NCBI GenBank assembly: GCA_965202785.1
Contig: OZ241855.1
Span: forward strand, 32,001 to 96,000
Length of the DNA: 64,000 nucleotides
Direction of reading: 5' to 3'
Source: Thermodesulfobacteriota bacterium
GTDB taxonomy: Bacteria; Desulfobacterota_D; UBA1144; Nemesobacterales; Nemesobacteraceae
Under the pieces are notes generated by a model, which saw only the letters and a list, made by a program, of their open reading frames with translations, was not told where the DNA came from and searched no databases. This document shows positions 1-64,000 of this stretch, in pieces (the stretch's first letter is position 1; each line of letters begins with the position of its first letter). Position numbers and translations under genes: made by a program.

Positions 1-38
1 GTTAATATCAATAAAAAACCTCAAGGAGATAATAAATT

Positions 39-311
39 ATGGCTGATAGAGCTGTAACACAAACCGGTAAAGATGCAGACGGAGATATAACTAAGCTATG
101 CAATCCAGGGGAATTCTGGTCGCCCAGATCAAAACAAGATGCTATTGACGACATAGAATCGGGAAACCACACCTATTATGTGCCTTGGATTAGTGGTCGC
201 AGACAATTTAGAACGGAGATTAGAGTGGTAAACGGACCAAACGGCAAGTATCTGCGCACGAATCACGATGGAACATCCAAAAACAACCTAGACGACTTAC
301 CTAACTGTTAG
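39..311 (+). CDS. DUF3892-like small protein
   Basis: 90 aa with AAGGAG RBS. The C-terminal 'VVNGPNGKYLRTNHDGTSKNNLDDLP' matches the remembered DUF3892 signature (KYLRTxxDxxxxNNLxxLP). Confidence 0.75.
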   Translation: MADRAVTQTGKDADGDITKLCNPGEFWSPRSKQDAIDDIESGNHTYYVPWISGRRQFRTEIRVVNGPNGKYLRTNHDGTSKNNLDDLPNC

Positions 312-346
312 TCTCCTAAACGCCGACTCGCTGTAGGCAATATTAT

Positions 347-406
347 TTAAGTTTGGAATTATTATGGCTAAGGAAAGTTCGTGATCTTAAACAATTCCAA
401 ACTTAA
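347..406. repeat. 14-bp perfect inverted repeat between convergent genes (possible bidirectional terminator or mini-element)
   Basis: TTAAGTTTGGAATT (347-360) and AATTCCAAACTTAA (393-406), 32-nt spacer. Confidence 0.7.
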
Positions 407-432
407 TAAACGGGTTCCCCAATCCCCCACAA

Positions 433-2352
433 TTATTTCTGTTCAGTAAACTCGGCGTCTATCACGTCATCGCCCGAGGTGGAATTTCCCTGCTCTGGCT
501 CTGGACTTTCCTCTCCACCCTCCCCGGCACCCGCGGCGGCTTCTTCCTGCTGTTTCTTGTACATCAGTTCCGCAAGCTTGTGGGAAACGGCGGTTATTTT
601 CTCCGTCGCCTGATCAATTTTGCCCGAATCATCCGACTTAAGGGCTTCCCTTCCCTCTTCAAGGGCCTGCTCAAGCTCTTTCTTCTCATCATCGGAGAGA
701 CCATCGCCAAGCTCCTGGAAACTCTTGTCGGTTCTGTAGACAAGCTCGTCAAGCTGGTTTCTCTTCTGAACCTGCTCGCTTTTCTCCTTGTCTTTCTCAG
801 ACATCTTCTCGGCTTCATCTACCATGGAGTCGATCTCGTCGCTGCTTAACCCGCTTGAAGCTTCAACCTTGACCTTTTGTTCCTTCTGAGTCGCGTTATC
901 CTTCGCGGAAACATGGAGTATTCCGTCGGCGTCAGTGTCGAAAGTGACCTCTATCTGCGGGATTCCCCTTGCCGCCGCGGGAATTCCCGACAGGATGAAC
1001 CTGGCAAGCGTCCTGTTATCAGCCGCCATCTGCCGTTCTCCCTGCAGCACGTGGATCTCAACCGAGTTCTGGTTGTCCTCGGCCGTTGTGAAAACCTGGC
1101 TTTTCTTGGTGGGAATGGTCGTGTTTCTCTCGATTATGGTGGTCATTACCCCTCCAAGGGTTTCTATGCCCAGTGAGAGCGGTATCACGTCGAGGAGGAG
1201 CACGTCGGTTACGTCTCCGCCGAGCACGCCCGCCTGTATGGCGGCCCCCATGGCGACCACCTCGTCTGGGTTTATTCCCCTGCTCGGCTCCTTTGCGAAA
1301 AAGTCAGTCACGACTTTCTGCACAAGCGGAATCCTGGTCGATCCGCCGACCAGTATCACCTCGGCTATCTCGCCCGGGCGAAGCCCCGCATCCCTGAGAG
1401 CCTGCTCGCAGGGCTTGAGGGTGCCTTTTACGAGATCCTCTATCAGCTGCTCGAACTTGGAGCGCGTTATCTTAAGCACCAGATGCTTGGGACCGCTCGC
1501 GTCGGCCGTTATAAACGGCAGGTTTATTTCCGTCTCGACGGTGTTTGAAAGCTCGATCTTGGCCTTCTCTGCGGCTTCCCTAAGCCTCTGAACAGCCATC
1601 TTGTCCGCCCCGAGGTCTATTCCGGAATCCTTTTTAAACTCGGAGACGATGTAGTCAATGACCCTCTTGTCAAAATCGTCTCCGCCGAGGTGGGTATCAC
1701 CGTTTGTGGACTTAACCTCTATGACGTTGTTTCCGACCTCAAGCACAGATACGTCAAAAGTTCCGCCCCCAAGGTCATAGACCACTATCATGCCCTCTTT
1801 TTTCTTGTCAAACCCGTAGGCAAGCGCCGCCGCGGTCGGCTCGTTTATTATGCGCTTTACGTCAAGGCCGGCTATCTTTCCGGCATCTTTTGTGGCCTGG
1901 CGCTGGCTGTCGTTAAAATACGCGGGAACGGTGATAACGGCTTCTTGGACTTCTGAACCCAGGTAATCTTCGGCTGCCTTCTTAAGCTTCGTCAGCACGT
2001 GCGCTGAGACCTGCGGGGGAGAGTACTCTTTTCCCTCGACCTCGACCCAGGCGTCCGCTTTGCCTGATTTCACTACCTTGTAGGCAAGGCTGTCAGCTTC
2101 GCTCGATATCTCCTCGAACCTGCGGCCCATAAGCCTTTTGGTAGAGTAGACGGTGTTTTCGGGATTGGCGACGGCCTGGCGCTTTGCGGGCCCGCCGACC
2201 AGAACCTCGTCTCCGTCCTTTAGAAAAGCGACCACCGACGGGGTGGTTCTCGTGCCTTCCTCGTTGATTATCACTTTCGGTTCGCCACCCTCAACGATGG
2301 CGACGCATGAATTGGTTGTTCCAAGGTCTATTCCTATTATCTTAGAAGCCAT
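433..2352 (-). CDS. dnaK: Chaperone DnaK (Hsp70)
   Basis: [39 protein letters not shown] and C-terminal DVIDAEF motifs. Confidence 0.99.
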
Positions 2353-2378
2353 TTAATTCCTCCTGGGTTTTCTTCTTG

Positions 2379-3239
2379 TTACGGATGGATTTCTAGTTTT
2401 TCGACCATATGTACCCTGAGTTTCCCTATGGACTCGGCCTGTATCTGCCTTACCCTCTCCTGGGAGACCCCGAGATCACGGGCTATTTCGTGGAGTTTTC
2501 TTGGAGGTTCAGTGAAATACCTCTCGTTTATCACTTTTCTCTGCCTCTCCGAAAGCGTCTTGAGAGCTTCGCTCAGATTCTCCCTAGCAAGGCTGTCAAA
2601 TCCGAGTTCACCGAGCACTTGCTCCTGGTTATCCGACGGGTCAGGGAGCAACTCTCCGTAAGTGGCCAAGGAGTCATCCCCCGCGGGACGCTCAGAAAGG
2701 GAGAGATCCCTTTTGGAAGCGCGAACCTGCATCTCGGAAATTTCCTCTTCCTTGACGCCGAAATGGTCGGCAAGACGGCTTATGTCGTCATCTTCCATGC
2801 AGGCGGCGGTTATCCCGAGTTTTCGCTTTGCCCCTTCTATTCTCTGGAAAAGCTTTCTCTGGGACTGCGTGGTTCCGATCTTCACGTTGCTCCAGAACTT
2901 CATTATGTGGTTCTGAATCCTTACCCTGATCCACCACACCGCGTAGGATATGAGCCTGTAGCCCTTGTAGGGATTGAATTTCTGAACGGCGCGCATGAGC
3001 CCTATCGAACCTTCCTGGACAAGGTCCATCATCGGAAAACCGTAAGATCTGTATTCAGAAGCGATTCTCACCACGAACCTTAGGTTTGACACCACGAGCT
3101 TGTTGGCCGCCTCAAGATCTTCGTTTTCGTAATATCTGACCGCAAGCGCGTGCTCTTCCTCTTTTGAGAGAAGCGGATGTTTTTCCATCTCTCGCATGAA
3201 AACTGAAAGAGAATCGCACGTTGCGACTGCCGTTTGCAT
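2379..3239 (-). CDS. rpoH: RNA polymerase sigma-32 factor
   Basis: Sigma70 region 2 (DLVQEGSIGLMRAV, YAVWWI), RpoH box 'VKIGTTQSQRKLF', region 4 'GVSQERVRQI'. Directly upstream of dnaK. Confidence 0.93.
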   Translation of the reverse strand: MQTAVATCDSLSVFMREMEKHPLLSKEEEHALAVRYYENEDLEAANKLVVSNLRFVVRIASEYRSYGFPMMDLVQEGSIGLMRAVQKFNPYKGYRLISYAVWWIRVRIQNHIMKFWSNVKIGTTQSQRKLFQRIEGAKRKLGITAACMEDDDISRLADHFGVKEEEISEMQVRASKRDLSLSERPAGDDSLATYGELLPDPSDNQEQVLGELGFDSLARENLSEALKTLSERQRKVINERYFTEPPRKLHEIARDLGVSQERVRQIQAESIGKLRVHMVEKLEIHP

Positions 3240-3261
3240 CTAACATGTACCTCCAATTCTC

Positions 3262-3289
3262 AAGCTAATCATCAGAAGGGTTATGTCAA
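3262..3289 (-). promoter_or_regulatory. Putative sigma70 promoter of rpoH-dnaK
   Basis: Minus strand TTGACA-N16-TAGCTT upstream of the GGAGG RBS. Confidence 0.45.
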
Positions 3290-3424
3290 GGTTTCAGAGT
3301 AAAATAAAGGGATAGAAGATGAAGGTAGAAAACAGATTAGATTATTATCGTAGTTTCCTAAAATAAATTAGTTTCTTTCGCTATCCTAGACCTAGTGCCT
3401 GCAGAGCGTCAGTCTTAAAAAGCC

Positions 3425-3444
3425 GGAATTATCCAGTTAACTAG
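3425..3444 (+). repeat. Copy of recurrent terminal-repeat-like motif
   Basis: GGAATTATCCAGTTAACTAG; 16/20 identical to 11971-11990; lies at the left edge of the AT-rich island. Confidence 0.6.
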
Positions 3445-3516
3445 ACAACCTTTCTTTCACTACCTTAAGGGTTTACCTCTTGTGACAACATTCTATAATA
3501 TACAGAAGGGGGAATA

Positions 3517-3957
3517 ATGCGAACAGAAAAAGAACAAAGAGAGTGGCTTTATGAGATACATATTAAAGAGAATCACGAAAGGTACAGATACAATATCCAA
3601 AGCTACGATAAATCAATACTGACTTTATCATCTACCAGCTTAGGGTTTTCTCTTCTAGCTATTAAATATATCGTCCCACTAGAGTATGCGTCTTACAAAT
3701 TCCTTTTAGTCATCGGTTGGGTGTTGTTAGTATTTAGTATTTTTTGCTCATTGTTTGCTTATATGGTTGCTAACAAGTCTCTTGAGGAGGCCGGAAGAAA
3801 CATAACGGATGGATATTTGCACAATGTGCGAGGAGCGCTTACTAGAAAAGTTTCATACGTTAGATATAACGACCTACTTAACTACGCAACAGGTGCATCT
3901 TTTTTTGTGGCGGTAGTAGTTATTCTATTGTTTGTAATTCTAAATCTTCCGACCTAA
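3517..3957 (+). CDS. Hypothetical membrane protein (about 3 TM)
   Basis: 146 aa with RBS and three hydrophobic segments. Confidence 0.7.
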   Translation: MRTEKEQREWLYEIHIKENHERYRYNIQSYDKSILTLSSTSLGFSLLAIKYIVPLEYASYKFLLVIGWVLLVFSIFCSLFAYMVANKSLEEAGRNITDGYLHNVRGALTRKVSYVRYNDLLNYATGASFFVAVVVILLFVILNLPT

Positions 3958-4115
3958 TCGGAACTGTCACCTGTATCGCTTGGTGCCTCTGGTGTTGGTT
4001 CTGGCGTCGGTTCACTATCTACGGTTGGTGTTTGTTGTGGCTTCATTGAACGGTTTATATCAGGTCCGGGGGTATCCACTTTTGGTTGTGGGGACTGGGA
4101 TTTGTCTTTACTCAT
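3954..4115 (-). CDS. Small Pro/Thr-rich low-complexity protein
   Basis: Strong GAAGGAGGA RBS before ATG 4115 (MSKDKSQSPQP...EPTPEPTPEAP). Stop overlaps the convergent gene by 4 nt. Confidence 0.5.
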   Translation of the reverse strand: MSKDKSQSPQPKVDTPGPDINRSMKPQQTPTVDSEPTPEPTPEAPSDTGDSSD

Positions 4116-4222
4116 TGTAGTTGTAGTTCCTCCTTCTTTTTCAACTAAAACTTTCTTATCGATTCTCTTGAACTCTAGAGTATAGAGTAATATACAATAC
4201 GAAAGAATCAACGATGAGAAAA

Positions 4223-4243
4223 GGGCATAATATACTTAACTAA
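4223..4243 (+). repeat. Copy of recurrent terminal-repeat-like motif
   Basis: GGGCATAATATACTTAACTAA; 17/21 identical to 11970-11990. Confidence 0.6.
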
Positions 4244-4270
4244 GATGAACACTAGATATAGAACGAGGGT

Positions 4271-4669
4271 ATGGACTTTGCCAGAGCTTCCTTTATCATC
4301 ATCGCCGAGTATTTTTGGATCGGAGTCGGAGAAGAAATGTTCCCAGATTGGCCTCTAGAAATTCGGACTGCAGGAGCAATCATTTCCAGCATTATAGCTA
4401 TATATCTCTGGCGCCAAGAGTTGCTGGAAATCTTTCAATCTCTTTATCCGCAAAAACCTAAGAAGAAATCACTCCGTTTAGGTCTCGCGAGGATAGCCGC
4501 TCTTGCAAACAGAATTGAGCGAAACCAAGCCACCATGGAAGAGGAGGAGAAATATCACGCATACCTCACCAGTCCTTTTTATCAGGCATGGTTCCAAGAG
4601 TACGACCCCGGAAATTACAAGGAAATTGCGCAGAGAGCTCGCTTTGCGGGGGCAACGTTTCTTTTTTAA
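4271..4669 (+). CDS. Hypothetical membrane-anchored protein
   Basis: 132 aa, GAGGG RBS, N-terminal hydrophobic segments. Confidence 0.55.
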   Translation: MDFARASFIIIAEYFWIGVGEEMFPDWPLEIRTAGAIISSIIAIYLWRQELLEIFQSLYPQKPKKKSLRLGLARIAALANRIERNQATMEEEEKYHAYLTSPFYQAWFQEYDPGNYKEIAQRARFAGATFLF

Positions 4670-4875
4670 TCGTGCTTCTTGCCCAAGGCTATAAGCCAAG
4701 CGAGCGAGAAAACGCCGAAGAAAAAACCTAGTATCGCCCATTTCCAGTTGCTTCGCTTGAACCGATTGGCAATGACAACATGCAATCCTACAAAGAATAT
4801 GTTCCAAAGAATCCACCAGAAAAATATACCGCCTGCATACACAGCCAATAACGCATCAACTTCTGAATCGCTCAT
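4666..4875 (-). CDS. Small 2-TM membrane protein
   Basis: 69 aa, AGGAG RBS. The 'IANRFKRSNWKWAILGFFFGVFSLAWL' pattern is typical of small phage/island membrane proteins. Confidence 0.7.
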   Translation of the reverse strand: MSDSEVDALLAVYAGGIFFWWILWNIFFVGLHVVIANRFKRSNWKWAILGFFFGVFSLAWLIALGKKHD

Positions 4876-4895
4876 ATCTCTTTCTCCTGTAAGGG

Positions 4896-5034
4896 GGTCT
4901 AAGTGACGCCGGGAACATCGGGCACGTGGGTGCCAGGTCCTGTTGACTCCAACGAGATGTTGAGGTTTCGTTTGTTTCCCGGATGGGTGTTTTATTCCGC
5001 GAAAAACCCAACGGAGCAGGCTCTCATTAGAACC
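4896..5034 (-). ncRNA. Candidate structured RNA / 5' leader (multi-branch)
   Basis: Closing stem 5034-5024 with 4906-4896, inner stem CCGGGAA/TTCCCGG (4982-4976 with 4915-4909), hairpins GGCAC-CCAC-GTGCC, CAAC-ATCTC-GTTG and TGGG...CCCA. Extended -10 TGCTATAAT at 5053-5045. Confidence 0.45.
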
Positions 5035-5135
5035 AACACGTCCGATTATAGCACACCTTCGCTTTAATGACTATAATCTAAAGCAATCTTTTTTTGGAAA
5101 AGCGTTCTTTCATGTGTTTTCTCCTGTTTTTGCTA

Positions 5136-5182
5136 GTGCTTTATATACATAACTAGGCATCGTTGAATTCATCCACACATTT
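5136..5182 (+). repeat. Extended degenerate copy of 11970-12016
   Basis: GTGCTTTATATACATAACTAGGCATCGTTGAATTCATCCACACATTT aligns without gaps to GGGAATTATACACATAACTAAACACCATTGAGTTCATCCACACGTTT. Confidence 0.7.
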
Positions 5183-5303
5183 AAATGTTCGTCCGCTCAT
5201 ATGAGAATATTCCTTTGACTAATCATGTGCCAAGCTTTTTTATGTCCTGGCAAGAAGAAACAAGTAAACTTAGGTCATTCCGTATATTGCATATTCCTAC
5301 TGA

Positions 5304-5349
5304 AAAGGGACACCTGTTCCGAGGATAAAGGGACAGGTGTCCCTTTATC
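5304..5349. repeat. REP-like nested palindrome
   Basis: AAAGGGACACCTGT (5304-5317) pairs with ACAGGTGTCCCTTT (5333-5346). Alternative palindrome GATAAAGGGACA-GG-TGTCCCTTTATC (5324-5349). Confidence 0.7.
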
Positions 5350-5610
5350 TTGGAATAAGCAATTTTGCTCCTTCCAGAGGCATTTGAAAGGTCGGAGTCC
5401 CTTCATCCTCTAAAAAACAAAAGATGATTGCATTATCAAATCATTTTCAAACTATAGCTATGTTCGATGCGTTTGATCTTGAAAGGACTTGTTAGTACTA
5501 TCTTTATTATGAGGATGATCTTAAAACTTGTTGTGTGTTACACTTATGGGGCCTGAATCCTTGTTCAAACACAAGAAAGTAGTGGTACTACAATATACAA
5601 GGAGCAAAAG

Positions 5611-6006
5611 ATGAATAGGATTTGCATTGCCTTAGCTTTTTGTTTGATGGTTTGTGTTTTGCCAGCAAAAGCGAACAGCATCAGTTTTGAATTTGTAGAT
5701 AGCAAGTTTGGAAGTGATAGCAGTTGGACCAACCTGCGGAAGAAGGAAGAGTGGAAGAAGTATAAGGGAAAATGTGTTGAATGGACAGGGAAATTGGTAT
5801 ATCTGGATGAGGCGTGGGGGAAAATTTCTCTCGGATTTAAACACAAAGATCTCACGTGGACCTATGATGTTTTGGTCTCTGCACCAAAGTCTTACAAGCA
5901 ACATGCTCTAACTATGGAACAGGGCTCTTTCTATAATTACAAAATGAGGCTTGATGGATATGCTGGTGCTATTTTGCCAATTACAGGTGACTTGGGATGT
6001 GACTAA
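5611..6006 (+). CDS. Exported hypothetical protein, probable OB-fold
   Basis: Signal peptide ending in AKA. 'KYKGKCVEWTGKLV' resembles exported OB-fold proteins. Confidence 0.65.
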   Translation: MNRICIALAFCLMVCVLPAKANSISFEFVDSKFGSDSSWTNLRKKEEWKKYKGKCVEWTGKLVYLDEAWGKISLGFKHKDLTWTYDVLVSAPKSYKQHALTMEQGSFYNYKMRLDGYAGAILPITGDLGCD

Positions 6007-6055
6007 CCTGAATCGTACTCGAGGAAAAAGCAAGGACACATAACCCATAAAAATT

Positions 6056-7480
6056 ATGCATGCCTCCCAATATTTCAAAATTACCAGAGGACCGGATGAC
6101 GATTGGTTTGATCCAATCCTCAATGCCGATACCAAGCTTTTTGTTGACCCATTTCTGATTTTTAAGGAAAAGACTGGCGCATGGACCGATGCCCATGACA
6201 TTATCATAAAGCACTTTGACCAAGCATTTATGTTGATAGCCAAAGGAAACCTGAAGAGGCAAAGTCTTGCCTATAGAAAAGCCTTGGATCTACTTGTGTT
6301 TCGCGAACCTAAGGAATTGTGCTTGGGTTATACAGGATCAGGCACGGCCGGAGCAGGCAGCGGTCGCGGCTTCGCACAAAAAATCGGGAGAGCAATTGAA
6401 AATGCCATTAACAGGGGAGTGATGCACCTACGGCACTTTGAAGAGCTCGGGATCTTCGAACTTGGGATTGGGGCGGACCGAATTTCTGATATTGCCTGTA
6501 CTATCCTTAAGAGACGGTTAATAGAATATACTCAGGACATTGCAAAACGCCATGGTGTTCCGCTGGATGAACACAGGATTTTTGCATCTGGTTTTGACCA
6601 GTGTAGGTTGCGCTGGATTACAGAAACTGTAAAGTTGCCAACAAATCCTACTAATGCCGATCCCCTATTACTTGTTCCCGGAAGATTTCTGAGAAAGCTG
6701 CCTGTATTGAATTCAGACGATTGGTGGGAAGACTGGGAAAACGAACGGCTCAGGACCGACCTTAACTATGAAGTCATGAGAAACGTCAACAAGAGCAAAA
6801 TTGTTGCCACTGCAAAAGCCTACCCCGAAGCTGTCCAAGAATGGATTGAACAGAAAGAACAGAAATCCGCCGAGCCCTACGATTTCGATGCTGATTCAGA
6901 GGGTGTGTCTAAGTGGGTTAGCTCTACAGAGGAATTTGCGAATCAACATCCGATTCATTTCAAAAAGATCAGTTCGGAAGAACAATTCCTGGATGTAATT
7001 AGAAAAATAATTGAACAGTTCAAGCTATTCGTTGAGGAGAAAGGCGGATGGTCTTTGCTCTGGGATAGTCAAAGTGATAAGGAAAAACCAGAGAATGCTG
7101 CTCAACTACTTTTTAGAGGAATTGGAGAACACTATTGTCGCGCTAACAATATTTCAATGGACCGAGAAGTTAATTTTGGTAGAGGTCCCGTAGACTTTAA
7201 ATTCTCAAGCGGTTATAAATTTCGCGCGCACCTCGAAGTCAAAAAATTGCATAGTGGTCGATTCTGGAATGGTCTTGAGGACCAACTTCCCTCCTATATG
7301 AACAGCGATGAAGTAAATGTTGGGTGGTTTCTCGCGATAAGATATCGGGAAGGCGAAAAGTGGGATAAAAGACAGCGGGAACTATCAAGCAGAGTGGCTG
7401 CCGTACGCAAGCAAAAAGGGTTAGCTGTCAACTTCGATGTAGTTGATGCATGCCGACCGGTTTCTGCTTCGAACTTGTAG
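6056..7480 (+). CDS. Hypothetical protein with C-terminal PD-(D/E)XK restriction-like nuclease domain
   Basis: 'KPENAAQLLF...REVNFGRGPVDFKFS...AHLEVKK' fits the E..PD..ExK catalytic pattern; 474 aa. Confidence 0.75.
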   Translation: MHASQYFKITRGPDDDWFDPILNADTKLFVDPFLIFKEKTGAWTDAHDIIIKHFDQAFMLIAKGNLKRQSLAYRKALDLLVFREPKELCLGYTGSGTAGAGSGRGFAQKIGRAIENAINRGVMHLRHFEELGIFELGIGADRISDIACTILKRRLIEYTQDIAKRHGVPLDEHRIFASGFDQCRLRWITETVKLPTNPTNADPLLLVPGRFLRKLPVLNSDDWWEDWENERLRTDLNYEVMRNVNKSKIVATAKAYPEAVQEWIEQKEQKSAEPYDFDADSEGVSKWVSSTEEFANQHPIHFKKISSEEQFLDVIRKIIEQFKLFVEEKGGWSLLWDSQSDKEKPENAAQLLFRGIGEHYCRANNISMDREVNFGRGPVDFKFSSGYKFRAHLEVKKLHSGRFWNGLEDQLPSYMNSDEVNVGWFLAIRYREGEKWDKRQRELSSRVAAVRKQKGLAVNFDVVDACRPVSASNL

Positions 7481-7548
7481 ATTTTTTCAATATTATACGT
7501 GGAGACTATATATGTCGAGCATCAGTAGCCCTACTGACACAGGATTAA

Positions 7549-8673
7549 TTAGTCCTCGGCCCACTCCTCGTATTCCTCAATAATCGAATCGTTCATGTGC
7601 ACAAGATGAGAAGTATCTCCAAGGCTTTTAATGGAGTTGTAGGATAGAAAAGTACACTTCTCGTATAGCGGACCTCGTTCAAGCAATGAGAATACGGGAC
7701 GTCTGATTTCCCGCAGCACCTTTTCTCGTTTTTCATCCGGTGCAACTATATGGAGGCGAATATCCATATTGGGTTGGAGCGCAAGGAGGTCAGCCATACG
7801 CAGCAAACCGGAATACACGGCTGTGGTATGTTCAACTTCAAAGGCCCTAGCCATCGAACGGCCTTTCAACCAGATTACGTCTATCTGTTCAATTGTACGA
7901 AGCGTCGTGTCATCGTAGTTTATGGGTAGCATATCTAGAAAAAGCGGTTTTTCGTCATCCGAAACATGGTCGAGTACTCGAGCTTTGTCGTTTCGGGGCA
8001 CCCATATCTGAAACCCCATTTTAATTCCAATTTTGGCGACTTTTGCTTGCATTAGATGTGACTGCCGACCCTCCGAAGTGGTAGCTTCAACATCCGTGTT
8101 GACATCGTCATAACCATCTTCATCATCCTCCGGTACATCGACTGATATTTCACCACCGGGTGTCCGGACTTTGAAAACTTTCGCCAGTTCCCGGCGGTCC
8201 TTATCCGTGAGAGGATATTCACTCTGTTCCTCTTTCTGCTTTTCCAGTTGAGACAACAAGAATTCGCCGTCAGAGTCTTCTATTTTACGTAGAGAGGAGC
8301 GGAAATTGATGGCCCAGCCTCGACTACCTTTGTCTATGCCTTTTGTTTCGGAGAGACCATCCCAAATTCTGTCGTCTAAGATCGGCAGCGAAAACTCCGG
8401 ATCTAGAAGGACCACTGGTTCAACCTTGAACCGAATCACAAAGGGGTCAGGTTTCTGGAAAATCGGTTTTTCATCCTGAAAAGCTGGAGAGACAATACGG
8501 AGGACCCCACACCATCGGGACAATCGAACCATATAACAGAGAAAAATATCTCCTTCCTTAATATGGTCTTGGGCCACGCGACGTTGCCGGTGTCGAAATC
8601 CACTGATATCGGCTCCATGCTCGCGAAAAGCGGACCATGTCTCAGGTGTGAACAAATTAAGAAAGTACGACAT
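7549..8673 (-). CDS. EVE (PUA-like) domain fused to PD-(D/E)XK nuclease; candidate modification-dependent restriction enzyme
   Basis: N-terminal 'YFLNLFTPETW...IKEGDIFLCY' EVE pattern, acidic linker, C-terminal 'IDVIWL...RAFEVEHTT'. Confidence 0.8.
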   Translation of the reverse strand: MSYFLNLFTPETWSAFREHGADISGFRHRQRRVAQDHIKEGDIFLCYMVRLSRWCGVLRIVSPAFQDEKPIFQKPDPFVIRFKVEPVVLLDPEFSLPILDDRIWDGLSETKGIDKGSRGWAINFRSSLRKIEDSDGEFLLSQLEKQKEEQSEYPLTDKDRRELAKVFKVRTPGGEISVDVPEDDEDGYDDVNTDVEATTSEGRQSHLMQAKVAKIGIKMGFQIWVPRNDKARVLDHVSDDEKPLFLDMLPINYDDTTLRTIEQIDVIWLKGRSMARAFEVEHTTAVYSGLLRMADLLALQPNMDIRLHIVAPDEKREKVLREIRRPVFSLLERGPLYEKCTFLSYNSIKSLGDTSHLVHMNDSIIEEYEEWAED

Positions 8674-8987
8674 AGGCTCAAGCTATCATGTACAAAACAA
8701 TCAGTCAATATGGCGGTGAGTGATAGCAAACAAGAGAAAAGGAACCAAAGGGTTTTTCCCACTGTTTATATGTGGGTAACGGAACAAAGCCACCTACTTG
8801 CAATAGCTAACATATAAAATTAGGGACTATCCCTTTTTTTGTCTCATGCTTGTTTCTTTCAAGTACTATCCGTAATCGCAGTAACATCTCAGTACTGTAG
8901 AAACGCGGCTTAGAGTCCACGAACGGGGCTGGAAGTTTGCCTCTTTACTTGTATCGGTTCACGCATTATAACCGTTTTTATTGTAGG

Positions 8988-10046
8988 TCATCGTGAGAAT
9001 GGACCCATGTCCACCGAAACTTCTGTGATTTCATGTTCCATAATAGTTTCTTCTACTACTTCTGCTTTATCCGGATCAAATAAGGCGAGATTCATTCCTT
9101 TGCTAACGGAACTATTATAAACAACTCCTTGGTAGCCGCACTTTTTAATAAACTCGCACAAATATTGACTTGCAGTGTAGTCGATGGCCGCTGCAGTTGG
9201 AATGACCGGCACTTCCAAGCCTTGTCCAAGGTTTTCCAAAAATTTTATATCACCGCTTCTAAGCTTGGCTAGCGCACTTTCATCACTGAGTAAAAACGGC
9301 GAAATCAGCAAACGTGGTTTACACAGGTCGACTAACTGGAGCTCAGATTCAATCTGAAATTCTGCCACGCAAACAATTTCGCCAGGGTGCGGTCTAACTT
9401 CAGCAGCTACGGTCTCCACTGTTGATCCAAGGTACAAATAGGGAATACCCGCTGGATTAGCCCTCCCATGTGATGCAGCCCGCCTTGGAGGCGCCCCCAT
9501 CTCCTCAGGTTTGTAGCACCTGTCTTCCTTTTCAATTCTCGCCCGGTACCACTTCGAAGAATGCTCGCTTTGATCGAATACAAGATTTCCGAAAAGCCCT
9601 TCCAAACGGCCGTATTCAAATTCTGTATCGGGAAAGAAACGATTGCTATGCATCAATTCCATCGTCAGCCGCTTCCAAGTCATATTCAATTCACATTGAT
9701 CCGGTGCAGATGGAACAAATTTCCGATGGATAATCTCATTGTCATCAAGAATCTCGCCTAAAAGTGCATTTGCACGGACTTCGTCAAGTTCGGTGTGGTC
9801 GAAGAGTAACCAATCTTCTCTCAACCATTCTATTAATAACTTTCCATTCTCTTTAGGTCGATAAATGCCAATTAAAACCTCAAAATATTCAGATAGTTCA
9901 TTTGGCTCTATAAGTGGCTGTTTTTTTGTCTTGCAAAACGAGCAATCACCTTCTTTGCCAGACAAAGAAGGTATGATTTGCGTCTTCAATCCCTTGTCGC
10001 TGAAACATTCCGCACAACAATACATTCGCTCGCGGCCTTTACTCAT
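8988..10046 (-). CDS. RES-domain protein (ART/NADase fold) with N-terminal Cys4 Zn-binding region
   Basis: 'WYRAR', 'GRANPAGIPYLY', 'TVAAEVRP', 'GVVYNSS', 'NLALF'; N-terminal CAEC...CSFC. ATG 10046 overlaps the upstream stop. Confidence 0.9.
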   Translation of the reverse strand: MSKGRERMYCCAECFSDKGLKTQIIPSLSGKEGDCSFCKTKKQPLIEPNELSEYFEVLIGIYRPKENGKLLIEWLREDWLLFDHTELDEVRANALLGEILDDNEIIHRKFVPSAPDQCELNMTWKRLTMELMHSNRFFPDTEFEYGRLEGLFGNLVFDQSEHSSKWYRARIEKEDRCYKPEEMGAPPRRAASHGRANPAGIPYLYLGSTVETVAAEVRPHPGEIVCVAEFQIESELQLVDLCKPRLLISPFLLSDESALAKLRSGDIKFLENLGQGLEVPVIPTAAAIDYTASQYLCEFIKKCGYQGVVYNSSVSKGMNLALFDPDKAEVVEETIMEHEITEVSVDMGPFSR

Positions 10047-10977
10047 CGAAAAATTTCGCGAGTGTCTCAATATGATGCTTCATCGACAACTTCTTCACAT
10101 ATCCAAGACCGGGGTAATGGCCTCTTTCGTAAAGCTCTTGAAATTCAACTATCGCTTGAGTTTCGAGGATCTTGTTATCGCTTTGGTTCAGTGCAGTAAT
10201 TAGTTTTTCTAATGCTTCAGCAAACTTACCTGCCGGGTCTTTGGGTGTGTCCTGCCTATCCGATTTAAAATGTCGGATATGCATTTCATCATCTTTATCG
10301 GAGTCGATATACGTAAGATGGATAGCAACTGTGTATGCGGGTCCACCGTCTTCAGAATATTCATCACCTACAATCAAAAAATCCCCAAAACCATCCATCC
10401 TTTCTAGCTCGAATGTTGCATGAAGATCGGAAAAAAACTCTGTAGATGGATAATCCCTATTACGCCTTCTTTCGAACCCATCTCGGATCAGAATACGATT
10501 CGAATGATCAGCAAAATGGCGCTGGTAGAGCTTTCCACAATGACCTTCAAAAAAGATACTGGTATTGACATTTTCAAAGTCGTCAATTGCTTTGGAAAGC
10601 TTCTTAGCCTTTGAAAAGCCAGCGTGGATTAGGGCAATCTCGTTGTCGAATACTTCGCATAATTCGATAGCCTCAGAAGCGGAAGTCTCTTCGGCAAGCA
10701 AAAGCCCGCAAATCAGATTCTGCTGTTCATGGTAATGCTCATCAATAAACTCTATTAGATCGGTGTTATCATAACTATGGTCGCCTATCTGCGGATTCAT
10801 TACCAAAATTACCTGAGCATTTTCGTCGCATAATTCATCCAGAGTTTTTTTTAGGCCATTCAACTCCTCTTTCACAGGCTCAATTATTGGTACGAAACTT
10901 TTTGCCGCTAAGATCGGTGCGGATTCTCTAATAGTGATTAATTCGTATAGTCTGCCGCGAAAGTAAGGATAATACAT
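10039..10977 (-). CDS. sce7725-family protein (Beta-protein-like)
   Basis: Signature 'MYYPYFRG..ELI', 'VPIIEPV', 'GFGDFLIVG.EYSE.GGPAYTVAIHLTY', 'YPGLG.VKKLSMKHHIE'. Confidence 0.85.
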   Translation of the reverse strand: MYYPYFRGRLYELITIRESAPILAAKSFVPIIEPVKEELNGLKKTLDELCDENAQVILVMNPQIGDHSYDNTDLIEFIDEHYHEQQNLICGLLLAEETSASEAIELCEVFDNEIALIHAGFSKAKKLSKAIDDFENVNTSIFFEGHCGKLYQRHFADHSNRILIRDGFERRRNRDYPSTEFFSDLHATFELERMDGFGDFLIVGDEYSEDGGPAYTVAIHLTYIDSDKDDEMHIRHFKSDRQDTPKDPAGKFAEALEKLITALNQSDNKILETQAIVEFQELYERGHYPGLGYVKKLSMKHHIETLAKFFDE

Positions 10978-10983
10978 TTTAAG

Positions 10984-11874
10984 TTATGCCCACACCGCGG
11001 CTTCACTAATTGGTGTTTTCATCGATTCAACTAGACGAGTGTGGTCTTGCTTCCTCAGGCGCAAGGATAATACTGCCGACCGCAAGGACTTTGGCAACTC
11101 GTTAATGAGTGCGGCAAGTGGCGCAAGATCTCTGGTTTCCCTTAAGATTTGTATCATGCTGGTGTGCACAGAGGTCGGATCAAGTTCGGCGAAACGCCTA
11201 CGTAGTTCTTGATAGCGACGGGTATTAGGCACATCTGGCACCGAAACACCAAGGTCAATGAGTACTAATTCAGCTTCACGCAGACTGATTGAATCAAAAA
11301 TAGCCTTAGGATTAGTTCGAGATGGAATATTGTTGCCTTCTCGAATACTGGAAATTTGATATCTGTCTGAGAGTTTCAAAACGCCTATGTCTTCAGGCAC
11401 AGAATCAAGAACTGCTTTCACATGGTTTTCGCCAACAATCACGTTAACTGTGGCAAACACATTCATATATGCAGCAATCTGTTTTTCGAGCCGCGATAGT
11501 GAATCCCTCTCCGATTTTATCTCGTATACGGTGCTGGTCCCATTTAAAATTACGATGTCCGCCTTGCAACCACCAACTCTGAATTCACTGATCATTGACG
11601 AAGTCTGAAGTGAATGAATGCCAAGTAGTACTTTTTCAGTCAATGCGGCTTTGTATATATATTCGTGGCGGTATCTCTTATGTTTCAAGAACCTAAAGGC
11701 GTGTTCAAAAAGATCAAATACTTTTTCAACTTCACTGGACAGTGCAAGCAGGCGCGATTCATTTAGCAGACGCGCAAACAATGGTGATCGACCTCTTCGT
11801 GCTAGCTCTCTCAATACGGTTGAAGAAAATAAGCGAGCAACGGCAGAGGCCTGAATTTCTTCTGTTTTTTTCAT
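10984..11874 (-). CDS. sce7726-family protein (PD-(D/E)XK fold)
   Basis: 'YRHEYIYK', 'EFRVGGCKADIVILNGTSTVYEIKSERDSLSRL..QI..Y'. Probable start is MKKTEE at 11874. Confidence 0.85.
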   Translation of the reverse strand: MKKTEEIQASAVARLFSSTVLRELARRGRSPLFARLLNESRLLALSSEVEKVFDLFEHAFRFLKHKRYRHEYIYKAALTEKVLLGIHSLQTSSMISEFRVGGCKADIVILNGTSTVYEIKSERDSLSRLEKQIAAYMNVFATVNVIVGENHVKAVLDSVPEDIGVLKLSDRYQISSIREGNNIPSRTNPKAIFDSISLREAELVLIDLGVSVPDVPNTRRYQELRRRFAELDPTSVHTSMIQILRETRDLAPLAALINELPKSLRSAVLSLRLRKQDHTRLVESMKTPISEAAVWA

Positions 11875-11969
11875 TCTACCGCTTTGCCGTCTCAACCTAG
11901 CAGATCGGCTTGCCTCAAACTTGATTTTAACTGACTCGTAAAAACATAGAAATAGCGTCTTAAAAATTT

Positions 11970-12519
11970 GGGAATTATACACATAACTAAACACCATTGA
12001 GTTCATCCACACGTTTGGATAACCGCGTGGCCAACTCCGTTAGTTCTTTCCGACAGATTGATCCAGAATAATGTTCCTCACAATAACGAACAATCGAATC
12101 TAGGTCATTTATCATATGCAATTCTCTTACATCGGCATCCATTTGTTCGGCGAATTCTTCGTATCCCAAGTCCCTAAGTGGGGCCTCTGCATATAAACCT
12201 GTTGAATTAAATCCTCCTAAGTAGGCAGTACCCCATGCAGCAATCAAGGCGGTTTCCAACAACTTGATTACCTCATCTTCGCCTTCGGCGACAACTTTCC
12301 ATGTGAAGGCGTCTTTACCGTATTCTCTAAGCGCATGATGGAAAAATACTCGACCACGATTACTCATCGCATCTCTCTCGTGCTGACTTCTGCGAGCCTT
12401 CAGACTCCGCTTAGTAATGCCTACATAGCGTTTCCCGCTGTCGTTGTGTACCGCCACATAGCAGATCATTTTACGTCGTTCCGCTCCTCTTTTCGGTCTA
12501 GTCATCTATAAATAATCCC
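11970..12519. mobile_element. Non-autonomous inverted-repeat-bounded cassette (MITE/MIC-like, possibly IS1595-derived) carrying a GIY-YIG gene
   Basis: Left end GGGAATTATACACATAACTAA; right end revcomp GGGATTATTTATAGATGACTAG (12519-12498). Flanks AAAAATTT (11962-11969) and AAAAACTT (12520-12527) match 7/8. Confidence 0.6.
11987..12505 (-). CDS. GIY-YIG nuclease-domain protein
   Basis: 'ICYVAVHNDSGKRYVGITKR.L..RR.QH', 'HALREYG.DAFTW', 'LETALI', 'GFN'. The start may be 12469. Confidence 0.85.
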   Translation of the reverse strand: MTRPKRGAERRKMICYVAVHNDSGKRYVGITKRSLKARRSQHERDAMSNRGRVFFHHALREYGKDAFTWKVVAEGEDEVIKLLETALIAAWGTAYLGGFNSTGLYAEAPLRDLGYEEFAEQMDADVRELHMINDLDSIVRYCEEHYSGSICRKELTELATRLSKRVDELNGV

Positions 12520-12633
12520 AAAAACTTTATCCACCGTTACGCTGAAGCTCTCCCTTCTATAATATGTACTCTCTATCAAGGGAGACATATATCCTTAGGA
12601 AACAGATTATATATTGGTTGTAACTTCTTGGAA

Positions 12634-13800
12634 TTAGGCAGTTTTAGCGGCTTCGACCACCTTGGACGCAGCTTCTTTCATGTCGGCCCCGGTCTGGATG
12701 TCAAGACCCGAATTAGATAAGATTTCCCTTCCGGCCTGAACGTTGGTTCCTTCAAGCCTGACCACTAAAGGAACGTTTATTCCGACCTCTCCCGCGGCCT
12801 CAACGATGCCGTCGGCGATAGTGTCGCACTTCATGATGCCGCCGAAGATATTAACGAATATGGCTTTTACGTTCTCATCGCTCAGGATCATCTTAAAGGC
12901 CTTTGTAACCTGCTCCGTAGTAGCCCCTCCGCCGACATCAAGGAAGTTCGCGGGTTCTCCGCCGTGGTGCTTTATAATGTCCATGGTGGCCATGGCAAGC
13001 CCCGCGCCGTTAACCAGACATCCTATGTTTCCGTCAAGCTTAACGAAGCTTATCCCCGCGTCGCTTGCTTCAAGCTCAAGAGGATCCTCCTCGTCCCTGT
13101 CCCTAAGTCCCGCGATGTCACGGTGGCGGAAAAGCGCGTTGTCATCGAAATTGATCTTCGCGTCAAGCGCCACTATGTTTCCGTCCGAGGTAAGAACAAG
13201 CGGGTTTATCTCCGCAAGGGAGCAGTCCTTTTCGATAAAAACCCGGTAAAGGGATGAGATAAACGATACCGCCTGCCTCACGGCGCCGCCCGAAAGACCC
13301 ATGAAATAAGCGATTTTCCGGCACTGGTAGGGCTGAATGCCAACAGAAATATCAACGTGCTCCTTGATTATCTTCTCTGGAGACCTGGCCGCCACCTCCT
13401 CGATCTCTACCCCGCCCTCGGGGCTTCCCATGACAACCACTTTTTCCCGGGAGCGGTCAATCACCATGCCCAGGTAGAACTCTTTTTCTTTGCTCGAGGC
13501 TTCCTCGATCAGTACGCTTCCCACCGTCTTGCCCTCGGGGCCCGTCTGGTGGGTGACCAGGTTCATCCCGATTATCTCATCTGCGGCCGCCATGGCGTCG
13601 TGGGAATTGTCAACCACCTTTATTCCGCCTCCCTTGCCCCGGCCGCCGGCGTGAATCTGGGCTTTCACCACGTACTTTGCAGAGTTAAGAGTATCGAGCA
13701 CTTCTGACACCTCATCCGCGCTGAAAACAACCTGTCCCCCGGGAACCCTGACTCCGAAATCAGAGAGAAGCTTTTTGGCCTGGTATTCGTGTACGTTCAA
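12634..13800 (-). CDS. sucC: Succinyl-CoA ligase beta subunit
   Basis: [42 protein letters not shown]; TTG start. Confidence 0.98.
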
Positions 13801-13814
13801 TCTGGAGCCCTCTT

Positions 13815-14549
13815 CTACTTTCCCTTGATCTTCCGCAAAAGCCAGGAAAGCGGATCATAATACTTGTCAACCACCCTCTCCTTAAGCGGAATGATTCCGT
13901 TATCCGTTATGTGTATGTCCTCGGGGCATACTTCCGTGCAGCATTTCGTGATGTTGCAGAAGCCGACTCCCGCCTCCTCGCGCGCGAACTCCCTCCTGTC
14001 AAGCACGTCCAGGGGATGCATCTCCCGCTCGGCGATCTTTATCATGAACCTCGGCCCCGCAAACGCGTCCTTTCGGTTGTGATCGCGAAGTATGTGACAC
14101 ACGTTCTGGCACATGAAGCACTCTATGCACTTGCGGAACTCCTGTCCCCTCTCGACGTCCTCCTGGTACATGACCCACTCGGTATCCTCGGCGGGGGTAA
14201 ACGGAGGAATCTTCTTGCTTACCTCGTAGTTCCACGACACGTCAGTTACGAGATCCTTTATCACGGGAAAGGCCTTGATCGGGTGAACGGTGATAGTTTC
14301 GCCCTCGGCGAAACTGTCCATGCGCGTTTTGCAGGCAAGCTTCGGTTTTCCGTTTATCTCGGTGCTGCAGGAGCCGCACTTGGCCGCCTTGCAGTTCCAT
14401 CTTATCGCCAGGTCGCCGCCGTAGTTGGCCTGTATGTAGAAAAGCGCGTCGAGGACCACCATTCCCTCATCTACCGGGACCTCGTACTCCTTCTCCTCTC
14501 CACCCTGCGCGTTACCGCGAAAAACTCTTAGCTTGGCTACCGACATCAC
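13815..14549 (-). CDS. sdhB: Succinate dehydrogenase iron-sulfur subunit
   Basis: [32 protein letters not shown] clusters (mycobacterial Sdh1-like). Confidence 0.93.
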
Positions 14550-16264
14550 TTATCCTCCGTAAACATTTTCGAAAGCTCATCGGGCATCTCCATGATCGGC
14601 CGTGTTTCGAGATCCATCGCCCCGCCCTTAACAGCCACTATGGAATTAAGCTTGCCCCATGTTCCGTCATCGCTCTCGGGGAAATCGACCCTGCTGTGGG
14701 CCCCCCTGCTCTCCTTTCTCGCAAGCGCGCAACGTGCGAGCGCCTCAGAGACGATCAGCATCGACTTAAGGTCCCTGCAGAGATGCCAGCCTGGGTTAAA
14801 CATCACCGAACCCTCTATCTTGAGCGTCCTGGCCCTCTCCTTTAACTTCTCTATCTCGTCTATGCCCTTTTGTATGTTCTCCTCGGTACGGAACACCCCT
14901 ATGTAGAGCTGCATCACGTCCTGGAGATCCTGATGGATCGTGTAGGGATTCTCCCCTTGCGTGTTGTTAAAAGGCTCTCTAAGCTCGTTTGCGAATCCCT
15001 CTATAAGCTCTTCGGATACCGACGCGTGGGATTTCCCGCTTGCGTAAGCGGCGGCTCCTTCTCCCGCCCTTTTCCCGAAAACGAGAAGATCAGAGAGAGA
15101 ATTCCCGCCGAGACGGTTCGCGCCGTGCATTCCTCCCGCGACCTCGCCCGCCGCGAAAAGCCCCGGAACGGTGCTCGAGCAGGTGTCCCCTTCAACCTTG
15201 ACTCCGCCCATTACGTAATGTGTGGTCGGGAACACTTCCATCGGGCCTTTCGTTATGTCTATATCCGCAAACTCCATGAACTGGTGGTACATGCTCGGAA
15301 GCTTGCGCTTCACGTAATCGGCTCCCCTGTGGGAGACGTCGAGAAACGCTCCTCCGTGGGGGGAACCGCGGCCCTGCTCCACTTCCGTGTATATGGATCT
15401 TGCCACCACGTCGCGGGTCGAGAGCTCCATGCGCTCTGGGTCGTATCTCTCCATAAAGCGCTCGCCCTCGCTGTTTGTGAGTATGCCTCCCTCTCCGCGC
15501 ACAGCCTCCGTGACAAGGATTCCCCTCACGCTCGGGGGCCAGACCATCCCGGTGGGATGGAACTGTATGAATTCCATGTCTATAAGCTCAGCTCCGGCCT
15601 CATACGCCATTGCGTGACCGTCGCCCGTGTACTCCCAGGAATTAGAAGTGTACTTGTAGGCCTTTCCTACCCCGCCCGTCGCAAGAACAATGGCGTTTGC
15701 GCGGAAAAGAACGAACTTGCCGCTTTCCCTCCAGTAGCCGAAAGCTCCCACAACCCTGTCTCCGTCCTTTACGAGATGGGTTATGGTGCACTCCATGTAG
15801 ACGTCTATGCCCGAGTGTATCCCTTTTTCCTGGAGGGTCCTTATCATCTCAAGACCGGTCCGGTCGCCCACGTGGGCAAGCCTCTTCCACGTGTGCCCGC
15901 CGAATGCCCTCTGATTTATATTCCCCTCTTTCGTTCTGTCGAAAAGAGCTCCCCAGTATTCAAGCTCGCGCACCCTCTCGGGAGCCTCCTGCGCATGGTA
16001 AAGGGCCATCTGCCAGTTGTTAAGCATCTTTCCGCCCTTCATGGTGTCCTTGAAGTGGGTTTCCCAGTTGTCCTTGGTATCGACGTTGGCCAAAGCGGCC
16101 GCGACGCCGCCCTCCGCCATCACGGTGTGGGCCTTGCCGAGCAGGGATTTGCATATGAGTGCGGTCGAGGCGCCTTTTGCGGAAGACTCGATAGCGGCCC
16201 TGAGACCTGCCCCGCCTGCGCCGATGATTATAACGTCATGTGTGTGTGTTTCGTATTTTTCCAC
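14546..16264 (-). CDS. sdhA: Succinate dehydrogenase flavoprotein
   Basis: GAGGAG, KAHTVMAEGG, QFHPTG, HYVMGG, HGANRLGGNSL, ESRGAH. Confidence 0.95.
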   Translation of the reverse strand: MEKYETHTHDVIIIGAGGAGLRAAIESSAKGASTALICKSLLGKAHTVMAEGGVAAALANVDTKDNWETHFKDTMKGGKMLNNWQMALYHAQEAPERVRELEYWGALFDRTKEGNINQRAFGGHTWKRLAHVGDRTGLEMIRTLQEKGIHSGIDVYMECTITHLVKDGDRVVGAFGYWRESGKFVLFRANAIVLATGGVGKAYKYTSNSWEYTGDGHAMAYEAGAELIDMEFIQFHPTGMVWPPSVRGILVTEAVRGEGGILTNSEGERFMERYDPERMELSTRDVVARSIYTEVEQGRGSPHGGAFLDVSHRGADYVKRKLPSMYHQFMEFADIDITKGPMEVFPTTHYVMGGVKVEGDTCSSTVPGLFAAGEVAGGMHGANRLGGNSLSDLLVFGKRAGEGAAAYASGKSHASVSEELIEGFANELREPFNNTQGENPYTIHQDLQDVMQLYIGVFRTEENIQKGIDEIEKLKERARTLKIEGSVMFNPGWHLCRDLKSMLIVSEALARCALARKESRGAHSRVDFPESDDGTWGKLNSIVAVKGGAMDLETRPIMEMPDELSKMFTEDK

Positions 16265-16266
16265 GT

Positions 16267-16998
16267 CTATATCAACCTCAGATCAGTGATTGTTCCGTTT
16301 GCGACCAGGAAAACGTAAAGGTCGGTTAAAGCCACGAAAACAAGGCTTGTCCACGCCCATTTCATATGTACTTCGTTCTGGACGCTTATGGCGCCCCAGA
16401 GGCGAAAGCGGGTCGGACACTTTGAGAACACGTCAAGATTCCCTCCCATCAGGTGGCGAAACGAGTGGCAGGAAAACGAATACATGGTAAGCAGAAACGC
16501 GTTTGCGGTAAGAACTATGGTCCCGACGCCCACTCCGACCCCGTCATGGAAGAAAAAGGCCTCGTAGGAGTCAATCCACAAAAACAGCAGAATGACGATA
16601 GAGGCGTAGAGAAAAAACCTGTGGATGTTCTGCAGGATGAACGGAAAGCTCGACTCTCCGCTGTAGGAACCCCTCTTGCCGACCGGTTTTACCGCGCAGC
16701 CCGGAGGCGAGAAGAAATACGCCCTGTAGTACGCTTTTCTGTAGTAGTAGCAGGTCGCCCGGAATCCAAGCGGCGCCCAGAGAATAAGTATTGCCGGGGA
16801 AAGCGGCCACCAGTCAAGAAGCAGAAGCGGGGAATAAAAAGGCGAAAGGTAGGGTTCTGTGTAGTAAAACTGGTTCGAAAGAGCCCTCCACGTGGAGTAG
16901 ATTCCAAAAGCCCCGAGCACCACCCCGGTTATGAGGGGCTCAACCCACCACGCGTCTTTTCTCATGGTGAGCGCCTTGCTCGCCGTACCGTTAGCCAT
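16267..16998 (-). CDS. Succinate dehydrogenase membrane anchor, Sdh1/type F-like
   Basis: 'YLSPFYSP', 'FRATCYYYRKAYYR', 'QNIHRFF', 'SCHSFRHLMGG' motifs of the Rv0249c-like anchor. Confidence 0.85.
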   Translation of the reverse strand: MANGTASKALTMRKDAWWVEPLITGVVLGAFGIYSTWRALSNQFYYTEPYLSPFYSPLLLLDWWPLSPAILILWAPLGFRATCYYYRKAYYRAYFFSPPGCAVKPVGKRGSYSGESSFPFILQNIHRFFLYASIVILLFLWIDSYEAFFFHDGVGVGVGTIVLTANAFLLTMYSFSCHSFRHLMGGNLDVFSKCPTRFRLWGAISVQNEVHMKWAWTSLVFVALTDLYVFLVANGTITDLRLI

Positions 16999-17081
16999 AT
17001 TGCAGAAACCTCCAAAAAATATTTCCGGAGCGCCCGTCCGAGATTACAGACGGCGCCGGGGGGCGGAACGTAAGCGGAACC

Positions 17082-18029
17082 CTAAAGGATTCCCATTCCG
17101 TCAATTACTTCGCAAAGCTCTTTCACCTTGCCCGCCGAGACATGCAGAGCCTCCATCTCCTCGCTGGAGATCTCAACCCCTATTATCTCCTCGACCCCTT
17201 CCGCGCCGAGCCTTACGGGAAGACCCACGAACGTATCCTCCACTCCGTAATGTCCGTCCGCGTAAACGCAGCAGGGAAGCACTTTCTTCTTGTCCTTTAT
17301 GATCGCCTCGGCCATTTCCACCGCGGCTACCGCGGGGGCGTAAAAGGCGCTTCCGGTCTTAAGAAGCGCTACTATTTCGGCTCCTCCCTTCCTGGTGCGG
17401 TCGACCATAGCCTCAAGCCTGTCGGCTGGGACAAGCTGCGCTATGGGAATACCCGACACAGTGGTGTTGCTTAGAAGCGGAACCATCGTGTCTCCGTGTC
17501 CGCCGAGAACCGAGGCGTTTATGTTCTCAACCGATACCCCGAGCTCCATCGCGATAAACGCCCGGAAGCGCGCGGAATCAAGCACCCCCGCCATTCCCAT
17601 CACCTTGCTGTCTGAGAGGCCGCTTACCCTGTGCGCCACGTAGACCATGGCGTCAAGCGGGTTGGTTACCAGTATTAGTATCGCGTCGGGGGAATGAGCA
17701 ACCACCTGCTCGGTAACGCTCTTTACTACCTTGGTGTTTGTCGAGATAAGATCATCACGGCTCATCCCGGGCTTTCTCGGAATACCCGAGGTGATTATCA
17801 CCACGTCCGAACCTGCCGTGTCTTCGTAGTTGGTTGAACCGACGAGATTTACGTCGCTTCCGGTAATCGGGCACATCTGGGCAAGGTCAAGCGCCTTTCC
17901 CTCGGGAATTCCCTCCACTATGTCAATCAAAGCCACGTCGGCAAGTTCAAGCTGTGCAATCCGAAACGCCGCCGACGCGCCGACGTTTCCCGCACCTATC
18001 ACAGAAATTTTCGCTCTGCCGTTCTTCAA
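17082..18029 (-). CDS. mdh: Malate dehydrogenase (LDH-like)
   Basis: GAGNVG, PRKPGMSRDDL, VTNPLDAM, GGHGD, LKTGSAFYAP. Confidence 0.97.
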   Translation of the reverse strand: MKNGRAKISVIGAGNVGASAAFRIAQLELADVALIDIVEGIPEGKALDLAQMCPITGSDVNLVGSTNYEDTAGSDVVIITSGIPRKPGMSRDDLISTNTKVVKSVTEQVVAHSPDAILILVTNPLDAMVYVAHRVSGLSDSKVMGMAGVLDSARFRAFIAMELGVSVENINASVLGGHGDTMVPLLSNTTVSGIPIAQLVPADRLEAMVDRTRKGGAEIVALLKTGSAFYAPAVAAVEMAEAIIKDKKKVLPCCVYADGHYGVEDTFVGLPVRLGAEGVEEIIGVEISSEEMEALHVSAGKVKELCEVIDGMGIL

Positions 18030-18072
18030 GATCCCACTCCTTTTGAAAAGATTTGCTGTGCCGCGAGCCCCT

Positions 18073-19317
18073 CTAGTCCATTACCTTGTCCATGTTTGAC
18101 ACGATGGCCTCTCCATACTCGGAACACTTAAGAAGGGTCGCCCCCTCCATCTGCCTCTCGAGGTCATAGGTAACCGTTTTCTGCAAAACGGTCTCCTCCA
18201 TCGCCCTGAAAACAAGCTCGGCGGCCTCGTGCCATCCGAGGTACTGGAACATCATGACTCCCGAGAGTATCACGGAACCCGGGTTAACCTTGTCCTGCCC
18301 GGTGTACTTGGGAGCGGTTCCGTGGGTGGCTTCGAAACACGCCAGGTAATCGCCTATGTTGCCGCCCGGAGCGACTCCGAGACCTCCTACCTGCGCGGCG
18401 CAGGCATCCGACATGTAGTCGCCGTTTAGGTTGGGCATGGCCATCACGTCATATTCGCTCGGTCTCGTGAGAACCTGCTGGAACATGCTGTCGGCTATGC
18501 GGTCCTTTATTACGATCTTGCCCTCGGGCTGCTTGCCGCCGTGATCGTCCCAGAGCTCGTCCTCGGTCAGGGTGACCTCCGGGAACTCCTCTTTCGCAAG
18601 CTCGTAGCCCCATTCGCGGAAGGCGCCCTCGGTGAACTTCATTATGTTGCCCTTGTGAACGAGGGTGACGCTCTTTCTTTTGTACTCTATTGCGTATTCG
18701 ATCGCCTTTCTGACGAGCCTCTTGGTTCCGAAAGGACTTATGGGCTTTATTCCTATTCCGCTCAGCTCGCGGATGTTAACCCCGTAATTCTCGACGAGGT
18801 ACTCCCTTACGGCGGCCGCTTCCTCGGTACCGCTCTCCCACTCGATTCCCGCGTACACGTCCTCGGTGTTCTCCCTGAATATCACGACATCGAGCTTGCC
18901 GGGAACAAGAAGAGGGTTTGGGGTTCCCTTGATCCATCTCACGGGCCTGACACAGGCGTAGAGATCAAGTATCTGCCGGAGCGCGACGTTAAGACTCCTT
19001 ATTCCTCCTCCCACGGGAGTGGTAAGCGGGCCCTTGATTGCGACTATGTACTCCTTTATCGCCTCGGTGGTCGCCTCGGGGAGCCATTCGCCGGTCTCCT
19101 CATACGCCTTCTCGCCGGCCAGCACCTCAAGCCACGCTATCTTCTTTTTTCCTCCGTAAGCCTTCTCGACCGCGGCGTCAAACACTATCTGGGACGCGTA
19201 CCAGATGTCGGGGCCTATCCCGTCGCCTTCTATGAAGGGGATTATGGGGTTGTCGGGGATTACAAGCTTTCTGCTTCCCTCGTCAATCTGTATTTTTTCT
19301 CCGCTTGGGACTGTCAT
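18073..19317 (-). CDS. icd: NADP-dependent isocitrate dehydrogenase
   Basis: [41 protein letters not shown]. Confidence 0.98.
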
Positions 19318-19403
19318 TGAACACCTCTCTTTTTGAACTAAACGAAAATTTAAATCTCAAAATATAATGGAAAAAACCGCCCTTTTCAAATCCGCCTCTC
19401 AAC

Positions 19404-22070
19404 CTACCCCGATATCATCTGGCGCAGGACGGTCTGAAGTATCCCGCCGTTTCGGTAATACTCGACCTCAACCGGGGTATCGAGCCTGCACGTGGCGTGA
19501 AATTCCCTCTGCCCGCCATCTGCATCCGTCACGGTCACGGCCATCTGTTTGCCCGGATAAAGATCCTCCGAGATCCCGCTTATACTGAAGGTCTCAAAGC
19601 CCGTAAGGCCGAGGGATTCGGCGCTCTCTCCCTCTTCGAACTGAAGGGGCAGAACCCCCATTCCCACCAGGTTGCTTCTGTGAATCCGCTCGAAGCTCTC
19701 GGCTATGACGCACCTTGCGCCCAGAAGAGCGGTGCCCTTCGCGGCCCAGTCCCGGGAACTTCCCGTCCCGTACTCCTTCCCGCCGATCACGACAAGGTCC
19801 GTCCCGTCGCTCATGTACCTTGAGGACGCTTCGTAAATCGACATTTCCTCTCCCGTGGGAACGTGCACGGTCAACCCTCCTTCCTTTCCTCCGACCATCT
19901 TGTTCCTTATCCTGATGTTAGCAAACGACCCGCGGATCATAACCTCGTGGTTCCCCCTCCTTGAGCCGAAGCTGTTAAAGCTCCTCTGGGTAACGCCCTT
20001 CGAGATAAGGTAGCCGCCCGCGGGGCCGTCCTTGGGGATTGAGCCCGCCGGGGAGATATGGTCCGTGGTTATCGAGTCCCCGAGAAGCGCGAGCACGTTC
20101 GCGTTCTCTATGTCCTCGGGATCTTCGGGCTCAAGCGGGAAATCATCGAAAAATGGGGGCTCCTGTATGTAGGTTGATTCCGTATCCCACTCGTAAATGT
20201 CTGAGTGCGGGGCCTCAAGAGACTTCCAGGTCTCATCGCCCTCGAAAACCCGGGAGTACTGGCTGTTGAATATCTCGGGGGTGATTGACTGCGAAACGGT
20301 GTCGATTATCTCCTGCTGCGTCGGCCAGATGTCCTTTAGGTACACTTCGTCCCCGTCGCTTCCGACCCCTAGGGGTTCCGTGTAGAGATCAATTCCCACC
20401 TTGCCGGCTATCGCGAACGCCACTACAAGCGGAGGCGACGCCAGGTAGGCGAACTTCACGAGCGGGTGCACCCTGCCCTCAAAATTCCTGTTTCCGCTAA
20501 GAACCGCGGCGCAGGTAAGATCGCCCTCCCTTATGGCCGCGTCCACGTCTTCTGGAAGCGGGCCGCTGTTTCCTATGCAGGTCGTGCATCCGTACCCGAC
20601 CAAGTCAAAGCCCAGTTCTTCAAGGTACGGGGTAAGTCCCGCAGCGTTTAGGTAATCCGTTACCACCCTCGATCCCGGCGCCAGGCTCGTTTTCACGTAA
20701 GGCGAAACGGTGAGCCCTCTCTCGACGGCCTTCTTGGCAAAAAGCCCCGCCCCCACCATGACGGAGGGATTAGATGTGTTGGTACAGCTCGTTATGGCGG
20801 CTATCACCACCGAGCCGTCCGAGATTCCGTTCGCGGCGCGCGTGGCGTCTCCGTTCGCGGCAAGCCCTCTCGCCTGGAGGTTCTCGTTGTAGGAGCTTTT
20901 CATGTCGCCGAGCGATATCCTGTCCTGCGGGCGGCTCGGGCCCGCAAGTGAGGGTTCCACCGTTGATATGTCAAGTTCCAGCGTATCGGTGTAAACCGGA
21001 TCCTCGGCGTCGTCTGTTCTGAACATCTTCTGTTCCTTGGTGTAGGCCTCAACCAGCGTGGCGGCGTCATTCCTGCCCGTCGTCTCGAGATAGCGCAGGG
21101 TTTCTGCGTCCACCGGGAAAAATCCCATGGTGGCTCCGTACTCGGGAGCCATGTTCGCTATAGTGGCCTGATCAGAGAGCGCGAGATTGCTCACTCCGGG
21201 CCCGAAAAACTCGACGAACTTGCCGACAACCCCCTTTTTCCTGAGCATCTCGGTCACCGTGAGAACCAGGTCCGTTGCGGTGACTCCCTGGGAGAGGCGG
21301 CCTGTGAGCCTGAATCCGATAACGTCGGGTATCAGCATGTAAAGCGGCTGCCCGAGCATGCACGCCTCCGCCTCTATTCCCCCCACTCCCCAGCCCATGA
21401 CGCTTAGGCCGTTTATCATGGTCGTGTGGGAATCCGTTCCCACAAGGGTGTCCGGGTAAGCCACCGACTCCGAGTTGACCTGCTTTGAGACAACCACGCT
21501 CGCAAGGCACTCAAGGTTCACCTGGTGCACTATTCCGGTCCCCGGCGGCACGACCCTGAAATTGTCAAAAGACCCCTGGGCCCACTTAAGAAATGTATAT
21601 CTTTCCCTGTTTCTTTCGTACTCGACTTCCACGTTCTTGCCGAAAGCGTCGCCGCTTGCGAAATAGTCGACCTGAACTGAGTGGTCTATGACGAGATCAA
21701 CGGGAACTATGGGATTCACAAGCGAGGGGTCTCCCCCTTTTTTCTCGACCACCGACCTCATCGCGGCAAGGTCGACCACGCAGGGAACTCCCGTGAAATC
21801 CTGAAGTATCACTCTCGCCGGGTTGTAGGGAATCTCCTTGGCCTCGGCGTTCGAGGGATCCCAGTTGGCAAGGGACTCAACGTGCCGCTCCGTCACGGTC
21901 TCTCCGTCAAGGTTCCTGAGCACGTTCTCAAGCAGTATTCTTATTGAAAAAGGAAGTCTAGAAATAGATGCTCCGTAGCGCGATTCAAGCTTCGCGAGGG
22001 AGTATATCTTGTAGGTTTTGTCCCCGACTGCGAGGTCGGAGAGAGCCCCTAGATGATTAGTTAAAGCCAT
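19404..22070 (-). CDS. acnA: Aconitate hydratase A
   Basis: [49 protein letters not shown]. Confidence 0.98.
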
Positions 22071-22219
22071 ACTGTACCTCTCTCTCTTCAAGGTTCCGCA
22101 TTTGCGGAGTTAGCGGGGTATTTTACCAAAACGAGCGGAAAAATAAAACCGCTCCCCGCGCAACGCGCGTGAGCTAAGCGATTTCGGAGTTACGGAGGGT
22201 TTTTTGTGACTTAGGAACG

Positions 22220-23452
22220 TCAGCTGAACTTGCGAAGCGCGACACTCACGTTCGTTCCGCCGAAACCGTAGGAATTGCTGAGCGCCACCTCTATGTCGCT
22301 CTCCCTCGCGGTGTGCGGAACGTAATCCAGATCGCATTCAGGATCGCTCTCAAAGAGGTTTATAGTCGGCGGCAAAACGCCGTCTCGAAGCGCAAGCACG
22401 CAGATTGCCGCTTCCACCGCGCCCGCCGCTCCCAGCAGGTGGCCGGTCATGGATTTCGTGGAACTCACCGGAATTCGCCGGGCGTCCTCGCCGAACACTT
22501 CCTTGATCGCGTTGGTCTCGTTAACGTCGTTAAGACGCGTCGAGGTTCCGTGGGCGTTTATGTAGTCCACGTCCCCGGGATTAAGGCCCGAATCCGAAAG
22601 AGCCGCGTTCATGCAGCTGCTCGGTCCCTCAAGCGAAGGCGCCGTGATGTGAAAAGCGTCCGCGCTCATTCCGGAGCCCAGCACCTCGGCGTATATCCTG
22701 GCGCCCCTTTTTTTCGCGAACTCAAGCTCTTCAAGAATCAGCACTCCCGCCCCTTCTGAAAGGATAAACCCGTCGCGCCCCGCCTCAAAAGGCCTTGAAG
22801 CGGTCTCGGGATCGTCGTTTCTGGTTGAAAGCGCCTTCATGGCGTTAAAAGCCGCGAAGGTAAGGGGTATAAGCGGAGCTTCGGCTCCGCCGGCTATCAT
22901 AACGTCCGCCTTGCCGTCCTTTATTATCTTGGCGGAAAGCGCAAGCGAGTGGCCGCTTGCGGAACACGCTGTCGTCGAGGAACAGTTAGGACCCTTGGCG
23001 TTGAACCTTATCGAGACGTATCCCGAAGCCATGTTGGTCACTATATTGGGTATGAAAAAAGGAGAAACGCGGCCCGGACCCTTGTTCTCCATCGTAAGCA
23101 CGGTGTCGTAGAAGGTCTTCATCCCGCCGATTCCCGATCCGATAAAAGTCCCCGTGCGCCCGGAGATATCATCGGTAACCTCAAGCCCCGCGTCAGAGAG
23201 CGCAAGCGCCGTTGACGCGATGGAGAGTTGAATGAACCTGTCGTTTCTCTTCGCGTCCTTGGGCTCCATGTAGAGCGTGGGATCGAAATCCTTCACCTGC
23301 CCGGCGATCTGGGTTTTAAGATCCGAGGGATCAAAGGACGAAACCCTGCTCACTCCGGGGGTCCCTTCGCAGATTGAAGACCACGTGGCGTCGTTCCCCA
23401 CCCCGACGGGCGTTATTAGCCCTATGCCTGTAACCACTACCCTTCTTGACAT
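22220..23452 (-). CDS. fabF: 3-oxoacyl-ACP synthase II
   Basis: TACSAS, INAHGTST, KSMTGHLLGAAG, SNSYGFGGTN. Confidence 0.96.
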   Translation of the reverse strand: MSRRVVVTGIGLITPVGVGNDATWSSICEGTPGVSRVSSFDPSDLKTQIAGQVKDFDPTLYMEPKDAKRNDRFIQLSIASTALALSDAGLEVTDDISGRTGTFIGSGIGGMKTFYDTVLTMENKGPGRVSPFFIPNIVTNMASGYVSIRFNAKGPNCSSTTACSASGHSLALSAKIIKDGKADVMIAGGAEAPLIPLTFAAFNAMKALSTRNDDPETASRPFEAGRDGFILSEGAGVLILEELEFAKKRGARIYAEVLGSGMSADAFHITAPSLEGPSSCMNAALSDSGLNPGDVDYINAHGTSTRLNDVNETNAIKEVFGEDARRIPVSSTKSMTGHLLGAAGAVEAAICVLALRDGVLPPTINLFESDPECDLDYVPHTARESDIEVALSNSYGFGGTNVSVALRKFS

Positions 23453-23458
23453 ATTTCC

Positions 23459-23725
23459 TCAGCCATCCTCCGAAGCGGATTCAACTGAACTCTGGATAAA
23501 GTTGATCGCGTCCTGAACGGTTATTATGTTCTCCGCGTCTTCATCCGAGATCTCAAGCCCGAACTCATCCTCCATGGACATTATGAGTTCCACGAGGTCA
23601 AGCGAGTCGGCTCCGAGATCCTCTATAAAGGAAGAATCGGGAGTTATCTCCTCCTCGGACTTGCCGAGGTGGCTCGCGACCATTTCCTTTACCTTAGCTA
23701 AAATTTCCGCATTATCCTTTGACAT
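23459..23725 (-). CDS. acpP: Acyl carrier protein
   Basis: [12 protein letters not shown] motif. Confidence 0.97.
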
Positions 23726-23749
23726 ATGAGTCAAACCTCCTACTAAATT

Positions 23750-24499
23750 TTACATGTAAATTCCGCCGTTAACCTTTATAACCTCCCCGGTTATATACGA
23801 GGCGCCTTCGGAAATCAGGAAACACACAACACTTGAGATATCCTCAACGCGCCCGAAGCGGCCGAGAGGTATGGCTTCCAGATATTTCTTTCTCATGTCC
23901 TCGTTAAGGTCGGCGATAATATCCGTTTCAACAAAACCGGGACTTACGGCGTTTACCGTTATCCCTCTTGGGCTGAACTCCTTGGCCGTCGATTTCGTAA
24001 AGCCTATTACCCCGGCTTTCGAGGCGGCGTAATTCGCCTGCCCCGGGTTTCCAGCCTCCCCGGCAGCCGAGATGATATTCACTATTCTTCCGTAACGGTT
24101 CTTGAACATGCCCCTTGAAACCGCCTTGGTACAGTTAAACGTTCCCTTGAGGTTTATATCCATGACGCGGTCCCAGTCCTCCTCCCCCATCCTCATCAAA
24201 AGCCCGTCATTCCTTATACCCGCATTGTTAACGAGTATCTGTATTCCGTTAAGCTCGCTTGAGAGTTCCCCCACGATTTTTTGAACCTCGTCAAAATCGG
24301 AAACATCAAAGCCGACCACCCTGCCGCTGCCCCCGTCCTGCTCTATCTCCCCCAGGGTTTCCTCGGCCGCCTCCTGGTTGCTCGCGTAGTTAATCAGCAC
24401 GTACGCGCCGCAGGAGGCGAGTTTCTTCGCAATGTCTTTTCCTATCCCCCGCGATCCGCCCGTGACAAGGGCAACCTGGTTAGTCAGTTCCAGTTTCAT
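23750..24499 (-). CDS. fabG: 3-oxoacyl-ACP reductase
   Basis: TGGSRGIG, NNAGI, YAASK; probable start MKLEL at 24499. Confidence 0.96.
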   Translation of the reverse strand: MKLELTNQVALVTGGSRGIGKDIAKKLASCGAYVLINYASNQEAAEETLGEIEQDGGSGRVVGFDVSDFDEVQKIVGELSSELNGIQILVNNAGIRNDGLLMRMGEEDWDRVMDINLKGTFNCTKAVSRGMFKNRYGRIVNIISAAGEAGNPGQANYAASKAGVIGFTKSTAKEFSPRGITVNAVSPGFVETDIIADLNEDMRKKYLEAIPLGRFGRVEDISSVVCFLISEGASYITGEVIKVNGGIYM

Positions 24500-25421
24500 G
24501 TGCTTTAATATGATGTAACTCGTCCGGTTTTTCAATACCGGCGCAACTAACGCCTTTAAGAGTTCTTTTCACAAGACCGCTCAGAACCTTGGAGGGGCCG
24601 ATCTCGAGAAACTCGGAAACCCCGGAGTTCTTCAGGAACTCAAGGGACTCAGCCCATCTCACGGGACTTACCACCTGCTCTACCAGGATGTCCGCCACCC
24701 TCGTGGAATCGGAGTTGGCCTCCGCCCCGACATTTGTGACTACGGGATACTTAATGGGGCGAAAATCTATTTCCGAAAGAACGTCCCCGAGACGCGCGGC
24801 CGCGGGCTCCATGAGGGAGCAGTGAAAAGGCGCGCTTACCTCGAGCTCGACGACCCGTCTTGCCCCTTTTTCCCTGGCAAGCTCCGATGCGGCCTCGACG
24901 GCCCGGGCTTCTCCCGAGATAACGGTCTGGGTGGGTGAATTGAAATTGGCCGGGGAAACCACGCTCTGCTCCCCCGCAACCTCGGCGCAGAGCCCGCTTA
25001 CTTCCTCTGACGTTAGGCCGAGCACGGCAGCCATTTTCCCGACTCCCGCCGGAACCGCCTCCTGCATGAACTCCCCTCTTTTTCTCACGGTACGCACGGC
25101 GTCGCCAAACCCGAGGCACCCGGACGCGACAAGGGCCGTAAATTCCCCGAGGCTGTGCCCCGCCACCAGGTCCGGCCTTACCTCCGTCTCCTCAAGGACC
25201 ACTCTTAACGCCGCCACGCTTGCTGTAAGTATCGCCGGCTGCGCGTTCGCGGTAAGGGCTAGGGTCGCCGCCTCGCCCTCAAAGCAAAGCTTCGCTATGT
25301 CAACTCCGAGAGCGTCGCTTGCTTCCTCGAAAGTCCGCCTGGCAACCTCGAACTCGGTGCAGAAGTCAGCGCCCATACCAATGTACTGGGAACCCTGGCC
25401 TGGAAAAAGGAAAGCTATCAT
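24480..25421 (-). CDS. fabD: Malonyl-CoA:ACP transacylase
   Basis: FPGQGSQ, GHSLGE, SAPFH. Confidence 0.97.
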   Translation of the reverse strand: MIAFLFPGQGSQYIGMGADFCTEFEVARRTFEEASDALGVDIAKLCFEGEAATLALTANAQPAILTASVAALRVVLEETEVRPDLVAGHSLGEFTALVASGCLGFGDAVRTVRKRGEFMQEAVPAGVGKMAAVLGLTSEEVSGLCAEVAGEQSVVSPANFNSPTQTVISGEARAVEAASELAREKGARRVVELEVSAPFHCSLMEPAAARLGDVLSEIDFRPIKYPVVTNVGAEANSDSTRVADILVEQVVSPVRWAESLEFLKNSGVSEFLEIGPSKVLSGLVKRTLKGVSCAGIEKPDELHHIKAHETGTD

Positions 25422-25436
25422 GGATTCAGTGTGTTT

Positions 25437-25640
25437 TTAGTCTTCCGCAGGGACTTCGGTATCCGGAGCCTCTCTGAAGAAATTCCTTCCCTTGTAGTAA
25501 CCGCAGCTGGGACACGCCCTGTGGGGAGGCTTCATCTCGTTGCACTCGGGACAGAAGGAAGCTCCCGGCACCGCGACTCTGTAATGGGTTCTTCTTTTTC
25601 TCGATTTCGATTTGGAAGTCTTTCTCTTGGGTAATGCCAT
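25437..25640 (-). CDS. rpmF: 50S ribosomal protein L32 (Zn-ribbon form)
   Basis: MALPKRKTSKSK, CPEC...HRACPSCGYY. Confidence 0.97.
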   Translation of the reverse strand: MALPKRKTSKSKSRKRRTHYRVAVPGASFCPECNEMKPPHRACPSCGYYKGRNFFREAPDTEVPAED

Positions 25641-25660
25641 CTCAATCTCCTGGCTTGAAG

Positions 25661-26170
25661 CTATATCTTTATATTTTTAAGTACCGCAAAACGCGAGTCT
25701 TTCTGGTGGGTCTCGCATCCGCAGCGCTGCTCGTTCAGGTTCTGCCCGCACTCGCTGCAAAGTCCCCTGCAGTCCTCGGCGCAGAGCACCTTGTAGGGAA
25801 GCGAAAGATTCACCTGTTCTCTCATGTAATCGTTAAGGTCTATTTTTCTCCCGCGGTAAGTTTCATAATCTATCTCCCCGCCCGCTTCCTCCTTCCTTTC
25901 CGTCTCAGAAGGCGAAAGGATGAGTTTTACCTCAAGATTCGTATCAACGCTTACGTCGCTTAAGCAACGGGAACACCGGGCGGCGGCCAGGAATCCGATT
26001 TTCCCCCGCACGCTTATCTCGCCCGCCGTGCGTAAAAGATCAATATGAAACTCTATATCGGAATCCACGCTCGCGACCTCTGATTTCTCGGAACCGCCGA
26101 GCCATCCCGGCCCCCTCTTTAGATCAAGGCTTAATCCGCCGTCTCCTATTTCCGATACGTTAACTATCAT
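25661..26170 (-). CDS. yceD: DUF177/YceD family protein
   Basis: CSRCL, CAEDCRGLCSECGQNLN, DSRFAVLK; upstream of rpmF. Confidence 0.92.
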   Translation of the reverse strand: MIVNVSEIGDGGLSLDLKRGPGWLGGSEKSEVASVDSDIEFHIDLLRTAGEISVRGKIGFLAAARCSRCLSDVSVDTNLEVKLILSPSETERKEEAGGEIDYETYRGRKIDLNDYMREQVNLSLPYKVLCAEDCRGLCSECGQNLNEQRCGCETHQKDSRFAVLKNIKI

Positions 26171-26405
26171 CGCGCGGAAACCCCGCCTGTTAAAATCGTT
26201 CTAATATAAACCACAATCGCTTTATTGCAAGTTATTCAGAAAAAATGGAAAGATCCTTCTAATATCGCTCTCTTCTTAACGCTTTGATGTATACCTATCT
26301 CTATAAGAATTAGCATAGTACTTAAAAGGTCTAGGACTAGACAGACAGTCCAAGTTCAGTTATCGATATCTTGCCATTAAAACAGAGACTGAGACAGTGG
26401 AGAAT

Positions 26406-26525
26406 ATGTTGGATTTAATACAGCTTTTGTTGTTTCTGTTTGCGGGATTTGTTACTGCTGCAACACTCTCTAACTTATACGTCTTACCCCAAGCTTTTCC
26501 GGTAGGGATTTTTCAAAAACCTTAG
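26406..26525 (+). CDS. Possible 39-aa hydrophobic peptide
   Basis: GGAGA RBS; MLDLIQLLLFLFAGFVTAATLSNLYVLPQAFPVGIFQKP; below the ORF-track cutoff. Confidence 0.3.
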   Translation: MLDLIQLLLFLFAGFVTAATLSNLYVLPQAFPVGIFQKP

Positions 26526-26544
26526 CAATGGACAGAACTGCGTA

Positions 26545-28380
26545 ATGAAAGAAATACAGGGTGACGCAAAGAATATATCTAGTCTTTTGGGCAACTCTAA
26601 GTTTTCCATTGATTACTACCAGCGCGAGTACAGGTGGGAAAAAAAACACGTAGTCAAGCTGATTGAAGATCTGACAGAAAAGTTTCTCGATAGCCATGAA
26701 AAGGGAAACGAACGTAGCGAAGTTGAAAATTACGGACGCTATTTTCTCGGTTCCGTTATTATCAGTCACAAAGACCATCGGAGATTCATAGTCGACGGTC
26801 AGCAGCGTCTTACCTCGATAACCCTGCTTTTAATTCACCTATACAGACATGCAGACAACGGCCAGAAGCAGCAGATATCAAACCTTGTCTTTTCTGAAAA
26901 ATTCGGTACCCGTTCTTTTAACCTTGATATTGATGAGCGCGCCGAGTGCATGGAAAGACTTTTCTCGGGAAACCCGTTTGACGAAATGGGGAAACCCGAA
27001 TCCGTGGCAAACATAGTCGCACGCTTTGAAGACATTGCCGACAGCTTTCCCGGTGAGTTGCTTGACCCGAAAATTCTTCCCTATTTCGCCGACTGGCTGA
27101 TGGAAAACGTATACTTGGTGGAAATAACCGCATACTCAGATGCTGACGCCTATACGATCTTCGAGACAATGAACGATCGCGGTCTTTCTCTTACGCCGAC
27201 GGATATGCTTAAAGGCTATCTTCTTGCTAATATCACCGATGCTCAACTTCGTAACGAAGCGAACCGCGTGTGGAGAGAACGCATCGAGTCGCTTCGGGAA
27301 CTAGGCAGGGAAGAAGACGCAGACTGTATCAAAAACTGGCTTCGGAGCCAACACGCAGAGACCATACGTGACCGAAGGCGAGGGGCTCAGCCCGGCGATT
27401 TTGATCTTATCGGCACCGAGTTCCACAGGTGGGTACGCAACCACGAGAAAGACCTCTCGCTTAACCGTAGCGCCGACTTCAGAAGTTTTATTAGCAATGA
27501 CTTCGAATTTTATAGCCGCTGGTATGAACATGTTCGCCGAGCTGCCGAAACATTAACCCAAGAACTGGAAACCGTTTACTTCAACGCACAGAATAATTTC
27601 ACGCTCCAGTATCAGGTTCTGCTGGCACCGATCAAACGAGGCGAAAGCGAAAAACTTATTCTTCTCAAGCTCCAGCTTGTCGCTTCTTTCATTGACATCC
27701 TGATTGCCCGGCGAGTCTGGAATTTTAAGTCGACAACCTATTCAACAATGCAGTATGCGATGCAGCTTCTGGTGCGCGATATTCGTGGCAGTTCCTTGGG
27801 GGAACTTACGGGAATACTGAACGAACGCCTTGTGAATGACGGGAATACGTTTGCGGGCAACGATGGCTTCCGTCTGCATGGTGCAAACAGAAGCCAGGTA
27901 CATCGTCTGCTTGCGCGCATGACTCACTATGTGGAGCTACACTCCGGTTGGGAGAATTCCCGCTATGAGGACTACGCTAAGCGTAGCGGCAAGGGCGGCT
28001 ACCAGATAGAACATATCTGGGCCAACCATCCCCAGCGTCACGAGGACGAATTCGATGACCCCAATGATTTTGATCAGTACCGCAACCGGATCGGCGGACT
28101 GGTACTGCTGCCAAATAGCGTAAACGCAAGTTTCGGAGATAATTCTTACACAGAAAAGCTTGATTACTATTACGGAGAAAATCTTTTAGCCCGGAGCCTT
28201 AATGAGAAAGCTTACAAACACGACCCCGGTTTTTCCCGATTCCTTGGAGAGTCGGAACTGCCATTCCGTCCGCACCTCAAGTTCAAAAGAGCTGATCTTG
28301 AGTCAAGACAAGAGCTTTACAGGAAAATCGCTGAGCGGATATGGAACCCGCAAGTACTGCTTCGGGAAGCGGATACCTAA
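26545..28380 (+). CDS. GmrSD-family type IV restriction endonuclease (DUF262 + DUF1524/HNH)
   Basis: YQREYRW, VDGQQRLT, IFETMNDRGLSL in the N-terminus; IEHIW...NRIGGLVLL...N in the C-terminus. Confidence 0.92.
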   Translation: MKEIQGDAKNISSLLGNSKFSIDYYQREYRWEKKHVVKLIEDLTEKFLDSHEKGNERSEVENYGRYFLGSVIISHKDHRRFIVDGQQRLTSITLLLIHLYRHADNGQKQQISNLVFSEKFGTRSFNLDIDERAECMERLFSGNPFDEMGKPESVANIVARFEDIADSFPGELLDPKILPYFADWLMENVYLVEITAYSDADAYTIFETMNDRGLSLTPTDMLKGYLLANITDAQLRNEANRVWRERIESLRELGREEDADCIKNWLRSQHAETIRDRRRGAQPGDFDLIGTEFHRWVRNHEKDLSLNRSADFRSFISNDFEFYSRWYEHVRRAAETLTQELETVYFNAQNNFTLQYQVLLAPIKRGESEKLILLKLQLVASFIDILIARRVWNFKSTTYSTMQYAMQLLVRDIRGSSLGELTGILNERLVNDGNTFAGNDGFRLHGANRSQVHRLLARMTHYVELHSGWENSRYEDYAKRSGKGGYQIEHIWANHPQRHEDEFDDPNDFDQYRNRIGGLVLLPNSVNASFGDNSYTEKLDYYYGENLLARSLNEKAYKHDPGFSRFLGESELPFRPHLKFKRADLESRQELYRKIAERIWNPQVLLREADT

Positions 28381-28517
28381 TTATTTCCAGCCGCACTGGC
28401 ACTTCTGTTGAATCTTTTGAAGAAGCTCTTGATGAATTTGGTTGTTTGATTCGGGCACATATAGAATATGCTTGCCGGAACGATAATGTTATTGGGAGAT
28501 TTAGGTCAGAAACATAA

Positions 28518-29123
28518 ATGAACGAGTTTCTTAAAACAGAGTATGAACAATGTCTTATGCTACTCAAGTATTACGATGAGCGACATCAATCCTTGGTCAA
28601 GTTTACGTCTGGATTATCAAGCGGCGTGCCGTCGCTGCTGTTGGCTTTTTATGGATTGGGGGGAGCAACCGTTGTGCATTTCTGGAAATTCGCGTCTTTA
28701 CTATCCGTTATGACTGCCATCAGTTTGCTTGCCATCTTTACCGTGATGGTTCAGGTTCGCCTGTATTTTGTATACCCGGCAAGGCAAGTGAATGCGATAA
28801 GAAAAGCTGCCCTCGAGGATGTATCTGAACTATTTACGAATAATCAGATGTATCTCGACACGACTTTCAGTGCGTTCAAGTGGTCAAGCGCACATTCGTT
28901 GCTCAATGCTTTTGTGGCACTTCAAATAGGAGCATTTGTAGGCTTGGCTATTTTTGGTCTTTATTTTGAGTCCAAGGATACGGATCATTTGGTTTTGGTT
29001 TCCGGCGGTGGCAGCATTGCTACGGCCAGCATCGTATTTGGGTTGTCCGCTTGGTACCTGCACGCAAAAAGCAAGTATCAGGCAGATAGAAGTATTCATG
29101 GTCAAATTGCTAAAGATGAGTAA
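28518..29123 (+). CDS. Hypothetical 4-TM membrane protein (effector-like)
   Basis: N-terminal 'FLKTEYEQC..LLKYYDER' helix followed by two TM hairpins; stop overlaps the next start. Confidence 0.75.
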   Translation: MNEFLKTEYEQCLMLLKYYDERHQSLVKFTSGLSSGVPSLLLAFYGLGGATVVHFWKFASLLSVMTAISLLAIFTVMVQVRLYFVYPARQVNAIRKAALEDVSELFTNNQMYLDTTFSAFKWSSAHSLLNAFVALQIGAFVGLAIFGLYFESKDTDHLVLVSGGGSIATASIVFGLSAWYLHAKSKYQADRSIHGQIAKDE

Positions 29124-29961
29124 CCTCAGAATCCTGATTCATAATGTCGGACATGGACAAGCGGTTCACGTGTTCACGCCGGTCGGCCAAACGGTCGTAA
29201 TAGACCTCGGTCGCTCGGCAAATTTCTCTCCGCTTGAATGGCTGAGGGGGCAGACCAGCACCATAGACCTTCTGACCATTACACATCCTCACGGGGATCA
29301 CATTGATGAAATTGTTCTCCTAGAAAAAATGGGTTTCACAGTAAGACAGTTTTGGCGGCCAGGGTGGCTCCCGAGAGATGAGGTATATAGTCAGAATCAG
29401 GGGTCGTACAAAAGCAAGCTCGATACTTACTTTGAAATGTCTGACAGTTATACAGCCCCCATCAAAGAGAGTGAACGCGTTGGCAACCCATCGGTCAGCG
29501 GAGGTGTATCTATTAGGCAATACGCTTCAAGTTCTTGTGGTGTTTCAAACATTAATAATCATAGCTTTGTAACAGTTCTTGACTATCGAGATGTGACAGT
29601 GGTCATTCCCGGTGATAATGAGCAAGCGTCATGGAACGAACTAATGAAAAATCGAGACTTCGCAACTGCAATGAACCGGGTTAACGTATTTATGGCTAGT
29701 CATCATGGTCGGGAGTCCGGGTACTACGCCGAGATATTTACTGGAAAACCAAATCTGTGTGTCGTTAGTGACGGTCCTGTCCAAGACACGGATGCTCGTC
29801 AGCGTTACTCTTATCACGCAGAAGGATGGATAGTTAACAAAAGGAATGATGGGTCTTCAGAAAAGCGGAACTGCGTGACGACCAGGCAGGATGGTTTTAT
29901 TGATATTGAAATTGGTCTGAATGCTAACAGCAAAACATATCTTTCGGTTGAAATTGACTGA
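29116..29961 (+). CDS. ComEC/Rec2-like metallo-beta-lactamase-fold hydrolase (standalone)
   Basis: NVGHGQ, IDLG, THPHGDHID, INNHS, PGDNE, SHHGRESG; probable start MSNLRI at 29116. Confidence 0.88.
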   Translation: MSNLRILIHNVGHGQAVHVFTPVGQTVVIDLGRSANFSPLEWLRGQTSTIDLLTITHPHGDHIDEIVLLEKMGFTVRQFWRPGWLPRDEVYSQNQGSYKSKLDTYFEMSDSYTAPIKESERVGNPSVSGGVSIRQYASSSCGVSNINNHSFVTVLDYRDVTVVIPGDNEQASWNELMKNRDFATAMNRVNVFMASHHGRESGYYAEIFTGKPNLCVVSDGPVQDTDARQRYSYHAEGWIVNKRNDGSSEKRNCVTTRQDGFIDIEIGLNANSKTYLSVEID

Positions 29962-30145
29962 CAGAATTCGGGTTTATGGATTATCGCCCCTCCCCCGATA
30001 ACCATTTTACGAGACAGGTGAATAATTACACAAAAAGAGAAGGTCAGGCTCAATTCTACAGTCTGATTGCCGCACGTATTCTTATGCTACGGGGTGACTT
30101 TCATGAATGCCGCGAGGATTTGTGCCACCGCTTTCCACATCGCAT

Positions 30146-31120
30146 TCAGACATTATGACAGGCGACGCTTCGCCCGTCGGCTCTTTTTTTCTCAAGCCGC
30201 GGGGTCTCCCTTGAGCACACCTCGGTCGCAAGAGGGCATCTCGGATGAAAACTGCACCCCGAGGGAATATCCGCAAGGCTCTTTATTTCCCCCGATATGG
30301 ATGCCTCGCTGCCGTTTTCGCTCCTGGTTCGTTTTATCTCGGGAATGGCGGAGATAAGCATCTTGGTGTAAGGGTGCACGGGGTTTGAGTAGATCTCCTC
30401 GCTGGGAGCGATTTCGACTATTTTTCCAAGGTACATTACGGCCACCAGATCGCTTACGTGCTTTACGACGCGCAGGTCATGGGATATGAAGAGGTAGGAA
30501 AGACCGTGTTTTTTCTGAAGATCCTTAAGCAGGTTTATTATCTGCGCCTGCACCGACACATCAAGCGCCGAGACGGGCTCATCGCAGACAACGAACTTCG
30601 GGTGAAGAGAGATCGCGCGCGCTATGGCTATTCTCTGGCGCTGTCCCCCGCTGAACTCGTGGGGGTAGCGGCTCATAACGTCAGCGCCCAGACCCACCTC
30701 GCCAAGAAGCCGGGTCACGAACTCGTGGCGCTCTTCTTTCTTTACCGTGTTGTGGATGCTTATTCCCTCGGAAACAAGCGAACCCACGTTCATCCTGGGA
30801 TTAAGGGAGCCGTAGGGGTTCTGGAATATCATCTGCATCTCTCTTCTCAGGGAACGAAGCCGGGCCGAGTCAAGTTCGGTAATGTCCTCTCCCTCGAAGA
30901 AGATCTTCCCGGCGGTCGGGGCAAGGAGTCTCAGCACCGTCTTTCCAAGCGTAGTCTTTCCGCTGCCGCTTTCCCCGACAAGGCCCACGGTGCTGCCTTT
31001 TTTTATTTCAAGTTCTACTTCATCAACGGCACGTATATAGTCTGAAACCCTTGATAAAACACCCTTGCGAACCGGGAAGTACTTTTTAAGTCCCCTTACG
31101 CTTACTATTGATTCATTCAT
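30146..31120 (-). CDS. oppF: Peptide ABC transporter ATPase (OppF/DppF)
   Basis: GESGSGKTT, FSGGQRQR, CDEPVSALD, C-terminal FHPRC...VACH. Confidence 0.9.
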   Translation of the reverse strand: MNESIVSVRGLKKYFPVRKGVLSRVSDYIRAVDEVELEIKKGSTVGLVGESGSGKTTLGKTVLRLLAPTAGKIFFEGEDITELDSARLRSLRREMQMIFQNPYGSLNPRMNVGSLVSEGISIHNTVKKEERHEFVTRLLGEVGLGADVMSRYPHEFSGGQRQRIAIARAISLHPKFVVCDEPVSALDVSVQAQIINLLKDLQKKHGLSYLFISHDLRVVKHVSDLVAVMYLGKIVEIAPSEEIYSNPVHPYTKMLISAIPEIKRTRSENGSEASISGEIKSLADIPSGCSFHPRCPLATEVCSRETPRLEKKRADGRSVACHNV

Positions 31121-31212
31121 GGTTCATAACTGGATCGCAATGGATCAATTCTCCGTCACACCACCATTTGGCTAAGTGTAAAGCATTCAGCAATTTCACA
31201 ACCCTCTTTGAC

Positions 31213-31461
31213 CTATGTCCGCCTAAGCTCCCATGTCTTCTGCAGATTCAGCCACAGTTGCGGAGTCGTCCCGAAATAACCGGCCAATCGCAACGCCATG
31301 TCCTCGCTCACGTCCCGACAGCCGTCAAGGATCATAGCGACCCGATCTACCGGCACACCCAATTCTTTTGATAGCTCGTTGGCCGACAGCCCGAGCGCGT
31401 CAATTTCCTCGCGAAGTATCTCGCCCGGATGCACGGGCCTCATTCCGTTTCTGGGATTCAT
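31213..31461 (-). CDS. higA: HigA-family antitoxin (orphan)
   Basis: MRPVHPGEILRE...MALRLAGYFGTTPQLWLNLQ. Confidence 0.88.
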   Translation of the reverse strand: MNPRNGMRPVHPGEILREEIDALGLSANELSKELGVPVDRVAMILDGCRDVSEDMALRLAGYFGTTPQLWLNLQKTWELRRT

Positions 31462-31691
31462 TCCTTCCTAGGCGGGTTATTCGATATACACCCACAATCA
31501 GCGTGAAAATCTATGTCAATCCTGATCTTGTCTATATCCGAAACGTACTTCCGAAGCTCCTCTACCTCTTTCAGTGCTTCGTCCACAGGGTCAGTCCCAC
31601 TTAATTCTGAGAACCGGGTGTGCAGTTTCGGACGTTTGTCGTCCATTGCCTTTACCTTGATCGTAACTTCCATCATTCTACAACACCTCAA
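31458..31691 (-). CDS. Small hypothetical protein
   Basis: About 71-77 aa; stop overlaps the higA start (ATGA). No HigB/RelE signature. Confidence 0.5.
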   Translation of the reverse strand: MRCCRMMEVTIKVKAMDDKRPKLHTRFSELSGTDPVDEALKEVEELRKYVSDIDKIRIDIDFHADCGCISNNPPRKE

Positions 31692-31803
31692 TAGGTTTTG
31701 ATTTTCCTTTTCTGTGCCAACTTCTTATCCGCAGTCAAGCATATCGCCCTTGCTAACTCCTCCGGTGTAACATCTCTTTGTTCTTTTCGCTCATTTGAAC
31801 TCA

Positions 31804-32064
31804 CTAACCCCTGAACATGATTCCAACTGCGAACGCTGCGATAATGATGCCCACAATTGCGAGAAGGAACCAAGCTACTCCTATTGCGACTATGGCAATC
31901 AAGCCTGCTATAAAACCCACGCCGACCACTGTCATAACCGCTAGGTCAAGACCCTTGTTCTGCTTGCGCCATTCCTCCGCCCTCCGCTCCGCATTCTGCT
32001 TCAGGATCCTCTGCAACCTTTCATCCTTCTTCCAACTGACTTTGGGTTTTCTACTGTCGCTCAT
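31804..32064 (-). CDS. Small membrane protein
   Basis: GGAGG RBS, charged N-terminus, long C-terminal hydrophobic hairpin. Confidence 0.6.
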   Translation of the reverse strand: MSDSRKPKVSWKKDERLQRILKQNAERRAEEWRKQNKGLDLAVMTVVGVGFIAGLIAIVAIGVAWFLLAIVGIIIAAFAVGIMFRG

Positions 32065-32089
32065 ACCTCCATGCTCCTGGCTTTTGAGA

Positions 32090-33097
32090 TTAAGTATTCC
32101 TGTATCCCGACCCGTTTTTCAAAAACATCTCGTAGCGGAAACAGGCCGAACTGTGAGAATCAGAAACATTGTACAGATCTGGCTGCGCCTCAAAGCATTT
32201 CCCTTCCGCGTATTCGCAGCGGTTGTTGAACCTGCACCCCTCGGGGAACTCGCCCGGAGAGGGGGTCGTACCCTTAATCGAGTGAAGCTCCTCGCCTGAC
32301 GACTGACCGGGAATCGAGTTTATAAGCCCTATCGTGTAGGGATGAGCGGGGGCGGAGAAAAGCTGCTCGACGCTTCCCCACTCAACCACCTTCCCCGCGT
32401 AAAGGACATAGACGTCATCAGCGACGTTCGAGATAACCCCCAGGTCATGGGATATAAGCATGACCGCCATCCCCAGCCTGTCCCGAAGGCTTTTTATCAG
32501 GGACAGAATTCCCGCCTGAATGGTCACGTCAAGGGCGGTCGTGGGCTCATCGGCTATCAGCAGCTCGGGGCTGCAGGCAAGGGCCATCGCGATCATTACC
32601 CTCTGGCACATCCCCCCGCTCATTTCGTGCGGGTAGCTCGAGTATCTCTCGGCGGGAGAGGGAATGCCGACTGTGTCGAGCAGATCAATCACCCTTTTCT
32701 TCTCCTCTTTCCTCGAGACTTTCTCGTGAACCCGTATGACCTCGCCTATCTGGTCTCCCACGGTGTAAACGGGATTAAGGGAACTCATCGGTTCCTGGAA
32801 TATCATGGAGATCCTGTTCCCGCGGTAATGCCTGAGTTCCCGCTCGGTGAGCGAAAGGAGGTTTTCTCCCTTGTATATAACCTCCCCCGAGTTCACCCTG
32901 GCGGGCGGCGCGGGTAAAAGCCCCATCACGGAAAGAGCGGTTAGGGTTTTCCCGCAACCGCTTTCTCCCACGACCCCGACTATCCTACCCTCTCCTATGT
33001 TGAGGCTCACGTCTCCGAGGACCTCAAGCTCCCCGCCTTCTGAGGGAAAGGACACGTTAAGGTTTTTTATCTCAAGCAGGTCTGAATTTGCCATCAC
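32090..33097 (-). CDS. oppD: Peptide ABC transporter ATPase (OppD/DppD)
   Basis: [30 protein letters not shown]. Confidence 0.9.
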
Positions 33098-33103
33098 GTA
33101 ATA

Positions 33104-34102
33104 TTATCTTTCCTTTAGCTTGGGGTCTATCGCGTTTCTGAATCCTTCCCCCACCAGATTAAGTGCCGTAACCGTAACGAAAATCGCAAGCCCGGGGAAA
33201 AGAACAAGCCACCAAGCGAAATCCACGTACTTCTGGGACTGCGAGATTATCTCTCCCCAGCTGGGTTCAGGAGGCGTCACCCCGAACCCGAGAAAGCTGA
33301 GACTCGATTCAACCAGTATGGCTCCCGCCACTCCGAAGGTGGCGCTCACCAAAACGGGCGCAAGAGCGTTTGGAAGCATGTGTTTTAGTATAATCCTGCG
33401 GTCGCCGCTTCCAAGAGCCCACGCAGCCTCGACGTAGTTCGTCTGGCGAAGCTTAAGGAACTCCCCGCGAACGAGCCTCGCCACGCCCGTCCATCCCGTT
33501 ATGCCTATCACTATCATGATGTTGTAAATGCTGGGCTCGGTAAAGGCGAGGATGGTGAGGATCAGAAAGAAAACGGGGAAAGTGATCATCACCTCTATCA
33601 GCCTTGAGATCGCAAAATCGATCCATCCGCCGTAATAACCCGCAATCGCCCCCAGTATTATCCCTATCACCATGGCTATCCCGACAGCGACCACCCCTAT
33701 TGAGAGCGATATCCTCGCCCCGTGAATCATCCTGCTGAGAACATCCCTCCCCCTGTCGTCGGTGCCGAGAAAATGATTCCCGTCGGGAGCCGCGAGAACG
33801 GAGAAGAAATCGCTTTCCGTGGGGCTGTACTTTACGGGAGGGAAAATCGCGAACGAATCCGCGTCGTCAAGATACATGGCCCGAAGGTCCTCTCCGCGAA
33901 GCTCGGGATAGTCGATAACCACGGGAAAGTAGTACTTGCCCTCCTCAATGAGGACTATGGGCCTGTTGCCCGCTAGGAAACTCTCGAAAATCGCCGTCAC
34001 CGCGAGGAGAACTATGAAAAAGAACGAGGCGTACGCAAGGGAATCCTTTTTGAACTCGATCCATACCCTGTCCCAGTATCCGATGCCTGAACCCTGCTTC
34101 AT
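33104..34102 (-). CDS. oppC: Peptide ABC transporter permease (OppC/DppC)
   Basis: LGTDDRGRDVLSR, YVEAAWALG, ESSLSFLG. Confidence 0.9.
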   Translation of the reverse strand: MKQGSGIGYWDRVWIEFKKDSLAYASFFFIVLLAVTAIFESFLAGNRPIVLIEEGKYYFPVVIDYPELRGEDLRAMYLDDADSFAIFPPVKYSPTESDFFSVLAAPDGNHFLGTDDRGRDVLSRMIHGARISLSIGVVAVGIAMVIGIILGAIAGYYGGWIDFAISRLIEVMITFPVFFLILTILAFTEPSIYNIMIVIGITGWTGVARLVRGEFLKLRQTNYVEAAWALGSGDRRIILKHMLPNALAPVLVSATFGVAGAILVESSLSFLGFGVTPPEPSWGEIISQSQKYVDFAWWLVLFPGLAIFVTVTALNLVGEGFRNAIDPKLKER

Positions 34103-35100
34103 GATTTCCTCTCAAAGCCTATCCTTGGGTCAACCACGGCGTAGGTCAAATCCGATATCAGAATGCCGATCAGGGTAAGGAAAGCTGATATGGTGGCGAC
34201 GGCCATTATGACGGGGTAGTCCCTTGAAAGCACCGACTCAAAGCCCAGCCTTCCTATCCCGGGGATCGAGAATATGGTCTCTATGATAACGCTTCCCCCT
34301 ATCATTGCGGGAAGAATCGAGGCGATTATCGTCACTATGGGAATGAGCGAGTTCCTGAGGGCGTGCTTGAAAAGCACTCTGTTCGGAGCAAGTCCCTTGG
34401 CTCTCGCAGTCCTTATGTAGTCCTCCCGGAGCACTTCAAGGAGGCTTCCCTTCTGGTAGCGAGAAAGCGACGCAAGGGAGGCGTAGGTAAGACAGAACAC
34501 GGGGAGAACAAGGTGCCACAAAAAATCGAGAGTTCTCTCGAAAAACGGAAGGTCCTCGTATCCCCTCGAGTGCACGCCGTATATGGGGAAGATATCAAGA
34601 GCCCCACCTCCGCCGAAGAAATAGATAAGCACCACGGCCATCCAGAAGCTCGGAATCGAGTAGAGAAGAAAAAGAACGAAAGTCGTGGCCCGTTCCGCGA
34701 AACTCCACTGCCGCACGGCTGACCAAGCCCCGATCGGTATGGCTATCAGGTAAACGAGGAGAATCGAAAGCGCGTTAAGTATGAGGGTGATCGGGAGTCT
34801 TTCCGCGATCTTGTCTATCACGGGGCGGTGGTCCTTGTAGGAATTTCCGAAATCAAGCGTCGCGATCTGGCGGAGCCAGATGAAATACCTCTCGTGAACG
34901 GGCTTATCAAGACCGTAGAGCTTTTTGGTCTGCTCGACTATCTCCTTGGTCACCTGGTCGCTCTTTATTCCCTGATCAAGCGACATCCTGCTCTCAACGG
35001 GGCTCCCCGGAGCAAGCTGTATCACGAGGAAAGTGATAAGGGTGATCCCGAACAGCGTGGGAATCATCAGCAGAAGTCTTTTCAGGATGTAGTCTTTCAT
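34099..35100 (-). CDS. oppB: Peptide ABC transporter permease (OppB/DppB)
   Basis: YILKRLL, DYIRTARAKGL, HALRNSLIP, SRDYPV. Confidence 0.9.
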   Translation of the reverse strand: MKDYILKRLLLMIPTLFGITLITFLVIQLAPGSPVESRMSLDQGIKSDQVTKEIVEQTKKLYGLDKPVHERYFIWLRQIATLDFGNSYKDHRPVIDKIAERLPITLILNALSILLVYLIAIPIGAWSAVRQWSFAERATTFVLFLLYSIPSFWMAVVLIYFFGGGGALDIFPIYGVHSRGYEDLPFFERTLDFLWHLVLPVFCLTYASLASLSRYQKGSLLEVLREDYIRTARAKGLAPNRVLFKHALRNSLIPIVTIIASILPAMIGGSVIIETIFSIPGIGRLGFESVLSRDYPVIMAVATISAFLTLIGILISDLTYAVVDPRIGFERKS

Positions 35101-35121
35101 TGCATCCGTTTAACCTCAGGG

Positions 35122-35139
35122 GGAAATTATACACATAAC
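35122..35139 (+). repeat. Copy of recurrent terminal-repeat-like motif
   Basis: GGAAATTATACACATAAC, 17/18 identical to 11970-11987, at the oppB/insert junction. A weak inverted copy follows at 35147-35164. Confidence 0.65.
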
Positions 35140-35181
35140 AGTCCTCATTATGTGCACATGGTCCGGCACGATTAACCTAAA

Positions 35182-36636
35182 TCAACCAGTTCGGACTAGG
35201 CTCTCCGTCCCGAATTTCGAGATGACTTCCAATGTCTCGCGTACGTCGTTCCAGGTCGTCGAGTAGTTGATGACGCACATCCTGAGCGCAAACGCCCCGT
35301 GAAGAAGCGTCGATGATACGAACGCGCGGTCTTCCCAGAAGATACGGGCGAGCACGGTCCTGTTGATTTCTTCAAGCACGTCCTCGCCAAGGTCGGTGTT
35401 TGCGGGGTTGACGCGGAAGCATGCGATCCCCAATGTCGCAGGAGTCAACATCTCCAGAACGGGACTCTCCTCGACGTACTCCTCGATCCGGTGCGTAAGC
35501 GCCATCCCATTCGATACGGCTCGCCGGAACGCGGCCATCCCGAAGGTCTGAACCGACATCCAGATCTTGAGCGCCCGGACTGAGCGGCTTAGCTGCAGAC
35601 CCCTGTCCGAAAAATTCGGATGGTTGGCGCCCCAGATCGTGTCCTGGAGAATATCGCACTTGCCGGCGAACGCCCGCTCGAGCGTACGTACATCCTTCAC
35701 CATCAGGCCCCCCACCTCATAGGGCTGGAAGAACCACTTGTGTGCGTCAAGCACAATTGAATCGGCGCGCTCGATTCCACTCAAGATCTTCTTGCCTTCC
35801 TCGGTCACGATGGCAAAGCCTCCATGCGCGGCGTCGACGTGAAGCCATATGCCCTGAGCCTCGCAGTAGTCCGCCATGGCTTCCAGCGGGTCGATGGCTC
35901 CGCTGCTTGACGTTCCGGCGTTCGCACACACCGCGATGGGACTGAGTCCGGCGGCCCGGTCCTCGGCCACGATCTCGACAAGCGCATCCATGTCCATACG
36001 GAAACGCCCGTCGGTCGGGATCATACGGATGCATTCTGGACGAATACCTATAACCCTGGCCGCTTTTATGAGCGCACTGTGGCTCTGGTCGCTCATGTAC
36101 ACGCTGGCACGTTCCGGGTTGTTTGCGGCCTCCCGCGCCGCGACAAGAGCATCAAGGTTCGCCGCCGAGCCCCCGCTCGTCAACAGTCCGCCCGCACTCT
36201 CCGGATAGCCAATCCAGCGCCGAAACCAGTCGATCACGACAAGCTCCAGCTGGCTCGGACCGCTCGAAGTCAGCCAAGAGCACTGGTTGATGTTAAATCC
36301 GGCAATCATGAAGTCAGCCAGCACTCCGGGCCAGGTGGGCTGCGAAGGGATAAATCCAAAACAACGCGGGTGGTCCAAGCGCAGTGCGATCGGGAAGATC
36401 TCGCGTGCGGCCTCCTCGATCACTTGCGAGGCCGAACGGCTCTCCTCGGGCGGAGGCTTCAGCAGTCGATCCTCAAGTTCTCTTCGGAACTCTCCCTCCC
36501 AGGCACCTTCTCCGGGCAAGTTCTCTATGCGCTGCACCACCAACTCTGCCGTCTGGCGTGCAAGTTCGAGCATCTGTTCCGGTGACATGCTGAGATCACC
36601 ATCAACCCCGCCATTACCGCCTTTTGCTTTGCTCAT
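35182..36636 (-). CDS. Group II PLP-dependent aromatic amino acid decarboxylase-like enzyme
   Basis: HPRCFGFIP, TSGGSAAN, QSHSA, LHVDAAHGG, DAHKW (PLP Lys), LSRSVRALKIW. Confidence 0.92.
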   Translation of the reverse strand: MSKAKGGNGGVDGDLSMSPEQMLELARQTAELVVQRIENLPGEGAWEGEFRRELEDRLLKPPPEESRSASQVIEEAAREIFPIALRLDHPRCFGFIPSQPTWPGVLADFMIAGFNINQCSWLTSSGPSQLELVVIDWFRRWIGYPESAGGLLTSGGSAANLDALVAAREAANNPERASVYMSDQSHSALIKAARVIGIRPECIRMIPTDGRFRMDMDALVEIVAEDRAAGLSPIAVCANAGTSSSGAIDPLEAMADYCEAQGIWLHVDAAHGGFAIVTEEGKKILSGIERADSIVLDAHKWFFQPYEVGGLMVKDVRTLERAFAGKCDILQDTIWGANHPNFSDRGLQLSRSVRALKIWMSVQTFGMAAFRRAVSNGMALTHRIEEYVEESPVLEMLTPATLGIACFRVNPANTDLGEDVLEEINRTVLARIFWEDRAFVSSTLLHGAFALRMCVINYSTTWNDVRETLEVISKFGTESLVRTG

Positions 36637-36966
36637 CTCTTTTAAGTTAACAGATTACCGTGTTAATTAAACATCGCAGGCCATGAAAGCTCCATAGAAC
36701 CCAACGGTGATCTTATTCTCCCGCTTAACTGTTTGTCAAGTAAAGATTAAGTTGTTTCAAGACAATACGGAACAGTTGGTGCTAACAAGCCAGGCGAGTT
36801 TTGCAACTGCCGGATCTATGGCACCTTCCCGTAGCACAGTAAACAGTACGGGACAAATGCCGCTTGACATTCGATCTAAACATTATCAATATTTAGGAAT
36901 ATCGCAGTATCAGATATTGCGGTCGATATGCCGGCATTTATCACGGTAATTTACAGGAAAAACCAA

Positions 36967-38400
36967 ATGAATCCAACAACGAAACCATTCCACCTTATCA
37001 TAAACGGCAGGAAGGTCCCTACCGGACGATGCTTTGAAGTGCTGAATCCCGCCAACGAAAAAGTGGCCGGACTTGCATCGCTGGCAAGGAAAAAAGATCT
37101 GGATGACGCCGTGCGAGCCGCCCAAGTGGCATTCAGAAAATGGCGCGAAGTGCCTGAATCCCAAAGACAGGCAGCATGTATGGAAATCGCCTCCAAAATC
37201 GAGGAAAACGCCGAGGAACTCGCCCGAATCCTGACCGCCGAGCAGGGCAAGCCCCTAAACGGCCTGGGCTCACGCTGGGAAATCGGCGGCGCGGTAGCCT
37301 GGACCCGCTATACAGCCGGCCTTTCACTGCCAGTGAAGGTCCTCCAGGACAACGATGAGGGCAGGGTCGAGCTTCACCGCAAGCCGATCGGCGTCGTGGG
37401 CTCGATTACTCCCTGGAATTTTCCGGTTCTGATCGCGGTCTGGCATATCGTTCCCGCCGTTCTCTCTGGCAACACGGTGGTAAGCAAGCCGTCTCCCTTT
37501 ACCCCCCTGTCGACGCTGCGCCTTGTCGAACTCATGAACGAGGTGCTGCCGGAAGGCGTGGTCAACTGTATCGCCGGCAAAGACAGACTGGGCGCCGCAA
37601 TGACGGCGCATGAAGGGATCGGCAAAATCGTTTTCACCGGCTCCTGCGCGACCGGCCAGAAGATCATGGTAAACTCGGCGGAAACCATGAAGCGGCTGAC
37701 TCTTGAACTTGGGGGAAACGACGCCGGAATCGTTCTTCCGGACGTCGACCCGAAGCAGATCGCCGAAGGGCTTTTCTGGGGCGCGTTCATCAATAGCGGC
37801 CAGACCTGCGCGGCGCTAAAAAGGCTCTACGTTCATGATGACGTGTACGACGAGGTCTGCGATGAACTGGTTGAACTCGCCCGAAAGATGAAAGTTGGAG
37901 AGGGTACGAACGAGGATGTCGTTTTGGGTCCGATCCAGAACCGCAAGCAATACGATATCGTGGCCGACCTGGTTCGAAGCGCGGAGTCCAAGGGACGCGT
38001 GCTCTTGGGCGGAGACCCCGGAGAGATACGGGAAGAAATGGGCGGGAAGGGATATTTTTATCCGCTCACGATCATAGCTGACCTGGAAAACGGAGACCCT
38101 CTGGTCGACCGGGAGCAGTTCGGCCCCGTTCTGCCGATTATCCGCTATCACCAGATCGAGGAAGCAATCGAGAAGGCAAACGACAATCCGAACGGTCTCG
38201 GGGGTTCGGTCTGGAGCCGGGACATAGAAAAGGCAAGAGAGATCGCGAACCGGATGGAATGCGGTTCGGTCTGGATAAACAAGCACGGAATGATCCAGCC
38301 CAACGCCCCGTTCGGCGGGGTAAAACGCTCCGGCTTCGGAGTCGAATTCGCAGAGGAAGGTCTGGTGGAATATACGGATATTCAGGTTGTCTTTTCCTAA
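36967..38400 (+). CDS. Aldehyde dehydrogenase
   Basis: ITPWNFP, KPSPFTP, FTGS, LELGGND, NSGQTCAA, EQFGP. Confidence 0.95.
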   Translation: MNPTTKPFHLIINGRKVPTGRCFEVLNPANEKVAGLASLARKKDLDDAVRAAQVAFRKWREVPESQRQAACMEIASKIEENAEELARILTAEQGKPLNGLGSRWEIGGAVAWTRYTAGLSLPVKVLQDNDEGRVELHRKPIGVVGSITPWNFPVLIAVWHIVPAVLSGNTVVSKPSPFTPLSTLRLVELMNEVLPEGVVNCIAGKDRLGAAMTAHEGIGKIVFTGSCATGQKIMVNSAETMKRLTLELGGNDAGIVLPDVDPKQIAEGLFWGAFINSGQTCAALKRLYVHDDVYDEVCDELVELARKMKVGEGTNEDVVLGPIQNRKQYDIVADLVRSAESKGRVLLGGDPGEIREEMGGKGYFYPLTIIADLENGDPLVDREQFGPVLPIIRYHQIEEAIEKANDNPNGLGGSVWSRDIEKAREIANRMECGSVWINKHGMIQPNAPFGGVKRSGFGVEFAEEGLVEYTDIQVVFS

Positions 38401-38424
38401 GCCGTCCAGGCGTCAGCTTCCCTC

Positions 38425-38484
38425 AATCCTAGTATTTGCGCAAGCCCTCCGGAACAAACCACTCCCTAGTATCAAATCCAAGCG
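38425..38484 (-). repeat. Displaced duplicate of the oppA 3' end (att-like direct repeat, copy 1)
   Basis: 60 bp, 4 mismatches to 44679-44738; both copies encode LGFDTREWFVPEGLRKY*. Confidence 0.9.
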
Positions 38485-38673
38485 TAAAAGGCGTGTCGGA
38501 TTCTTGGAAGAAATCCAGAAGGAAAAGACATTTTCTTTCTCTGTCCAGTACATCGTGTTCGTGTGAGTCCTCAGCACTTATTTCGATTTGTTTAACCTTG
38601 GAAAATACCGACATGGAGGTGTATTATATTTTTTTACAAGATTTTATGTCTGAATAGAATCAAAAAGATTTAC

Positions 38674-38703
38674 TTGACATAATCACTTTCCCATTTTTAG
38701 CAT
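38674..38703 (+). promoter_or_regulatory. Putative sigma70 promoter of the Gabija operon
   Basis: TTGACA-N18-TAGCAT, followed by a hairpin-forming leader and GGAGGAG RBS. Confidence 0.45.
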
Positions 38704-38786
38704 TGTGAGATCTCCGCTTTGTTGAACTCACTACCCCAGATGGTGAAGGCGAGATATCGCAGACGAATTGGAAGGAGGAGCATACT

Positions 38787-40835
38787 GTGAAATTACATCG
38801 GGTACAGATTAGGAATTTCCGGTTGCTTCAAGATGTTGAGCTTAACCTCGAGGATCAGACGACTTTAGTTGTTGGTCGAAATAACACTGGTAAAACTTCT
38901 ATGCCAGAAGTTATTCGCCGTTTCTTAAGTAAAAACCAGTCTGCATTCCGCATTCAGGATTTTTCTATTGGTTGCTACGACGCTTTTTGCGAGGCACTCC
39001 AAGCTTTACGTGAAGGTAAAAAGGAACAAGAAGTACGAGAACTGTTGCCGTACATTGAGCTACGTATGTTCTTTGAATATGACAATCTCCCAAATACACA
39101 ATTCGGTCCGCTGGGTGAGTTTGTTGTAGATCTTGATATGAACTGCAAAGAAGCATTGGTCGTGATGCGGTTTGAGTTATCCGGTGGGGATATCGAACTA
39201 CTGTTCGAAGGTCAAAATGTAGCAAATCCAGAGGATAATGACGCACGTACAGCTTTTTTTCGCGTGATTGGTGAACGCATTCCAAGACTATATAAAATCA
39301 ATGTCTGGGCGGAAGATCCAAACGATATGGACAACCGCAAGCTTAGTTCTCAGGAAGCTGTAAGGTCTCTGCAAAAAACGGACTTTATAGATGCACATCG
39401 AGGCCTTAACGACATTACGACTAAAGAAAGCAATGTGCTGGCCAGAATTCTCGAAGTGCTTTTTAGCACGGCTACCTTGGAATCGGCCGACCAAAAAGAA
39501 CAGGAGATTGTCAAACAGATTGAAGAAGCAGTTGCAAGCATTCAGGAGAATATTGACGGCGAATTTAAAACGCAGTTAGAAACCCTTATACCCTCATTGG
39601 AAACATTAGGATACCCCGGTTTGGGAGACCCGGAACTCACTACAGAAACTGCTCTGGATGCAGAAAGGCTTCTCAAGGAACATACAAAAGTTCGCTACAA
39701 AGGATATAACGGCATTATGCTGCCAGAGTCTTATAATGGCTTGGGAATGAGAAATCTAATATTCATTCTTCTTAAAATTCTGAGCTTTCACAGAGAGTTT
39801 CGTGCAGAGACTGAGTCACATGGAGTACACTTGATTTTTATTGAAGAACCCGAAGCACACATGCATCCGCAGATGCAGGAAGTTTTCATCTCTCAGCTTG
39901 GCAAAATCGTTGATGATCTAAATAAAAGACACCCTGGAGAACCACCGTGGCCAGTTCAGTTTGTTGTATCAACTCATTCTTCCCATATTGCGAACGAAGC
40001 AAGTTTTGAGACAATCCGTTACTTTCTCCGTTCCTCGGTCAACAATGAAAAACCCGTTTGGAAAACAGAAATCAAAGATCTAAGCAAAGGTTTAACTGAT
40101 ATTTCTGAAGCAGATAAAGATTTTCTTCACCAATACTTGACCTTGACAAGATGTGATTTGTTTTTTGCAGACAAAGCGATCCTAGTCGAAGGTACAAGCG
40201 AGCACTTGCTAATTCCAGAGATGATTCGAAAACTTGATGAGAATTATACAGACGGGTCCGGACTCCTCAGTCAGTATGTGGCAGTTATGGAAGTTGGGGG
40301 TGCTTATGCTCACAAGTTTTTTGATCTTTTGAATTTTCTGGAACTCAAGAGCTTGATCATTACCGATCTCGACCCGGTTAAAGAAGATGGGGGCAAAAAG
40401 TGCGTCGTTCATGATTCTAAAGGAACAAGTAACCTCTGTATTAAGCAGTTTTTTGGTGGAGACTCATGTGTGCCCGATGATCTGATCAAAAAACCTGAAT
40501 GTGCACTTGTAAAAGGACTTATCCGGATTGCGTATCAATTCCCAGAAGTTGAAGGAGGTCCATGTGGAAGCACCCTTGAAGACATGTTTATCCTTGCGAA
40601 TACAGAAAAATTCGATGTAACCGGCGATACACCCAAAGAACAGGAACAAGATGCACTTAACAAGGCAGAAAAATTCAAGAAGACCAGATTTGCCCTACAA
40701 TATGCGATTGATGATTTACAATGGAAGACGCCTAGATATATCACCGAAGGGTTGAAGTGGCTTGCAGGTGGGTTTTGTAGCGATACAGAAAACTCCGGCG
40801 ATAAGGATACTAGCACACGGGGCAAAGGTTCATGA
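38787..40835 (+). CDS. gajA: OLD-family ATP-dependent nuclease (Gabija GajA-like)
   Basis: Walker A GRNNTGKT, Walker B IEEPEAHMHP, STHSSHI, TOPRIM ILVEGTSE and ITDLD. Confidence 0.88.
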   Translation: MKLHRVQIRNFRLLQDVELNLEDQTTLVVGRNNTGKTSMPEVIRRFLSKNQSAFRIQDFSIGCYDAFCEALQALREGKKEQEVRELLPYIELRMFFEYDNLPNTQFGPLGEFVVDLDMNCKEALVVMRFELSGGDIELLFEGQNVANPEDNDARTAFFRVIGERIPRLYKINVWAEDPNDMDNRKLSSQEAVRSLQKTDFIDAHRGLNDITTKESNVLARILEVLFSTATLESADQKEQEIVKQIEEAVASIQENIDGEFKTQLETLIPSLETLGYPGLGDPELTTETALDAERLLKEHTKVRYKGYNGIMLPESYNGLGMRNLIFILLKILSFHREFRAETESHGVHLIFIEEPEAHMHPQMQEVFISQLGKIVDDLNKRHPGEPPWPVQFVVSTHSSHIANEASFETIRYFLRSSVNNEKPVWKTEIKDLSKGLTDISEADKDFLHQYLTLTRCDLFFADKAILVEGTSEHLLIPEMIRKLDENYTDGSGLLSQYVAVMEVGGAYAHKFFDLLNFLELKSLIITDLDPVKEDGGKKCVVHDSKGTSNLCIKQFFGGDSCVPDDLIKKPECALVKGLIRIAYQFPEVEGGPCGSTLEDMFILANTEKFDVTGDTPKEQEQDALNKAEKFKKTRFALQYAIDDLQWKTPRYITEGLKWLAGGFCSDTENSGDKDTSTRGKGS

Positions 40836-42571
40836 GTGATACTGTTAAAAGTTCACCGGCGGAAGAGGCTAGCGAGCGCGCCTTGGATGAAGTGTACAAA
40901 AGTATTGAACGAGGTCAGAGCTTCAAACTGGAAGCTGGAGCGGGTGCCGGCAAAACATATTCGCTAGCGGAGGCGTTAAAGTTTCTAACCAAACGCGAGG
41001 GAAACCTTCTGAGGCGATTGAATCAGCGTATTGCTTGTATCACATTTACCAATATTGCCAAAGATCAGATTGACGCGCGAACGGACCGGAATCCGCTTAT
41101 CTGTTGTGACACGATTCATGGTTTCTGCTGGTCAACTATCTCGGGTTTTCAAAGACATCTCCGTATCCTACTACCAGAAATTGATAAATGGGAAGAGCGT
41201 CTTAACGAGGCGGGCGGTGTGGGTATACGCAAGATCGACTATTCGCTTGGCTACAGGGAGATTGCTGATGATAAGATTTCCATACATCACGACGATGTTC
41301 TGGTCTTGAAGATCAAACTTCTTGCGTACGAAAAATTCCGCTTACTTTTTACATACCGTTACCCAATCATTCTTATCGATGAGTACCAAGACACAAATAC
41401 TGATTGGATAGATGCCATCAAGGAACATTTTTTAGGACAGGAGGATGCACCTCTTTTCGGATTTTTTGGCGACCATTGGCAGAAGATATATGGAAACGGG
41501 TGTGGGCAACTCATTCATCCTGCTCTTAGAGAAATTGGCAAAGAGGCGAATTTTCGTTCGGTTTCGGCGGTGGTCGATTGCCTTAACCGTATGCGTCCAG
41601 AACTGCCGCAATTTGTTGTTGACCCGAAAGAAAGGGGTGAGGTCTATGTGTTCCACACAAACAACTGGAGGGGGGGACGCCGAACTGGACCACATCACGG
41701 TGGTGATCTTCCCGCCGAAGCAGTTAGTCCTGCGCTGGATTCGGTAAAGCAACGTTTGACTGAATGCGGATGGGGGTTTTCCGCAACACAGACTAAAATT
41801 CTGATGCTAACACATCGCGCTTTGGCTGCTCAGCAGGGTTACAATGCCTTACCGTTCGTTTTTCGTAATAATGACTCGTTTACAAAGAAAGAACAGCCTC
41901 ATATCGCATTTTTTGTTAATCAATTGGAACCAGCATGCAGTGCCTTTACCGAAAAAAAATATGGCAAAATGTTTGAGGCTCTTGGGATTAACAAGAAATA
42001 CATTTTAGAAATCACGGACAAAAACAGGTGGGCTAAGTCAATGAACCGGCTATTAGAATTACGTGAAAAAGGCACAGTAGCTGAAGTTATGAGTCATCTG
42101 CGTAAAACTAAGTTGCCCCAATTACCGGAATCCGTGGAACATCTTGAAAAACAACTCGAAGCCTTTGACCAAGAAAGCGGGGAAGAGATGCCACGAGCGC
42201 TTACAGAGCTTTCTAAACTTCATCCTGTAAATTACCAGGAAATTGTATCATTAACGGATTACCTGGAAGGACATTCCCCCTTTGAAACGAAACATGGGGT
42301 AAAAGGTGCAGAATTTGAAAATGTTTTAGTTGTGATAGGCCGGGGCTGGAACCAGTACAATTTTGTGGAAATGCTTGCCTTAGCTCAAAAAGGCGACTTG
42401 CAGGGTACAGAAAAAAATATGTTCGAGAGAAATCGCAATCTTTTTTACGTGACATGTTCTCGTCCGAAGAAACGACTGGCCTTGCTCTTTACGCAAGAAA
42501 TATCAGAAGACGCCATGCGGACAGTTGAGACTTGGTTTGGTGCTGACAATATTCATTCTGTGGAATTTTAG
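40832..42571 (+). CDS. gajB: UvrD-like SF1 helicase (Gabija GajB-like)
   Basis: AGAGAGKT, IDEYQD, FGDHWQKIY, NFRS, HGVKGAEF, YVTCSR; ATGA overlap with gajA. Confidence 0.88.
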   Translation: MSDTVKSSPAEEASERALDEVYKSIERGQSFKLEAGAGAGKTYSLAEALKFLTKREGNLLRRLNQRIACITFTNIAKDQIDARTDRNPLICCDTIHGFCWSTISGFQRHLRILLPEIDKWEERLNEAGGVGIRKIDYSLGYREIADDKISIHHDDVLVLKIKLLAYEKFRLLFTYRYPIILIDEYQDTNTDWIDAIKEHFLGQEDAPLFGFFGDHWQKIYGNGCGQLIHPALREIGKEANFRSVSAVVDCLNRMRPELPQFVVDPKERGEVYVFHTNNWRGGRRTGPHHGGDLPAEAVSPALDSVKQRLTECGWGFSATQTKILMLTHRALAAQQGYNALPFVFRNNDSFTKKEQPHIAFFVNQLEPACSAFTEKKYGKMFEALGINKKYILEITDKNRWAKSMNRLLELREKGTVAEVMSHLRKTKLPQLPESVEHLEKQLEAFDQESGEEMPRALTELSKLHPVNYQEIVSLTDYLEGHSPFETKHGVKGAEFENVLVVIGRGWNQYNFVEMLALAQKGDLQGTEKNMFERNRNLFYVTCSRPKKRLALLFTQEISEDAMRTVETWFGADNIHSVEF

Positions 42572-42874
42572 AATTGCGAGAGAAATTATTGTGAGAAGGT
42601 GCAGAAAACGGTACGGGTGGCAAGAGAGTAGTAAGACTCCTTGAAGAAAGGTTTTGGTACAAAGCGTATGATTTCTATATAGAATTTTATAACTGTACAA
42701 ATGGTTTTTGTAATTAACAGATAGGTCTACTGTGACAAGAGTTATTGTCCACATAAGTGCTTTTGGATTGTAAATCTATCAATCTTTTCAGTCGGTTATC
42801 TTCAAGTGTGCAAAATGGGTAACTGAAGAGTTTTCTGTTATATTAAATGCGCTGTGTGACACACGATATTTTTC

Positions 42875-44389
42875 ATGAGCGACAGCATTGAAAGTTATTT
42901 AAAATTACATGGTCCGAGTCTATCTAGCGAGATAAGTAACCACCTCGTGAGAACTCAAAACATTACACCGGCAACAGCACGAAAACGCATTTCTCGAGCA
43001 AAAACAACGGGTAAAGTACACCACCTTACACATATTACCTTTCCCCAAAGAACGCATTTTATTTATCTGGGGCACCAGTTCGGTTCCCAGTTGTTCTGGG
43101 AGAAACTAATTGAGGTATTGCTACAACAGAATTCTGCATATGGGTTAGCGATTGCTGCTGTTCGGCAGCGCAGGGGCTTGGTCCCACTCAAACATTTTGC
43201 AATAGCGTGTGGTGCACCATTAAAGCAGGCACGCCATCTTTCTCCAGATACAATTTTTCAGCGTTTGGAAAAAACAGGTCTTTTATGGAAAACGGATTTC
43301 CCTGGTGTTGGGGAATGTATATTGCTTGTACAACCCGATAGCAATTACGACTCAATAGTAGCTTATACGAGAACTCGCTTAATTACCGAGAAATTTTTGC
43401 TGCTTGCTATAAAAGATTGGCTGAAAAAGCTGGGTATTGTCAGCTACGATAAAGTTGAGATACGTGAAATCGAAACTCAACCTAAAGTCGGAACGTTTGT
43501 TTGGGACTTGACTGCCCCATCCTACCTCGGTTTTATGGCGAAGCCTCGTAAAGGCGGTAAAACCAAGCCTGGGTTTGTCACCTGTGATGTATGTTTAGGC
43601 GATGTTGTAAACTCAACTGGAATAAAGCCATTCATAAACAAGTGTGTTACTCTCAGGGCGCTTCAAAATATCGGCGCTTGTATGCAGATATTCGTTGCGG
43701 ATAAGTACACTCAAGATGCCTTCAATCTTCTAAAACAAAAGGGAATTATCCCTGCCACACCCCGCAACTTGTTCGGTGAAGAGGTAGCGGAAGGCCTAAC
43801 TGCGCTTTCAGAAGTACTTCGGAAAGCAGCCGAGACTGCTATTAATCCCCAGCAATTTGACCAACTGTTTGATAAACTTGGCAAGATAGAAGGTGCTTCT
43901 AGTCAACTGCGGGGTACGCTCTTTGAATATGTGGTTGCCGATGTGCTAAGAAAAAATGGTTCGAATCAAATTTTAATGAATCGGATTTTCAAGTCGGACG
44001 ATGAAAAGGAAGCGGAAGCCGACGTAATCTCCATTAAGGACAATCGTTCGGTCACTTTCGTAGAATGCAAGGGATATAATCCTGATAGTGAAGTACCTGA
44101 CAAATATTTGGAACGGTGGCTTCACCACAGCATTCCGATATTTTTCAAATGGATAAAGGCTCACCCCGACTGGAGAAACCTCGAAGTCTGTTTCGAATTC
44201 TGGACAACTGGCTCACTGTCCAAAGAAGCCTTGAAGATGTTTAATACCAATCAAAAGAAAATCAAAAAGTCCCGATACACGATAGAACTACTCCTAGGAC
44301 GTGAAATCCTTAGAACATGTAAGTCAACTAAAGACAAAGGGCTGGTTAACACATTCAAAAAACATTTCATGAAAATTTACTCGGAGTAA
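42875..44389 (+). CDS. Hypothetical protein: N-terminal HTH-like region and C-terminal PD-(D/E)XK nuclease
   Basis: 'LKLHGPSLSSEI...TARKRISR' HTH-like; 'RGTLFEYVV...EADVISI...FVECKG' nuclease motif. Confidence 0.75.
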   Translation: MSDSIESYLKLHGPSLSSEISNHLVRTQNITPATARKRISRAKTTGKVHHLTHITFPQRTHFIYLGHQFGSQLFWEKLIEVLLQQNSAYGLAIAAVRQRRGLVPLKHFAIACGAPLKQARHLSPDTIFQRLEKTGLLWKTDFPGVGECILLVQPDSNYDSIVAYTRTRLITEKFLLLAIKDWLKKLGIVSYDKVEIREIETQPKVGTFVWDLTAPSYLGFMAKPRKGGKTKPGFVTCDVCLGDVVNSTGIKPFINKCVTLRALQNIGACMQIFVADKYTQDAFNLLKQKGIIPATPRNLFGEEVAEGLTALSEVLRKAAETAINPQQFDQLFDKLGKIEGASSQLRGTLFEYVVADVLRKNGSNQILMNRIFKSDDEKEAEADVISIKDNRSVTFVECKGYNPDSEVPDKYLERWLHHSIPIFFKWIKAHPDWRNLEVCFEFWTTGSLSKEALKMFNTNQKKIKKSRYTIELLLGREILRTCKSTKDKGLVNTFKKHFMKIYSE

Positions 44390-44678
44390 GTCAACACTAT
44401 GCCCAATAAATTGAGAACGATTTCTCCCTTCCATCCGGTTTCTGGCCTTTGTGCAACTTGCAATGTACCCGACTGACAATGACTGACAAAAATTATGTAT
44501 TGTTATTAGCGTGTAATTTAAATGACTAGAGCTTCGCCGTGAAACGAGAAACATATATAATGTCTCTTGAGAAAATTAACGGACGAATTGAAGAGCTTTA
44601 ATAAGAGAATTCGTGGCGCAAGGAAAAGAACTGTTCTTTGAAAAACTCAAACAAAGAACGAATTAAAGAAAAACCCTT

Positions 44679-44738
44679 AATCCTAGTATTTGCGCAAACC
44701 CTCCGGAACAAACCACTCCCTGGTGTCAAATCCCAGCG
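44679..44738 (-). repeat. att-like direct repeat, copy 2 (current oppA 3' end)
   Basis: See 38425-38484. Confidence 0.9.
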
Positions 44739-46335
44739 GATAGAGTCTTACGTTGTGGAACCTTCTGTGCACGGCCACGGTGGATTTTCTCGCGAACAAA
44801 AACGTGTACGGCTGTTCCTCGTGAAGAATCCTTGAGAATTCCTCGTATTTTTTTATTCGCTCCGGCCTTGAGAACTCCTCTCTCGCCTCCTCAATCAGTA
44901 CATCCGCACGGGGGTTCTTAAAGCCCACGAAATTCGAGCCTTCCTCGGCCTGGGAGGAATGCCAGAGCTGGTAGGGATCGCTTTCCACTCCCAAGCTCCA
45001 CCCAAGGGTCACGGCATCGAATTTCCGCTCGGTTATGCTCTGGATAAAAACCGCCCACTCTATCTTTCTTATGCTCATCTCTATGCCGGAGCGGGAGAGC
45101 TCCTCTTTCAGTATGGTCGCTATCTTCTCACCGGTTTCAGAACCCGTGGGCAGCAGAAACTCGAAACGGAAAGAAACGCCGTCCTTGTCCCTTATTCCAT
45201 CACCGTCGCTGTCGCGCCACCCCGCCTCGTCAAGAAGCGCCCTAGCCCTCTTCGGGTCATAGGCGTACGGCTTCACGTCTTTTGGGTATTCGGGGCTGTT
45301 CACGAAAAAAGTCGTGGTCACTATTTCTCCGAGACCCAGCAGAATCTCTCTCAGTATGGTTTCCCTGTCGACAAAATGGGTCATCGCCCGCCTTACCCTT
45401 TTATCGCTGAAAAAAGGCTTCCTCGAATTCCACCCTATGTAGTTGTAGCCCGGGGTCGTATAGGAGGACCTGTAGAACTTTTTCCGAAACGGTTTCCCGC
45501 AGCTCTGCTTTGACCACTGAAGCGGAAGAAGACCCCCGTAGTCAAGCTCCTGTTTTTTTAGGAGCTGAAGCTTCACCGTGGGGTCAAGCACTACCTTGTA
45601 GACCACTTCACTAAGCAACGCGGGCTCGCCCCAGTAACCGGGGTTTTTCCTGACCCTGATCTCCCTTCCCGTCTCCCAGTGCTCAAAGACGTAAGGCCCC
45701 GTCCCGACGGGTCTTCTGCCGGCGGGATTAGTGTTGAAATCTCCTTTCCCGAACACGTGCTTAGGCACTATGGGAATTCCCCCGCAGAACTCAAAAGCGC
45801 GGAAGTAGGGTTTTTCGTACTCGCATCTGACGGTATGGGAATCAATCTTGGTGTAGGACTTTACGTCCTGATAGTAGCTCTGGAGGTGAGCGGCGGCGAC
45901 TTTCGGATTCCTTATGGATTCATAGGAAAAAACCACGTCATCGGCGGTAAAAGGAGTGCCGTCATGCCATTTTACGTCTTTTCTGAGGTAAAAAGTGTAG
46001 GAAAGCCGGTTCTCTGAAACTTCCCAGGAACTTGCGAGAAAGGGCTCGAACTCAAGGGTTTCGTTATTCCTTCTTACAAGCCTCTCGTAGATTCCGCCGT
46101 TAACGATGCCTTCGTAAACATCCGTGGCTATAACGGGGTTGAGGGTTGCCGGCTCCTCGCCGAGTTCCCTTATAAGCAAATCCCCGGCGGAAAAAGCCTT
46201 CGGGTCAGCATTGCCTGTAAGTGAGGCGTTATCGTTTTTATCCTGACAGTCCGTGCTCCGGGAGCATCCGGCAGAGAAGAACCCCGCAGACGCGACCAGC
46301 AACGCGAGTGCAAAGAGACGCAGAAATTTTCCCAT
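44683..46335 (-). CDS. oppA: Peptide ABC transporter substrate-binding lipoprotein (family 5)
   Basis: Lipobox SAGC, KWHDGTPFTADDVVFS, PVGTGPY, DKRVRRAM. Confidence 0.92.
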   Translation of the reverse strand: MGKFLRLFALALLVASAGFFSAGCSRSTDCQDKNDNASLTGNADPKAFSAGDLLIRELGEEPATLNPVIATDVYEGIVNGGIYERLVRRNNETLEFEPFLASSWEVSENRLSYTFYLRKDVKWHDGTPFTADDVVFSYESIRNPKVAAAHLQSYYQDVKSYTKIDSHTVRCEYEKPYFRAFEFCGGIPIVPKHVFGKGDFNTNPAGRRPVGTGPYVFEHWETGREIRVRKNPGYWGEPALLSEVVYKVVLDPTVKLQLLKKQELDYGGLLPLQWSKQSCGKPFRKKFYRSSYTTPGYNYIGWNSRKPFFSDKRVRRAMTHFVDRETILREILLGLGEIVTTTFFVNSPEYPKDVKPYAYDPKRARALLDEAGWRDSDGDGIRDKDGVSFRFEFLLPTGSETGEKIATILKEELSRSGIEMSIRKIEWAVFIQSITERKFDAVTLGWSLGVESDPYQLWHSSQAEEGSNFVGFKNPRADVLIEEAREEFSRPERIKKYEEFSRILHEEQPYTFLFARKSTVAVHRRFHNVRLYPLGFDTREWFVPEGLRKY

Positions 46336-46378
46336 GAAGTTTTTACAAAGAGTTTCGGTCCGGCAGAAAGCTTATGAA

Positions 46379-47131
46379 TCAGTCCTTTTCGTCTTTTGGC
46401 GAAAAGGCCTTCAACATGTCAATCGGAAGAGGCAGGATGATGGTTGAAGCCTTCTCGGAAGACACGTCGTTTATCGTCTGAAGGAACCTTAGCTGAAGAG
46501 AAACCGGATTTGCGGCCAGTATTTCTGAGGCTTCCGCAATCTTGGTCGATGCCTGGAACTCTCCCTCGGCGCTTATAACCTTCGCCCTTCTCTCCCTCTC
46601 GGCCTCCGCCTGCTTGGCCATCGCTCTCTGCATTTCCTGCGGGAGGTCAACGTACTTAACCTCAACCATGGTAACCTTGATTCCCCAAGCGTCGGTCTGT
46701 TTGTCGAGGACTTCCTGGAGCTTGACGTTAAGTTTTTCCCTCTCGGAGAGAAGCTCATCGAGCTCTACCTGCCCGAGGATGCTCCTCAGGGTTGTCTGGG
46801 CAAGCTGGGAAGTGGCGTAGAGATAGTTTTCAACCTGAAGGATCGCCCTGTTCGGCTCAACCACCCTGAAATAGACAACCGCGTTTACCTTTACCGAAAC
46901 GTTATCCTTGGTTATCACGTCCTGAGGAGGCACGTCCATGGTTACAAGCCGCAGACTTACCCTCACCATTCTCTCAAGAAACGGGATGACGATTATGAAT
47001 CCGGGACCCCTGACTCCGACTATCCTTCCGAGACGGAATATCACGCCTCTTTCGTATTCATAGAGGATCTTAAGTCCCGAGATAACTATTAGAAAAACAA
47101 TTACAAGAACTACAATCGCGGTTATCGACAT
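46379..47131 (-). CDS. Slipin/stomatin (SPFH) protein
   Basis: [34 protein letters not shown]. Confidence 0.95.
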
Positions 47132-47137
47132 TGTGCG

Positions 47138-48625
47138 TCACTGTTTGTCGTCATAATCTGAAACCCTGACGACGAGATCTCCTGTGCTCTCTATTACCTT
47201 TACTTTTTCCCCGGGTGAAAACTCGCGCTCCCCCGTCGCTTCCCAGTACTCTCCCCCGATGTAAACCTTTCCGCTTTTCTGAGACCAGGAAACAACTTCC
47301 CCCTTCTGACCTACCATCCCCTCGAAACCGCCCTGAATGGGAACTTTGAACGATTTCACGCCTAAATATACAATAAAAACCGAGAGCAATCCAATGGCTA
47401 CGGCCACTGCTGCTATGGTCCCCGTGCTCACGCCGAGATCAGATTCCGGCGTATCGAAAAGCAGAAGCCCCCCGAACACAAGGCACGCAAGCGCAGCAAG
47501 GCTCAAAAGGCCGTAACTCGTCACGTACACCTCCGATATCAAAAGCGCCATGGCGACGAAAAGCAGTATGAGGCCAGCGTAGTTAAAAGGAAGAATCTGA
47601 AGGGAGACAAACCCTACGAGCAGCGCAATAAGTCCGGCGACTCCGGGGAAAATCAGTCCCGGGTTGTAGAACTCAAGAAATATTCCGAGCGAACCCAGGG
47701 AGAGAAGCAGAAACGCTATATCCGGAGTGCTGAGAATATTGACTACCTTCTGCCGCAGGCTCATCTCAAGGCGCTGCGTCTTCGCTCCGGCCGTCTCAAG
47801 GCGGACGCTCTGGCCGCTAGCTTTTACTTCCTTTCCGTCTATCTCGGAAAGAAGTGAAGGAATATCGGGGGATATGATGTCAATCACGTTTTTGCTAAGC
47901 GCCTCATCGGCGGTCACCGAAACGCTTTTTCTTACTGAATCGACGGCCCATTCCGTGTTTCTTCCTCTCTCCTTCGCTATGCTCTCCATAAAAGACGATG
48001 CGAAATTCTCGATTTTTTCGTTCATCACGTCAGAAGACTTATCGTCTTTCTTTTTTTCAGGCTTCCCCGGGCCCCTCTGGCCACCCCCCAGCATCACGGG
48101 ATGAGCCGCTCCTATGCTGGTTCCGGGAGACATGGCCGCCACGTGGGCGGATAGCGTGATGAAAACTCCCGCGGAAGTAGCCGTCGCTCCCCTCGGGTAG
48201 ACGTAGACTATCACCGGAACCTCGGAATTAAGAATGACCTTCACTATATCTTTCGTGGAATTGAGAAGCCCTCCGGGAGTATCCAAGAGAATAAGCAGGG
48301 CAGTGGCATTGCGGGCCCGCGCTTCTGAGAGACCGGTTTTAATGTAGTCCACAGTCGAGGGGTTTATGGAACCGTTTATCTCGATCTCGACTATTTCTCC
48401 CGTCCGGGGAGAAGCTTCCGGGTCGGCGGCGGATACCTGGTAACCCAGAATCGCAGAAAGAATCAGAAAAAAGACTGAAATGCGCAGAAGCGAACTTCCG
48501 CCCGCTTGCGGCATAACCCCTTTTCGTCTGGACCTGCGGGCCGGGGAATCAAACCTCAGCCGATTCCCCTGATAATTCCCCGAGAGCCTTTGACATTGTC
48601 TCAAAAAACAACGTATCATTTTCAC
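47138..48625 (-). CDS. nfeD: NfeD-family membrane serine protease (start uncertain)
   Basis: LDTPGGL, ATSAG, IGAAHPV, C-terminal OB fold GEYWEA; adjacent to slipin. Confidence 0.92.
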   Translation of the reverse strand: MKMIRCFLRQCQRLSGNYQGNRLRFDSPARRSRRKGVMPQAGGSSLLRISVFFLILSAILGYQVSAADPEASPRTGEIVEIEINGSINPSTVDYIKTGLSEARARNATALLILLDTPGGLLNSTKDIVKVILNSEVPVIVYVYPRGATATSAGVFITLSAHVAAMSPGTSIGAAHPVMLGGGQRGPGKPEKKKDDKSSDVMNEKIENFASSFMESIAKERGRNTEWAVDSVRKSVSVTADEALSKNVIDIISPDIPSLLSEIDGKEVKASGQSVRLETAGAKTQRLEMSLRQKVVNILSTPDIAFLLLSLGSLGIFLEFYNPGLIFPGVAGLIALLVGFVSLQILPFNYAGLILLFVAMALLISEVYVTSYGLLSLAALACLVFGGLLLFDTPESDLGVSTGTIAAVAVAIGLLSVFIVYLGVKSFKVPIQGGFEGMVGQKGEVVSWSQKSGKVYIGGEYWEATGEREFSPGEKVKVIESTGDLVVRVSDYDDKQ

Positions 48626-48719
48626 TCAATAAATATTTTAACACAGCAGATAAATCCGGCATTAATGACACGGAATTCACAGGCTTGCCGCTTTTCTATA
48701 AGGCAAGAATTTAGAGCCC

Positions 48720-49337
48720 ATGCCCAAGATAAAATATACGACTAAAGAACTTAAGCGCCCCGACAAGTTCAGAGAGTTCCTGGCGGAATCCCTTGAAGGT
48801 CTCTCGGAACACTTCAACAAGATACTTATCGGCATAGGCGTCATAGCAGTGGCTCTGCTCGCAGTCTGCTTTGTTTCCTCGCAACAGGAAGAAAAAGACC
48901 TCTTGGCAAACAAGCAGTTCCGCAAGGCTGTTATGAGCTACAACAGCGGAGAAATGGAGACTTCTCTTTCACAACTGCAAACGTTGCGTGAGGAACATTC
49001 CGGAACCGAGGTGTCGGTTCTGGCTCTTTACCAGATAGGAATGATCAATTATCAGCTTGGGAACTTTGAAGAAGCGATAAAAAATCTTGAGCTTTTCCTC
49101 GATGATGATCCCGAAGACGGTATTTTCCGCGATGGCGCAAATCTAGTGATCGGGCTGTCCGCTTTCGAGCTTGAGAAATGGGACAAGAGCATAGAATACT
49201 TCTCCGAAGTGGACAGAAGTGAGAGCCCTTACTACATCCAAGCGAGAAGGCAGTTGAGTCTTGTGTACGAAAAGACTGGAGAACCCGAGAAAGCGGAGAA
49301 AATTCGTAGCGAGACGCCAAGCGACGCTGGTCTATAA
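48720..49337 (+). CDS. TPR membrane protein (YfgM-like)
   Basis: KELKRPDKF, single TM, TPR repeats. Confidence 0.8.
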   Translation: MPKIKYTTKELKRPDKFREFLAESLEGLSEHFNKILIGIGVIAVALLAVCFVSSQQEEKDLLANKQFRKAVMSYNSGEMETSLSQLQTLREEHSGTEVSVLALYQIGMINYQLGNFEEAIKNLELFLDDDPEDGIFRDGANLVIGLSAFELEKWDKSIEYFSEVDRSESPYYIQARRQLSLVYEKTGEPEKAEKIRSETPSDAGL

Positions 49338-49579
49338 ACTGACCCAGAACCAAAATAAAAACAATCCGCTAAGACAAATATTTGTGTAAAAAGCCAGGGT
49401 CGCTCTCTTCGGAGAGCTTGGTGGCAAGTGATATTTCCGGGAGAGCGAGAACTGTTCAAAGCGTGGTTAGCAGCGGGATTATGTTACAAAAGCCGCAATG
49501 TTGTCAGGATTGATGACGACGGAAGATCAGTGAGTAGGTAAGCTCTTAATGTCCAAATTGTATTAACAGGGGAGAGACT

Positions 49580-50068
49580 ATGAAACGAATTTCTCTGATT
49601 TTACTCTTGTCATTCTGTACAATAGTTCCCAAAGCACAAGCGGAACCAATTGAAGAAACATTTGAGCGATTTGGGCTTTTCACTGGCTGTGCGTCAATTG
49701 GTCTATCCGTAAGAGAGTTGCCAGCGGATGCTAAGAAAATAAACTTGACAGAAAATGCTATTAAAAACTCTGTGGAATCAAGATTACGTTCCGGCCGGAT
49801 TTTCAATAATGAATTGCTTCCTTATAGCTTAGATGTGGGTGTGAACGTAGTTGGACACTCATTCAGTATAAATCTCGGATTCTACAAACCTGTCAGGGAC
49901 TTGAACTTTCCCGAATTATTAGGTGTTGCAGCTTCTTGGGAAAGAGGGTCGACCGGTACACACGGCGGAAGTGCAAACTTCATTTTATCAGGACTTTCAC
50001 AAAAGGTTGACGAGTTCTTAGTTGAGTATTTTAGAATTAATGAGAAAGCCTGTAATAAAACTCGGTAA
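49580..50068 (+). CDS. Exported hypothetical protein
   Basis: GGGGAG RBS, signal peptide ending in AQA, AT-rich, next to the tRNA 3' end. Confidence 0.7.
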   Translation: MKRISLILLLSFCTIVPKAQAEPIEETFERFGLFTGCASIGLSVRELPADAKKINLTENAIKNSVESRLRSGRIFNNELLPYSLDVGVNVVGHSFSINLGFYKPVRDLNFPELLGVAASWERGSTGTHGGSANFILSGLSQKVDEFLVEYFRINEKACNKTR

Positions 50069-50207
50069 ATAAACAGAAGTTATACACATCCTACAAAACT
50101 ATAGTTTAGGGATATGATCCCATCTCTAAAGTGGGGTATAAAGGGGTATTGAGTTGCCCTGTTCCTTAGAAACCCTTTTGTTTTCAGGCAGTTATGCCCT
50201 TATATGA

Positions 50208-50293
50208 TGGTGCCGAAGGCGGGAGTCGAACCCGCACGCCCGTAGGGCACTACCCCCTCAAGATAGCGCGTCTGCCTATTCCGCCACTTCGGC
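50208..50293 (-). tRNA. tRNA-Leu (anticodon GAG)
   Basis: GCCGAAG/CTTCGGC acceptor stem, anticodon arm CTATC-TTGAGGG-GGTAG, long variable arm, GGTTCGACT T-loop, encoded CCA. Confidence 0.97.
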
Positions 50294-50334
50294 ACAGAAT
50301 CGGATTGTAAAAACTATCACGCAAAGGACAAATT

Positions 50335-51558
50335 TCAAGCGCCAAATTTGCGAAGCCGTCCCGCGTGGGCAAGAAGAAGCGGCATTATCTCAGTCGCTTT
50401 TATGATCCCCAGATCACCGGATAGGCAGGACGATTCGGAGAAGTCCGCAACGCCCCCTCCCCTGCAGTATTTTGAACTGATCATAAGAGGCACCGGGTGC
50501 CAACTGTGCGACCTCATAGCCGATGGAGTTGAGTGGTCACCCGTAACGGCAAGAACGTCAACCCCGAGCCCCATGATTTGAGGGAGAAGCGAATCGAATT
50601 CCTCTATTACACCTGCTTTCGCCCCGAAATTTCCGTCCTCACCATAACTGTCCGTTTTCTTCACGTGGAGGTAGAAAAAGTCATAGTCATCGAAATTACG
50701 AGAAAGTGTCTCGATCTCATCACCTATGGAATCCCCGGAGACCTCAAGGACGTCCATACCGAGCAATTTCGATACTCCCCTGTACATCGGATAGGCGGCA
50801 ATGCACCCTGCCCGAAGCCCGTAAGCCTCATCAAAGGTCGGAAGGTTCGGCCTCACGGAAAAACCTCTAAGAAGCATGTAGTTAGCTGCGGGCTCATCCC
50901 TTATCACTTCGCAGGCCTTGTCAATCAGCTCTCCTGCGATCTCGGCCGTCTTCTGGGAACTGCTATTCTCCCCGCGGGGTACGACAGGAGCTTTGCCTTC
51001 TGCCTGCGGGTCCGTGTCGCAGACAAGTGCGTCTGATTCCGAGAGCTGCGCTAGAAATGACAGAACCACAACAAACCTGTGCTCAAGACCCGGATAGAAA
51101 TTTACCTTCACTCCGCATATCTCCTTGACGACCGATGATATCCTGGAAATCACTCTCTGGTTCTCCTCGGTGCTGAGCCTGCCGGCCCTCCTGTCGGTAA
51201 CGACCGGCTTGTCTCCTTCGTATCTCACGGTGGCGAAATTGCCCCTCACGGCTATGTCCGACGGGCCCAGATCAATGCCGAGGCCAAGTGCCTCAAGCAC
51301 CCCCCTCCCTATCTCGTTTCTGACGGGGTCATAACCAAAAAGCGCAAGGTGCGCGGCGCCGCTTCCCGGAGTTAGACCCCTCTCGACGGGCACATGCAGC
51401 CCCAGAGACCCGGCCGAAGAGAGCCGGTCAAGATTCGGGGTCCGTGCCGCCTCGAGTTCGGTCTTTCCGTCAACCGGAAGCCCCCCGAGTCCGTCAAGAA
51501 CGCAGAGAACTATCTTCGAGGAATTTTTCTCAACAAGTTTTGATACAAGATCCTGCAT
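50335..51558 (-). CDS. apgM: 2,3-BPG-independent phosphoglycerate mutase, ApgM type
   Basis: LDGLGG, TPNLD, PGSGAAHL.LFGYDP, GRGVLEALG, TGDHSTP, HSWHPVP. Confidence 0.93.
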   Translation of the reverse strand: MQDLVSKLVEKNSSKIVLCVLDGLGGLPVDGKTELEAARTPNLDRLSSAGSLGLHVPVERGLTPGSGAAHLALFGYDPVRNEIGRGVLEALGLGIDLGPSDIAVRGNFATVRYEGDKPVVTDRRAGRLSTEENQRVISRISSVVKEICGVKVNFYPGLEHRFVVVLSFLAQLSESDALVCDTDPQAEGKAPVVPRGENSSSQKTAEIAGELIDKACEVIRDEPAANYMLLRGFSVRPNLPTFDEAYGLRAGCIAAYPMYRGVSKLLGMDVLEVSGDSIGDEIETLSRNFDDYDFFYLHVKKTDSYGEDGNFGAKAGVIEEFDSLLPQIMGLGVDVLAVTGDHSTPSAMRSHSWHPVPLMISSKYCRGGGVADFSESSCLSGDLGIIKATEIMPLLLAHAGRLRKFGA

Positions 51559-51594
51559 TTTTCTTCCTTGCCCGACACCCGGGCGGGGATAACA

Positions 51595-52362
51595 TCAGGG
51601 GTCCCTCAGCTCTATTTCGGCTCCGTCATACGCCGGCTCTATATGATCCGGAAGTTCCGCGAGGAGCTTTTCGTACTCAAGCTCATGCCCCATATGGGTA
51701 AGAAGCGCCCTTTTGGGCCCCAGCTTTTCTATTTCCTCTACCGCCTGTTCTATGTTGAAGTGTGCCCTGTGGGGCTTGTATCTCAACGCGCCGAGTATCA
51801 GAAGGTCAAGCCCCGAGAGCTTTTCGTAGGATTCCTCGGGGATGGCGCTGCAGTCTGTAACGTAACCGAAAGACCCGATCCTGTAGCCGAGTATCTCCCA
51901 GTTGTGGTGATATATGTCGATGGGCTCTATCCTGATTCCCTCAAAGTTGATCTCCCCGTTTATCTCCTTGAAGTTAAGCCTGGGTTTTCCTCCCGCGGCG
52001 GGGAACGAATCGAATATGTAGGCGAAATTCCGCTTTATGTCGCCGAGGGTAACCGTGTTTGCATAACAGTCTATATCCATTCTGTTTATGAAGTTAAACG
52101 CCTTGAGGTCATCTATTCCGTGTGTGTGGTCCGCGTGGGAGTGGGTGTAGAGAACAAGATCGATCCTGGTTATGCCTTCCCTCAGAGCCTGGGCCCTCAG
52201 ATCGGTCGAGGTATCGATAAGTATTTTCTTCCCGGCCACCTCAACAACCACGGAACTCCTAGTACGTTTATTCTTAATATTATCCGATGTGCATACGTCA
52301 CATTGGCAGCCCACTACGGGAACGCCGGTTGAAGTGGCACATCCGAGCACTCTGACCTTCAT
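51595..52362 (-). CDS. MBL-fold hydrolase, PhnP/YycJ-like
   Basis: LGCATSTGVP, THSHADHTHG, YVTD, THMGH. Confidence 0.92.
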   Translation of the reverse strand: MKVRVLGCATSTGVPVVGCQCDVCTSDNIKNKRTRSSVVVEVAGKKILIDTSTDLRAQALREGITRIDLVLYTHSHADHTHGIDDLKAFNFINRMDIDCYANTVTLGDIKRNFAYIFDSFPAAGGKPRLNFKEINGEINFEGIRIEPIDIYHHNWEILGYRIGSFGYVTDCSAIPEESYEKLSGLDLLILGALRYKPHRAHFNIEQAVEEIEKLGPKRALLTHMGHELEYEKLLAELPDHIEPAYDGAEIELRDP

Positions 52363-52467
52363 AGAACACGCCAAACATGGTAGAATTGATGTTGTAACAA
52401 CATACATAACAAATCTTCCGAAAAGAAATTTACATCGGCGTGACAACCAATATACTTTCTGCGTAAA

Positions 52468-54201
52468 GTGAAAAGCCGCACAAAACTTTTTCCCTTTCTC
52501 ATAGCTTCTATCTGTCTGCTTACCCTTTCTTTCGCCACGGCGAATGAGAGAAACAGGGCCCTCTTCGAAGAGAATTTCAAGCTTTACCGCCAGCTCGAAT
52601 CAAATTCCGAAAAAGCCAAAAGAAGCGACACATGGGAACTCGTGGGAAGCACTTTCTACAAGCTGTACTCGCAGGATCCCGAGTGGAAAAACGCCCCGCT
52701 CTGTCTCTTCGCCGCCGCCAGGGTCTACGAGAAAAAATCCCTGAGGTTCAAAACGCCGCAGGACTCTGAAAAAGCGCTTAAGTACTCACGGGAGTTCCTG
52801 AAAAGATATCCGAAAGACAGCCTGGCCGACGACTCGTGGCTTAGGGTGGGAAAGATCCTTGAGCGCAGGGGGAAGAAAAAGGAAGCCGTCACGGCCTACC
52901 AGAGAATCGTCTACGGAATGCAGGAAGCAGACACCTACGAGATAGCCAAGAAGAAACTGGCGGCACTCACGGGAGCAAAGACTTCAAAGAAAGCAGAGCC
53001 CGCGGCGAAGAAAACTCCATCAAAACCACATCCCAAGGGATATGCCGTCATAAACAAAATAAGGCACTGGTCAACGGACGATTATACGCGGGTCGTGATA
53101 GAGACCGACAAACAGGTCAAGTACACATCAAGGATGCTGCGTCCCGACCCGGAACTCAAAACCCCTCCCCGTCTCTACGTCGACCTTGAAAAGACCGTCT
53201 TTTCGGACGCGGTAAACATCGAGCCTATCACGAAGGGACTTCTCGAGAAGATAAGTTTCGCGAGCAACCGCCCCGGAGTGTCGCGCGTCGTGCTCTACAT
53301 AAAGGATCTTGAAGGCCACAAGGTTTTCTCCCTGCCGGGATCAGAACAGAACCCTTCTTTCCGGCTGGTGATGGACATAAAGGGAGCGGGAGCGCGGCCT
53401 GAGAAGATATTCGCGGACGGCGCTCCTTCTTACGGCAAGCAGGGACCCTCTCTTGAATCCAGGGTTCCCGAAGGAGAAATAGCAAGCCTTAAGCAGGCCC
53501 TCGGACTCAAGGTAAGAACCATTGTGATCGACCCGGGCCACGGAGGACATGATCCGGGCGCCGTAGGTCCAAGCGGCCTCAGGGAAAAGGACGTAAACCT
53601 CAAGATAGCCAAGAGGCTTAGGGAGAGGCTTATAGAAGAGGGAAAGAGTTTCGGCATAGAGAACGTCTACCTTACGAGAAGCACTGACAGGTTCATTCCT
53701 CTTGAGGAGCGCACGGCCATAGCGAGAAAAAGAAAAGCAGACATTTTCATATCCATACACTGCAACGGGGCAAGAAGGAAAAAGGCGCACGGGATAGAGA
53801 CCTACATACTGGGCTTTACAGACGACCAGACCTCCCTGCAGCTCGCGGCCAGGGAGAACGCCACCACGACCAAGGGACTGAATGAGCTTGGAAGCACGCT
53901 CAAGCAATACATACTCAGCGCCAAGAAAGAAGAGTCCCAGCAGGTAGCCGGTTACGTGCAGAAATCAATAATCCAGAGCGTTTCCGTGAAATACAAGTAC
54001 GTAAACAACAAGGGGGTGAAAAAGGCGCCTTTTGTCGTGCTGATCGGCGCGGACGTGCCGAGCCTGCTGGTTGAAACCTCCTTCATAACAAATCCCAGAG
54101 AGGAAAAAAGACTGAAGAGCGAAGCCTACATAGAAAGAATAGTGAACGGAATAATTCTGGGAATAAAGAAGTACTCAATGCAGACCCAGAAAGTTTCCTG
54201 A
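52468..54201 (+). CDS. N-acetylmuramoyl-L-alanine amidase (TPR + AMIN + Amidase_3)
   Basis: Signal peptide, TPR region, YTRVVIE, IDPGHGGHDPGA, SIHCN, LVETSF. Confidence 0.93.
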   Translation: MKSRTKLFPFLIASICLLTLSFATANERNRALFEENFKLYRQLESNSEKAKRSDTWELVGSTFYKLYSQDPEWKNAPLCLFAAARVYEKKSLRFKTPQDSEKALKYSREFLKRYPKDSLADDSWLRVGKILERRGKKKEAVTAYQRIVYGMQEADTYEIAKKKLAALTGAKTSKKAEPAAKKTPSKPHPKGYAVINKIRHWSTDDYTRVVIETDKQVKYTSRMLRPDPELKTPPRLYVDLEKTVFSDAVNIEPITKGLLEKISFASNRPGVSRVVLYIKDLEGHKVFSLPGSEQNPSFRLVMDIKGAGARPEKIFADGAPSYGKQGPSLESRVPEGEIASLKQALGLKVRTIVIDPGHGGHDPGAVGPSGLREKDVNLKIAKRLRERLIEEGKSFGIENVYLTRSTDRFIPLEERTAIARKRKADIFISIHCNGARRKKAHGIETYILGFTDDQTSLQLAARENATTTKGLNELGSTLKQYILSAKKEESQQVAGYVQKSIIQSVSVKYKYVNNKGVKKAPFVVLIGADVPSLLVETSFITNPREEKRLKSEAYIERIVNGIILGIKKYSMQTQKVS

Positions 54202-54216
54202 GGCCCCCGCGTATTT

Positions 54217-58729
<4,513 letters not shown>

Positions 58730-58733
<4 letters not shown>

Positions 58734-60112
58734 CGCGGACTTTCCCCTACCCCGAAATTCTTCTTAACGTAGTTAATCTTGTACTGTATGTTGTCCTTAA
58801 TCCACTTGGCGTCCCACCACTCAAGCGGCCTCGCCGGAACTCCCTGAACGTAAACCCCGAAGTGCAGATGATCTCCAACGGCAAGCCCGGTAGTGCCCGT
58901 CCTTCCCACGATATCTTTTTTCCCCACGCTGTCTCCGACGCTCACATCCATCGAGCTCAGGTGGGAGTAAAGACTCATAACCCCCATCCCGTGGTCGACG
59001 ATAACCGTATTGCCGTATATGCCGAGGTGCTCAGCGAAAACCACCACTCCGCTGTTAGAGGCGGGAACGGGGTATTTTTTAGTAACCGAGAGGTCATAGC
59101 CGAGGTGATACTGATTGTCGACCACGCTGCCGTCCAGCAGGTATTTCCTGTGGTCCGCGAATGTCGCGCCCACCTTGGAATTGCGAAGCTGGTTGAACTT
59201 CCCTTTCCAGAGAATCTTCTCCCCGCTCTGTCTTCCGATCTCATATATCCTGTTGTCGTTCTCTTTTCTCGTCTCGCTGTTTATCTTGAGAAACGCTTTA
59301 AGTAAATCGGGGGTCCCGTCATCCCCGACCGGGGAATAGCCGTAAACTTTGGTGAAAAGCGGAAGTACCTTGCTCCTCAGGAACCACTCGGAGAGGCCTA
59401 TCTCATCCTTTACGTACGAGGCCCGCAGGAGCCGGTAATAAACAGATTCCCTCGCTTCGTTGCCGGCCGCGTCAGCCGCAAGAATTTCTATCTTCTCACC
59501 CCTGTCCGCGTTATACGGGTAGGCGAAAAAGGCAAGGTGTATCGAGGGGTCTTCGAAGTACCCGGGGTAGCCTTCAAAAAAGAGATCTTTTATCTGGACG
59601 CCGCTTGAGACCGTGTCCTCAGAAACCTTGTAAATGACAACTCCCGCGCCCCCGTGTCTTATGTACAGCGCGGGCGAGAGCTCCTGTACCTGGGGAGGTA
59701 TGAAATCCAGGGTGACTCTCTGGCTGAAAACAGCCTTTTTCCCGGGGAAAAGACCATTCATGAAACGGTCGGTCGCCTCTATTAAAAGTTCCGATGTGCC
59801 GCTTTTTATGCCGAGCTTCTCGGGATTGATGCTCACGCTTATCACGTCGCTTTTAGTTCCCTTCTCGTATTCTTTTTCGACAAGAACGGATTCCCCGTAA
59901 GCATCAAGCAGAGAGATGCGCACCTTGGAAAGCCCGGTGCCCTTGTCAGTCACCGTCACCTCAAAGGGCTTTAAGCCGAGACTCTTGATATCCCGCTCAA
60001 GGGATATGACCGGAGGGCTCATCTCGGCCATGGAGATAACTTTTATGAGAGCAATGATCAGAAACACAATCCCAAAAACAGCCGCAATCTGTTTTCCGGA
60101 TACTTTCAGCAT
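58730..60112 (-). CDS. M23 family metallopeptidase
   Basis: HLGYD, YSHL, HLHF motifs; N-terminal TM. Confidence 0.92.
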
Positions 60113-60425
60113 TTAAGACAACCTCCTTCGAATTACCGCAGCAGCTTCGCTTATCACATCATAAGAGCAGCCCGGATAGCGTAAGTGAACCAGGAAGAAA
60201 CCCTGTCTCCGCACCGCCTCGGGAATCTCAAACCTGCCTCTCGCACGATCCGGCTTTACGGGGAAAGCCCGCAGCAAACAGAACATTTCTTTGGAAAGGA
60301 CCTTCCGGGCACCTCAATCTGGTTCTGTTTTTATTTGGCGGCTTTTAAGTATAATAGGCTTGTTAGGAAAATCCAGATCCTTACGGCGTAACCGAAGATA
60401 ATTCCCTGCTTTTTCACTAAGGACA

Positions 60426-63400
60426 GTGCGTAGAAGAACGATTTTTTTTATATTCACCGCAGTAGTCTGCGTTCTTGTCTTGGGGCTTTTTCTGTTCTCC
60501 CAGACCGAGCAAAGCCGCCAGTACGCAAAAAACCTCATAGAACGAAGGCTTAACTCAATCCCCAATTTCCATATCAGCCTCGGAAATATCGAGGGAAGCA
60601 TAATCTCCACAATGGAGATAGAGGATATTGAAGTGAAAATAGCCGGAGAGAGCTACATGAAAATCAAAAGGCTCTCGACTAACTACTCGATTCCCCTTCT
60701 TTACTCAATAATCTCGAGAAAGAAGCTCTACTTGTCCGACACGGAGATACAAGGTCTCAGGGTTTTTCTTGCGAAGGACAGCCAGGGGGTATGGGACTTC
60801 AAGAAACTGAAGAACAAGGACAAAACCGCCAAAGACCCTCAAGGGGAGAGAATAAGCCTCATTTTCGCGAACAACAGAATCCGCGATTCCCGCATTACGA
60901 TTGTTGACCGCACCAGAGACAAGGTCTGGGAATTTGACCTGGCTGAAGAGTCTCTGTTCTCGATAAACATCATTGAACTGACGAAAAAAATCGAACTTGA
61001 CGCAAAGGACATAAATTTCGACTACGTGTCCCCCAGAATCAGGATAAGAAATCTCAAGGGAAAAATCGATATAGCCTCCTGGGACTGCGTATTCAAAAAC
61101 GCCGGATTCAAGGTTGAGGGCGTGCCGGTCAGGGGAAGCGGGATCGCCAGAGGCCTGAGAAACCCTGATTTCGACATGACCGTGTATTTCGACGCACTTG
61201 AAATAAACGGAAAGGGAAAGGTCAACCTCCAGGCAAAAACGAAGGTCAAGATGCACTCCCTTGACAACATGGTCGGCACGATGGAGCTCTCGACGCGCGA
61301 TTCATTTCTCAACGGAAAGCCGCTTCGGACGGACTTCAAGCCGGTCAGGATTAAAGGAACAAAGACTTTCATAGAAGGGACGGTAGGCGGAGGATTCGGG
61401 GAGTCAAGCCTGAAGGGCAGCATCGACTTTAAGAAATGGCTCGCGAGGGGAGAAAAGAACTGGTTCGATTTCACCGCGGAGCTAAACGGCGCGGACACGG
61501 ATGAACTGACCGAGATACTTAACCGCACGCCCTACCCGCTTAAGTTCGGAGACGGCTCAAGGCTGAGCTCGAATCTCAGGGCAAGCGGCAGCTGGGCGAG
61601 CAGGGAAGTCTATTCCCTGCGGGTCGAACCCGATTATCTCGACGTAATAGACAGCGAGCAAAGCAACCTTCGGATCGGAGGTTACATGACCTTCAGAAAC
61701 GACGGTACGGATTTCGATTTCACCTCAAAGGCAAAAGGGTTCAAGCTGAAACTCGAATTCCCGGAGATCAGAATTGACAACTATGTTGACGGAAGCGCGA
61801 CTTTTAAGGGAACGATACCGAAAAAAGGCAAATTCTTTGAAGACAAGTACTTGCGCGTAGACGCCGACCTGAAAACAGACGAATTATACGGAATAACGAA
61901 CATAAACTCCCGGATAGACGGCAGCATTCAAAAAGGAACCCTGACTGTAAACAGGCTTAACATCCTGTCCGATCAGTTTTCCTTGTCCGCGGAAAAAACC
62001 AAAGTAACGCAGAGGGGTATTGACTGCGTTTTTGAATTCAAAACGCAGGACCTGAGTTTTCTCTCCGAGATTGACGAAAGGATTCCCCTGGTTTTAGGAA
62101 AAATAGACTCAAGCGGAAAAATCAGCGGAGACATTTCCACTCCGCTCATCGAGGCAAACTCGCGCGTGGAGAGCTTCGCCTATAGAGAAGATTTCATAGT
62201 TCAGGACATGTCCGTCCGGTCAAGCACCCGGATTGATTTAAAAAACAGCCCCAAGGTATCGCTTGACATACATCTGCAGGGAGAGCGGGCCCGCGTTCTC
62301 GGCAATTACTCGGACACGATCGAAGCAAAGATTCGGGGAACGGAAGCTCGCTTTGACGCGGGAGTTCTTTTGAGCAAGGAAAACGGTTCCTACGCCTCTT
62401 CAGAATTCAGCCTCAGCGGCCTCATGGAACACGAGAGAAAATTAAGGATGACCTATCTTGAAGGTCTTCTGAACGAGAAGCTGTTTAAAAACAAAGGAGA
62501 TATCCTCCTTGATATATCTTCGGACAGAACAAGTATTCGGGGAGATGAACTTACCTACGGAGAGGGGAAAATCTCCGACTTTCTGGGAGAAATAGACAGG
62601 AAAGAAAAAACGATCGACCTGCGGGCCGACATAACAAATTTCAATCCGCTGATAATATCAAAGGTTCTGAATCTCAGACACGACCTGGGAGGAACTCTCG
62701 ACGGAAAAGTCCGGGCCAGCGGTTCTCTTACCGCTCCTTCAGTTCAGGCCGAAATAAGGTCGGAAGGCTTCTCTTACGGGTTCCCGGCATCGGGAGATAT
62801 GAAGATCAGACTCAGTGGGGAGAAAGGAAGATTTTCTCTGGACCTTCTGTCCTCAGCGGGACAAAGGAAAAGCCTGAGCTTACGGGGAGACCTGCTGGTT
62901 CCGCGAAATGCGCAGAGTCCCCTAGAAGCGATAATGGGAACTTCGATGGACCTTCAATTGAAGTCGGACGGATACGGCCTTGGTTTCATGAAAATTTTTT
63001 CAAATTCGATAGAGAAAATCGAGGGCAACTTTTCATCCGCCGGTCTTTCTGTGGGCGGCACCCTCTCAAAACCGCGTGCAAAAGGCGATCTTGAACTAAA
63101 CGACATGAGACTCTCCCTTACCCAGCTCAGAAACAGTCTGTTCACCGAGCACGCGAAGCTTTCGTTCAGCGGGACAAAGCTCTCTTTGCCAAGAACGGAA
63201 ATCCGTTCAAAAAAGGGAAAAGCCTACCTCAAAGGCAAAATGAACATCTCCGATTTCACCTACCGCGCCGATCTTGAAATGGAGAAAGTCCGTTTTAATC
63301 CTCATTCGATAAAAACGGATCTCTCCGGTGATCTCAAGATAGAGAAAAAAGACGAATTTTTGAAAGTAACGGGAAAGACCAAGGTCACCGCGGGAAGAAT

Positions 63401-64000
63401 TCGCCTGTATCCGGGCAGGATAAAAAGCATAAAAGACATCAGTTTCATAGAAAAAAGCGAGAGCCTCGCCGATGAGTTCTCACTTGAGGCGCAGAACGAA
63501 ACCGGCTTTTACAGAGAGAAAACCGCAATGGATATCTCGGTCGACATCTCCTCGGGCACGTGGATTAAAACCAAGGAAGCCAACTTCAACACAAGAGGGA
63601 AACTGAGGCTCAAGAAACAACCGGGCGGCGACCTTAACATGCAGGGGAACATAGTGTCATCCGAGGGGTATTACGCGGTCTTCGGAAAGCTTTTCGACAT
63701 AGAGGACGCCACGCTTAATTTTACGGGGGCATCGAACAACCCGGATATCAACGTCAAGGCCTATTACGACGCCGGCGATATTGACGTGCACGTAAACGTC
63801 ACGGGAGACCTTAGGGAACCGGACCTATCCCTCTCAAGCAACCCTGCTCTTGAACAAGTCGACATAATCTCCTACATAGTTTTCGGAGCTTCGAGCAACA
63901 GGCTTCAGAACCAGCAAAGGGCCTTCGTGGGGAAATTCGCGACCGCGGTCGCCGCGGGCGGAATCTCGGAGCTTTTAAGCTCAGAGATCGGTCTTGACCT
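60426..64000 (+). CDS. tamB: TamB/AsmA-like translocation and assembly module protein (runs off the window end)
   Basis: Not in the ORF track because it has no stop in the window. AAGGA RBS, then GTG 60426 (MRRRTIFFIFTAVVCVLVLGLFLFSQT...), beta-rich body, and DUF490-like 'VTGDLREPDLSLSSNPALEQVDIISYIVFG' near the end. The frame was not checked codon by codon throughout. Confidence 0.85.
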   Translation, partial: MRRRTIFFIFTAVVCVLVLGLFLFSQTEQSRQYAKNLIERRLNSIPNFHISLGNIEGSIISTMEIEDIEVKIAGESYMKIKRLSTNYSIPLLYSIISRKKLYLSDTEIQGLRVFLAKDSQGVWDFKKLKNKDKTAKDPQGERISLIFANNRIRDSRITIVDRTRDKVWEFDLAEESLFSINIIELTKKIELDAKDINFDYVSPRIRIRNLKGKIDIASWDCVFKNAGFKVEGVPVRGSGIARGLRNPDFDMTVYFDALEINGKGKVNLQAKTKVKMHSLDNMVGTMELSTRDSFLNGKPLRTDFKPVRIKGTKTFIEGTVGGGFGESSLKGSIDFKKWLARGEKNWFDFTAELNGADTDELTEILNRTPYPLKFGDGSRLSSNLRASGSWASREVYSLRVEPDYLDVIDSEQSNLRIGGYMTFRNDGTDFDFTSKAKGFKLKLEFPEIRIDNYVDGSATFKGTIPKKGKFFEDKYLRVDADLKTDELYGITNINSRIDGSIQKGTLTVNRLNILSDQFSLSAEKTKVTQRGIDCVFEFKTQDLSFLSEIDERIPLVLGKIDSSGKISGDISTPLIEANSRVESFAYREDFIVQDMSVRSSTRIDLKNSPKVSLDIHLQGERARVLGNYSDTIEAKIRGTEARFDAGVLLSKENGSYASSEFSLSGLMEHERKLRMTYLEGLLNEKLFKNKGDILLDISSDRTSIRGDELTYGEGKISDFLGEIDRKEKTIDLRADITNFNPLIISKVLNLRHDLGGTLDGKVRASGSLTAPSVQAEIRSEGFSYGFPASGDMKIRLSGEKGRFSLDLLSSAGQRKSLSLRGDLLVPRNAQSPLEAIMGTSMDLQLKSDGYGLGFMKIFSNSIEKIEGNFSSAGLSVGGTLSKPRAKGDLELNDMRLSLTQLRNSLFTEHAKLSFSGTKLSLPRTEIRSKKGKAYLKGKMNISDFTYRADLEMEKVRFNPHSIKTDLSGDLKIEKKDEFLKVTGKTKVTAGRIRLYPGRIKSIKDISFIEKSESLADEFSLEAQNETGFYREKTAMDISVDISSGTWIKTKEANFNTRGKLRLKKQPGGDLNMQGNIVSSEGYYAVFGKLFDIEDATLNFTGASNNPDINVKAYYDAGDIDVHVNVTGDLREPDLSLSSNPALEQVDIISYIVFGASSNRLQNQQRAFVGKFATAVAAGGISELLSSEIGLD

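What the first reader, a model, noticed from the sequence alone, without database searches (positions are those of the whole stretch)
8988..11874. Coupled sce7726-sce7725-RES triad: candidate uncharacterised three-component defence/TA system
Seen: three co-oriented genes with a 6-nt gap and an 8-nt stop/start overlap. They encode a PD-(D/E)XK-fold protein with intact D..EIK residues, a sce7725/Beta-like protein, and a RES protein with R/E/S residues and an N-terminal Cys4 site. They lie among other nuclease genes in an AT-rich island. Established: RES domains are NAD+-consuming or ADP-ribosylating toxins, P4 Beta neutralises the Gop toxin, and the sce7725/7726 pair is island-borne with no function that I know of. 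Inference: a phage-sensing system in which the nuclease/Beta-like pair gates an NAD+-depleting effector.
Basis: partly seen in the sequence, partly recalled or inferred. Interest (0 to 1): 0.75.

Follow-up and report, generated by a model that had tools for sequence, protein, structure and literature searches.

The report
Three-gene RES defence module, P4-like
Three tightly packed genes (a nuclease, a TIM-barrel protein related to phage P4 Beta, and an NAD+-destroying RES protein) form a widespread mobile module that looks like an untested cousin of a known anti-phage system.

Summary
Three co-oriented minus-strand genes encode an sce7726-family PD-(D/E)XK nuclease (10984-11874), an sce7725-family protein (10039-10977) and a Zn-ribbon + HEPN/RES-NTD1 + RES protein (8988-10046). 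They lie in a low-GC island with other defence-type genes. The triad is not a chance neighbourhood. 79 of the 80 best sce7725 loci from other species carry all three genes in the same order, and the one miss is a contig end. Gaps between the genes are a few bases. It is not a new kind of system. sce7726 is homologous to phage P4 cII (PADLOC model 'cll', 2.8e-20). sce7725 is a remote homologue of P4 Beta (profile-profile probability 94.6%, E 6.5e-8) and folds as a TIM barrel. So this is a gop-beta-cII / 'TIM-B' type system in which the small Gop toxin is replaced by a RES protein built like the recently described aRES defence protein. A 2026 preprint already lists RES toxins and this nuclease among TIM-B partners. 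No paper I found tests this triad. Most likely mechanism, inferred: NAD+ depletion by RES, held in check by the TIM-barrel protein, with the nuclease as sensor or second effector. New variant of a known kind; moderate interest.

The parts
10984..11874 (-). sce7726-family protein (296 aa). It is a homologue of phage P4 cII. The PD-(D/E)XK nuclease core is at residues about 64-186, with helical N- and C-terminal extensions.
   Evidence: NCBIfam NF033832 3.5e-50. PADLOC 'cll' 2.8e-20. BLASTP to P4 cII 1e-11, 29% identity. E97, D106, E118 and K120 invariant in 30 sequences. AF2 model pLDDT 93. VIA hits: 3dnx Z 10.8 (rmsd 4.8, 142 aligned), PaqCI Z 9.4 (rmsd 3.4, 120 aligned), then XisH and Can2 nuclease domains.
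10039..10977 (-). sce7725-family protein (312 aa). It has a TIM-barrel fold and is a remote homologue of P4 Beta (Pfam Beta_protein, called 'TIM-B' in the preprint).
   Evidence: NCBIfam NF033831 5.3e-103. No Pfam hit. hhalign of a 46-sequence alignment against 16 PF14350 proteins: probability 94.6%, E 6.5e-8, 306 columns. AF2 model pLDDT 89, pTM 0.89. TIM-barrel matches at Z 10.6-13.2. Best viral-library match is one uncharacterised phage protein, E 2.4e-7, TMq 0.63.
8988..10046 (-). RES protein (352 aa from ATG 10046; alternative conserved start at ATG 10025).
   Evidence: Pfam RES 4.6e-17. 2445 homologues at E<=0.001 among 4662 candidates; public sources name several 'RES family NAD+ phosphorylase'.
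9933..10019 (-). N-terminal Cys cluster of the RES protein (C10, C11, C14 ... C35, C38), a Zn-ribbon-like site.
   Evidence: C10, C14 and C35 invariant; C11 and C38 at least 90% conserved in 26 sequences. Anantharaman et al. 2013 note that some RES fusions to HEPN/RES-NTD1 carry an extra N-terminal Zn ribbon (PMC3710099, passages read).
9633..9959 (-). HEPN/RES-NTD1-like region of the RES protein (residues about 30-138).
   Evidence: PF18870 E 0.0032-0.0034, 18.2 bits, below the 27.4-bit cut-off. 14 of 26 homologues match at E<=0.01, best 1.4e-5.
9048..9551 (-). RES catalytic domain (residues 166-333), with R195, E216 and S312/S313.
   Evidence: PF08808 covers residues 166-333 of the 352-aa protein. 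The named residues are invariant in 26 sequences.

Best explanation
This is a three-gene, horizontally mobile conflict module of the gop-beta-cII / 'TIM-B' type.

Shown:
- The first gene is a cII-type PD-(D/E)XK nuclease.
- The second is a TIM-barrel protein remotely homologous to P4 Beta.
- The third is a RES-domain protein with the Zn-ribbon + HEPN/RES-NTD1 + RES build.
- The three travel together as one tightly packed unit in many phyla, often on plasmids, in prophage-like contigs or beside defence genes.

Inferred:
- RES is the effector. When released it destroys NAD+, most likely by phosphorolysis to nicotinamide and ADPR-1''-phosphate, as in RES toxins and aRES. This stops growth of the infected cell (abortive infection).
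- The TIM-barrel protein keeps RES off in uninfected cells, as Beta does for Gop. Because residues conserved across the family sit at the ends of barrel strands, it probably does this as an enzyme rather than as a passive binder.
- The nuclease is either the sensor of foreign DNA or a second effector.
For: Identity of the parts.

Conserved unit:
- 516 of 541 candidate stretches in one-genome-per-species contigs encode a sce7725 relative. Of the best 80 loci, 79 have sce7726 -> sce7725 -> RES in that order, and the one miss ends at a contig edge.
- Identities of the three proteins to the window co-vary (r 0.80-0.82 over 79 loci). In the 45 loci my script resolved, gaps are mostly 3-8 nt (sce7726 to sce7725) and -4 to 20 nt, median 5 (sce7725 to RES).
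- In a sample of 401 Enterobacterales genomes, all 7 full-length RES homologues (33-53% identity) sit behind sce7726 and sce7725.

Same logic in the Beta clade:
- 15 of 17 full-length PF14350 loci have a cII-like gene within 1.5 kb.
- Their partner genes vary: Gop-like, Peptidase_M78, GNAT.

Context:
- The window island holds a PDC-M36A homologue and an EVE-REase.
- In 16 randomly drawn related loci, 7 carry mobile-element markers. Ten have a PADLOC hit at E<=1e-10 within 6 kb, and 7 of those are specific (Septu-like, AbiE, type III R-M, retron RT, PDC-S32, TmtA, RmrA).
- 16 plasmid records hold a relative; 26 viral-collection contigs do.
- Only 1 of 24 other genomes of the same genus has it over the cut-off.

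Function of relatives, from papers:
- gop-beta-cII protects against lambda and P1, and Gop is toxic without Beta (PMC9122126).
- aRES depletes NAD+ on infection (10.64898/2026.01.28.702374).
- TIM-B is proposed as a negative regulator of swapped effectors that include RES (10.64898/2026.10.19.760177).

Enzyme hint: N61, D166, D199 and S239, invariant or at least 90% conserved in 46 diverse sequences, lie at or just after the C-terminal ends of predicted strands, and H220 and H236 lie within strands.
Against: - No experiment on this triad exists in the papers I could search.
- PADLOC has no model that matches sce7725 or this RES.
- sce7725 does not match Pfam Beta_protein directly (0 of 4 triad-bearing genomes). 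The link rests on one profile-profile comparison. It failed with a narrow alignment (E 0.14) and by BLASTP (E 0.57).
- Gene order differs from P4: all three genes are co-directional with the nuclease first, whereas P4 has gop-beta with a convergent cII.
- The aRES authors describe their proteins as stand-alone, so a RES protein of this build may need no partner.
- The RES profile finds no solved RES toxin by sequence. The chemistry (NAD+ phosphorolysis or protein ADP-ribosylation) is therefore unassigned.
- 5 of 16 sampled loci show neither mobile-element nor defence/TA neighbours, and no matched control for neighbourhood enrichment was run.
Confidence: 0.6

Rival explanations
1. Addiction or stabilisation module of mobile elements, not an immune system. 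RES is a toxin and sce7725 its antidote. The triad serves to keep plasmids and islands in the cell, or to trigger dormancy under stress.
For: - 7 of 16 sampled loci carry relaxase, plasmid replication, integrase or transposase genes.
- 16 plasmid records hold a relative.
- Classical RES proteins are type II toxins (papers listed; listings and abstracts only).
- gop/beta was first read as a toxin-antitoxin pair (PMC9122126).
Against: - The relatives that were tested do defend against phage.
- A 312-aa conserved TIM barrel plus a 296-aa nuclease is far more than an antidote needs.
- 7 of 16 sampled loci sit beside specific defence genes.
- The two roles are not exclusive.
Confidence: 0.17
2. A modification-restriction-like pair with a back-up effector. 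The TIM barrel, if it is related to deazaguanine transglycosylases, marks the host's own DNA, or the nuclease itself. The cII-type nuclease cuts unmarked incoming DNA. RES fires only if that fails.
For: - The nuclease is the most constant partner of the TIM barrel in both clades: 79 of 80, 15 of 17, and 21 of 26 loci. The third gene varies or is missing.
- The preprint relates TIM-B to the transglycosylase family that includes the DNA-modifying DpdA.
- An archaeosine transglycosylase gives the longest alignment among the 20 highest-Z structural matches (1iq8_A, Z 11.2, rmsd 4.5, 238 aligned). Cap10 appears too (9ntn_B, Z 10.7, rmsd 3.9, 224 aligned).
Against: - These matches tie with many unrelated TIM barrels (top Z 13.2), so the specific link is not shown here.
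- No base-synthesis genes are conserved next to the triad in the 16 sampled loci.
- In P4, cII is dispensable and convergent.
Confidence: 0.15
3. Two independent systems that merely sit side by side: a self-sufficient aRES-type protein and a separate sce7726/sce7725 pair.
For: - aRES proteins with the same two Pfam domains work alone.
- sce7726/sce7725 pairs without RES exist (L103, L132, L136, L141).
Against: - 79 of 80 loci show the fixed order, with gaps of -4 to 20 nt in the 45 loci resolved.
- Divergence co-varies down to 33% RES / 38% sce7725 identity.
- None of the 7 full-length Enterobacterales RES homologues at 33-53% identity was found without the pair. The only lone full-length match is a 24%-identity protein.
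Confidence: 0.08

Closest known systems
gop-beta-cII anti-phage system of satellite phage P4 (Rousset et al. 2022, PMC9122126; PADLOC/DefenseFinder 'gop_beta_cll', the second name recalled)
   Same: A cII-type PD-(D/E)XK protein (RefSeq labels P4 cII 'sce7726 family protein'). A Beta-type TIM-barrel protein. A third, toxic-looking gene. Carried on mobile elements.
   Different: - Gop (133 aa; predicted 2TM by the preprint) is replaced by a 352-aa RES enzyme with no similarity to it.
- Gene order is nuclease, TIM barrel, effector, all co-directional, not gop-beta with a convergent cII.
- sce7725 is too diverged for Pfam Beta_protein to detect.
'TIM-B systems' (bioRxiv 10.64898/2026.10.19.760177, section 33 read)
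   Same: A TIM-barrel Beta-family protein coupled to swappable effectors. [quoted passage not shown] The regulator-plus-effector logic is the same.
   Different: - That work is comparative genomics only.
- I could not see its figures or supplements, so I cannot tell whether the sce7725 clade or this exact three-gene order is covered.
- Here the REase is a near-constant partner rather than one alternative effector.
aRES (bioRxiv 10.64898/2026.01.28.702374; abstract, passages and section 27 read)
   Same: RES domain plus HEPN/RES-NTD1, with length inside the 300-600 aa range. Found in defence islands. Expected chemistry: NAD+ to nicotinamide + ADPR-1P.
   Different: - aRES is described as stand-alone; this protein is always the third gene of an operon in the loci I examined.
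- PF18870 is below Pfam's cut-off in the window protein.
- No sequence comparison with the tested aRES proteins was possible, because their sequences were not at hand.
Type II RES toxin-antitoxin pairs (Xre-RES: MbcTA, ParST, NatRT; names partly recalled, listings)
   Same: RES catalytic domain with the R, E and S residues.
   Different: - No Xre/HTH antitoxin gene lies beside it.
- It carries an extra N-terminal Zn ribbon and NTD1.
- The RES profile finds no solved RES toxin by sequence at E<=1.

Membership tests
NCBIfam sce7726_fam / sce7725_fam | Score over the curated cut-off of each model | tested here: met
   170.5 bits against a cut-off of 70; 345 bits against a cut-off of 60.
gop-beta-cII (P4) | cII-type protein | tested here: met
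   PADLOC 'cll' 2.8e-20. BLASTP to P4 cII 1e-11.
gop-beta-cII (P4) | Beta protein recognised by Pfam PF14350 | tested here: not met
   No Pfam hit at E<=0.01. PF14350 finds nothing in 4 triad-bearing genomes. Remote homology is nonetheless supported by hhalign at 94.6%, E 6.5e-8, and one 33%-identical sce7725 relative hits PF14350 at 2.4e-4.
gop-beta-cII (P4) | Gop toxin gene | tested here: not met
   No similarity between the third gene and P4 Gop (best E 11).
gop-beta-cII (P4) | gop-beta operon with a convergent cII | tested here: not met
   All three genes are on one strand, with the nuclease first.
gop-beta-cII (P4) | Protection against phage | not testable with these tools
   Needs plaque assays.
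TIM-B systems (preprint) | TIM-barrel protein of the Beta family next to an effector gene | tested here: met
   TIM-barrel model. Beta homology. RES gene follows after an 8-nt overlap or a 13-nt gap, depending on the start used.
TIM-B systems (preprint) | Specific kinship of the barrel with deazaguanine transglycosylases | tested here: inconclusive
   1iq8_A Z 11.2 (rmsd 4.5, 238 aligned) and 9ntn_B Z 10.7 (rmsd 3.9, 224 aligned), among many TIM barrels at Z 10.6-13.2.
TIM-B systems (preprint) | REase with helical extensions and a C-terminal HeH domain | tested here: inconclusive
   The PD-(D/E)XK core and the helical N- and C-terminal parts are present. The HeH domain was not tested separately.
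aRES | RES domain (PF08808) | tested here: met
   4.6e-17, 62.9 bits against a cut-off of 23.2.
aRES | HEPN/RES-NTD1 (PF18870), hhsearch probability over 80% in the authors' method | tested here: inconclusive
   HMMER gives 18.2 bits, below the 27.4-bit cut-off. 14 of 26 homologues match at E<=0.01. The hhsearch criterion could not be run here.
aRES | Length 300-600 aa | tested here: met
   352 aa.
aRES | Stand-alone gene, not in an operon with partners | tested here: not met
   79 of 80 loci show the three-gene unit. 7 of 7 full-length Enterobacterales homologues are in it.
aRES | NAD+ cleaved to nicotinamide + ADPR-1P on infection | not testable with these tools
   Needs LC-MS.
Xre-RES type II toxin-antitoxin | Adjacent Xre/HTH antitoxin gene | tested here: not met
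   The genes next to RES are sce7725 upstream and an EVE/REase gene downstream. Neither of those two has an HTH hit in Pfam.

The most novel reading that the evidence does not exclude
The TIM-barrel protein is an active base- or nucleotide-transferring enzyme that keeps the module silent by covalently marking a macromolecule. The target would be either the RES protein itself, in the way the Cap10 transglycosylase-like enzyme modifies its cyclase, or the host's DNA so that the cII-type nuclease spares it. Phage infection would remove or outrun that mark, releasing both the nuclease and NAD+ destruction. On this reading the TIM barrel + nuclease pair, not the toxin, is the ancient invariant core of a large, unrecognised family of self/non-self systems. 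P4 gop-beta-cII would be one small branch of it.
Probability: 0.15. Interest if true: 0.8.

Novelty: new variant of a known kind. Interest (0 to 1): 0.45.

Why it matters
- The triad is common: a sce7725 relative is found at 516 places in a one-genome-per-species collection, and the family spans 1451 clusters at 50% identity. It occurs in many phyla.
- Current defence finders see only one of its three genes.
- It links two recently validated themes, P4 gop-beta-cII and aRES NAD+ phosphorolysis. It also offers a simple system for asking what the enigmatic Beta/TIM-B protein does.
- If the TIM barrel proves to be an enzyme that licenses a nuclease and a NADase, that would be a new regulatory principle in bacterial immunity.
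- If not, this is one more effector swap in a known family.

Tried and rejected
- BLASTP of sce7725 against P4 Beta was not significant (E 0.57). Only an N-terminal YYPxxRxRxxE-like stretch is shared.
- hhalign with a narrow 30-sequence alignment was not significant (E 0.14). It became significant only with 46 diverse sequences.
- RES against Gop: nothing.
- PADLOC found nothing for sce7725 or RES at E<=0.01.
- Sequence searches of solved structures found no RES toxin for the RES profile (only a chance-level 0.32 hit) and nothing meaningful for the sce7725 profile.
- Foldseek against solved structures gave only generic TIM barrels at TM about 0.4 for sce7725. P4 Beta by name did not appear among the 50 viral-library rows shown.
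- A sigma-70 promoter scan found no site in the 112-nt spacer upstream of sce7726 (1 site in the 4-kb region against 7.9 expected). No tRNA gene lies in 1-20000.
There is no result in either direction.
- Earlier notes of this scan held nothing relevant.
- The GIY-YIG gene upstream was considered as a fourth component and rejected: no GIY-YIG hit appeared among the 143 flank ORFs of 16 related loci.
Full report
**What is in the window**

Three minus-strand ORFs fill 8988-11874.
- Gene 1 (10984-11874, 296 aa from the ATG) scores 170.5 bits on NCBIfam sce7726_fam.
- Gene 2 (10039-10977, 312 aa) scores 345 bits on sce7725_fam over its full length. It has no Pfam hit.
- Gene 3 (8988-10046, 352 aa) matches Pfam RES at 4.6e-17 and, below threshold, HEPN_RES_NTD1 at 0.0034.

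One caveat applies. Most of the 26 aligned RES homologues begin at the second Met (MxCC), which in the window is the ATG at 10025 and would leave a 13-nt gap.

The motifs also hold.
- E97, D106, E118 and K120 are invariant in 30 sce7726/cII-like sequences.
- In RES, C10, C14 and C35 are invariant, C11 and C38 are at least 90% conserved, and R195, E216, S312 and S313 are invariant.

The genes lie in a stretch of GC 0.39-0.45 (about 3-12.6 kb), between flanks of 0.53-0.59. On one side is a succinyl-CoA synthetase-like gene, named here from its translation. The neighbours inside the island are:
- a GIY-YIG protein (11987-12505);
- an EVE + type II REase-like protein (7549-8673; PADLOC REase_II 2.6e-17);
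- a PDC-M36A homologue (6056-7480; 3.6e-35).

**Is the triad more than a neighbourhood?**

Yes.
- The sce7725 protein has 4282 relatives at E<=0.001 among 5340 candidates. The RES protein has 2445 among 4662. Many pairs in the two lists share the same longest-contig length.
- A scan of one genome per species found 541 candidate stretches, of which 516 encode a relative. The best 80 loci were kept.
- tblastn with the three window proteins found all three, in the order sce7726 -> sce7725 -> RES, in 79 of the 80. The miss, L034, ends inside sce7725 at the contig edge.
- These 80 are the closest relatives (52-78% identity), so they do not sample the whole family.
- Titles of these records name Alpha- and Gammaproteobacteria, Bacteroidota, Chlorobiaceae, Planctomycetota, Acidobacteriota, Nitrospinota, Thermotogaceae and an actinobacterium.
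- Identities of the three proteins to the window co-vary (r 0.80-0.82, 79 loci). Kinship alone can produce this.
- My script could place the RES start in 45 loci; 34 were not resolved by its pattern. In those 45, the gaps are mostly 3-8 nt between genes 1 and 2, and -4 to 20 nt (median 5) between genes 2 and 3.

In 401 sampled Enterobacterales genomes, 14 had a RES match.
- The 7 full-length ones (33-53% identity) all sit behind sce7726 and sce7725.
- One genome has sce7725 followed by a RES gene broken by two stops.
- One 24%-identical full-length match has no sce7725 within 1.5 kb.
- Five matches cover the RES domain only.

Within the window's own genus, only 1 of 24 other genomes has sce7725 over the cut-off. 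A second has a 15-residue fragment at a contig end. None of 16 genomes from other genera of the order has it. This is an accessory, horizontally moving unit.

**Relation to phage P4**

- PADLOC's only hit in the triad is 'cll', to sce7726 (2.8e-20).
- The P4 record labels cII 'sce7726 family protein'. BLASTP of the window protein to P4 cII gives 1e-11 at 29% identity.
- sce7725 against P4 Beta is not significant by BLASTP (E 0.57). It was also not significant by hhalign with a narrow alignment (E 0.14).
- I then took 45 diverse sce7725 relatives and aligned them with the window protein (46 rows). They came from a whole-library HMM search (1451 representatives at E<=0.001) plus one distant relative cut from a fetched locus (L103).
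- I compared this alignment with 16 PF14350 proteins cut from Enterobacterales genomes.
- The result was probability 94.6%, E 6.5e-8, with 306 aligned columns end to end.
- A 33%-identical sce7725 relative also touches PF14350 at 2.4e-4.
- RES shows nothing in common with Gop.

So the window holds cII-like + Beta-like + a different third gene.

**Folds**

- The sce7725 model (pLDDT 89, pTM 0.89) is a beta/alpha barrel.
- Foldseek and VIA-align return only TIM barrels. The best is malyl-CoA lyase, Z 13.2, rmsd 3.4, 189 aligned.
- Archaeosine tRNA-guanine transglycosylase gives Z 11.2, rmsd 4.5, 238 aligned, the longest alignment among the 20 highest-Z rows. Cap10 gives Z 10.7, rmsd 3.9, 224 aligned.
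- These transglycosylase matches tie with unrelated barrels, so that kinship is neither confirmed nor excluded here.
- The best viral-library match is one uncharacterised Gordonia phage protein (E 2.4e-7, TMq 0.63).
- Conserved residues N61, D166, D199 and S239 sit at or just past strand ends, and H220 and H236 sit within strands. That placement is where TIM-barrel enzymes keep their active sites, which is a hint and not proof.
- The sce7726 model (pLDDT 93) has a PD-(D/E)XK core at residues 64-186. Its matches are 3dnx (Z 10.8, rmsd 4.8, 142 aligned), PaqCI (Z 9.4, rmsd 3.4, 120 aligned), then XisH and Can2 nuclease domains.

**How the wider family is built**

In the Beta clade, 17 of 401 Enterobacterales genomes matched PF14350, 16 of them over the cut-off.
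- Of 17 loci with a full-length Beta gene, 15 have a cII-like gene within 1.5 kb, mostly convergent as in P4.
- I scanned the genes just upstream of Beta in 10 loci. Peptidase_M78 (ImmA/IrrE) was present in 7, Gop-like in 1, MerR in 1, and nothing recognisable in 1. One locus also had a GNAT.

In the viral collection, 26 loci carry a sce7725 relative.
- 14 have RES and 21 have sce7726. Ten of the 14 look like one element sampled repeatedly.
- Divergent members show HTH + Peptidase_M78 upstream with the order sce7725 -> sce7726 (L134, L137).
- Others have the pair alone (L132, L136, L141).
- One enterobacterial locus (L103) has the pair followed by about 975 nt without an ORF of 50 aa or more.

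The constant elements are therefore the TIM barrel and the nuclease. The third gene is swapped, and RES is the fixed partner in the clade around the window.

**Context of related loci**

I drew 16 loci at random from the 52 with full 6-kb flanks and scanned 143 flank ORFs.
- Pfam shows relaxase, plasmid replication, integrase, transposase or coupling-protein genes in 7 of 16.
- PADLOC at E<=1e-10 hits in 10 of 16. In 3 of these the only hit falls on a generic protein: a relaxase, a sigma factor and a sigma-54 activator. That leaves 7 of 16 with specific neighbours: Septu-like PDC-M01 plus Upx, RmrA, AbiE, TmtA, PDC-S32, type III R-M, and a retron RT-Toprim.
- One more locus has MazF and HipA.
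- 5 of 16 show none of these.
- I ran no matched control, so this is consistent with defence-island residence but does not prove enrichment.

Sixteen plasmid records carry a relative. In a Shinella plasmid the three genes are annotated 'sce7726 family protein', 'sce7725 family protein' and 'RES family NAD+ phosphorylase'.

**What is in print**

- 'sce7725' or 'sce7726' occur in 7 papers, judged from titles and abstract starts to be annotation mentions.
- Rousset et al. 2022 report that gop-beta-cII protects against lambda and P1, and recall that Gop is toxic without Beta (PMC9122126, passages).
- A 2023 preprint shows that a phage gene triggers gop-beta-cII toxicity (10.1101/2023.04.06.535777, passages).
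- Osterman et al. 2026 describe aRES: stand-alone proteins with RES plus PF18870, 300-600 aa, which deplete NAD+ to nicotinamide + ADPR-1P and defend E. coli (10.64898/2026.01.28.702374; abstract, passages, section 27).
- A preprint of October 2026 renames Beta as TIM-B and relates it to deazaguanine transglycosylases. [quoted passage not shown] It proposes TIM-B as a constitutive negative regulator (10.64898/2026.10.19.760177, section 33 read). Its figures and supplements were not available to me and may already show this architecture.
- Anantharaman et al. 2013 defined HEPN/RES-NTD1 and noted that some RES fusions have an extra N-terminal Zn ribbon, which is the build seen here (PMC3710099, passages).
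- Searches found no experimental test of the sce7726-sce7725-RES triad.

**Mechanism and verdict**

Shown: the identity and intact motifs of the three proteins, their fixed operon, their mobility, and their kinship with gop-beta-cII.

Inferred:
- RES is the growth-arresting effector and acts on NAD+.
- The TIM barrel restrains it, probably enzymatically.
- The nuclease senses or attacks foreign DNA.

The binding test could not be done. I put 0.6 on this reading. Rivals are a plain addiction module (0.17), a modification/restriction-like core with RES as back-up (0.15), and two unrelated systems side by side (0.08).

The finding is real and widespread, but it is a variant of known systems, not a new kind.

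Noticed in passing
window 6056-7480 (+): 474-aa protein matching the PADLOC candidate-system model PDC-M36A (3.6e-35) with no Pfam hit. It may be part of another, uncharacterised defence candidate in the same island.
   Followed up: no
window 7549-8673 (-): 374-aa protein with an N-terminal EVE-like domain (Pfam 1.5e-4, just under the cut-off) and a C-terminal type II REase-like region (PADLOC REase_II 2.6e-17). It looks like a modification-reading restriction enzyme.
   Followed up: no
window 11987-12505 (-): 172-aa GIY-YIG protein, co-oriented and 112 nt upstream of sce7726. No GIY-YIG was seen in the flanks of 16 related loci, so it is probably not part of the module.
   Followed up: partly
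window 8822-8834: Short GC-rich hairpin with T-runs on both strands, about 150 nt downstream of the RES stop. It is a possible two-way terminator between the triad and the EVE-REase gene.
   Followed up: no
window about 26000-30000 and 38000-45000: Two further stretches of lowered GC (0.40-0.47, against about 0.55 around them). They may be other islands.
   Followed up: no
L103 6887-7861: In an enterobacterial genome a distant sce7726/sce7725 pair is followed by about 975 nt without any ORF of 50 aa or more, where RES would be expected. After that come an NA37 nucleoid-protein gene and, on the other side, an AAA_15/21 ATPase + HNH pair. This could be a decayed effector or an RNA.
   Followed up: partly
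L115 / L118 / L119 (one genome, G396): A triad in which the RES reading frame is interrupted by one TGA and one TAG while sce7725 is intact. This is an apparent effector pseudogene.
   Followed up: no
L083-L097 (Enterobacterales Beta_protein loci): Recurrent four-gene layout: a protein of about 230 aa with no Pfam family, then Peptidase_M78 (ImmA/IrrE), then Beta, with a convergent cII-like nuclease.
   Followed up: partly
L146 1-52 (Shinella plasmid): The annotated plasmid copy of the triad has a DUF4238 protein and a DUF6527 protein nearby. From memory, DUF4238 is a named P4-hotspot defence gene; I did not check this.
   Followed up: no
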